Source: Eledone cirrhosa (lineage: Eukaryota). Taken from it: a stretch of DNA of 64,000 nucleotides. The notes under the pieces are model-generated. The model saw only the letters and a list, made by a program, of their open reading frames with translations. It had not been told where the DNA came from and did no database searches. Both the position numbers and the translations under genes were made by a program. The stretch spans positions 22,568,001 through 22,632,000 of the forward strand of contig OZ024759.1 in assembly GCA_964016885.1 (NCBI GenBank), read 5' to 3'. Positions 1-64,000 of the stretch are shown here, one piece after another. Positions within the stretch are counted from its first letter, which is position 1. Each line of letters starts with the position of its first letter.

Positions 1-17
1 GTTGTTGTGTTGTTATT

Positions 18-3000
18 GGTGGCGGCGGCGATGGTGCTGGAGGTGACGGTGGTGGTGATGGCGGTGGAGGTGATGGTGGTGATGTGGAGGTGATGGTGAT
101 GTGGTGGTGATGTGGCGGTGGAGGTGGTAGTGGTGATGGCGGTGGAGGTGATGGTGGTGATGTGGAGGTGATGGCGGTGGAGGTGGTAGTGGTGATGGCG
201 GTGGAGGTGATGGTGGTGATGTGGTGGTGATGTGGCGGTGGAGGTGGTAGTGGTGATGGCGGTGGAGGTGATGGTGGTGATGTGGAGGTGATGGTGGTGA
301 TGTGGAGGTGATGGCGGTGGAGGTGGTAGTGGTGATGGCGGTGGAGGTGATGGTGATGTGGCGGTGGAGGTGATGGCGGTGGAGGTGGTAGTGGTGATGG
401 CGGTGGAGGTGATGGTGGTGATGTGGAGGTGATGGTGGTGATGTGGAGGTGATGGCGGTGGAGGTGGTAGTGGTGATGGCGGTGGAGGTGATGGTGGTGA
501 TGTGGTGGTGATGTGGCGGTGGAGGTGGTAGTGGTGATGGCGGTGGAGGTGATGGTGGTGATGTGGAGGTGATGGTGGTGATGTGGAGGTGATGGCGGTG
601 GAGGTGGTAGTGGTGATGGCGGTGGAGGTGATGGTGATGTGGTGGTGATGTGGCGGTGGAGGTGGTAGTGGTGATGGCGGTGGAGGTGATGGTGGTGATG
701 TGGAGGTGATGGTGGTGATGTGGAGGTGATGGCGGTGGAGGTGGTAGTGGTGATGGCGGTGGAGGTGATGGTGATGTGGTGGTGATGTGGCGGTGGAGGT
801 GGTAGTGGTGATGGCGGCGGAGGTGATGGTGGTGATGTGGAGGTGATGGCGGTGGAGGTGGTAGTGGTGATGGCGGTGGAGGTGATGGTGGTGATGGCGG
901 TGGAGGTGATGGTGGTGATGTGGAGGTGATGGCGGTGGAGGTGGTAGTGGTGATGGCGGCGGAGGTGATGGTGGTGATGTGGAGGTGATGGCGGTGGAGG
1001 TGGTAGTGGTGATGGCGGTGGAGGTGGTAGTGGTGATGGCGGTGGAGGTGATGGTGATGTGGTGGTGATGTGGCGGTGGAGGTGGTAGTGGTGATGGCGG
1101 CGGAGGTGATGGTGGTGATGTGGAGGTGATGGCGGTGGAGGTGGTAGTGGTGATGGCGGTGGAGGTGGTAGTGGTGATGGCGGTGGAGGTGATGGTGATG
1201 TGGTGGTGATGTGGCGGTGGAGGTGGTAGTGGTGATGGCGGCGGAGGTGATGGTGGTGATGTGGAGGTGATGGCGGTGGAGGTGGTAGTGGTGATGGCGG
1301 CGGAGGTGATGGTGGTGATGTGGAGGTGATGGCGGTGGAGGTGGTAGTGGTGATGGCGGTGGAGGTGGTAGTGGTGATGGCGGTGGAGGTGATGGTGATG
1401 TGGTGGTGATGTGGCGGTGGAGGTGGTAGTGGTGATGGCGGCGGAGGTGATGGTGGTGATGTGGAGGTGATGGCGGTGGAGGTGGTAGTGGTGATGGCGG
1501 TGGAGGTGATGGTGGTGATGGCGGTGGAGGTGATGGTGGTGATGTGGAGGTGATGGCGGTGGAGGTGGTAGTGGTGATGGCGGCGGAGGTGATGGTGGTG
1601 ATGTGGAGGTGATGGCGGTGGAGGTGGTAGTGGTGATGGCGGTGGAGGTGGTAGTGGTGATGGCGGTGGAGGTGATGGTGATGTGGTGGTGATGTGGCGG
1701 TGGAGGTGGTAGTGGTGATGGCGGCGGAGGTGATGGTGGTGATGTGGAGGTGATGGCGGTGGAGGTGGTAGTGGTGATGGCGGTGGAGGTGGTAGTGGTG
1801 ATGGCGGTGGAGGTGATGGTGATGTGGTGGTGATGTGGCGGTGGAGGTGGTAGTGGTGATGGCGGTGGAGGTGATGGTGGTGATGTGGAGGTGATGGCGG
1901 TGGAGGTGGTAGTGGTGATGGCGGTGGAGGTGATGGTGGTGATGGCGGTGGAGGTGGTAGTGGTGATGGCGGTGGAGGTGATGGTGATGTGGTGGTGATG
2001 TGGCGGTGGAGGTGGTAGTGGTGATGGCGGTGGAGGTGATGGTGGTGATGGCGGTGGAGGTGGTAGTGGTGATGGCGGTGGAGGTGATGGTGATGTGGTG
2101 GTGATGTGGCGGTGGAGGTGGTAGTGGTGATGGCGGTGGAGGTGATGGTGGTGATGTGGAGGTGATGGCGGTGGAGGTGGTAGTGGTGATGGCGGTGGAG
2201 GTGGTAGTGGTGATGGCGGTGGAGGTGATGGTGATGTGGTGGTGATGTGGCGGTGGAGGTGGTAGTGGTGATGGCGGTGGAGGTGATGGTGGTGATGTGG
2301 AGGTGATGGCGGTGGAGGTGGTAGTGGTGATGGCGGTGGAGGTGATGGTGGTGATGGCGGTGGAGGTGGTAGTGGTGATGGCGGTGGAGGTGATGGTGAT
2401 GTGGTGGTGATGTGGCGGTGGAGGTGGTAGTGGTGATGGCGGCGGAGGTGATGGTGGTGATGTGGAGGTGATGGCGGTGGAGGTGGTAGTGGTGATGGCG
2501 GTGGAGGTGATGGTGGTGATGGCGGTGGAGGTGATGGTGGTGATGTGGAGGTGATGGCGGTGGAGGTGGTAGTGGTGATGGCGGCGGAGGTGATGGTGGT
2601 GATGTGGAGGTGATGGCGGTGGAGGTGGTAGTGGTGATGGCGGTGGAGGTGGTAGTGGTGATGGCGGTGGAGGTGATGGTGATGTGGTGGTGATGTGGCG
2701 GTGGAGGTGGTAGTGGTGATGGCGGCGGAGGTGATGGTGGTGATGTGGAGGTGATGGCGGTGGAGGTGGTAGTGGTGATGGCGGTGGAGGTGGTAGTGGT
2801 GATGGCGGTGGAGGTGATGGTGATGTGGTGGTGATGTGGCGGTGGAGGTGGTAGTGGTGATGGCGGCGGAGGTGATGGTGGTGATGTGGAGGTGATGGCG
2901 GTGGAGGTGGTAGTGGTGATGGCGGCGGAGGTGATGGTGGTGATGTGGAGGTGATGGCGGTGGAGGTGGTAGTGGTGATGGCGGTGGAGGTGGTAGTGGT

Positions 3001-4210
3001 GATGGCGGTGGAGGTGATGGTGATGTGGTGGTGATGTGGCGGTGGAGGTGGTAGTGGTGATGGCGGCGGAGGTGATGGTGGTGATGTGGAGGTGATGGCG
3101 GTGGAGGTGGTAGTGGTGATGGCGGTGGAGGTGATGGTGGTGATGGCGGTGGAGGTGATGGTGGTGATGTGGAGGTGATGGCGGTGGAGGTGGTAGTGGT
3201 GATGGCGGCGGAGGTGATGGTGGTGATGTGGAGGTGATGGCGGTGGAGGTGGTAGTGGTGATGGCGGTGGAGGTGGTAGTGGTGATGGCGGTGGAGGTGA
3301 TGGTGATGTGGTGGTGATGTGGCGGTGGAGGTGGTAGTGGTGATGGCGGCGGAGGTGATGGTGGTGATGTGGAGGTGATGGCGGTGGAGGTGGTAGTGGT
3401 GATGGCGGTGGAGGTGATGGTGATGTGGTGGTGATGTGGCGGTGGAGGTGGTAGTGGTGATGGCGGTGGAGGTGATGGTGGTGATGTGGAGGTGATGGCG
3501 GTGGAGGTGGTAGTGGTGATGGCGGTGGAGGTGATGGTGGTGATGTGGTGGTGATGTGGCGGTGGAGGTGGTAGTGGTGATGGCGGTGGAGGTGATGGTG
3601 GTGATGTGGAGGTGATGGTGGTGATGTGGAGGTGATGGCGGTGGAGGTGGTAGTGGTGATGGCGGTGGAGGTGATGGTGATGTGGCGGTGGAGGTGATGG
3701 CGGTGGAGGTGGTAGTGGTGATGGCGGTGGAGGTGATGGTGGTGATGTGGAGGTGATGGTGGTGATGTGGAGGTGATGGCGGTGGAGGTGGTAGTGGTGA
3801 TGGCGGTGGAGGTGATGGTGGTGATGTGGTGGTGATGTGGCGGTGGAGGTGGTAGTGGTGATGGCGGTGGAGGTGATGGTGGTGATGTGGAGGTGATGGT
3901 GGTGATGTGGAGGTGATGGCGGTGGAGGTGGTAGTGGTGATGGCGGTGGAGGTGATGGTGATGTGGTGGTGATGTGGCGGTGGAGGTGGTAGTGGTGATG
4001 GCGGTGGAGGTGATGGTGGTGATGTGGAGGTGATGGTGGTGATGTGGAGGTGATGGCGGTGGAGGTGGTAGTGGTGATGGCGGTGGAGGTGATGGTGATG
4101 TGGTGGTGATGTGGCGGTGGAGGTGGTAGTGGTGATGGCGGCGGAGGTGATGGTGGTGATGTGGCGGTGGAGGTGGTAGTGGGGAGGATGGTGGTGGTGA
4201 GGTAGAGGTG
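18..4210. repeat. GGT-rich complex minisatellite (GGTGAT/GGCGGTGGA/GGTGGTAGT/GATGT modules)
   Basis: About 4.2 kb built from a few 5-15 nt modules with extreme G/T strand bias. A rare module order at 351 recurs at 3675. Confidence 0.95.
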
Positions 4211-4419
4211 GACGCGGTCGTCGTCTTTTTCTATTTTTCTCTGTCTTTCTTCTTCTTCCACATCTTCTTTATCTTTTCCCTCTTTTCCTTCTCCCCCCCA
4301 CCTCTCTCTTATCTCTGCTTTCGATGTTTCGACACGTAAAGGATATTTAAAGCGTATTTCTGGATGTAATTTCTGTTTGCCTCAGAATACAGGGAAGGAA
4401 CAGGAAAAAAAAAAGAGTC

Positions 4420-4425
4420 AAACAT

Positions 4426-4476
<51 letters not shown>

Positions 4477-4529
4477 AACGCATACACACAGGTATAAACA
4501 CACATATACATACACACATATACCCCCCC

Positions 4530-4568
<39 letters not shown>

Positions 4569-5108
4569 GTGTATGTGTATATATATATATATATTTATGT
4601 ATGTATACCAATATATATATATGCATATATTTATACACACAATTGTATATATATACATATACACATATATACACACAATTATATATATATATATATATAT
4701 ATATATTCACTCACACATACACACACACACACACATATATATAGATAGATAGATATAGATACATACACGTTTTTACGCACACAGACACACACACACGCAC
4801 ACACACATATATATATATATATACATATATTTTATCCAGCCATCTGCGCCTAGCCCAACAGAAAAGATACGACTTGTTGAAAAAGTAAATGATACGCAAC
4901 TTACTAATGATCCAGAAGAGTAAACGGAGCAAGAGAACGCTGTATTACATTCTAACATTAATACGATATATTTACTATTTATGTCGTCCATTTTCTTTTT
5001 TGTATTATCTTTCTCAACAAATAAAGTCTTTTCATTTTGCAAAGCCAATTTTTACGCAGAGACGCCTCTTCCCATTTATTTCTTCCTCGTCCTTTCCTGT
5101 TCGTTGGA

Positions 5109-5155
<47 letters not shown>

Positions 5156-5444
5156 TACATACATATACATATACACACACACATACATATATATACACAA
5201 ACACACAAATATATAAATGTATATATATATACACAAATATATATGTATATATACATATATATAAATGTATATATATATACATATATATAAATGTATATAT
5301 ATATACATATATATAAATGTATATATATATATACGTATATATATATACATATATATAAATGTATATATATGTAGAAATATATATATATGTATAAATATAT
5401 ATATTTATATATTTATACATATATTTATTTATAGATATATATAC

Positions 5445-5486
<42 letters not shown>

Positions 5487-5518
5487 TTATACATATATTT
5501 ATTTATAGATATATATAC

Positions 5519-5558
<40 letters not shown>

Positions 5559-5590
5559 TTATATATATATTTATTTATAGATATATATAC

Positions 5591-5643
<53 letters not shown>

Positions 5644-6240
5644 TATGCACACATATATATTCATAAGCACATACATACATTTATATATATATATTTCATT
5701 TATTTCTTTCTGTTTCTGATTTGTTTGTAGTTTCCCTTTGTGTTTGGGTGGCTTTTGTTCCATCTTCCATATAGTATATATATATATATTGTAGATATAT
5801 ATATATTGTAGATATATATATATTGTAGATATATATATATTGTAGATATATATATATTGTAGATATATATATATTGTAGATATATATATATTGTATATAT
5901 ACATATATTGTATATTGTATATATACATATATTGTATATATACAGTACATATATTGTATATATACATATATTGTATATATATATATATTGTATATATATA
6001 TATATTGTATATATATATATATTGTATATATATATATATTGTATATATACATTTATATGTATATATACACGTATATATATAAATACATCTATCTAAATAT
6101 ATAATTCTGTATACATTTATAAATATTCGTTTATATGCATACATATAGGTATCTTCCTCTCTCCCTCTATCTCTCTCAATATATATATATATATATATAT
6201 AAATATATATTTATACATATCTACATATATATATACGTCT

Positions 6241-6289
<49 letters not shown>

Positions 6290-6427
6290 TAAAATTATAT
6301 ATGTATATACATATATATTTATTAAAATTATATATGTATGTATATATATATACATGTAAAGAGCCACTGGTATATAAATATATATATATATATATTTATA
6401 CATATCTACATATATATATATACGTCT

Positions 6428-6465
<38 letters not shown>

Positions 6466-6506
6466 TTATATATGTATTTATATATATATACATGTAAAGA
6501 GCCACT

Positions 6507-6574
<68 letters not shown>

Positions 6575-6792
6575 TTTGTAAACATACACACCTATATATA
6601 TATATATATACACATATATACGTATATGCATTAGTTTTCTTTTACACTCGTAATTCAACTTCAGTATTGGTATTCAATTAAAACGCTGTATCCTATCTAT
6701 TCTTCCTCATATGCAATTTTGTAAAAACATTTTCGTGTGTTTTTTTAATCCTAATGGTAAGATCTTATTTTACTTTGTAGTCTTCTGTTTCG

Positions 6793-6891
<99 letters not shown>

Positions 6892-7040
6892 TATACTTAC
6901 ACACACACACATATATATATATATACACATATATATTACATACATACTTACATATATACATGTATACATATATAATACTTACATACATATATATACATAC
7001 ATATTTACATACATACATATATACATACACACACTTACAT
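4420..7040. repeat. Compound (TA)n/(CA)n/(TG)n microsatellite field
   Basis: Directly visible. It produces the YIYI/CVCV pseudo-ORFs. Confidence 0.95.
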
Positions 7041-7106
7041 CGCAACTTCAGTTTGGGTATTTGTACTTCTTTTAAAATTTAATTTTATTTTATTTCACAT
7101 TATCTA

Positions 7107-7141
<35 letters not shown>

Positions 7142-7544
7142 CATCATTGTCTTTTTTGCATACATATCGCGCCATGTTGCTTGTAATTCTTTAGAGTAGA
7201 TATGTCGTGCGTTTGGCGAGCTATTAAAGTAGTCCATTTATAAAAATGAAAATAAAATAAAAAATGTTTAAAAGTAAAAGATGTTACAAAGACATTTCTA
7301 TAAATTTGGATCGTTTTATCGAGACACAAAAGATCTATTTCAGGAGAGTGAATAGAAAAGAAATGTGATGCTCATGTAATTTTTCTTTCACTCCCAGTAG
7401 CATTAAATGTTAATCTCAAGTGGAATTGATTCAACTGGAGATTTAAAAAACACGTGACCATCTTAATCCTATGAGACACGACTGAAAAAAACACAACAAA
7501 AATCAAAAAGACTCTACTCGTTTTCTTGACTTGCTAGAAATATT

Positions 7545-7985
7545 GGTTTCTGATTCAGGCACAAGGCTAACAATCTTTTTAGGGGAGAGGAAAGGTAATG
7601 AAATCGACCCCAGTGCGTTACTGGTACTTTATTTTATTGACTCCGTAAGGATGAAAGGCAAGGCGGACATTGGCAGGATTAGAATTCAGAATATAAAGGG
7701 CCGTAACTAAATGCTACAAAGCATGTTGTCGGACGCTCTACTGATAATGCCCTCACCTCACAAAATAATTGTTACTGATTTAGGCAGAAGGCAAAAAATG
7801 TTTTGGGGAGGGAAAAAGTTAAGGAAATCGACCCAAGTGCATTACTGGTACTTTATTTTATCGACCCCGTAAGGATGAAACTCAAAGCTAACATCGGCGG
7901 GATTTGAACTCAGAAGGCAAAGGAACGTAACTTTATATCGCAAAGCATGTTGTCCAACGCTCTACCAATCCGATTCTGCCAATAA
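7545..7985 (-). mobile_element. Two adjacent copies of tRNA-derived SINE family 1
   Basis: Shared core ctggtactttattttatcgaccccgtaaggatgaaaggcaaag...ggatttgaactcag (B box gttcaaatcc on the minus strand), repeated more than 15 times in the window. Confidence 0.85.
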
Positions 7986-8294
7986 ATAGGAAGTATTTAG
8001 TAGAATCATTTTCTCATAATTAAACTGGTGTTTGTAATATAACTTAACAAAGGTCCCTACATAAAATTATAAAGAAAGGATTATTTTTTAGAATATAAAC
8101 ATTTTAAAATAAAGCTCTGTAACATAGTACATCGGGCGGTTTCGAAAGCTACTGTTTGAAACATAACTTAACAAAGGTTCTTCTAAAAACTCACGAGAGA
8201 AGATTTTTAAAATAAATATAAAGACTTTAAAATACATCATAGAGCCAAGGGGTGGTTTTAGATGGTGTGTTATCGAAATTGTTAATGTTTAGAA

Positions 8295-8585
8295 CATGCA
8301 TGGGCAACCTTTTTTGAGAATTGGGGCGCATGAGATATGGATCATCATCAGGCGGGCCGCAAGCGCTAATTTACATTCGTGCCCACATTAAACAAAAGGG
8401 CGGTAACTGAGGTTGTTTTGATTTGTTTCTTCAGAATTCGTACACGTTGTTTTCCTCGATCGTAAAAACGATAGAAAGATAAATTACGACTGAAAAGTTG
8501 TGGTAAAAAAATCAGAAAGATTTCACTTAGGTGACTTAGGCAGGCCATTCAGAAAGCTTCGCGGGCCACAAGTTGTCCATGAGTG
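8295..8585. mobile_element. hAT (Charlie-like) MITE
   Basis: Imperfect TIRs catgcatgggcaac / gttgtccatgagtg. 8-bp TSD gtttagaa (8287-8294) / gtctagaa (8586-8593), one mismatch. Confidence 0.8.
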
Positions 8586-9237
8586 GTCTAGAAACAGGAG
8601 TTCTTCAAAACAAAGTTGCGTCGTATATTTTGAAAAATACTATAAGAAACCAAGACTTTCTAGGCAGGTTCTCTCCTCCATCAGAAATCCAACAACAACA
8701 ACAACACACACACACACACACACACAATAAAACAAAACACAGACAATAAAATATAAAATGAAAACCATCTTTATCGATTTTAATTTCGAAACCAAATTGC
8801 AATATGATGTAATTATGACACCGGTTCATGCAAGTTGATTTAATAATTTTGACCGTGGCAGCATATTGAACCTTAGTCACGAAGAGAAGCATAAATAAGA
8901 CAAGTAATACCTTTTAATAATGATGTTGTGAATAATACGAAGCTGTTGTAAATTTATATACTGGATGTCAAACTATCAATAAAAGAGCTGCCTACTCTAT
9001 TTATGAGAGAAAGACTAGATTACATTATTGCCAGCCATTGGTGTTTTATTGTTTTACTTGGCAGTAGTTATTGAATTTAGCATTCGATTGTGAATGAAGT
9101 GTATGAAGGTACTGCATTGCCGAATGTACTGTTATATAAAGAGTGTGTCATATGATATATATTTATATATCATATGACATATATATATATGTAAATATGT
9201 TTTGAAACAGTGAGCAGGTTTGAAATTAGAAACATAG

Positions 9238-9422
9238 AATAGCTTTCACCGTATTTTTTTTACTAAAGAAATTTTAGTCTGATAATGGGGTTTAGAACCC
9301 TCAGATAAATGGAAAAAGATGAGTATTGACGTCAATACTCACCTTTTTCCATTTATCTGAGGGTTCTAAACCCCATTATCAGACTAAATTTTCTTTAGTC
9401 AAAAAATACGGTGAAAGCTATT
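9238..9422. repeat. Spacerless near-perfect palindrome, ~92-bp arms
   Basis: Centred on gac|gtc (9328-9333). Arms are reverse complements with a few mismatches. Confidence 0.95.
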
Positions 9423-9451
9423 ATATATATATATGTATAGATAATTATACT

Positions 9452-9504
<53 letters not shown>

Positions 9505-9633
9505 TAAATCTACCAAAAGTTTACGGTAGTGTCCAATCCGTATGAAGAACTCAATGTAATCCGGATATCATGGAAAGAAGAGATGCATTCAAAAATCACT
9601 TTCGGTGAAAGATAAACGGAATTCAGAGTCAAG

Positions 9634-10030
9634 ATAAAATATTAAAAAATAATGAATAAAACAAAGAAACAGTTCCTTATATTAAACAAAAAAAGTTCAT
9701 TATTTAACGATCGTTTCTAGGACATATATGTGTTAGAATTGGCATGCATATTCAAAAGATCTATGTACAAAATTATACAAACTATCAAGGAGAATATACA
9801 TACCATCACATATATATGCTGTCTTCAGAAATAATCTGAAGACAGCATATATATGTGATGGTATGTATATTCTCCTTGATAGTTTGTATAATTTTGTACA
9901 TAGATCTTTTGAATATGCATGCCAATTCTAACACATATATGTCCTAGAAACGATCGTTAAATAATGAACTTTTTTTGTTTAATATAAGGAACTGTTTCTT
10001 TGTTTTATTCATTATTTTTTTAATATTTTA
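9634..10030. repeat. Palindrome with ~196-bp arms and 5-nt spacer (fold-back element end)
   Basis: tcttcaga-aataa-tctgaaga centre at 9830-9834. Arms look identical by eye and the right end runs into (TA)n. Confidence 0.95.
9699..9835 (-). ncRNA. Type I hammerhead ribozyme motif with long stem II
   Basis: Minus strand: attattt-CTGAAGA-[cagcatatatatgtg...cacatatatgtccta]-GAAA-cgatcg-TT-aaataat. 7-bp stem I, palindromic stem III acgatcgt, GUU site, imperfect base of stem II. Confidence 0.65.
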
Positions 10031-10047
10031 TATATATATATATATAT

Positions 10048-10238
10048 TAAACAAAGAAGGTGTGGTAAGATACCAGGTGGACCATAACGCACCAGAGTAC
10101 TCGATACTTAGGGTAGTAGAGTGGGTAATAGGGAAAAGAGTCAGGACTCCGACGGCTGAGCTCCGGCTGTTTCGATAGCTAGATCCGAACTGCTGTCGAA
10201 ACGGATTTCCGCCGTCGGGGTCCTGACTCTTCTCCCTA
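10048..10238. mobile_element. TA-embedded fold-back element, family B (divergent copy)
   Basis: gtggtaagataccaggtggaccataacgcaccagagtactcgatacttagggtagtagagtggg followed by an inverted partial copy. (TA)n on both sides. Confidence 0.85.
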
Positions 10239-10983
10239 TATATATATATATATATCCATATGTAGTTGACATACGAGAGAAAAGAATGTTCAATACCGAA
10301 GAAGAGTTTAAATAGTGAGTCTGGTGTTTCACCTTCGCACACAGAGGCCCCAACTCTCTCTTATATATATATATATATATATATACCTCAACACACAAGA
10401 GAACGAGCCTTGTAATTAAGTCAACTGCACATCATAAAAAAATCAATATTAAATGAACAAGAACACATCGATGTTTATAATCGATATATTAAAGTATTAG
10501 AATCGATACTCAAGGCAAGATTTGCCCCCAACAGCTCACACCAATTGTATTTCTACTAACGACCTTGAAGAATGAAACCTAAACATTGCCTGCTCTCGTT
10601 TCTTCGCTCATTCATTTCTTTCTTCCCTCACCCCCGTTCCTTTTTTCAATCCATCATCCACTCCTTCCTTCCTTTCTCATTCCTCCACTCTTTCCACCCT
10701 CCCCTTTTCTTCTTTTCCTTCGTCTGCCCTTTCCTATCCCTCCCCTGTTCCTTTCTCCCTTCCACACACCATACACAATAGAATAATTACTAAAATAACA
10801 CCAGAAACAACAAATTAAACTCCACAACACAACAGGACTGATGCAATAGATTAACAGGAGGAGCCAGTACCCACCTTCCACCACCACCACCACCACCACC
10901 ACCACAACAGTAAGAACACAATGCTGCCAACACCTTAGGAACACGGAGGTGCACCATGTGATATAGTAGGAAATGATAATAAT

Positions 10984-11177
10984 AATTGTTTCTACTTTTG
11001 GCACAAGGCCAGCAATTAAACCAGTGCATTACTGGTACTCTATTTTATCGAGCCTGTAACGAGGAAAGGCAAAGTTAACCTCGGCGGGATTTGAACTCAG
11101 ATCACAAAGGGTCGTAACTCTAGGCTGCAAAGCACGGCGTCCGACCCTCTACCGATTCTGCCAATCCACCGCCCCAT
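10984..11177 (-). mobile_element. SINE family 1 copy
   Basis: Full head-to-core match ending ctgccaatccaccgcc. Confidence 0.85.
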
Positions 11178-11380
11178 AATAATAAACGAAAGGGAAACGA
11201 TTGAAGAGACCCAAGACCTCATTCACTTACCGAGTGGAGTGAAACTCATCAAATCGAACCGAGGAAACAATGTTTCCATTGCTCTTTCTATTACTGATAC
11301 TATCTACCAGTCGCAACCCCCGACAGAAAGAGCAATATGAAATAAATAAAGTCTATTGCTCAAGGACTTAACGTTTAAAA

Positions 11381-14300
11381 CAGTGGTTCCCAACCTTTTG
11401 TGCTCCGTACCCCACCGCAACATCTCAAGCGTTTTTATGCCCCCTTTTGATATAAAAACAGCGATGATCAACAACAAAGTGCAACCAAATTGCTGTATGG
11501 GTGGTGCCAGATGCACAATAACACGTGGAGGAGGTGAGACACGAGTTTCCGACAGCAATGTGTACCAAAGTTGCCTTGGTGTAGGTGGTGCCAGATGCAC
11601 AATAACACGTGGAGGAGGTGAGACACGAGTTTCCGACAGCAATGTGTACCAAAGTTGCCTTGGTGTAGGTGGTGCCAGATGCACAATAACACGTGTGGAG
11701 GAGGTGAGACACGGGTTTCCGACAGTACTGTGTACCAAAGTTGCCTTGGTGTAGGTGGTGCCAGATGCACAATAACACGTGGAGGAGGTGAGACACGAGT
11801 TTCCGACAGTAATGTGTACCAAAGTTGCCTTGGTGTAGGTGGTGCCAGATGCACAATAACACGTGGAGGAGGTGAGACACGAGTTTCCGACAGTAATGTG
11901 TACCAAAGTTGCCTTGGTGTAGGTGGTGCCAGATGCACAATAACACGTGTGGAGGAGGTGAGACACGGGTTTCCGACAGTACTGTGTACCAAAGTTGCCT
12001 TGGTGTAGGTGGTGCCAGATGCACAATAACACGTGTGGAGGAGGTGAGACACGAGTTTCCGACAGTAATGTGTACCAAAGTTGCCTTGGTGTAGGTGGTG
12101 CCAGATGCACAATAACACGTGTGGAGGAGGTGAGACACGAGTTTCCGACAGTAATGTGTACCAAAGTTGCCTTGGTGTAGGTGGTGCCAGATGCACAATA
12201 ACACGTGTGGAGGAGGTGAGACACGGGTTTCCGACAGTAATGTGTACCAAAGTTGCCTTGGTGTAGGTGGTGCCAGATGCACAATAACACGTGTGGAGGA
12301 GGTGAGACACGAGTTTCCGACAGTAATGTGTACCAAAGTTGCCTTGGTGTAGGTGGTGCCAGATGCACAATAACACGTGTGGAGGAGGTGAGACACGGGT
12401 TTCCGACAGTAATGTGTACCAAAGTTGCCTTGGTGTAGGTGGTGCCAGATGCACAATAACACGTGTGGAGGAGGTGAGTCACGAGTTTCCGACAGTAATG
12501 TGTACCAAAGTTGCTTTGGTGTAGGTGGTGCCAGATGCACAATAACACGTGTGGAGGAGGTGAGACACGGGTTTCCGACAGTACTGTGTACCAAAGTTGC
12601 CTTGGTGTAGGTGGTGCCAGATGCACAATAACACGTGTGGAGGAGGTGAGACACGGGTTTCCGACAGTAATGTGTACCAAAGTTGCCTTGGTGTAGGTGG
12701 TGCCAGATGCACAATAACACGTGGAGGAGGTGAGACACGAGTTTCCGACAGTAATGTGTACCAAAGTTGCCTTGGTGTAGGTGGTGCCAGATGCACAATA
12801 ACACGTGGAGGAGGTGAGACACGAGTTTCCGACAGTAATGTGTACCAAAGTTGCCTTGGTGTAGGTGGTGCCAGATGCACAATAACACGTGTGGAGGAGG
12901 TGAGACACGGGTTTCCGACAGTAATGTGTACCAAAGTTGCCTTGGTGTAGGTGGTGCCAGATGCACAATAACACGTGGAGGAGGTGAGACACGAGTTTCC
13001 GACAGTAATGTGTACCAAAGTTGCCTTGGTGTAGGTGGTGCCAGATGCACAATAACACGTGGAGGAGGTGAGACACGAGTTTCCGACAGTAATGTGTACC
13101 AAAGTTGCCTTGGTGTAGGTGGTGCCAGATGCACAATAACACGTGTGGAGGAGGTGAGACACGGGTTTCCGACAGTACTGTGTACCAAAGTTGCCTTGGT
13201 GTAGGTGGTGCCAGATGCACAATAACACGTGGAGGAGGTGAGACACGAGTTTCCGACAGTAATGTGTACCAAAGTTGCCTTGGTGTAGGTGGTGCCAGAT
13301 GCACAATAACACGTGTGGAGGAGGTGAGACACGGGTTTCCGACAGTACTGTGTACCAAAGTTGCCTTGGTGTAGGTGGTGCCAGATGCACAATAACACGT
13401 GTGGAGGAGGTGAGACACGGGTTTCCGACAGTACTGTGTACCAAAGTTGCCTTGGTGTAGGTGGTGCCAGATGCACAATAACACGTGTGGAGGAGGTGAG
13501 ACACGGGTTTCCGACAGTACTGTGTACCAAAGTTGCCTTGGTGTAGGTGGTGCCAGATGCACGATAACACGTGTGGAGGAGGTGAGACACGGGTTTCCGA
13601 CAGTACTGTGTACCAAAGTTGCCTTGGTGTAGGTGGTGCCAGATGCACAATAACACGTGTGGAGGAGGTGAGACACGGGTTTCCGACAGCAATGTGTACC
13701 AAAGTTGCCTTGGTGTAGGTGGTGCCAGATGCACAATAACACGTGGAGGAGGTGAGACACGAGTTTCCGACAGTACTGTGTACCAAAGTTACCTTGGTGT
13801 AGGTGGTGCCAGATGCACAATAACACGTGGAGGAGGTGAGACACGGGTTTCCGACAGTAATGTGTACCAAAGTTGCCTTGGTGTAGGTGGTGCCAGATGC
13901 ACAATAACACGTGTGGAGGAGGTGAGACGGGAGTTTCTGACAGTAATGTCTACCAAAGTTACCTTGGTGTAGGTGGTGCCAGATGCACAATAACACGTGT
14001 GGAGGAGGTGAGACACGAGTTTCCGACAGTACTGTGTACCAAAGTTGCCTTGGTGTAGGTGGTGCCAGATGCACAATAACACGTGTGGAGGAGGTGAGAC
14101 ACGAGTTTCCGACAGTAATGTGTACCAAAGTTGCCTTGGTGTAGGTGGTGCCAGATGCACAATAACACGTGGAGGAGGTGAGACACGGGTTTCCGACAGT
14201 TATGTGTACCAAAGTTGCCTTGGTGTAGGTGGTGCCAGATGCACAATAACACGTGGAGGAGGTGAGACACGGGTTTCCGACAGCAATGTGTACCAAAGTT

Positions 14301-17300
14301 GCCTTGGTGTAGGTGGTGCCAGATGCACAATAACACGTGGAGGAGGTGAGACACGAGTTTCCGACAGTAATGTGTACCAAAGTTGCCTTGGTGTAGGTGG
14401 TGCCAGATGCACAATAACACGTGGAGGAGGTGAGACACGGGTTTCCGACAGCAATGTGTACCAAAGTTGCCTTGGTGTAGGTGGTGCCAGATGCACAATA
14501 ACACGTGGAGGAGGTGAGACACGGGTTTCCGACAGTAATGTGTACCAAAGTTGCCTTGGTGTAGGTGGTGCCAGATGCACAATAACACGTGGAGGAGGTG
14601 AGACACGGGTTTCCGACAGCAATGTGTACCAAAGTTGCCTTGGTGTAGGTGGTGCCAGATGCACAATAACACGTGGAGGAGGTGAGACACGGGTTTCCGA
14701 CAGTAATGTGTACCAAAGTTGCCTTGGTGTAGGTGGTGCCAGATGCACAATAACACGTGGAGGAGGTGAGACACGGGTTTCCGACAGCAATGTGTACCAA
14801 AGTTGCCTTGGTGTAGGTGGTGCCAGATGCACAATAACACGTGGAGGAGGTGAGACACGGGTTTCCGACAGTAATGTGTACCAAAGTTGCCTTGGTGTAG
14901 GTGGTGCCAGATGCACAATAACACGTGTGGAGGAGGTGAGACACGGGTTTCCGACAGTTATGTGTACCAAAGTTGCCTTGGTGTAGGTGGTGCCAGATGC
15001 ACAATAACACGTGTGGAGGAGGTGAGACACGGGTTTCCGACAGTAATGTGTACCAAAGTTGCCTTGGTGTAGGTGGTGCCAGATGCACAATAACACGTGT
15101 GGAGGAGGTAAGACACGGGTTTCCGACAGTAATTTGTTCAAAAGTTGCCTTGGTGTAGGTGGTGCCAGATGCACAATAACACGTGTGGAGGAGGTGAGAC
15201 ACGAGTTTCCGACAGTAATGTGTACCAAAGTTGCCTTGGTGTAGGTGGTGCCAGATGCACAATAACACGTGGAGGAGGTGAGACACGGGTTTCCGACAGT
15301 TATGTGTACCAAAGTTGCCTTGGTGTAGGTGGTGCCAGATGCACAATAACATGTGTGGTGGAGGTGAGACAGGGAGTTTCTGACAGTAATGTGTACCACA
15401 GTTGCCTTGGTGTAGGTGGTGCCAGATGCACAATAACACGTGGAGGAGGTGAGACACGGGTTTCCGACAGCAATGTGTACCAAAGTTGCCTTGGTGTAGG
15501 TGGTGCCAGATGCACAATAACACGTGGAGGAGGTGAGACACGGGTTTCCGACAGTAATGTGTACCAAAGTTGCCTTGGTGTAGGTGGTGCCAGATGCACA
15601 ATAACACGTGGAGGAGGTGAGACACGGGTTTCCGACAGCAATGTGTACCAAAGTTGCCTTGGTGTAGGTGGTGCCAGATGCACAATAACACGTGGAGGAG
15701 GTGAGACACGGGTTTCCGACAGTAATGTGTACCAAAGTTGCCTTGGTGTAGGTGGTGCCAGATGCACAATAACACGTGGAGGAGGTGAGACACGGGTTTC
15801 CGACAGCAATGTGTACCAAAGTTGCCTTGGTGTAGGTGGTGCCAGATGCACAATAACACGTGGAGGAGGTGAGACACGGGTTTCCGACAGCAATGTGTAC
15901 CAAAGTTGCCTTGGTGTAGGTGGTGCCAGATGCACAATAACACGTGGAGGAGGTGAGACACGGGTTTCCGACAGCAATGTGTACCAAAGTTGCCTTGGTG
16001 TAGGTGGTGCCAGATGCACAATAACACGTGGAGGAGGTGAGACACGGGTTTCCGACAGCAATGTGTACCAAAGTTGCCTTGGTGTAGGTGGTGCCAGATG
16101 CACAATAACACGTGGAGGAGGTGAGACACGGGTTTCCGACAGTTATGTGTACCAAAGTTGCCTTGGTGTAGGTGGTGCCAGATGCACAATAACACGTGGA
16201 GGAGGTGAGACACGGGTTTCCGACAGCAATGTGTACCAAAGTTGCCTTGGTGTAGGTGGTGCCAGATGCACAATAACACGTGGAGGAGGTGAGACACGGG
16301 TTTCCGACAGTAATGTGTACCAAAGTTGCCTTGGTGTAGGTGGTGCCAGATGCACAATAACACGTGTGGAGGAGGTGAGACACGGGTTTCCGACAGTACT
16401 GTGTACCAAAGTTGCCTTGGTGTAGGTGGTGCCAGATGCACAATAACACGTGTGGAGGAGGTGAGACGGGAGTTTCTGACAGTAATGTCTACCAAAGTTA
16501 CCTTGGTGTAGGTGGTGCCAGATGCACAATAACACGTGTGGAGGAGGTGAGACACGAGTTTCCGACAGTACTGTGTACCAAAGTTGCCTTGGTGTAGGTG
16601 GTGCCAGATGCACAATAACACGTGTGGAGGAGGTGAGACACGAGTTTCCGACAGTAATGTGTACCAAAGTTGCCTTGGTGTAGGTGGTGCCAGATGCACA
16701 ATAACACGTGGAGGAGGTGAGACACGGGTTTCCGACAGTTATGTGTACCAAAGTTGCCTTGGTGTAGGTGGTGCCAGATGCACAATAACACGTGGAGGAG
16801 GTGAGACACGGGTTTCCGACAGCAATGTGTACCAAAGTTGCCTTGGTGTAGGTGGTGCCAGATGCACAATAACACGTGGAGGAGGTGAGACACGGGTTTC
16901 CGACAGTAATGTGTACCAAAGTTGCCTTGGTGTAGGTGGTGCCAGATGCACAATAACACGTGGAGGAGGTGAGACACGGGTTTCCGACAGCAATGTGTAC
17001 CAAAGTTGCCTTGGTGTAGGTGGTGCCAGATGCACAATAACACGTGGAGGAGGTGAGACACGGGTTTCCGACAGTAATGTGTACCAAAGTTGCCTTGGTG
17101 TAGGTGGTGCCAGATGCACAATAACACGTGTGGAGGAGGTGAGACACGGGTTTCCGACAGTTATGTGTACCAAAGTTGCCTTGGTGTAGGTGGTGCCAGA
17201 TGCACAATAACACGTGTGGAGGAGGTGAGACACGGGTTTCCGACAGTAATGTGTACCAAAGTTGCCTTGGTGTAGGTGGTGCCAGATGCACAATAACACG

Positions 17301-19585
17301 TGTGGAGGAGGTGAGACACGAGTTTCCGACAGTAATGTGTACCAAAGTTGCCTTGGTGTAGGTGGTGCCAGATGCACAATAACACGTGGAGGAGGTGAGA
17401 CACGGGTTTCCGACAGTTATGTGTACCAAAGTTGCCTTGGTGTAGGTGGTGCCAGATGCACAATAACATGTGTGGTGGAGGTGAGACAGGGAGTTTCTGA
17501 CAGTAATGTGTACCACAGTTGCCTTGGTGTAGGTGGTGCCAGATGCACAATAACACGTGGAGGAGGTGAGACACGGGTTTCCGACAGCAATGTGTACCAA
17601 AGTTGCCTTGGTGTAGGTGGTGCCAGATGCACAATAACACGTGGAGGAGGTGAGACACGGGTTTCCGACAGTAATGTGTACCAAAGTTGCCTTGGTGTAG
17701 GTGGTGCCAGATGCACAATAACACGTGGAGGAGGTGAGACACGGGTTTCCGACAGCAATGTGTACCAAAGTTGCCTTGGTGTAGGTGGTGCCAGATGCAC
17801 AATAACACGTGGAGGAGGTGAGACACGGGTTTCCGACAGTAATGTGTACCAAAGTTGCCTTGGTGTAGGTGGTGCCAGATGCACAATAACACGTGGAGGA
17901 GGTGAGACACGGGTTTCCGACAGCAATGTGTACCAAAGTTGCCTTGGTGTAGGTGGTGCCAGATGCACAATAACACGTGGAGGAGGTGAGACACGGGTTT
18001 CCGACAGCAATGTGTACCAAAGTTGCCTTGGTGTAGGTGGTGCCAGATGCACAATAACACGTGGAGGAGGTGAGACACGGGTTTCCGACAGCAATGTGTA
18101 CCAAAGTTGCCTTGGTGTAGGTGGTGCCAGATGCACAATAACACGTGGAGGAGGTGAGACACGGGTTTCCGACAGCAATGTGTACCAAAGTTGCCTTGGT
18201 GTAGGTGGTGCCAGATGCACAATAACACGTGGAGGAGGTGAGACACGGGTTTCCGACAGTTATGTGTACCAAAGTTGCCTTGGTGTAGGTGGTGCCAGAT
18301 GCACAATAACACGTGGAGGAGGTGAGACACGGGTTTCCGACAGCAATGTGTACCAAAGTTGCCTTGGTGTAGGTGGTGCCAGATGCACAATAACACGTGG
18401 AGGAGGTGAGACACGGGTTTCCGACAGTAATGTGTACCAAAGTTGCCTTGGTGTAGGTGGTGCCAGATGCACAATAACACGTGTGGAGGAGGTGAGACAC
18501 GGGTTTCCGACAGTACTGTGTACCAAAGTTGCCTTGGTGTAGGTGGTGCCAGATGCACAATAACACGTGTGGAGGAGGTGAGACGGGAGTTTCTGACAGT
18601 AATGTCTACCAAAGTTACCTTGGTGTAGGTGGTGCCAGATGCACAATAACACGTGTGGAGGAGGTGAGACACGAGTTTCCGACAGTACTGTGTACCAAAG
18701 TTGCCTTGGTGTAGGTGGTGCCAGATGCACAATAACACGTGTGGAGGAGGTGAGACACGAGTTTCCGACAGTAATGTGTACCAAAGTTGCCTTGGTGTAG
18801 GTGGTGCCAGATGCACAATAACACGTGGAGGAGGTGAGACACGGGTTTCCGACAGTTATGTGTACCAAAGTTGCCTTGGTGTAGGTGGTGCCAGATGCAC
18901 AATAACACGTGGAGGAGGTGAGACACGGGTTTCCGACAGCAATGTGTACCAAAGTTGCCTTGGTGTAGGTGGTGCCAGATGCACAATAACACGTGGAGGA
19001 GGTGAGACACGGGTTTCCGACAGTAATGTGTACCAAAGTTGCCTTGGTGTAGGTGGTGCCAGATGCACAATAACACGTGGAGGAGGTGAGACACGGGTTT
19101 CCGACAGCAATGTGTACCAAAGTTGCCTTGGTGTAGGTGGTGCCAGATGCACAATAACACGTGGAGGAGGTGAGACACGGGTTTCCGACAGTAATGTGTA
19201 CCAAAGTTGCCTTGGTGTAGGTGGTGCCAGATGCACAATAACACGTGTGGAGGAGGTGAGACACGGGTTTCCGACAGTTATGTGTACCAAAGTTGCCTTG
19301 GTGTAGGTGGTGCCAGATGCACAATAACACGTGTGGAGGAGGTGAGACACGGGTTTCCGACAGTAATGTGTACCAAAGTTGCCTTGGTGTAGGTGGTGCC
19401 AGATGCACAATAACACGTGTGGAGGAGGTAAGACACGGGTTTCCGACAGTAATTTGTTCAAAAGTTGCCTTGGTGTAAAAGTAATAAGGTAAAACCCGAA
19501 GTTTGCTCTCATTAACATCATTTTGAAATTGCCCTCCTTCAATATTCAAATTTCTCCCCAGTGCACCCCACGTTGGGAATCACTG
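11381..19585. mobile_element. Non-autonomous hAT transposon carrying an expanded satellite
   Basis: TIRs cagtggttcccaac (11381-11394) and gttgggaatcactg (19572-19585) match 13/14. Perfect 8-bp TSD gtttaaaa (11373-11380, 19586-19593). No transposase sequence inside. Confidence 0.9.
11500..19477. repeat. 84/86-bp tandem array, about 94 units, with a 2117-bp higher-order period
   Basis: Unit ggtggtgccagatgcacaataacac(gt)gtggaggaggtgagacacg(a/g)gtttccgacag(t/c)aatgtgtaccaaagttgccttggtgta. Identical ORF pairs at 15145/17262 and 16326/18443 are 2117 bp apart. Confidence 0.97.
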
Positions 19586-20222
19586 GTTTAAAACAATACA
19601 AACAACAACAAATCTGCACATACCCAAGGCACGCAGAGCTGTGCTCAGTAATGCAGTGATGATACACAATAAAGATATGACTAATAAACTTATGATAACA
19701 ATAAGATAATTTGTTATATAAAAATTAAAAATTTAAATACAAAAACATTTTTTTCCACAATTTTAACTCATTGTTTTGCTCAGTTGGTTGTTGATGTTTT
19801 TTCTCTCTCCTCCATTTCCTACCCGTAACCCCACCCCTCGATAGAAAGAAAGGAAGAAAGGAAGGAAGACGTAAACAAAAGCAACAAATTATAACCTTTG
19901 TTCTTCTGCTTGATTGCCATGGAATTTATCTTTTTTCGATATTTTAAATTGAAAATTGATCAATAGAAATCATCGAAGAAAAAAATCTAAACAAAAAAAA
20001 AAAATCTAAAACAGAGATACTCTGTGTGTGTGTGTTTGATCATGTATGTGTGTGTTTGATTATGTATATTTGTGTGTGTGTTCGATTATGTATATCTGTA
20101 TGTGCATGTGTGTTTATATATATATGTGTGTTTATATATAAACACACATGCACACACACATATACATATTCGAACACACACACAAATATACATAATCAAT
20201 TTATATATTTATATATATATAC

Positions 20223-20415
20223 AATATATTAATAAATGGAAACTATATTTATAAAACCATATTTATTCCATTATACATATTTCAAGGGCAACCAAGGCAA
20301 ATTATGGTGCGCTTTCATCAGATAAAATACAGATTTGTTTTATAAATATAGTTTCCATTTATTAATATATTGTGTATTTACTCCACTAACTTGTTGAGTG
20401 CTTTATATCAGTTAT
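20223..20415. mobile_element. PLE-like terminal fragment with 33-bp inverted arms and a degenerate hammerhead
   Basis: Inverted repeat 20223-20255 / 20339-20371. Minus strand CTGATGA-aag...ctt-GAAA-tatgta at 20321-20274. Related sequence at ~27770-27885. Confidence 0.5.
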
Positions 20416-20464
20416 AAAATTGTTTAAGCTTGTTGAATCCCAACAAATTAAATATAACCTCTAC

Positions 20465-20496
<32 letters not shown>

Positions 20497-20704
20497 ATAT
20501 GCGTGAGTCTGTGTGCATGTGTTTTTTTCTTTATATATGTGTGTGTGAATTTATGTGTATGTGTGTGAATATATATATGTGTGTGTGAATTTATGTGAAG
20601 TTGTGTGTGTGAATATGTGTGTATATGTGCGCTTGTGATGTGTATGTGTGTGAATATATATATGTGTATGTATATATGTATATATATATATATGTGTATG
20701 TGTG

Positions 20705-21030
20705 TGTGTTGGACCTCCATCGGTTCTGCCGATGGATGTTCCAGTTGATTTGATCCGATCAACGGAACAGCCTGCTCGTGAAATTAGCGTGCAAGTGGCT
20801 GAGCATTCCACAGACATCCTTAATAGAATTCTTATAGAGATTCAGCTCGACACAGAGTGTGGCAAGGCCGGCCAATCTGAATCAGGATACAACTCAACAT
20901 TACTTGCGGAACGCAATGGACTGGAACAAGGTCAATAAAGAGTCTTGTTTAAGGACACAACGTGCTGCCGGGATCGAACTCACAACCTTAAGATCGTAGC
21001 CAAATAACCTAGCTACTAACCAACACGCCT
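20705..21030 (-). mobile_element. tRNA-derived SINE family 2
   Basis: aagagtcttgtttaaggacacaac...gggatcgaactcacaacc...: B box gagttcgatcc on the minus strand. Homologues at 21270-21412, 41608-41885, 54330-54622 and 57862-58250. Confidence 0.75.
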
Positions 21031-21789
21031 TTAACCCTTTAGCATTTACATTACTCTATATTTACTATTGTATTTTCGGGGTAAAAGCTTTACCTCACAT
21101 AATGTCAAATCTACGAGATTTTGATGTTATTTATTTTGAGAACAATACCTTAACATAAGTATGAGTGGCCAGCTATAGCTGGTTGGAAGAGAAAAATGTG
21201 AGAGAATTCTGGCCGGATATGGATGGTTTAAATGTTATAGGGTTAATTGATGTAACTAATTTTCTTTTCTTTTTTGTCAGCTGAATGGACGGGAGGAATA
21301 TGAAATAAAAGTGCCTTGCTGAAGGACACAACACGGCGCTTGTTCTAGGAATTGAACTCAAGAACTTAAGACCATGATCTGAACATCCTAACCACCAAGC
21401 CACTCGCCTTCACAGAGACACAATATAGTATAATTCATCTTCTTGCCCACACCTTCTCCTCTTCGTCCAACTCAACTTGGAGTATCTTATTCATTAGTAG
21501 AATTTTGTTTAGTTTGGCATTAGTTGATAAAATATTCAAAACAGACTGTTAGTTACACGGCTAACACAAAAATTACTGTCCTCTTATATTTGTGTTAGAA
21601 ATAAATAAATAATAAAAGAAACTAATAAAAAATCCATTATTATTAAAAAATTTTGCTTGTGCATCTTTGTTTGGAAATTTTCTCGACATTGTTTATCATC
21701 AATGGAATATTTGTGAATAACATTTGAAAGAATTAAAATAATTTTCTGCAATCAAAAACAGGCTTTATTTTATTATATAATTATTAAGA

Positions 21790-22270
21790 GCGTCGGGCAT
21801 CACGTTTTGCAGTATAGAGTTTATAGCTCTTCACATTCTCAGTTCAAATCCTGCCGAGGTTAGCTTTGCCTTTCGTCCTTACGGGGTCGATAAAATAAAG
21901 TACCAGTCACGCACTGGGGTCGATTTAATCGACTTTCCCTTCCCCCCAAATTACAGGCCTTGTGCCTATATAAGAAACCATTATTGTTATTCTTTTTTTT
22001 CTCTGTGAAAAATTAGTCACACTTTTATCTCTTTGGCTTACTGAATTAGGAAAGAGTGATATATAACGGGGTCTATTTCCGGTACAAGGTCATGGAGAAG
22101 AATTTAGAGTGAAATGGGAAACAGTCGATTACATCGACCCCAGTACATGACTGGTACTTCATTTTATCGATTTCGAGAAGGATGAAAGGCAAAGTTGACG
22201 GCGATGAGATTTGAACTTAGAAGTGAAAGGCCATTTTGTTAAACCTTCTAAAAATCCTGCCAAATCAGCA
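21790..22270. mobile_element. Two SINE family 1 copies in opposite orientation
   Basis: Plus copy ~21790-21985 and minus copy ~22075-22270. Confidence 0.8.
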
Positions 22271-22547
22271 GCCATATTCAATAAATACTAGCAGTAGTAA
22301 ACGACGTTGCCTGGGGCAAAGATGAGTGACCCTCAGTGGATGACATACTCGTAAATAATATTTGCAACTCTACATAAATATATTTTTAGAAGCAAGTTTA
22401 TATTCAGTGTGTGTGTGATTTATTAATTTTGTCCCGTAACATAATACTACTTCAGGAAATAGAAATCGATAATAAGTAATACTTTGAAATATGTATTGGC
22501 ATCAATATGATAGCCGAAAGAGTCGTGTATTGAACTCGTATTGTATG

Positions 22548-22695
22548 ATATCTAACAAGTGCTGTTTAATTGTTTGATTATTTAACGACAGCCAATCATA
22601 TCACAATCACGTGTTTGAACTCGTTTGTATCTAACAAGTGCTGTTTAATTGTTTGATTATTTAACGACAGCCAATCATATCACAATCACATGTTT
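22548..22695. repeat. Tandem duplication, ~79-bp period
   Basis: tatctaacaagtgctgtttaattgtttgattatttaacgacagccaatcatatcacaatcac occurs twice. Confidence 0.9.
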
Positions 22696-22998
22696 CAAGT
22701 GTCCCCGTGATTTTTTCCTATATATAATGCTTCAGCTAAACGGAGGTACATAACTCTATCCAGCAGGTTCGAATTACAGTCTGACGGTTTGAGGAGGACG
22801 ACACCTCAAGAAATAGACAAGACACGACAGAAACACTTTAAGATGTCCCTCTATAAACATGAAATAAGTTATCTTCTTTCTCCTCTCAACTTAAAATAAA
22901 GGGTTGGGATTGACTCCCCTTATAAGTGTGACAGACATACTGACGAAGAAAGAAGTCTTCTTTTTTCTTCTTCTTCTTCAGCATACCCCCCCCTCCCT

Positions 22999-23300
22999 CC
23001 ATCTGACTTTGAGAGAGATATATGCCGGCCTCCGACGCATATCTGTCGTTGTACGTAAAAGGAGAGTAAGATATGCTGACCACTACCATCGTGCCACCTA
23101 TGAGGCTGTGTCCCAATTAGTGCTCTGGAAACCACAAGCAGTCACTAATAACAGGGGGGGGGGGCAAGCTCTCCTATCCTAATGTCATCATCAGAGATTC
23201 TGGTATTGAAGTCCAGGACTTGGCAACGGCAATGAACGACAGACCCACGTGGAGACCAATTGTTGAGTCTATTTCGGCTGAGGCCGCCGGATGGTGATGA
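22999..23300 (+). mobile_element. RTE-clade LINE 3' fragment (decayed)
   Basis: Translates HLTLREIYAGLRRISVVVRKRRVRYADHYHR...LVLWKP...(frameshift)...DLATAMNDRPTWRPIV, a typical RTE C-terminus, then a short gat tail. Confidence 0.75.
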
Positions 23301-23364
23301 TTATATATATATAGAATAAGTAAAAGCGAAGTAGTTTCAGAAGTTCAAGTCCTTTAATAATAAT

Positions 23365-23438
23365 GCTGTGATATATATTTCAATGACGACACTGGCCACA
23401 CTGTTCTGTGTGCGAGTGTCGTGACATCATCAGACAGC
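23365..23438 (-). ncRNA. Type I hammerhead ribozyme motif
   Basis: Minus strand: gctgt-CTGATGA-tgtc[acgacact...agtgtcgt]catt-GAAA-tatata-TC-acagc. 5-bp stem I, palindromic stem III atatatat, AUC site. Confidence 0.8.
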
Positions 23439-23809
23439 TTGTTACATAATAAGGTTATGTTTCCGAGGCAATCCAAGTCGAATCGACATGGGAACGGATG
23501 AAGTGTGTGCTTTTTGGTTCTTCATCCGTTCCCCTGTAGGTACCAATTCACCCCACCGGTCTGCGCAGGCGCATGTACGAAGGAAGTTGACCATTAGCTA
23601 CCGCAGATTTCAACGAAATTCGCTTAGTCAGTTCACCCTCTCAGCCAAACAATGACCCAGCCGAAAGCCAGAGGGGATGGGAGAGTGTTAGTTTTTACAG
23701 GTCTCAATACTACCTCTCACCAAGCATGGACAGTACGACTGACCATCAACTCCGTCACACCTATGTGGAAAAAGTACGTTAAGTGCTTGAATTGAATTGC
23801 ATCAATGTT

Positions 23810-24090
23810 TATCCTAAGTAGGTCGTGGGGACAGAGTCCTCAAACACGCTCTCCTGCGGGTCCTGTCAGAAACAACCGTCTCCAACTAACCCGACTGGAT
23901 CCCCAAGCGTGACCAGCTGAACTCATGAATATTATCCAACCATCTTGCTCGCGGTCTACCCCTGTGTCTCCTACCAGTTGGTTTCGCCCGTAAAAATCTG
24001 TCCAGCGATTCTTTCCTGAGACATTCTACCCACATGACCATAGTATTGGAGCTGTGATCTCTCAATTCAGAGAAGCTAGGGGTTCTACGT
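23810..24090 (-). mobile_element. RTE LINE 3' fragment
   Basis: AKPTGRRHRGRPRARWLDNI motif. Homologous to 50650-51550. Confidence 0.8.
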
Positions 24091-24224
24091 GATCTCCGAT
24101 AGATAGGCGGTGAATTGGGGCTGAAACGGTGGAGTGTCAGATTAAATAACTTGCGGTATTTGTTACGGCTCTTTGAGCAAAGAGCGATGCAATGCAAAGA
24201 GATGCAACGTCATATATGTCTGAC

Positions 24225-24585
24225 CTCAGAAGAATGAAAGGCAAACTTGACCTCGGAATGCGACGATTGTAACTAAATACTGTAATGCAATTCCTTCCGA
24301 CGCAGTGGCACAATAAAAGTGTTTACCTTTTGGTACAAGGCCACCGATTTGAAGTGAAGGGGAAAGTCGATTAAACAGACCCACCACCAGTGCATTACTG
24401 GTACTTTATTTCATCGACACCGTAAGGATGAAAGGCAAAGTTAACATTTGACGGGATTTAAAGAATAATTGTTTCTACCTTTGGCACAAAGCCAGCAATT
24501 ACCCAGTGCATTACTGGTACTTTATTTTATCGACCCCGTAAGGATGAAAGGCAAAGTAAACCTCGACGGGATTTAAAGAATAATG
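24225..24585 (-). mobile_element. Tandem partial SINE family 1 copies
   Basis: The ggatgaaaggcaaag core is repeated three times. Confidence 0.75.
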
Positions 24586-24709
24586 TTGTACAGAAGAGCT
24601 CGTTGAGGTCTTGTTGTGTAAGTGGTGGTGATGGTGGTGGCGGTAATGTCCAAGTAGTGGTGGTGACGGTGATAGTTGTGTTGGTAATGGAAGTGGTGAC
24701 GGTTTAGGC

Positions 24710-24916
24710 TCGAGTCAGACATGAAAAGTTCATAGGCTGGCTATGAAGGAATGATGCTAGAGGTATGGAATATTACATGCATTGATTTCAACTAAGTTTT
24801 TTTATTATTAATAACCGCATTGTTCCTTGCCAGGGATTATGTTTAAAAATAAACCTCATTTAGTAATTCCATGAGAGTATCTTAGTCAGTCAATGAACTT
24901 TTCAGCCCATCTTCGT
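24710..24916. mobile_element. Tc1/mariner-type MITE (decayed)
   Basis: Inverted ends tgaaaagttcataggctggcta / tagtcagtcaatgaacttttca. The right end terminates in cgta. Confidence 0.55.
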
Positions 24917-25052
24917 ATCTATCAGACCTATGAAGGGAAGAAAGTCTTACAAACAATGAATTCTTGGATTATTTTCTCTTTAGACATATTGTATCTTGGA
25001 ATAGTAATATATATATAAATATATATGCATGTATGAATATATATATACATAC

Positions 25053-25105
<53 letters not shown>

Positions 25106-25128
25106 TGTATGAATATATATATACATAC

Positions 25129-25183
<55 letters not shown>

Positions 25184-25191
25184 TATATATA

Positions 25192-25199
<8 letters not shown>

Positions 25200-25225
<26 letters not shown>

Positions 25226-25301
25226 CATACATATACATACATGCATACATATACATACATGCATACACACATATATATATATATATATACATACATATAT
25301 A

Positions 25302-25341
<40 letters not shown>

Positions 25342-25370
25342 ATGTATATATACATATATGTGCGTGTGTG

Positions 25371-25422
<52 letters not shown>

Positions 25423-25451
25423 CACACACGCACATATATGTATATATACAT

Positions 25452-25491
<40 letters not shown>

Positions 25492-25567
25492 TATATATGT
25501 ATGTATATATATATATATATATGTGTGTATGCATGTATGTATATGTATGCATGTATGTATATGTATG

Positions 25568-25600
<33 letters not shown>
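25200..25600. repeat. Inverted duplication of a compound microsatellite block
   Basis: The + ORF at 25241 and the - ORF at 25552 translate identically for more than 100 residues. Centre lies in (TA)n at ~25372-25420. Confidence 0.85.
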
Positions 25601-25614
<14 letters not shown>

Positions 25615-25677
25615 ATACATATATATATTTATATATATATATACTGATATGTATATATACATATATGTGTGTGTGTA

Positions 25678-25715
<38 letters not shown>

Positions 25716-25718
<3 letters not shown>

Positions 25719-25907
25719 AAAGAATTGTGGTAAGGAACCAGATGGACCATAACGCACCAGAGTACTCAATACTTAGGGTAGTAGAGTGGGAAATAGGAAA
25801 AAGTATGACCCCGACGGCAGAAATTACGCCGTTTCGACGGCTATTTCTGAGTCCAGAAATACCAGTCGAAACGGCTTGAGCTCTGCCGTCGGGGTCATAC
25901 TTTTTCC

Positions 25908-25910
<3 letters not shown>
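25716..25910. mobile_element. TA-embedded fold-back element, family B
   Basis: Long arm plus inverted short arm joined at ttctg|agtccagaa. Confidence 0.9.
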
Positions 25911-25939
<29 letters not shown>

Positions 25940-25969
25940 CTGATATGTATATATATATGTGTGTGCGTA

Positions 25970-26005
<36 letters not shown>

Positions 26006-26006
26006 C

Positions 26007-26169
26007 CTGGCGCCGTTTAAGTTATATCCTGTTGAATATAATCTATGTAAAGTCCTCTCTGTATTTGACAGTCTCTCATTCATACCGTAACCTTCTTGAC
26101 CTTTCACAACACACCTCCTCCGCTTCCCTGTTCCCTGCCTCCCCGGCCGCCTCAACTGAACACAATCTG
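26007..26169 (-). other. Candidate host-gene exon
   Basis: Unique sequence bounded by tttctatatccag|cag (NAGNAG acceptor) and CCAG|gtatat (donor). One open frame ...[28 protein letters not shown]. No homology recognised. Confidence 0.3.
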
Positions 26170-26546
26170 CTGGATATAGAAACAGCAGCAACATACAAAC
26201 AAACAAACAAACACCATCCTACTAACAAGCAACAAAACCACATCACCGCCACCACACCACTTCCACCACCACCACCACCACCACCACTAACAGCAAGACC
26301 ATTCAGTATCTCCAGCTTCATGTCCAGCAAAACAAAAGTACATCACACACCGTCATCAATCCATCAGCCCCCACACCACCGCCTCAACTACTAACACAAC
26401 TAACTCCACCATCAACGACATCAATAACGTATGTGCAAATATCCTGTCGTATATGCTTTAAAGAATATACATACATATATATATATAAACGGCAACACCA
26501 ATATTGAACAAACACTGCCACCACGACGACAATAACGCGAACAGTG

Positions 26547-26595
<49 letters not shown>

Positions 26596-26597
<2 letters not shown>

Positions 26598-26753
26598 CGG
26601 AGGAAATGTGGTAAGGAACCAGGTGGACCATAACGCACCAAAGTACTCAATACTTAGGGTAGTAGAGTGGGTAATAGGAACGAGTAAGACCCCGACGGCT
26701 GCGCTCAAGCCGTTTCGACGGCTAATTCTGGACTAAATATTATTTTACTCGTT

Positions 26754-26757
<4 letters not shown>
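26596..26757. mobile_element. TA-embedded element, family B
   Basis: Same sequence with a very short inverted tail tactcgttcc(ta)n. Confidence 0.9.
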
Positions 26758-26851
<94 letters not shown>

Positions 26852-26909
26852 CATATACATATATGGATTTGTCTTCACATTTATTATTATTACTATATAT
26901 ACATATATT

Positions 26910-26979
<70 letters not shown>

Positions 26980-27025
26980 TGGATTTGTCTTCACATTTAT
27001 TATTATTACTATATATACATATATT

Positions 27026-27068
<43 letters not shown>

Positions 27069-27213
27069 AGGGTTGACGGACCCAGCATATTTATCAATGC
27101 CAGTACCGGTTGTATCTCAGCGCACTCAGTGGGCAATGTAAGATGCATCACCAGAGTATACACATACTTATTTGCCTCAACACAACACACGTAAAACGGG
27201 TGCCTATAAGGTT

Positions 27214-27323
27214 CCCGGACTCGAGTTTCTGCCGCACTAATGCAGCAGTAAGGTGCACTGCACCATTTGTCTGCATATATTATGCAACAATGCACAATCG
27301 GCTTATGCGGCTTCATCAGCGGG
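27214..27323 (-). ncRNA. Type I hammerhead ribozyme motif in a TA-flanked GC-richer island (27067-27485)
   Basis: Minus strand: cccg-CTGATGA-a[gccgca...tgcggc]a-GAAA-ctcga-GTC-cggg. Palindromic stem III actcgagt, GUC site. Confidence 0.8.
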
Positions 27324-27523
27324 TATCGCCTAAACAATAACCAATCGATCGACATAATCCAAACACCGGCCCGTGCCGGTCATGACGGTTTGTGACAACC
27401 GACACGGTAAAGCGATTAACTGGCAACCGATAGGACTCTATCTCTCAACTAGCCCCTGATTTACAAATTTTACGTGGGGACGGGATATATATATGTATAT
27501 ATATAAATATATATACATATATA

Positions 27524-27678
27524 TACGACGGCTATTTCTGGACTCCAGAAATAGCCGTCGTAATGGCTTGAGCTCTGCCGTAGGGGTTAAACATTTTCAT
27601 ATTACCCACTCTACTAACCTAAGTATTGAGTACTCTGGTGCGTTATGGTCCATCTGGTTCCTTACCATACTTCGTTCG

Positions 27679-27680
<2 letters not shown>
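27524..27680. mobile_element. TA-embedded fold-back element, family B (reverse orientation)
   Basis: acgacggctatttctgga-c-tccagaaatagccgtcgt hairpin followed by the long arm. Confidence 0.9.
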
Positions 27681-27723
<43 letters not shown>

Positions 27724-27886
27724 AGCCGAAGGGATATTCAATTTGTTAGTAATTCGACAAATATAAATGTTTATAACTGATTTAGAGCACTCAACAGATG
27801 TTCTGGAGTATAATATACATTGATATTTTTGGTACCCTTGAAATATATATAATAGAATAAATATAGTTTCCATTTATTTAATATCA

Positions 27887-27926
<40 letters not shown>

Positions 27927-28353
27927 TTCATTATTGTATTTGTATAAATCAGTGTCATACATGCTTATAAAATATGTATACAACAACAACACCAACACCA
28001 CCAACAATAATACCACCAACACCAACAGTAACACCACCAACATCAAAAACAGAGCTCCATACATTTACCAGCTTGTTGCTCATTCGCATCATCTTTCACA
28101 GGAAGTTAGTAAAGCTCTCTTGTCTTACATGATAAGAAATCAATATTCTTTAGATGCCAGAGAGGCTTGCATCTTTTTCTCTTCTCTTTAGTGTTTGAAG
28201 CCTTCCAAGTTATACCTTTCACTCACAGGAATAAGTAATTGACTTCATACATGTTTGCTTTCAAGTTTGTAATATAATTGGCGTTAGCTGTTCCTACTTT
28301 TCACTTCCGTAACGATTGTTTTACATGCAGGTTTTTATTAACATAACGTTGCC

Positions 28354-28401
<48 letters not shown>

Positions 28402-28601
28402 GTGTGTTGTTTACTTGTCTCACTCGCTTTACGCGATTCACTTGTCCCAATAGCTTATTTTAGTTATTGCTCGCACCAACCTGAGGTATATGATTTTTAA
28501 TGAGATGAAATACCAATGATGGTTGGCAAATCACTGATGAGGGACTAATTTTATAATATGTAACTCATGTGCAACCACGCAGTATTCCTCTTTCTTCCCA
28601 T

Positions 28602-28643
<42 letters not shown>

Positions 28644-28953
28644 ATGAAACGAAATTTCATTTCTCACTCTTAGTACGGTTCTTACTTAAATGTAAGTATG
28701 TATGTATACGTACATTCATATATGTATACAGACGTACATATATATGTGTGCATGTATGTATATATATACATACTACTGTACGTCTGTATACATATATGTA
28801 TGTACGTACGTATACATACTTACAGAAAATTTATTCTTAAAGCTTGCTAGATTTGATTTTGTATATGGTTAATTACGCTAATTCGAAGAAGAAATAGTAT
28901 ATATTTTAATATCTGATGATTCTATAGACATGATTTATGATATATATATATAT

Positions 28954-29122
28954 ATAACGAAGGAAATGTGGTAAGGAACCAGATGGACTATAACGCACCA
29001 AAGTACTCAATACTTAGGGTAGTAGAGTGGGTAATAGGAACGAGTAGGACCCCGACGGCTGAGCTCAAGCCAGAATTAGCCGTCGAAACGGCTTGAGCTC
29101 AGCCGTCGGGGTCCTACTCGTT

Positions 29123-29125
<3 letters not shown>
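28954..29125. mobile_element. TA-embedded fold-back element, family B
   Basis: Long arm, junction at aagc|cagaatt, inverted short arm. Confidence 0.9.
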
Positions 29126-29160
<35 letters not shown>

Positions 29161-29718
29161 GGGCGTTCACTGCATAAAACTGCTGGGGAAAATGCATTCC
29201 GCCTGAAAAAAGAACTCCGTGCCTTTGAGGAGGAAAGGGGCGATGTAGTGGGCGTCGTCGGTTGTTTTCCGCGGAAATGCTTTCTACCACATTCATAGGG
29301 TTATAAGGTCCGTCAGCCTTTCCTTGGTCGACGAGGTAACGATGCAATTGTCTGTTTGTGTTATGAAACAACATTTTCCTGTCGATACACTTCTTCCCAA
29401 GTGTGAAACTAATAAGACTTTGTGTTTTTGCATCTGTATGTGTGTTTCTGTGTGTGTCTGTGTGTGTGTGTATATATATATGTATATATATAAATGTGTG
29501 TGTATATATATATGTGTGTGTGTGTATTTATATATATGTATATATATATATGTGTGTGTGTGTATGTATATATATGTATATATATATGTGTGTGTGTATA
29601 TGTATATATATATATATATGTGTGTGTGTGTATGTGTATATATGTATATATATATGTGTGTGTGTGTATGTGTATATATGTATATATATATGTGTGTGTG
29701 TGTGTATGTATATATATG

Positions 29719-29749
<31 letters not shown>

Positions 29750-29802
29750 ATGTGTATATATGTATATATATATGTGTGTGTGCGTAAGTATATATATGTA
29801 TA

Positions 29803-29835
<33 letters not shown>

Positions 29836-29850
29836 GTGTATATATATATA

Positions 29851-29917
<67 letters not shown>

Positions 29918-30113
29918 ACATAGATACACACACACTGATACAAAAACGGAAATCTTATTAATTTCACACTTGGGAAGAAGTAAATGAGTGTTTCAACGTA
30001 TAGGACATAAGTCATTCTTTAGGAAATGGCAAGTTTGGAGAGAAAAAAGTTTGGTAACACAGAGTTTTGAATATATTTATATATATTCAATTATGTAATA
30101 AACAACACACTTA

Positions 30114-30186
30114 TTCCATTTACCAAAGGTTTCACGAACACAGGTGGCCTCAAGAGTGGTGTGCGAAATCGTTCATCAGAAAGGAA
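30114..30186 (-). ncRNA. Type I hammerhead ribozyme motif
   Basis: Minus strand: ttccttt-CTGATGA-[acga...tcgt]-GAAA-cctttg-GTA-aatggaa. Stem I 6/7 bp, stem III acc/ggt, GUA site. Confidence 0.8.
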
Positions 30187-30362
30187 AATTTAATATCTAT
30201 ATATCTATATTGGATAATTGTATTGTGTTGTTATTGTGTTAATGGAATAATTGTATTGTGTTGTTTATTAAATAATCAAATAGCTCTGTACTATACATAG
30301 AGCACGCTTCCCTCCTTTCCCTTTTCTACTGAAATACTTTATATATATATATATATATATAT

Positions 30363-30548
30363 ACGTTATTCCGGGTTGAATCGGAGGTAACCACAGTAAT
30401 GAGGTACTCAATACATAGCAGAGTATATAAGTTTTAATATTGATGAGATTCTACAGGACTAGAACTGTTTCATTCTTTAGAAATCATCAGGAATCTCCTG
30501 ATGATTTCTAAAGAATGAAACAGTAGAATCTCATCAATATTAAAACAT
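30363..30548. mobile_element. TA-embedded fold-back element, family A, with a complete hammerhead on the minus strand (30445-30497)
   Basis: Minus strand: gagattc-CTGATGA-tttctaaagaat-GAAA-cagttctagtcct-GTA-gaatctc. The plus-strand arm starts at CTGATGA (30498) and has a stem III deletion. Confidence 0.85.
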
Positions 30549-30789
30549 ATATATATAAAGTATTTCCACAGAAAAGGAAGAGTGCTCTATGTATATTACA
30601 GATCTATTTAATTATGTAATAAACAACACAATACAATTATCCAACATAGATATATAGATATTAAATTTTCCTTATATATATATAACAAGGAAGAGGAACA
30701 CCGGAGAGAAATACACTGATTGAATAAATATGTTCTCCACGAGCGAAGGAGGGACGAGAGAGAAACGAAACGAAAATCTTCCATAGGAT

Positions 30790-31095
30790 ATGTAATTTTA
30801 GTGTGTATGAACTATTCGGCGTGGATGAACTGAGAGAAAAGTAGGGTTGAAGAGGAATCAGATGTAATATGCAAGAGAGAAGACTGCGCTGGTTCGAACA
30901 TGTAATGCGTATGGACGAGGAAGTTTGGGATAAAAAGTGACCATGTGATACCAGTGGAAGGAAACTTCAATAGAGGAAGCCCGACAAAAATATAAATAAG
31001 GGTGGTTAGAGTTGATTACAAAAGGACACTGCGAGTAGAGGAAGGCTGTGGTAGAAACAACACCCCTAACCTGTGCAATCATGGAAAAGCGTTCG
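30790..31095 (+). mobile_element. RTE LINE 3' fragment
   Basis: Translates MQERRLRWFEHVMRMDEE...VEGNFNRGSP. Confidence 0.8.
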
Positions 31096-31165
31096 AAGGA
31101 CCAAAATCCGAAGAGGGCTCGATAAGGATTGTATATATATATATATATATAGTTTTAATATAGAT

Positions 31166-31217
31166 GAGATTCTACAGGACTAGAACTGTTTCATTCATTA
31201 GAAATCATCAGGAATCT
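31166..31217 (-). ncRNA. Family A hammerhead motif
   Basis: agattc-CTGATGA-tttctaatgaat-GAAA-cag...ct-GTA-gaatctc. Upstream element sequence continues to ~31660, and an inverted tail copy lies at 31975-32072. Confidence 0.75.
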
Positions 31218-31832
31218 GGGTATCAAAAAATAAATATGGTATTTATAGGTCTCTACAAGTGGTAGGAGAGGGTGGGGAGTGGGATGGGTGCAGGTCATTG
31301 GTTGATAGAAAAGGGAATTCATTAAAAGCTAATTCTACAAAGCTATAGTTTATTTTTATTTATTTATGTTTTTAGAGTAACAAGGGCAGACAGAATTCTA
31401 TAAACAGGTTCCGGATGGCATACCATTCCTTGTCATTAAGTTTCTCTTAAGCTAACAGGTGTCTATAAAATCAGTGGGGGGTCAGTCATGGTCGATAGAA
31501 TTAAAGAAAAGGGAGATTCTTTAAAAGCTAAAGTCATTAAGGTTCTACTAAGTGACAAAGGTCTAGAGAATTCTGCAGACAGATTCAAAATACTGAGTGC
31601 ATATCTTACTATTATCTTCGAACTTCTCTTAAACTAATCAACTATATGCCAAAAATCAACAGACACATTCACAAAAAAACAAAAAACCACATACTCACTC
31701 ACACACTTACGCGCAACCATAAACACACACACAAACACATATACACACATAAAAACACACACACATATATAAAAATATATATTCATGTACACACACATAC
31801 ATACATACATACATACATACATACATACATAG

Positions 31833-31871
<39 letters not shown>

Positions 31872-32071
31872 TATATACACATATATACACACACACATAT
31901 ATATATATACACATACACACACAGTGTGTATGTGTATATAGTCCTGTAGAATAGTATGTGTAGTATGTGTATATAGTCCTGTAGAATCTCATCTATATTA
32001 AAACTTTTATACTCTGCTATGTATTGAGTACCTTACTTACTGTGGTTACCTCCGATTCAACCCGGAATAAC

Positions 32072-32127
<56 letters not shown>

Positions 32128-32596
32128 GCCAGCACCAACAGACATTTTTTCCAATTCCAACCCGCCTGTGACCTCAATCTATCTTATTTCTCATTCTTTC
32201 TTCTGATGAAGGACTAGCATCCGAATCGTTAACACCCTCTTCCTGTTATTTCAAGCGTTAACCTAATATATTCCTTCCATATACTGCACCGATTGTGTTG
32301 TTATTTCTGTTTACCTTTTACACACACACACACACACATATGTATATATATATGTGTGTGTGTGTATTCTTTTATAAATGTTAATGATGCCAATTTACGT
32401 TTATTGCTTCTGTAATGATTTCGTTCTTCTCGTGTTCATTGAGTCAATCTGATACATAACAGATCTACATATTAATATTTGAGCAATGTTTTATTTGCTT
32501 TTTACAAGTTTGTGTTTCCACTTTATTTTTGTTTGTTTTTGCCGAAATTTGTCAGAAGAATAAACAGAATTAATTATTCATCTTTGCTTTTTCTGC

Positions 32597-32642
<46 letters not shown>

Positions 32643-32645
<3 letters not shown>

Positions 32646-33175
32646 GGAAAAGAATGAAACGAAATTTCATTTCTCACTCTTAGTACGCTGATATTTAAAT
32701 GTAAATATGAATGTATACGTACATACATATATGTATATAGACGTACAGTAGTATGTATATATATATACATACATGCACACACATATATATATGTACGTAT
32801 GGGTTTACCGAACATTTATTATAATGTTCGGTTTGTTTGTAAACAAACAAACAGCCCGAATTACGCCGTACAGTGTTCAGGCAACAATCGTCGCCTTTTT
32901 GTTCAACACTGACACAGGAACGATGTACTAGTTTCAAGCTTATTAGCTATCGTCAGCATCGTATACCTTCCTGCCAGATGATTGAACGTCTGAAAGTATA
33001 TACTTTCCTTATGCATATTCACGGCTGAGCAGCCTAATTTGCATATCGAGTGAGTTAGTCGGCCGGGCGCACCGAAAACGATAAATGGAAAAGAATGAAA
33101 CTAAATTTCATTTCTCACTCTTAGTACGGCTGGTACTTAAATGTAAATATGAATGTATACGTACATACATATATG
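32643..33175 (-). mobile_element. TA-embedded element family C, 1.2 tandem units (~440-bp period)
   Basis: The first ~90 bp (aaatggaaaagaatgaaac...) recur at 33083. Homologues at 59415-59846 and 28638-28825. Confidence 0.8.
32920..32962 (-). ncRNA. Minimal type I hammerhead ribozyme (family C)
   Basis: acgatg-CTGACGA-t[agct-aata-agct]t-GAAA-cta-GTA-catcgt. 6-bp stem I, palindromic actagt stem III. Confidence 0.85.
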
Positions 33176-33557
33176 AGTCCAGAAATAGCCGTCGAAACGG
33201 CTTGAGCTCTGCTGTCGGGGTCATACTTGTTCCTATATATATATATATATATATAGGAACCAGTAAGACCCCGACAGCTGAGCTCAAGCCGTTTCGACGG
33301 CTAATTCTGGACTGAATTAGCCGTCGAAACGGCTTGAGCTCAGCTGTCGGGGTCTTACTGGTTCCTATTACCCACTCTACTACCTCAAGTATTGAGTACT
33401 TTGGTGCGTTATGGTCCACCTGGTTCCTTACCACATTTCCTTCGTTATATATATATATATATATATATATATAACGAAGGAAATGTGGTAAGGAACCAGG
33501 TGGACCAGAATTAGCCGTCGAAACGGCTTGAGCTTAGCCGTCGGGGTCGTACTCGTT

Positions 33558-33612
<55 letters not shown>

Positions 33613-33700
33613 CGAAGGAAATGTGGTAAGGAACCAGGTGGACCAGAATTAGCCGTCGAAACGGTTTGAGCTCAGCCGTCGGGGTCCTACTCGTTCCTAT
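33175..33700. mobile_element. Cluster of family B fragments in alternating orientations
   Basis: Several arms separated by (TA)n. An internally deleted ~90-bp version is duplicated at 33472 and 33610. Confidence 0.9.
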
Positions 33701-33994
33701 ATATATATAAATAAATATATATATATATTTATATACGGAATCTTCACCTTTATATTTCAAATAAAAGTGCACAGTATTGACGAAACTAATATCGTTTATT
33801 ACTTTATTGTTTTCAGATTAAAATAGAATTTAGTATTTATATTTAGAGATTGAAACAAGTTATAATCGATGTTTCTGGTATGATTATCTTCAAGTGTTTT
33901 AATCCTTATAATCTTACTGTCAGCTTCAGTTATGGGTGTTCTCAGGCTGTTGTTGTTGTTGTTGTTTTTATATTCTTCATCGCACTCCTTTACA

Positions 33995-34399
33995 CACTAT
34001 TATCATAAGCACTATTATCATAGGCACTAGTATCATAGGCACTAGTATCATAGGCACTATTATCACAGACACTATTATCACCGACACTAGTACCACAGAC
34101 ACTATTATCATAGGCACTATTATCATAGGCACTAGTACCACAGACACTATTATCATAGGCACTATTATCATAGGCACTAGTACCACAGACACTATTATCA
34201 TAGGCACTAGTACCACAGACACTATTATCATAGGCACTATTATCATAGGCACTATTATCATAGGCACTAGTATCATAGACACTATTATCATATACACTAT
34301 TATCATAGGCACTATTATCACCGGCACTATTATCACCGGCACTATTATCATAGACACTATTATCATAGACACTATTATCATAGGCACTAGTATCATAGG

Positions 34400-34410
<11 letters not shown>
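33995..34410. repeat. 15-bp minisatellite (gcactattatcatag variants), ~27 units
   Basis: Directly visible. It abuts the broken end of the PLE reverse transcriptase fragment. Confidence 0.95.
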
Positions 34411-35480
<1,070 letters not shown>

Positions 35481-35543
35481 CAGCTATATATATGTGTATA
35501 TATATATACATATAAATACATATATATATATATATATATATAC

Positions 35544-35613
<70 letters not shown>

Positions 35614-35615
35614 AT

Positions 35616-35672
<57 letters not shown>

Positions 35673-35772
35673 AATACATATATATATATATATATATACA
35701 TATAAATACATATATATATATATATATATACATATAAATATATATATATATATATACATAAATATATATACA

Positions 35773-35803
<31 letters not shown>

Positions 35804-35857
35804 TACAAGTTAATATAAATAAATATATGATCAACACTTATGTGTTTTATATATACT

Positions 35858-35911
<54 letters not shown>

Positions 35912-35959
35912 TATATACATATATATATACACATATATATATACATATATATATACACA

Positions 35960-35995
<36 letters not shown>

Positions 35996-36022
35996 CATAC
36001 ATATATATATATATATACATAC

Positions 36023-36075
<53 letters not shown>

Positions 36076-36205
36076 CATACATATATATATATATACATAT
36101 ATATATATACATATATATATGTATATATATACGTATATATACATATATATATATATACGTATATATATATATATATACGCATATATATATATATATATAT
36201 ATATA

Positions 36206-36908
<703 letters not shown>

Positions 36909-36909
36909 C

Positions 36910-37122
36910 ATACATAAATAAATACATATATATATACATATATATATATTTATATATATATATACATATATATATACATATATATATACATATATATATA
37001 TTTATATATATATATACATATATATATACATATATATATACATATATATATATTTATATATATATATACATATATATATACATATATATATATTTATATA
37101 TATATATATATATACATATATA

Positions 37123-37160
<38 letters not shown>

Positions 37161-37196
37161 TATATTTATATATATATATATATATATACATATATA

Positions 37197-37238
<42 letters not shown>

Positions 37239-37240
37239 TA

Positions 37241-37282
<42 letters not shown>

Positions 37283-37284
37283 TA

Positions 37285-37328
<44 letters not shown>

Positions 37329-37340
37329 TATACATATATA

Positions 37341-37382
<42 letters not shown>

Positions 37383-37384
37383 TA

Positions 37385-37474
<90 letters not shown>

Positions 37475-37500
37475 CATATATAGATAGATAGATATTTATA

Positions 37501-37531
<31 letters not shown>

Positions 37532-37735
37532 TTATATATATATATACATATATACATATATATATATTTATATATATATATACATATATACATATATATA
37601 TATTTATATATATATATACATATATACATATACATATATACATATATATATATACATATATATATATACATATACATATATATATATACATATACACATA
37701 TATATATAGCAATATATATACATATATATATATAC

Positions 37736-37768
<33 letters not shown>

Positions 37769-37843
37769 CATATACATACATATATATATATATACATATA
37801 TATATATACATATACATATATATATATACATATACATATATAC

Positions 37844-37874
<31 letters not shown>

Positions 37875-37921
37875 CATATACATACACATATATATATATA
37901 CATATACATACATATATATAC

Positions 37922-37956
<35 letters not shown>

Positions 37957-38045
37957 CATATACATACATATATATATATATATACATACATATATATACA
38001 TATATACACACACACACACATACACACACACACACACATATATAT

Positions 38046-38127
<82 letters not shown>

Positions 38128-38280
38128 TGTGTGTATGTGTGTCTGTCAGTTTACACCTAAAACTAGATAAAACATCAAATATTGTGATAAGAGAAGCAGA
38201 GAGATAAATGTGGTTCACGTGAGACATGAGAAGATAAGGTAGGTATACCTAATAACATACAAGATAGAGGTGACTATCTG

Positions 38281-38348
<68 letters not shown>

Positions 38349-38395
38349 GTATATATATATATATGTGAATGTATATATGTATGTATTTATTTATA

Positions 38396-38442
<47 letters not shown>

Positions 38443-38850
38443 TTATGTATATATTTGTGTATATATTTATGGATATATTTAACATACAAATATATATATA
38501 TATACATGACTATCTGTTACCCCCACACACACAGACACACATATATATATATACATTTATATATATATGTATATATATATATGAATATATATATACATAT
38601 ATATATACATATATATGTATAGATATATGTGCGAATGTATATATGTATGTATTTATGTATATATATGTATATATAAGTTTGTGTATATATTTATGGATAT
38701 ATTTAACATACAAATATATATATATATACATACATATACACATAAATATATATGTGTATATATTTATATGTATATGTGTGTATATATATTTGTATGTTTT
38801 ATATATATATATACACATACACACACACACTCTCACACACATATATATAT
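36910..38850. repeat. Long compound (TA)n microsatellite field
   Basis: Directly visible. Similar fields at 35484-36305, 29450-29920, 55245-55960 and 63200-63700. Confidence 0.95.
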
Positions 38851-38852
38851 AT

Positions 38853-39482
38853 GATGGCCGCCCCTCGTTATCGAGTATGGCAATTGCACGATATACCATT
38901 ATTAATAATTATTAATAATTATTAATTAATTCTATCGTGCAATGCCTGTGCGTGAAGATATTTTTTAAAGTGAGGAAAGACTGTGCACTGAGCCAATCCC
39001 ACTCTCTGAGCGACAGTAGCTGTAGTCCGAAAAGAAGAAAAGATCAATATCATCGATAACTACTGAGCCGCAGGTTTTATATCGGAGTCATCCCAGTTTC
39101 CTGAGTTGCCTTCTCCTAGAAGAATGCCCTGACAAAGGCTAGGGGTCCTTCACTCCCAGTGGTTTAACCGCGCGATCGGGTGTCCAGCCCGACTATTTCT
39201 ATACCCCCGCGCATATACACACACATGCACCCATGTATATACACATATACATACATATGTACATGTGTATATACATATTTACATACTTTTAGCTGGCCGT
39301 TGACTCTTATGAGTTCTTCCGCCCTTTGTCAGGTTTTGTTTTTTGTCCTGCAGGGTGTCCAAAATCACCCTCCTCACCAAGTAAACTTGGTGGGGTTGCC
39401 GGTTTAGTCACCAACGACCCGACCATGCGACAGGTTGTACTGGGTTACATGTTACCAGTAGCACTCAAGAGTGATCCGACAT
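38853..39482 (-). mobile_element. Divergent relative of the 600-bp element, with an internal insertion (~39160-39290)
   Basis: Shares caccctcctcaccaag..ttggtggggttgcc..tttagtc..caacgaccc and catgttaccagtagcac. Confidence 0.7.
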
Positions 39483-40276
39483 ATACATACCTACATAATC
39501 ATATGCATACATCCATATTCATCCATTCTCATCCAACCATCCAACCAACCAGCCGGCCAGCCAACCCTCCATCCAACCAACCAGCCAGCCAACCCTCCCT
39601 CCAACCAACCAGCCAACCAGCCAACCCTCCATCCAACCAACCAACCAACAAGTCAGATAACTTTATACAATTATACCACAAATATTAACTAACCCTACCT
39701 ATATTTTCATGGAGATTGACTTTTTAAAAATCATACAAACGCTTCGTGGAGAGAGATAGACAGATAGGTAGAGAGAGAGGGCCAGAGAATGAGAGAGAAA
39801 GATAGAGATAGGGTGAAGGTGAAAGAAAGAGAGAGAAAGGGAGAGAGAGAGAGGGAGAGAGAGAGAGAGAGTGATTTAAATCTTCTTCATCTTCCATTAT
39901 AAGCCTCCAAATGGAACCTTAAAATAAAACCTATGTATTTCCCCACATGAACACTGAGACAAATGTTCTCTATTCTTCCCTCTCTCATCCTCTCTCTATC
40001 TCCTCCACTCCATCTCTTCTCCTTCTCTCTGTTTCTCCCTTTCTCTATCCCTCTCTCCCTATTTCTCTCACTCCATCTCCCTCCCCCCCTCTCTCTCTCT
40101 CTCTCTCTGCCTGTTTCTCCCCCTCCTTCCCCTACCGACGGAATTCTTTATTGATTCCAAATATTTAATATTCAGTTTCTGGATATTTACAAACAGGAAG
40201 AGAGAAACATCTAAAAAAAAAAACAAAAAAAAAAAACATAGAAACGAAGAAAAAGTGAGAAAGAAAGGAAAAGAAA

Positions 40277-40307
<31 letters not shown>

Positions 40308-40691
40308 AGAAAGAAAGATAGAAAGAAAGATAGAAAGATAGAAAGAAGGAATGGTGGTGGTGGTGGGCGCGGGGGTAGAGTTAGAAATGTGAAGGAGGAA
40401 AACTTTATCCTCTTGGTTGAACGGTACATCCGTGCCGCAACCCCGTAGACAAGATGGTGAAAACATTACTACGGAGAGTAGCCAACGACACTTACTTCAC
40501 CAACCATCTCACTCCACAGAGTCTCGCCCCCTTTCTTTAGATGTGATGCCCTCCTGTCGGTTTGAGAAATAATCTTTCATTTCAAACAAAACAAGAAATG
40601 AAATAAAAACCAATACGTAGAAAGGAAAAAGAAAACACCAAAACATGCACTCTGACAAAATAGTCAGATTCACACTAGTCTGTATTGTCTA

Positions 40692-41595
40692 TAATTGTTT
40701 CTACTTTAGGCACAAGGCCAGAAAATACCCAGTACATTACTGGTACTTTATTTTATCGACCCCGTAAGGATGAAAGGCAAAGTTAACCTCGGCGGGATTT
40801 GAACTCAGACTGTAAAGGGACGCAACTATGCTAGAAAGCATGGCGTCCAACCCTCTACCGATACTGCCAAGTCTATAATAAAGGTAGATGTAGAACTATA
40901 TAATTATTTCTACTTTTGGCACAAGGCCAGCAATTATTCCAGTGCATTACTGGTACTTTATTTCATCGACCCCGTAAGGATGAAAGGCAAAGTTAACCTC
41001 GGTGGGATTTGAACTCAGACCATAAAGGGCCGTAACTCTTTGCGTCAAAGCATTGCGTCCGACCTTCTACCGATACTGCCAATCCACTATATAATGAAAG
41101 TGCGATTCTCTAACTGGAAGGTGCATTGTGATCTTGAGCAAGATACTTTATTTCACGTTGAACCAGTCCACTCAGCTGGAAAAAAGATGAGTTGCAACGA
41201 CAATGATGCCAATCTTTATAGACCTTTACATTTCTTGTAGATGTGGAACTATAAAATGGTTTCTTATTTAGGCACAACGCCAGCCATTTTGGGGGAGGGG
41301 AAAGTCGATTAAATCGACCCCAGTGCGTAACTGGTACTTATCGACCCCGTAAGGATGAAAGGCAAAGCTAACCTCGGCGGGATTTATGTGGAACTATATA
41401 ATTATTTCTACTTTTGGCAGAACGCCAGCTATTATCCAGTGCATTACTGGTACTTTATTTTATCGACCCAGTAAGGACGAAAGGCAAAGTTAAGGTCAGC
41501 GGTATTTGAACTGAGAATGGCAAGAGGCTGTAACTCTATGCTGCAAAGCAGGGTGTCCGACCCTCTACCGATACTGCCAATCCACAGCCCTATAT
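40692..41595 (-). mobile_element. Cluster of four SINE family 1 copies
   Basis: Core repeated near 40740, 40950, 41330 and 41450. Confidence 0.85.
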
Positions 41596-41911
41596 GGCAC
41601 TGTATAATGAAAGTGCGTAGCATAGTAACTCGGCTGTTGGCTCACAAGTTCAATACCCTGACTGGGAGATGCATTGTTACCTCGAGCAAGTCACTTTATT
41701 TCACGTTGAACCAGTCCACTCAGCTGGAAGAAAATTAGTTGCAAGAACAAAGGTACCAAGTTGTATAGACCTTTACATTTCCTTTGGACATAATAGAGTG
41801 TATATAGAGAGTATGTATGAGTTGCGATGTCACGTCACTGGTGTAGAATATTTTGCAGTTCTCTTCGGTCATGAATGTCGATGGGATTTACTATATAATA
41901 TATATATATAT

Positions 41912-42099
41912 AATATAGATGAGATTCTACAGGACTAGAACTGTTTCATTCTTTAGAAATCATCAGAGATTCCTGATGATTTCTAAAGAATGAAACAGTT
42001 CTAGTCCTGTAGAATCTCATCTATATTAAAACTTTTATACTCTGCAATGTATTGAGTACCTTACTTACTGTGGTTACCTCCGATTCAACCCGGAATAAC

Positions 42100-42100
<1 letters not shown>
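41912..42100. mobile_element. Fold-back family A element with a complete hammerhead on the plus strand (41966-42018)
   Basis: gagattc-CTGATGA-tttctaaagaat-GAAA-cagttctagtcct-GTA-gaatctc. 7-bp stem I, stem III acag/ctgt. Inverted arm at 41912-41966, TA flanks. Confidence 0.88.
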
Positions 42101-42146
<46 letters not shown>

Positions 42147-42291
42147 TTTGGGAGGAGCATGCTGCCAATAAAAACATACGCACCTCACGGTTTTCACTTC
42201 AATTCATTATGAATTTCTGGTTGGTTCGATAACCAGAAGGTTGTTTATATATTGTCAAAGCTCTTTCGTCACACATTCTGTGACCTCCTCA

Positions 42292-42322
<31 letters not shown>

Positions 42323-42426
42323 GTGTGTATGTGTGTGTGTATTTACATATATATATGTGTGTATGTATATATATATATATATATATACTTATACAGATAA
42401 ACACATATATACCTATATAGATGTAT

Positions 42427-43038
42427 ATGGTGGCTGCCAACTCGTTTTCGAGTACGGCCACTACTTTATATCCATGTAGGAGAACCCCTACCGATGCGCT
42501 GAACGAGTGTGACTTTTTAGTCCAGCCAGCGACTTGAAAACTCTGGTAAAAACACTACACTTGTGACAATTATTGACACATAGTGCTGGACCCATGGTAC
42601 CATGTGACGACAAGTGCAGAGAGATCTCCAGATATAAAGCAATGCCTGTGCCGTGAAGCTTTTATAGTGAGCAAAGGCACTGCACAAAGCCAGTCCCACT
42701 CTCTTAACCAAGATGATATTTACCAAAAAGAAGAACAAGTCAACATCATTGGATACCATCAGAGTTGCAGGTGTTATATCAGAGCTTTCCTTCTCCTAGA
42801 ATTCTACCTTGACAAAGGCTAAGGGGTCATCTCTCCCGGTGATTTTGGATGGCCATTGACTCTTAAGAGCTCCTTTGCTCTTTGACAGGTTTTGTTTTTA
42901 GTCCTGCAGGATGTCAAAAGTCACCCTCCTCACCAAGAAACCTTGGTGGGGTTGCCAGTTTAGTCGCCAACGACCCGATCATGAGACAGGTTGTACTGGG
43001 ATACATGTTACCAGTAGCACCAACTGGTGACCTGACAT
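42427..43038 (-). mobile_element. Second copy of the ~600-bp element
   Basis: Near-identical pseudo-ORFs (36386/42517 and 36452/42583). Confidence 0.85.
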
Positions 43039-43044
43039 AGATGT

Positions 43045-43088
<44 letters not shown>

Positions 43089-43169
43089 GCAAATAACATG
43101 CATGTGTGTTTGTGCAGGTGAAATAGTTTATGACGCATTGAGAATGTGTGGGAAAATAAGAGAGAGATG

Positions 43170-43207
<38 letters not shown>

Positions 43208-43644
43208 GGGAGTAGGAAATAGATATAGAGGGAGAGCAGAAGCAGAAGGAAATATATGCTTTTATCTAAAGTGTATTTCTACTAAGATATTCCACTTCAT
43301 TTTATCTTATTTAGAAAAAAAAAAAAAATTATCTTTCATTTATATTTCATGTTGAAAATAACCTTATTACATTTCCTTGCTATTGTCGATTTATTTTCAG
43401 AGTATCATATGAATAAAATCCTCAAATAAATAAATAGATAAATAGATAGATAAATAAATAAATAAATAAATATAAATATATCAATAAATAAAAATATACA
43501 ATAAAAAATATATACAAATAAACAAATAAACATAAAATATAAAATAAAGACAAAAAATATAAAATAAATATATATAAATATAAATTTAATATATAAAGAT
43601 ATAAATTTAATATCTAAAAATATAAATTATATATATATATATAT

Positions 43645-43702
<58 letters not shown>

Positions 43703-44967
43703 ATACAAAAATATATAACAATAATTTAAATAAATATATAAATTCTAACCAAGGATGAAACATACAAAATCCTCCATTTTATGTATGATAAGGTTTTCAT
43801 TGCTTGTCTTTCGATAATCAATGTAAAGTTTCTAGAAGGAATTATCTATAAAAATAATCACTGATATAAAAATATAAAAGTCCAAATCTTTGTATTACTT
43901 GCATGTCCCATTTTCTGTAAAGCAGTCATTCTCAGAGGACATCGTTGTGTATTTATTTGTTGACTAAGGACAAGACAAATACAGGAAAACGATGCGGTTT
44001 TGAATAGAAGATTAAATTGAGCATAGCGAAGGGAAGCTTCTTTCCTGGTCGCCCTTCACGCTAGATACAGCAGTCAAATATCTGGTTTGACTAACCATAA
44101 GGAGGAGTAGCATGTTTTGGTTGCTCTTTCTGCTAGAATTAACAGTCAAATATCTGGTTTGAATAACTGTTTTGACTGATCATAAAGATGGGTAGCATGT
44201 TTCGGTTGCACTTTATGCTAGAAATAACAGTCAAATATCTGGTTTGAATAGTAAATTAAACTGAGAGTCGGGGAAATTGCTAAACGTTATTTAGTTACTG
44301 CCCTTTGTGTTCTGAGTTCACATCACACCGAAGTCAACTTTCACCCTTTTGAGGTTGATAAAATAAAATATCAATAATGTAGGTACAGGAATCGATATTA
44401 TCGATTTCCTCTCCGCACGAATTGCTGACGTTGTGCTTAAATGAGAATTCACTATTAGAAATTATCTGTAATACTAATTTACAGTTTTTATAGAAGACAT
44501 ATTTTTTCTAAATAAAATTATATAGTTTCACCTATTTCACTATATTTTCTTGTATTATATCTCAAGTATAAAACACATTTCAAAGTAGTGTGATATGGAA
44601 ATTTCCTATCTTTTAAAACATTTCTCTTGGTGTGTTCACTCTATTAAGTTATCATGTTCTTTCTTTCCCCTTCGCTCTCCTCCACATCTCTCTCTCTCCA
44701 CCCTCTCCCTCTCTACTTAATGTGTTCCTTACTTTTTTTACATTGTTAACTTTCATGATACGAATTTACAACATTCGTACTTGACGAATTTGGCTTGAGG
44801 TTCTTTAATATATCAATGATATAAAAATATATATATATTTACATATAAATACACTCACAGACATGTATATGTATATATATACATATATAACCTAATGTAC
44901 CGATTGTGTTGTTATTTCTGTTTACCTTTTATATACATATATATATATGTACACAAATACACACACG

Positions 44968-45016
<49 letters not shown>

Positions 45017-45190
45017 ATAATTCGTATATACAGAGAGGGAGACACACAGATATATATTTATTTGCAGTTCGAGGTTGAGAGATACCCGCCCTGTACATGC
45101 ACAAGACTAGGTGGAGTTAAGGTATTTCTTCCAGTGTGTCAAGGACCACTGTTTAACAACGTGTTTCTCCGGTGACACCAAAACCTTATA

Positions 45191-45798
45191 TGCGAGGTTT
45201 GTTACAAAAGTAAGGGTACTGAGTTTTCTATGTACGACATAGTAAAGCAGATTCTCGTTGATGTATATAGGTTTGTTGGTTATGTCATTGGCTGCACGTA
45301 CATACTTGTTCACAAAAAAACGTTTACCTCCAGGACAGACAGTTTATCACACCTTCTACGAAGATATCTTGGAACTACTTCGAAAACGGGTCCAACGTGT
45401 GCGAAAGAACATTGCAGGAGATTAGGGTACTGAACCACGATAACGCACCTGCTCACTTAGAGAGTTTCTGACAAAGAAAACCATCCACACTCTTCCACAT
45501 CATCTTAATAGCCCAGATATAGGCTCCGTGTGATTTCTACCTCTTCCCTAACTTGTAATCGAAGTTGAAGGGTCAGCATTTTGGGATTGTGGAAAACATA
45601 CAAACAATTATAACCGACTAGCTAAGGACACTCACAGAAAATGATTTCCGGTACTGCTACGATCAATGGAAAAAGGTTGGAAGCATTGTGTGACTTCCCA
45701 AGGGTCGTATTTAGAAGAAGATAACTTGTAATTTCATGTACGTCTAATATACATTTAAATAAAACATCAGTACCCTTATTTTAGGGACAAATCTAGCA
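45191..45798 (+). mobile_element. Internally deleted, decayed mariner element
   Basis: TIRs tgcgaggtttgttacaaaagtaagggtactga / tcagtacccttattttagggacaaatctagca. Motifs HDNAPAH, NSPDI-APCDFYLFP and CVTSQGSYLE. Confidence 0.85.
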
Positions 45799-46104
45799 GG
45801 TTTTCCAGTTGATAAATATTCCACGTTGCTACAATATATGCAGCTTCTCGCAGAGGCAAAGCTGGCAGTAGCAATCCCCTTGCATGCATAACATCCAGAT
45901 AAAACAAAATAAAGAGGTGGGATTTCCTCTGCATTTAGACGTAAAGATGTTTGTATGCTGGATAAATCTACACATGAACCCGTTAGCTCGTATATTTCCC
46001 CAGGAAGCCATTTGGAAGTGGGAGGATGTCTCTGTAGATCACAGCTTGTTCAGCTGCAGGATCCTCCAAGAGGCTGTTTTATAGTTTTAAATATTCTATA
46101 TGTA

Positions 46105-46420
46105 TGTATGTGAAAAGTAAACAGAAAAAACACAACAGGCGATGAAATACAATGAAGAGATATATTATTTTCACGCTTAATACAGTAGGAAAAACTTTAA
46201 CGTTTCGGACGCTAGTCTTCCATCAGAAAGGAGATTGAGAAATTACAGAAAAAAATTAGAAAGGAAGAGAAGATTAAGCTGGGGCAGAAAAAAAATATAG
46301 AGAGAGATAGGTAAAATCCCGATATCGGCGTCAAGCGGTTGTGAATTTATTTATCTCTACACCCAATCTGCATCTCCCTATGCATTGAGTATTACCATAA
46401 TTAGGGGTCTCCTCGGTCGC
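46105..46420. mobile_element. PLE-like terminal fragment with a degenerate minimal hammerhead (46195-46230, minus)
   Basis: cttt-CTGATGG-aagactagcgtcc-GAAA-cg-TT-aaag. The sister copy at 32203 reads CTGATGA-aggactagcatcc-GAAT-cgtt, so each copy is mutated at a different core base. Confidence 0.6.
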
Positions 46421-46459
46421 ATTATATATATATATATAATGCGCCCGAGGAGATTTATA

Positions 46460-46490
<31 letters not shown>

Positions 46491-47359
46491 AATGGTTTCT
46501 ACAGGACTAGAAGTGTTTCATTCGGGAGAAATCATCAAGAAGTATTGAGTACCTTACTTACTGTGGTTACCCCTGATTGAACCCGGGATAAACTTATATA
46601 TATATATACACACTAATGTATTTAAATGTAGATCTATATATTGCTGAAAATCTATATACAGATAATTGTATATACAAATAAATATATAATTTAATAAACG
46701 AAATATATGCTTATTAATTGCAAAATACTTAAATGAATTAAGAAACAAACTTTTGAGTTACTGTCACGTAAAACAATGGAACGAATCATCGAAAGACTTG
46801 TGATGTTTCTTAAACACAACAAATATACTTCAATTTTCATGTACAATCTTCCTCTTCATCTTGTTTTATCTTCATAGAAATATTGTTTTCCTAATTCGAT
46901 TATCGAAATCGACATTAAGATAAATCAATGACGTCATACAACATAAAAACGGTGTTATGACGCCATTTTAGCTAGACGAAACAACAACAAAAAAAAAATG
47001 AGCCTAACAAATATCAGAAATCTACTGTTGTTATTATTATTTTGATTTTCCAGAAAATATTGAATAATTACATGGTTCTATTTGCCCCGAGACGAGTTAT
47101 TAATAAACAGAGTGAAGCTATTGATAAAAAACCCCAACAAACTTAAAGATAATCTATCGTTTTCTAAACATTCTATATATATAAATATATATTTATACAC
47201 ACACACGCATATATATGTGCATATATATATATGTATATGCATAAATATATATATATATGTATATACATAAATATATATATATGTATATATACATAAATAT
47301 ATATATGTATATATACATAATTATATACATGTGTATATACATAAATATATATATGTATA

Positions 47360-47530
47360 TACTCAGCGGCCCTAAAGAACAGCCTGGCCCCGTCATTCTT
47401 TAGAGCACTAGATAAATGCTTTCCGAGGGCCCATAGATACCACAAGATCTTCAACAGACACACTGTAAAGCTCTCGTATTCTACCACGGGCAATGTAGCT
47501 CAGCACATAGCTAGCGTCAATAGGGGTTGA
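47360..47530 (+). pseudogene. Penelope-like element ORF fragment (thumb/linker region)
   Basis: [46 protein letters not shown] resembles the PLE motif HKIFNRxTVKxSYS. It begins directly at a TA tract. Confidence 0.75.
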
Positions 47531-47694
47531 CTTAGAAACTACACACAACCAGAAGCTGGCAATATAAGCACCCAGCAGAGGCATGTAGAGGGAAGGACGG
47601 GTGGACCCGGTACCCACACTGGGAACCCAAACAGACACAGGGACACCCCACTGTATTGTCCCCCATATGTTGGTCCTTGTGGCCATTAAATGAA

Positions 47695-48226
47695 ATCGCC
47701 GAGGTTAACTTTGCCTTTCATCCTTACGGGGTCGATAAAATAAAGTACCAGTAATACACTGGGATAATTGCTGGCCTTGTGCCAAAAGTAGAAACAATTA
47801 TTAGCAGTGGCTTGGCAGTATCGGCAGAACGTCGGACGCCATGCTTTGCAGCATAGAGTTACGGCTCTTTACAAACTGAGGTCAAATCCTAAGGTTAGCT
47901 TTGCCTTTCATCTTTACGGGGTCGATAAAATAAAGTACCAGTAACGTACTGGGGTCGATTTAATCCACTCCCCTGCCCCCGCCAAATTGTTGGCCTTGTG
48001 CCTAAATTAGAAACCATTATATGTCTGTACATTAAGGGCGGTGGATTGGCAGTATCGGTAGAGGGTCGGACGCCATGCTTTGCAGCAAAGAGTTACGTCC
48101 CTTTACGGTCTGAATTCAAATCCCGCCGAGGTTAACTTTCCCTTTCATCCTTACGGGGTCGATAAAATAAAGTACCAGTTATGTACTGGAGTAATTGCTG
48201 GCCTTGTGCCAAACGTAGAAACAATG
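47695..48226 (+). mobile_element. Three tandem SINE family 1 copies
   Basis: Head ggcggtggattggcagtatcggtag and B box ttcaaatcccgcc. Confidence 0.85.
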
Positions 48227-48315
48227 ATATATCTGTACATTAATCCTATCTCCATCAGCTAAGAATGCCTGTAATATTAATGTCTTCTGGGTATTCTTCT
48301 GACATGCTAATAAAG

Positions 48316-48357
<42 letters not shown>

Positions 48358-48801
48358 TAAGGGTATAATAGTAGGAATGAAAACACATATATTTTGTTTG
48401 CGCAGCCATATTACATTTTTTAGCTTATGATTTGTAGACCTTACATATCTCTATAACTGGATTCATATTCAAAGTATAATTTGTTCATAACGTTTTTTTT
48501 TATAAGGAATATATATCATATGATATTTCTTCTTTGTATATTATGTCTCTATTAAGAGATATATCTATGATTTATGGAGTTAGACGGACATAAAAAAGCA
48601 TCTGCCGCAATAAATACATAGGTAGTGTTGGTGTGACAAAACCGTTACTGGAACACCAACAAATACATAGCAAAGATTAATAGTAGATAAATATATACAT
48701 AAATATACAAGAAGAAAGAAACGGAAGGATAGTAACAAAAGAAATACAAAAGACCAAAGCCTTAGGAGCGGTATTTGGTAGACGAAAACTGCAGAAGTCT
48801 G

Positions 48802-48848
<47 letters not shown>

Positions 48849-48869
48849 TTAAATGGTATATTGCCAAAT

Positions 48870-48902
<33 letters not shown>

Positions 48903-49030
48903 CATAAATATATACATACACATATATACATACTTATATATACACACACACACACATATATATATACACACACATATATACAAACACACACATATGTATA
49001 TATATACATATATACAAACACACACATATG

Positions 49031-49078
<48 letters not shown>

Positions 49079-49145
49079 CACACACCAGACCATACCAGAG
49101 CTTTCTCATCTGTGATGTCTGTCTTTGTGTGTGTGCGTGTGTGAG

Positions 49146-49184
<39 letters not shown>

Positions 49185-49829
49185 TCTTGTCTGGATTAAC
49201 GTTTGTATATGTCTACTCATATCCCGTAAATAAGCGGTTCTACAAAAAAAAAGAAGAAAAAAATGAAATAATATATAAAACCAAACGTATTGGGGTCGAT
49301 GTGATCGACTAAATAAAGGCGGGGCTCCAGCATGGCCACAGTACAATGAGTCAGACCAGATAAAAAGATTAAAAAATAATAAAGGTAAGATATACAAACA
49401 ATATATAAAAGATATATTTGAAACAAAAGCGCAATTACAAGAAAGCAAAGAGCAGCAAGAAAGGAGCTAATTTCGTAAGACATTTGCAAGAAACCATTAC
49501 AACAAAAACCTACTAAAAGACATTACAAAAAAAAAAACTACTAAAACATTACAAAAAACCTACCAAAAAACATTACGAAAACACCGACTAAAAAACATTT
49601 AAAAAAGGAACCTACTAAAAATCAAACAACGACAAAAATAAAACTCACACTAAAACATTATAGAAAAAATATATTATATAAAATAATACATTATAGAAAA
49701 ATACATTGCATAAAAAATAAAATATACAAAAAATACGACATCATATAAAAAATACATTATATAAAAAATAAAATATACAAAAAATAAGACATTATATAAA
49801 AAATATAACATTATATAAAAAAATAAAGC

Positions 49830-50062
49830 TTATAAAAAATACACCATTATATAAAAAAAATACAGCATTATATAAAAAATACACCATTATATAAAAAAAA
49901 TACAGCATTATATAAAAAATACACCATTATATAAAAAAAATACAGCATTATATAAAAAATACACCATTATATAAAAAAAATACAGCATTATATAAAAAAT
50001 ACACCATTATATAAAAAAAATACAGCATTATATAAAAAATACACCATTATATAAAAAAAAAT
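49830..50062. repeat. 40-bp A-rich minisatellite, ~5.5 copies
   Basis: Unit tataaaaaatacaccattatataaaaaaaatacagcatta. Confidence 0.9.
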
Positions 50063-50649
50063 TCACTATATAAAAACCAAACCACAAAGAACCATCGTAC
50101 AATTTGTCTAATAGTATTCAGATAAAAAAAAAAACTATAAACTTTTCCCGTTGTTCCCCCCCCCCCTCCTCTGCAACAGATCGATTTGTTGTAATATTCT
50201 GTAGATTTACGAATTTCTCTCAACCTCCCCCCGTACACACACGCACCAACCCATCTCCTCGTTCTCCACCCTATTTATGTAGAATCAGAAGTGATTCTAT
50301 TTACCTTTAAGAAGCTTTCCATAATGGTTCAGGAGAACAACAACAACAACAAACACCCCAAACAAATAAACAAACAACAGCTTCTCCCTTCCTCATGAAA
50401 CAAAACACCACCACCATCACCACTACAACTACTACAACCACCACCACCACCACCACCACTCCCGCCACCAGCACTACAACTACTACTACCACCACCACCA
50501 CCACTACCAGCATTAAAAACCCAACAACTTCCTCTCCCTTCAAGAAAAAAATAAAAACAACAAAATACCCCCCAAAACAAACAACAGCTTCTCCCTCGCC
50601 TTAAAATAAAAACATCACCACCAACAACAGCTTCTTTCTTACCCTTCTT

Positions 50650-50892
50650 TTCTTTACCCACATATTCCTGAGAAGGTCGTGGGGGCAGAGTCCTCAAACA
50701 CTCCCTCCAGTGAGTCATGTGAGAAGCAACCGTCTCCAACTGATCCAGCTGGATCCCCAAGCGTGACCAGCCAAGCCCATGGGTGTAATCCAACAATCTT
50801 GCTCGGGTGGATTGGCAGTATCGGTAGAGGGTCGGACGCCATGTTTTGACGCATAGAGTTACGGCCCTTGCCATTCTGAGTTCAAATCTTTA

Positions 50893-50953
<61 letters not shown>

Positions 50954-51550
50954 TGTGTGTGTGTGTGTGTTCTTGTCTGGATTAACGATTGCATATGTCT
51001 ACTCATATCCCGTAAATAAGCGGTTCTACAAAAAAAAAGAAGAAAAAAATGAAATAATATATAAAACCAAACGTATTAGGGTCGATGTGATCGACTAAAT
51101 AAAGGCGGGGCTCCAGCATGAGATTAACTTTGCCTTTCATCCTTATGGGTCGATAAAATAAAGTACCAGTAATGCACTGGGGGGAAACAATCTTGCTCGG
51201 GGTCTACCCATGGGTCTCCTACAGGTTGGTTTTCCCCGTAAAATCTGTCCAGCCATTCTTTCCTGAGACATTCTAATTACATACCCATACTATCGGAGTT
51301 GTGATCTCTTAATTCAGAAACGTAGCGGCTATACCTGGGGTGACTCTGATGTCCGAGTTACGTATTTTATCGAGTATCGTTACCCGAAAGATCCTTCGAG
51401 GGAACCCCATTTCGGCCGCTTGTATTCGCGATCGCATTCTTTCAGGCATTACCCAAAATAGGGTAATGACCAGAGGTAAGAGTTGGCACGAAAACCGAAT
51501 TGAAGACGGCGAGGTTGGCTTTTACGTCTACATCCCATCTGATTACCATG
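50650..51550 (-). mobile_element. RTE LINE 3' fragment interrupted by a SINE
   Basis: WVMPERMRSRIQAAEMGFPRRI...LDKIRNSDIR and WSRLGIQ...WRECLRTLPPRPS. Confidence 0.85.
50808..51185 (+). mobile_element. SINE family 1 insertion with a 16-bp TSD
   Basis: aacaatcttgctcggg at 50792-50807 and 51186-51201. Confidence 0.88.
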
Positions 51551-51852
51551 AAATAAAATCACCATCAACAACAACAGCTTCTCTCTTGTCAATGTAATAA
51601 AAAAAAAAAATGATCAACAACAACAACAACAACAAGCCCAACAACCACAACAGCTTCTCCTTTCTCCATAAAATAAAGGAGAAAAATTCCATTGAAGTGC
51701 AAGACACTATACTCTTATATTCAGACATGTTGCTTAGGAGCATAGCTTTTAGATTTGATGTTCTTTTGTACGTTTGACCAGGATTATCTATTGGAAAGTA
51801 GTAGTAGGAGTAGTGATAGTAGTGGAAGTAGTAGTAGTAGTAGTAGTAGTAA

Positions 51853-51911
<59 letters not shown>

Positions 51912-52344
51912 ATGGTAGTAGTATTAGGAGGAGGAGGAAGGCTTTATAGGAGGTGGGTTTTAGCAGACATCTTTCGTATATTCAGTCCACGCTAGTAAAA
52001 AATAAAGCAACGAACAATAAATACTTCGTTAGCTTTTAGGAACCACCATGTGTTGTGGATGTTTTTGTTTTTTTTCTTAATTATTATTGACGCTGCTTAT
52101 TTTGATCAAACATATACTCACATTTCATCTGTCTTTCACACCTTCATATAAAATAATAATGGTTTCTGGTTTAGGGACAAGGACAGTAATTCGAGGAAAA
52201 GGAAAGTTGATTAAATCGACCTCAGTGCGTTACTGGTACTTTTTCAACGATGGTTTCTGATTTAGGCACAAGGACAGTAATTGGAGGAAAGGGGAAAGTT
52301 TATTAAATCGACCCCTGTGCGTTACTGGCACTTTCAAGAGAATC

Positions 52345-52935
52345 TTTGATGAAAGTTATCAAAAGCCACCTGGGACTTGCTTCATTGAAACGCGGAAAAG
52401 TTCACAGCCTAACAGCTGCTTCAAAGGGAAAGAAACTCACAAGAAGTCATGCATTGCTTGAGTGGCTCAATACTAACAGCTTGGACAATGTGTTCTTCAC
52501 AGAAGATAAGTTGTTCACTGTTGAAGAAGCTCACAACAACCAAAATTCGGAAAACGCTCAGTCATGTCAGAAATATCCACCGCACTCAAAAACCCTTATC
52601 TGTGATGGTTTGGGCTGGAGTGTCCTCAACGGGGAAAACTCCTCTTGTTTTTTGTTGTTCCTGAAGGAGTCAAAATCAAGGCTGCAAGTTATCAAGAACT
52701 CATTCTTGAGCCTGTCGTTTAATATTTGAGCCAAGAATTGTTTAACCGTGACAGGACTCAGAGGTGACTTCGCGACAATTTCTCAGATTTATTGTTCAAG
52801 GAGGAATAGCCTCCCACAAGCCCACACCGCAACCCAATGGACTTTAGCATTTGGTCCATCTTGGAGACCCATGCTTGTGCTAAAGCTCACCTTTCACTAG
52901 CGGCTTTGAAGAGGTCTCTGCAGCGTGAAGCAAGG
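52345..52935 (+). pseudogene. Tc1/mariner superfamily transposase remnant (maT/DD37D-like)
   Basis: VFFTEDKLFTVEEAHNNQN, SVMVWAGVSSTGKTPLVF and PPTSPHRNPMDFSIWSILE, with frameshifts. Confidence 0.8.
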
Positions 52936-52949
52936 CGCTTTATTTTACG

Positions 52950-53330
52950 TTGCAAGCTAGATATTTCAGTTACAAGCCGGATAATACGATTTGACTCATA
53001 TCGTGGTATGCGATGCTGTTGTTAAAGACCTTTTAGGATTTATATGTATCTGAGAAAAGTCTTATTAATAAGTAGAGGAAGTCCTTGCTATGATGGCGGT
53101 TACATTCATGTTAAAAGGTGGATTGAATCAATTTATATTTCTCTTACGGTTATGTTATTGCGTGTACGTGCGTCTGGTTCTTTGTTTACTACATTTTTAA
53201 TTAAGTCACTTCTGGAGAGGGCTGCTGTTATAATAGAGAGGGGCGGCACGTTGGAAAATAATCTTACGAGTGCTTTTGACGAGGTTGTTAATGGTAACAA
53301 CTGGAAAGCCTTTGATTATAGGTATACTAG
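52950..53330 (-). pseudogene. Second PLE ORF fragment (thumb/linker region), decayed
   Basis: Minus strand IFQRAAPLY...RKRNIN*FNPPFNMNVT resembles the PLE motif RxRxIxWFNPP. Confidence 0.7.
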
Positions 53331-53893
53331 AGTAGGCCTGGTCTGGGGCCAACAACAGCAAAAACGACTAAAAACAACAGGGGTATTATCTTTGATATGG
53401 ATGACTGAATTTCCAATCTTATCTCTTGTAGGAGTTGACAAACACATATATACAAGTGCCCTATAAAAAGCCATATAACAATCATAGCAACAGCAATAAC
53501 TATAACCACCACGACAACAACAACCCCATTACCAACACCACCACCACCATCAATAATAATAATACCCCTTAAAATTTTAAAATTTTAAGAGAAATAAAAC
53601 TTAAATCGAAGAAGATTAAAATAATCACGGTAAGATTGAAAACAATAGAAATCGATAAATATATTAAAAAATATAACCTAAAACAAATACAAATAATATG
53701 GCAATTCTTTTAGATAATGGAGAATTGCAAGATCTCTCTTGTTCCTTTTCTAAGCTATTCTAGTCCTAGGGTTTTACTCTTACATATTTGTATATTTAAA
53801 AATATTTTAAAATCTCAGATAATACAACCTTGATGGGTGTAAAATGAATATAATATAATATATACACACACACACATTCACACGACCCCCACC

Positions 53894-53963
<70 letters not shown>

Positions 53964-55740
53964 TATATAGATACAAACATGCAAACACACGTGCACGCTC
54001 ATGCATGCATGCATTGGAATCTAATATGCTAAGTAGTTGCGTAAAACAATTTCCTACGAATTGAAAGAATACAATTAACAGAATCACTGCATTACTGAGC
54101 ACAGCCCTGTGTGCCTTGCGTATATGCAGTGTGGTTTTAGGTTTTGTTATTTCTATTGTATTGGGAGTACTCATCATAATATGTGTACAGTGATGAAAGG
54201 AAAAATTAACCTCGACAGGATTTGAACACAAAACTTAAAGAGCAAGAAAAAACACCTGGAATTATTTTGTCTAATGCTCTAATGATTCTGCCAATCCACC
54301 ACCCGAATTATCTTACATAACACTAAATATAGTCTAAAGTCTGTTTGAAGCCAAGAGACTCACCAGGCCGGTGCTTATCCCGGTTACATCAAACGTGAAG
54401 CGACTGAGAGTACAAGACGCCCCCATCCCTGGACATAACGCCAGTCCATCGCAGAGTTAAATCCCCAACTATTGCTGGTACTCATTTTCAGCTGAGTATA
54501 CCGGAGCAATGTGATATGTAGTGTTTTGGACACGAACACAACACACAGCCCAGCCCAAGATTCGAACCAATGACATTATGATCGTAAGACCAAAACCCTT
54601 ACCACTAAGCCACTCGCCTCCACATAACACTATCTAAAATATTTTTTAAATTTATTTTTTCCCGTATATTATTGATCTAGACTTGATATTGGCATGAACA
54701 TTTATGATCTTTCAAAGTAGCGTATGGTTCACATAATGCTTAAGTTTCTGTTCTATATTTTATTTTGAGCAGTTTGTTGAGTAGGTTGTTACGACAAACA
54801 TGACTATAATAGATACAGATTATGACACACATGTTGTATTGGGTCAAGTTAACCTTTTCATTTTCGGGTGAATGGCGTAGTGGCATTCATGCGGCTGGTA
54901 ATGTTGACTGTGAATATCGAGATAACAATTCATATATTCAGAATTATGTTTGACAGATAACGACTTCATTCTTCAAGATTGAGATGCTTATACACACACA
55001 CACATATATATATATACATACATATGTATCTCTCTCTCTCTCTTTCTCTCTATCTCTATATATATATATATACATACACATACATATCCACACACATATA
55101 TATATATTGAGAGAGATCAATAGATAGCGATTCATAAATACACATGGACACACATATATTCGTTCAAAATTGCTAAATATACGCAGATATTTGACAATAT
55201 AGGCATTATTCTGGTCTGAAACTGAACAATATAGAAGCTGATAATATATATATATATCTGTATATATATCTATATCTATGTATATATATGTATATATATA
55301 TATATATATATATCTGTATATATATCTATATCTATGTATATATATGTATATATATATATATCTATGTATATATATATCTATCTATGTATATATATGTATA
55401 TATATATATATCTATGTATATATATATGTATATATATATCTGTGTGTGTATATATATATATATCTATATCTGTGTATATATATATCTATATATATATATC
55501 TGTGTATATATATATCTATATATATATATCTGTGTATATATATATCTATATATATATATCTGTGTATATATATCTATATATCTATATCTGTGTATATATA
55601 TATATATATATATATCTGTGTATATATATATCTATATATATCTATATCTGTGTATATATATCTATATATATCTATATCTGTGTATATATATATATCTATG
55701 TATATATATATATATCTATGTATATATATATATATCTATG

Positions 55741-55779
<39 letters not shown>

Positions 55780-55872
55780 CTATGTATATATATATATATC
55801 TATGTATATATATATATATATATATCTATGTATATATATATATATCTATGTATATATATATATATCTATGTA

Positions 55873-55962
<90 letters not shown>

Positions 55963-56059
55963 AGAGAGTATTGAAGTTTGCTTGAAGCATTGTGGGATAA
56001 TAAGGTAAATTTCTTTAAGTCGTTTGGAAGCCTCGACAATGCAGATGGGTAAATCTCCG

Positions 56060-56149
<90 letters not shown>

Positions 56150-56191
56150 AATATATATATATATGTATGAATATATATATGTATGAATATA

Positions 56192-56237
<46 letters not shown>

Positions 56238-58246
56238 ATGTATGTATATATGTATGTATATATATATATATGTACATATATATATGTGTGTGTATGGGTA
56301 TATATATGTATATCAAAGACTAGTCGTTTCTATTTTTCATTTTTATTTTGAATTTTCTTTTCTTTTATTTTTACTTTGTTTCTCTTTCCGGAGGTAAACG
56401 AAAAACGAAAGAGGAAAAATACAAAAATATACAAACAACAGGCGATAAAAAACAAAAAAAAAAACAAAAACAAAACGAAACGAAACACAAACAAAAACAA
56501 AACAAAAAACAAAAAAGGAAAAGAGCAGAGAATAGAAAAGGAAAACATAAGAATTATAAGAATTGATTCTATTGCTAATATATAGAAGAAACACTGTCAT
56601 ACAGACAAACCACATATGCGTATTATTTACATATGATGGAATATTATTCCCCGTCTTTCTTTACTCTATATTCTTGGCCAGAATAAAGCAACGCCTCGAC
56701 TTTAATTCGAAGCGCCATTTTGTATTTCAGCCATACGATTTTTTTCATTCTCTTGTGTCACATATGCTTTCATATTTTTGTTTTTACTTTCATGTGTTAT
56801 TGTTGTTGCTATTTTTTTTATTGTTGTTTTTCTCAGGGGCAACGGCCGCCTCTGCCATTTCCTTATATTTTAGTATATTTTAGTTATTTTTTTGTTTATT
56901 TCATTTTTTTTTATCGTTTTCCTTTGGGTTCACCGTCGCCAAGTATACATATTCTTTAGATATATATATATATATTTATAGATATATAATATATTTAGTT
57001 ATATATATTTTTAGTTATACATATTTTTTAGGTATATATACTTTTATAGATATATATATTTAGTTATATATATTTTTAGTTATATATATTTTTAGTTATA
57101 CATATTTTTTAGGTATGTATACTTTTATAGATATATATATTTAGTTGTATATATATTTAGTTATATATATTTTTAGTTATACATATTTTTTAGGTATATA
57201 TACTTTTATAGATATATATATTTAGTTATATATATTTTTAGTTATATATATTTTTAATTATACATATTTTTTAGGTATACATATTTATATATATATATAT
57301 ATTTAGTTATATATATTTTTATAGTTAAATATTTTTTTCGTTTTCCTCTGAGGTCCCCGTCACCACCTCCATATATACAAGTGATTTTTGCGTTATTTAT
57401 TCCTCTGTGTCTACCACCTCTCCCCTCCACTACACTCACCCCCGCCCCACATATTCATATTCATGAAAGTTTGGAGCACTCAACCGTATACCTATTGTTA
57501 AATATTGCTCCGGTGATTTCAAGCTTCTATTTCTTTCTCTCCATCTCTATATCTCTATCACAGACAGAAAAACACTACCTGACACACACTCCCCCTCTCT
57601 CTCTCTAACACACACACACACACACTCTCTCTCTCTCTCTCAATCATTCCATATCTTTTATTCAATACAATGGAGAGACCTGAGACGAATATGTAGGTAT
57701 GCGATAATAATTGATGGGGTGGGAGAGAGAAAGAGAAAGAGAAAGCGAGAGAGATAGAGATAGAGAATGATAAAGACACATTTCTGAAATACAAAATACA
57801 ATACAGAGCTATATATATATATATAGGAATGTATGTATATGTGTGTGTGTTTATATATTTCATCATCATCATCACCATCATTTTACGTCCGCTTTTCCCT
57901 GCTTCTAAGGGTGGGACGGGAACTGATTCTGGCTATATTTCTACAGCTGGATGCCCTTCCTAACACCAACCTCATTTACAGTGAGTGCTGGGTGCTTTTT
58001 TTTTCGTGGTGCCCACACGTCCACTTTCCAGTGTGGGCTGGGTGCTTTTTTGCCGTGGCACCCCCATGACCACTTTGCAGTGGAATGATAGGGACCCAAG
58101 TCCCTATCATCTCATTTCTACAGCTGAGTAAACTGGAGCAATGGGAAATAAAGTGTCTTGCTCTAGGAAACAACACCCGGTCTGAGAATTGAACTCACAA
58201 CCTTTCGATTGCAAAGCCAATGCTCTAACCACTAAGCCATGTGCCT

Positions 58247-58310
<64 letters not shown>

Positions 58311-58337
58311 ATATATACATAAATACATATATGTAAA

Positions 58338-58391
<54 letters not shown>

Positions 58392-58574
58392 TTTGTGTGT
58401 TCAGAGACCAACAGTATCAACAATACAGACGAATTACCAATAGAAAAATTTTGTCTATGTTTGCAGCAACAACACAACATCGTGTGTTAAATTATATATG
58501 TATATATGATATTTGTTACAGAGAGCCACCATAGATTACTGACTAGAGAAGCGAAGTGGCACAGTGGTTAGATT

Positions 58575-58646
<72 letters not shown>

Positions 58647-58914
58647 GTATATGGCCCTTAAAGCGATGAAATGCCTGGGACGGTTGGAGGGTCACTGATG
58701 AAGGACTTACTTTTTCATATGCACCACCATTTGCAACGCGCAGCCATCATTATTATCATATATATATATATATGTATATATAAAGTATACCATGAGTCTG
58801 ATTAGCTCTTAATTCCAGGGATAAAGATCGCACCTTGGTCTGATCATTCGCGAAACGCGCATCACACCTGAATAAACTTAATGATGATATTCTGACACCT
58901 TTTTCCTTGGCTGT

Positions 58915-64000: not shown

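What the first reader, a model, noticed from the sequence alone, without database searches (positions are those of the whole stretch)
11373..19593. An 8-kb satellite grown entirely inside a small hAT transposon
Seen: the 84/86-bp array is enclosed by only ~120 bp and ~108 bp of unique sequence. These end in 14-bp TIRs (cagtg(g/a)ttcccaac) with a perfect 8-bp TSD gtttaaaa. Known: CAG-starting TIRs with 8-bp TSDs are hAT hallmarks, and MITE-borne tandem repeats can seed satellites. Inference: a 300-400 bp MITE whose internal unit expanded roughly 90-fold, either in place or carried as cargo, so this may be a satellite caught at birth.
Basis: partly seen in the sequence, partly recalled or inferred. 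Interest (0 to 1): 0.7.

Follow-up and report, generated by a model that had tools for sequence, protein, structure and literature searches.

The report
Tandem array inside a hAT transposon
An 8-kb run of 94 tandem repeats fills 97% of a gene-less element with the ends and target-site duplication of a hAT cut-and-paste transposon; the repeats likely multiplied inside the element, a route to satellite DNA already described for other transposon families.

Summary
An 8,205-bp element (11381-19585) has 14-bp terminal inverted repeats (13/14 match) and an exact, non-palindromic 8-bp target-site duplication. Inside are a 119-bp left arm, 94 units of 84/86/87 bp (7,978 bp) and a 108-bp right arm. No shuffled flank pair of 5,000 came close. 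The ends match published Charlie/Buster-type hAT termini, and the target site fits nnnTAnnn. No transposase is present.

New here: the array has block structure. A 2,117-bp stretch is duplicated exactly, and the diverged last unit is copied once internally. The late expansions therefore likely happened with the right arm attached.

'Caught at birth' is not shown. A decayed partial unit in the left arm suggests the repeat is old in the element. One locus cannot separate growth in place from transposition as cargo. The exact duplication could be an assembly error. No eukaryotic genome search was available, so other copies, empty sites and free-standing arrays are untested.

Arrays inside transposons are known (miDNA4 MITE; oyster Helitrons up to 89 monomers); my literature searches found no hAT case. 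Verdict: a clean new member of a known kind.

The parts
11373..11380 (+). left 8-bp target-site duplication (central TA, non-palindromic)
   Evidence: fits nnnTAnnn and NYYTARRN
11381..11394 (+). left terminal inverted repeat; 11381-11396 matches the 16-bp TIR of Anolis hAT-N3_AC exactly
11381..11499 (+). left arm, 119 bp, 44.5% GC, no second copy in the window
11470..11499 (+). [quoted passage not shown]
   Evidence: anchored alignment score 17 vs null -1.1 +/- 5.1, p 0.002; unanchored p 0.08
11500..19477 (+). tandem array, 94 units of 84/86/87 bp, 7,978 bp, 51% GC
11500..13885 (+). 5' domain of the array (units 1-28): its own mix of variants, holds all four single-copy unit types, takes part in none of the 15 longest multi-unit repeats
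14538..15157 (+). 620-bp internal exact copy of the array's last 620 bp (18858-19477), including the diverged terminal unit (unit 43 = unit 94)
15158..17274 (+). first copy of an exact 25-unit (2,117-bp) block duplication, units 44-68
   Evidence: exact match 15141-17312 vs 17258-19429
17275..19391 (+). second copy of the 25-unit block, units 69-93; a very recent duplication or an assembly artefact
19392..19477 (+). terminal unit 94, 4 substitutions from the nearest common 86-bp type
19478..19585 (+). right arm, 108 bp, 39.8% GC, no second copy in the window
19572..19585 (-). right terminal inverted repeat
19586..19593 (+). right 8-bp target-site duplication

Best explanation
This is a gene-less element with hAT-type ends and an exact 8-bp target-site duplication, likely inserted by a Charlie/Buster-type transposase encoded elsewhere, whose internal 84-bp repeat likely grew to 94 copies inside the element by out-of-register block duplications. 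Shown: the TIRs, TSD, arms, array, the exact 2,117-bp duplication, and the internal copy of the terminal unit. Inferred step 1: a transposase acting in trans cut and pasted the element into this TA-centred site (about 0.93). Inferred step 2: the parent already carried a short array, because a decayed partial unit sits in the left arm and the edge unit has diverged (about 0.6). Inferred step 3: unequal sister-chromatid or homologue exchange, or template switching in repair, copied blocks of about 25-30 units. At least one such event ran through the last unit and rejoined within its final 17 or so bases, so the right arm was likely already attached (about 0.75). Inferred step 4: most of the growth took place after insertion at this locus (about 0.55). 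No function is proposed; it is most likely neutral, length-variable DNA.
For: Ends: 13/14 TIR and 8/8 TSD, far beyond chance. The TIR matches Charlie-related Anolis hAT families, and the TSD fits the Buster consensus. No transposase: 0 of 140 non-array reading frames hit a transposase family in Pfam; the only hit was a PT repeat. The array frames gave only sub-cutoff hits. Block growth: the longest identical run is 25 units against a maximum of 6 in 300 order shuffles, with further runs at offsets of 26, 30, 51 and 55 units. The 620-bp exact match stops at the last base of the array, where one copy enters the right arm and the other continues into a normal unit. Left-arm remnant p 0.002 when anchored. 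The same sequence of events was proposed for the miDNA4 MITE, as summarised in PMC12628747 and PMC10048060.
Against: Only one copy was examined; no short sibling and no empty site was seen. The right arm shows no significant unit remnant (anchored p 0.68 and 0.16; unanchored p 0.06), and the left remnant is not significant unanchored (p 0.08). No subterminal motif longer than 6 bp is shared between the arms in inverted orientation outside the TIR. The arms (119 and 108 bp) are shorter than the minimal Tol2 ends (261/202; 200/150), although a 135-bp Anolis hAT MITE has over 1,000 copies. hAT elements can move 10 kb or more, so length does not force growth in place. The 2,117-bp duplication has no mismatch, and the window holds another flawless tandem (591 bp x 3.5), so an assembly artefact is possible. 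An 8/8 TSD gives almost no age constraint.
Confidence: 0.62

Rival explanations
1. Cargo: the array was already long in a donor copy, or was captured from a satellite elsewhere during gap repair, and the multi-kb element transposed here as one piece.
For: Tol2 moves over 10 kb nearly as well as 5 kb. Anolis hobo_AC elements of 9-15 kb with captured DNA stayed active. Both TIRs and the TSD are intact. The array is 51% GC against 40-45% in the arms and 33% in the window to its right, which would fit a foreign origin. The miDNA4 model begins with capture of an existing repeat.
Against: The in-register remnant in the left arm and the internal copy of the terminal unit argue against capture of a finished array, though not against growth in a donor copy. 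The published model has transposition falling as arrays lengthen. The unit has no copy outside the element in the window.
Confidence: 0.27
2. The element is real but its length is inflated by assembly: one 2,117-bp block was written twice, so the true array has about 69 units (5.9 kb). This is compatible with the best explanation and changes only the size.
For: Zero mismatches over 2,172 bp, and a second flawless tandem duplication at 60703-62768.
Against: Older, imperfect block repeats at other offsets and 17 structured unit types are what real turnover leaves. The window has no N gaps. A recent real duplication would also be exact.
Confidence: 0.2
3. The TIR and TSD are chance matches around an ordinary minisatellite.
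For: The TIR is only 14 bp, and the arms have no other copy in the window.
Against: 0 of 5,000 shuffles came close. No complex, non-palindromic case arose in 20,000 real segment pairs apart from 3 draws of one AT-microsatellite-like pair. The ends independently match published hAT TIRs.
Confidence: 0.02
4. The array is a protein-coding repeat or a captured exon: 84 bp is 28 codons and four of six frames are open.
For: Stop-free frames reach 1,419 codons on the minus strand, and 4 of 6 frames of the 84-bp unit are open.
Against: 40 of 94 units are 86 or 87 bp; the 38 units of 86 bp shift the frame. No homologue in two word-index searches. The 10 hits in the exhaustive search are at 21-38% identity; the five read are unrelated, mostly repetitive proteins, and the best gives BLAST E 0.10 pairwise. 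Pfam hits are all below cutoff. The Atlas best score is 0.79, at the level of shuffled proteins.
Confidence: 0.02

Closest known systems
Non-autonomous Charlie/Buster-type hAT elements (Anolis hAT-HT3N1/N3_AC, hAT-N3_AC, SPIN_NA1_AC; Drosophila Mar)
   Same: Short TIR of nearly the same sequence (16/16 to hAT-N3_AC at the left end; 13/14 to hAT-HT3_AC at both ends), 8-bp TA-centred TSD, slightly imperfect TIRs, no coding capacity.
   Different: The closest families listed are 135-833 bp and no internal tandem array is reported for them in the section read. This element is 8.2 kb and 97% array. Similarity beyond the TIR was not testable.
miDNA4 (Tc1/mariner MITE of Xenopus tropicalis) and Xmix/Xstir (Xenopus laevis)
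   Same: A TIR-bounded non-autonomous element holding a monomer or a variable array, proposed as a seed of satellite DNA (as described in reviews; original papers not seen).
   Different: miDNA4 belongs to a different superfamily (Tc1/mariner). Those cases rest on many copies and on free arrays; here there is one locus.
Helitron/Helentron central arrays of bivalves (CgiSat01 = Cg170/HindIII of Crassostrea gigas; DTC84 of Donax trunculus) and DINE-TR1
   Same: Short conserved ends around a tandem array. Element-associated arrays reach 89 monomers in oyster. DTC84 also has position-specific unit variants.
   Different: Those are classed as rolling-circle or pearl-type elements with an AA putative TSD and an adjacent microsatellite. 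This one has cut-and-paste hAT ends and an 8-bp TSD, so rolling-circle transposition cannot explain its growth.
Tetris foldback transposon (Drosophila virilis)
   Same: A DNA transposon that supplied the units of an emerging satellite (search listing and review table only).
   Different: There the repeats (TIR-220) come from the TIRs. Here the array is central and one-directional between short TIRs.

Membership tests
hAT superfamily (non-autonomous) | 8-bp target-site duplication | tested here: met
   8/8 at 11373-11380 and 19586-19593
hAT superfamily (non-autonomous) | short TIR (5-27 bp) beginning with the YARNG motif | tested here: met
   14 bp, 13/14, begins CAGTG; definitions
hAT superfamily (non-autonomous) | ends shared with an autonomous hAT transposase-coding partner in the same genome | not testable with these tools
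   no transposase in the window; no eukaryotic genome collection available
hAT superfamily (non-autonomous) | subterminal transposase-binding repeats | tested here: inconclusive
   only scattered 5-7-mers are shared between the arms; the motif for this family is unknown
Buster/Charlie family of hAT | nnnTAnnn target-site preference | tested here: inconclusive
   the single TSD fits nnnTAnnn but also fits the Ac consensus nTnnnnAn; one site is not a preference
Buster/Charlie family of hAT | TIR sequence like Charlie-related families | tested here: met
   matches hAT-N3_AC and hAT-HT3_AC in PMC3014272 Table 1
Buster/Charlie family of hAT | transposase falls in the Buster clade | not testable with these tools
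   the element encodes no transposase
MITE | TIRs, TSD, no coding capacity | tested here: met
MITE | short length (hundreds of bp) | tested here: not met
   8,205 bp as it stands; only the inferred one-unit form (311-313 bp) would qualify
MITE | many dispersed, similar copies | not testable with these tools
   1 copy in 64 kb; genome not available
Satellite DNA family | head-to-tail homogenised monomers in a long array | tested here: met
   94 units, 2.4% divergence, 8 kb, with block (higher-order) structure
Satellite DNA family | genome-level abundance or arrays free of element ends | not testable with these tools
   no copy of the unit outside the element in the window; rest of genome unavailable
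Helitron/Helentron or pearl-type elements with central repeats | no 8-bp TSD; AA or AT site, 3' hairpin end, adjacent microsatellite | tested here: not met
   8-bp TSD and true TIRs; no microsatellite in either arm

The most novel reading that the evidence does not exclude
The whole 8.2-kb unit is mobile. A Charlie/Buster-type hAT family would then cut and paste multi-kilobase arrays with ready-made higher-order structure around this genome, using only about 230 bp of end sequence. That would make it a cut-and-paste satellite shuttle, a role documented so far mainly for rolling-circle Helitrons, with each insertion a datable replicate of satellite growth.
Probability: 0.2. Interest if true: 0.62.

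Novelty: new member of a known kind. Interest (0 to 1): 0.38.

Why it matters
How satellite arrays start and spread is an open question. The model in which a repeat amplifies inside a small transposon rests on a few families (miDNA4, Xstir, Tetris, Helitron arrays). This locus is an unusually clean test case: both ends and the TSD are intact, the array is fully resolved, and its unit order records successive block duplications. If siblings with 1-10 units exist, the family would give a series from MITE to 8-kb array in a hAT, a superfamily absent from the main text of the five review or survey papers I searched for the term. On its own it extends a known phenomenon. Practical point: the minus strand has stop-free frames of up to 1,419 codons that could mislead gene predictors.

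Tried and rejected
Other copies: none in the window for the arms or unit. No match for 11381-11760 in 50,697 phage or 72,556 plasmid records, and no exact 25-nt unit match in GTDB genomes. These are prokaryotic sets, so the blanks say nothing about the host genome. Viral and metagenome contig collections stayed unchecked, and no eukaryotic DNA collection was available.

Empty site: the two flanks joined in silico matched no paralogue across the TSD. The right flank matches 54083-54148 at 83%, but that match does not extend into the left flank.

Mis-annotated proteins as a proxy for other copies: none. The cluster look-up for four of those hits could not be made, so their sources are unknown.

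RNA families: 0 Rfam hits in the window. Hairpin-driven expansion: unit folding is not unusual (z -0.33 to -0.78); only the right arm folds somewhat better than shuffles (z -2.17, one of five sequences tried).

A simple slippage origin from one unit bracketed by short direct repeats was considered. It is not favoured: read by eye from the alignments, the internal units resemble the left remnant at their 5' side and the terminal unit at their 3' side, the reverse of the hybrid such a duplication would leave. A remnant in the right arm was not significant.

A site-by-site recombination and polarity analysis of the unit variants was not run, so the mechanism (crossover versus conversion) stays open.

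Host: the dispersed SINE-like repeat reminds me of the abundant octopus SINE (recalled, from no call). A literature search with a 16-nt motif found nothing, so the host is unverified. The first real-segment control was swamped by TA microsatellites and was redone with categories. No supplementary files were read; repeat libraries in supplements or Repbase/Dfam may already hold this family.
Full report
1. Observation. The window is AT-rich, microsatellite-laden DNA typical of an animal genome. No recognisable gene was found: of 140 non-array reading frames scanned, only one hit Pfam, a PT repeat, and Rfam gave 0 hits. The finding is exact. gtttaaaa occurs at 11373-11380 and 19586-19593. Directly inside lie 14-bp inverted repeats that differ only at position 6. 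Between them are a 119-bp arm, an array at 11500-19477 and a 108-bp arm. The array has 94 units (54 x 84, 38 x 86, 2 x 87 bp), 17 distinct sequences and 2.4% mean substitution divergence. It makes up 7,978 of 8,205 bp (97%).

2. Chance. In 5,000 dinucleotide shuffles of the real 300-bp flanks, none gave an exact 8-mer with a TIR of 3 or fewer mismatches. In 20,000 random pairs of real window segments, 17,542 gave nothing, 2,445 only microsatellite matches, 10 palindromic 8-mers and 3 the same AT-microsatellite-like pair. A whole-window scan gave 9 TSD-plus-TIR candidates. Seven have palindromic 8-mers, as any inverted repeat produces, one is low-complexity, and one is this element.

3. What kind of ends. 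Table 1 of PMC3014272 (section 8 read in full) lists Anolis hAT families related to Charlie. The left end here equals the 16-bp TIR of hAT-N3_AC. Both ends match hAT-HT3_AC at 13 of 14 positions, and the G/A difference falls where that consensus has R, so it is probably a family asymmetry and not decay (inference). The TSD fits NYYTARRN from that table and the Buster consensus nnnTAnnn (passages of PMC3517528, PMC3499496 and bioRxiv 10.1101/2022.09.16.508221). It also fits the Ac consensus, so the Buster assignment rests on the TIR. PMC3342881 (passages) describes hATs as typically having 16-bp TIRs and 8-bp TA-centred TSDs. The element codes for nothing recognisable: four of six frames of the 84-bp unit are open, but 38 units shift the frame and no protein relative was found.

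4. Units 44-68 are identical to units 69-93: a 25-unit, 2,117-bp block, against a longest run of at most 6 in 300 shuffles of unit order. The exact match spans 2,172 bp. Shorter identical runs occur at offsets of 26, 30, 51 and 55 units. Units 1-28 take part in none of the 15 longest runs and hold all four single-copy types. The last unit differs from its nearest common type by four substitutions and occurs once more, as unit 43. The 620 bp ending at unit 43 equal the last 620 bp of the array, and the match stops exactly where one copy enters the right arm and the other continues into a normal unit. The simplest reading is that an array ending in this edge unit, with the arm attached, was partly copied by an out-of-register exchange (inference). 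A deletion that happened to end at a unit boundary is a less economical alternative. The 3' half thus appears to be built from kilobase blocks on a precursor of about 43 units.

5. Is the repeat native and new? [quoted passage not shown] The right arm shows no significant remnant (p 0.06 unanchored; 0.68 and 0.16 anchored). A decayed edge copy beside a homogenised interior suggests a repeat that has been in the element for some time and recently expanded, not one just born. This is modest evidence. Against a native origin, the array is GC-richer (51%) than the arms (40-45%) and the window to its right (33%).

6. In place or as cargo. One locus cannot decide. Tol2 carries over 10 kb efficiently (abstract and passages of PMC1635535), and Anolis hobo_AC elements of 9-15 kb remained active. 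The arms are shorter than minimal Tol2 ends, but a 135-bp hAT MITE exists at over 1,000 copies. I put most growth in place at about 0.55, leaning on the published expectation that transposition falls and recombination rises as arrays lengthen (PMC10048060 passages). No second copy or empty site exists in the window. Phage, plasmid and prokaryotic genome sets were blank, which is uninformative for a eukaryote.

7. Assembly caveat. The 2,117-bp duplication has no mismatch, and the window has a second flawless tandem (591 bp x 3.5). If one block is an artefact, the array has 69 units. The ends, the internal terminal-unit copy and the conclusion would remain.

8. Comparison with what is known. Tandem arrays inside non-autonomous transposons are established: miDNA4 and Xstir in Xenopus (seen only through reviews PMC12628747, PMC9659126 and PMC6947457; passages), DTC84 in a clam (abstract and Discussion of PMC3879986), oyster Helitrons with up to 89 monomers (passages of PMC8268682) and Tetris (listing and review table only). 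This locus works like miDNA4 but has hAT ends. It is not a MITE by length as it stands, not a Helitron, and not shown to be a satellite family. I found no hAT-borne satellite in five library searches, but most listed papers were not opened and the library lacks subscription journals. 'hAT' occurs 0 times in four of the five surveys checked and only in the references of the fifth. From recall, not from any call, repeat databases do hold non-autonomous hATs with internal minisatellites, so I do not claim a first. The host is unverified; a SINE-like repeat reminds me of octopus (recalled; one search found nothing).

9. Verdict. This is a non-autonomous Charlie/Buster-type hAT element whose internal repeat likely expanded inside it by block duplication (confidence 0.62). 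It is a new member of a known kind, interest 0.38. The boldest reading not excluded, a cut-and-paste shuttle of multi-kilobase arrays, has probability 0.2 and would merit 0.62.

Noticed in passing
window 60703-62768: A 591-bp non-coding unit repeated 3.5 times with 100% identity; a very recent tandem duplication or an assembly artefact.
   Followed up: partly
window about 9640-10025: A near-perfect palindrome: about 190-bp arms matching without a mismatch around a loop of about 6 bases. Long perfect hairpins are usually unstable; foldback element or artefact.
   Followed up: partly
window about 20195-20385: A small AT-rich element with inverted arms around a short core, MITE-like.
   Followed up: no
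window 17-4210: A 4.2-kb GGT-rich array with a 141-bp higher-order period and extreme GC skew (0.87); the minus strand is stop-free for 1,405 codons.
   Followed up: no
window 10982-11174, 40691-41594, 47697-48228, 58907-59213 and others: An abundant dispersed SINE-like repeat of about 200 bp, 77-93% identical among copies, some in tandem. It recalls the octopus SINE (recalled, unverified; blank).
   Followed up: partly
window 19592-19660 and 54083-54148: The DNA just right of the insertion is a 69-bp fragment of another dispersed repeat (83% identity) with a CAA-rich stretch, so the hAT element appears to have landed at the edge of an older repeat.
   Followed up: partly
window 36167-36956 and 42291-43085; 32627-33106 and 59397-59847: Two dispersed duplications of 800 bp (92%) and 480 bp (85%), probably unclassified transposon copies.
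   Followed up: no
window 25380-25940, 26547-27059, 28605-29157, 33237-33735, 62713-63362: A family of short elements embedded in TA microsatellites, present in both orientations.
   Followed up: no
window 12479-16738 (minus strand): All three minus-strand frames of the 84-bp unit lack stops, giving spurious ORFs of up to 1,419 codons with no homologues.
   Followed up: yes
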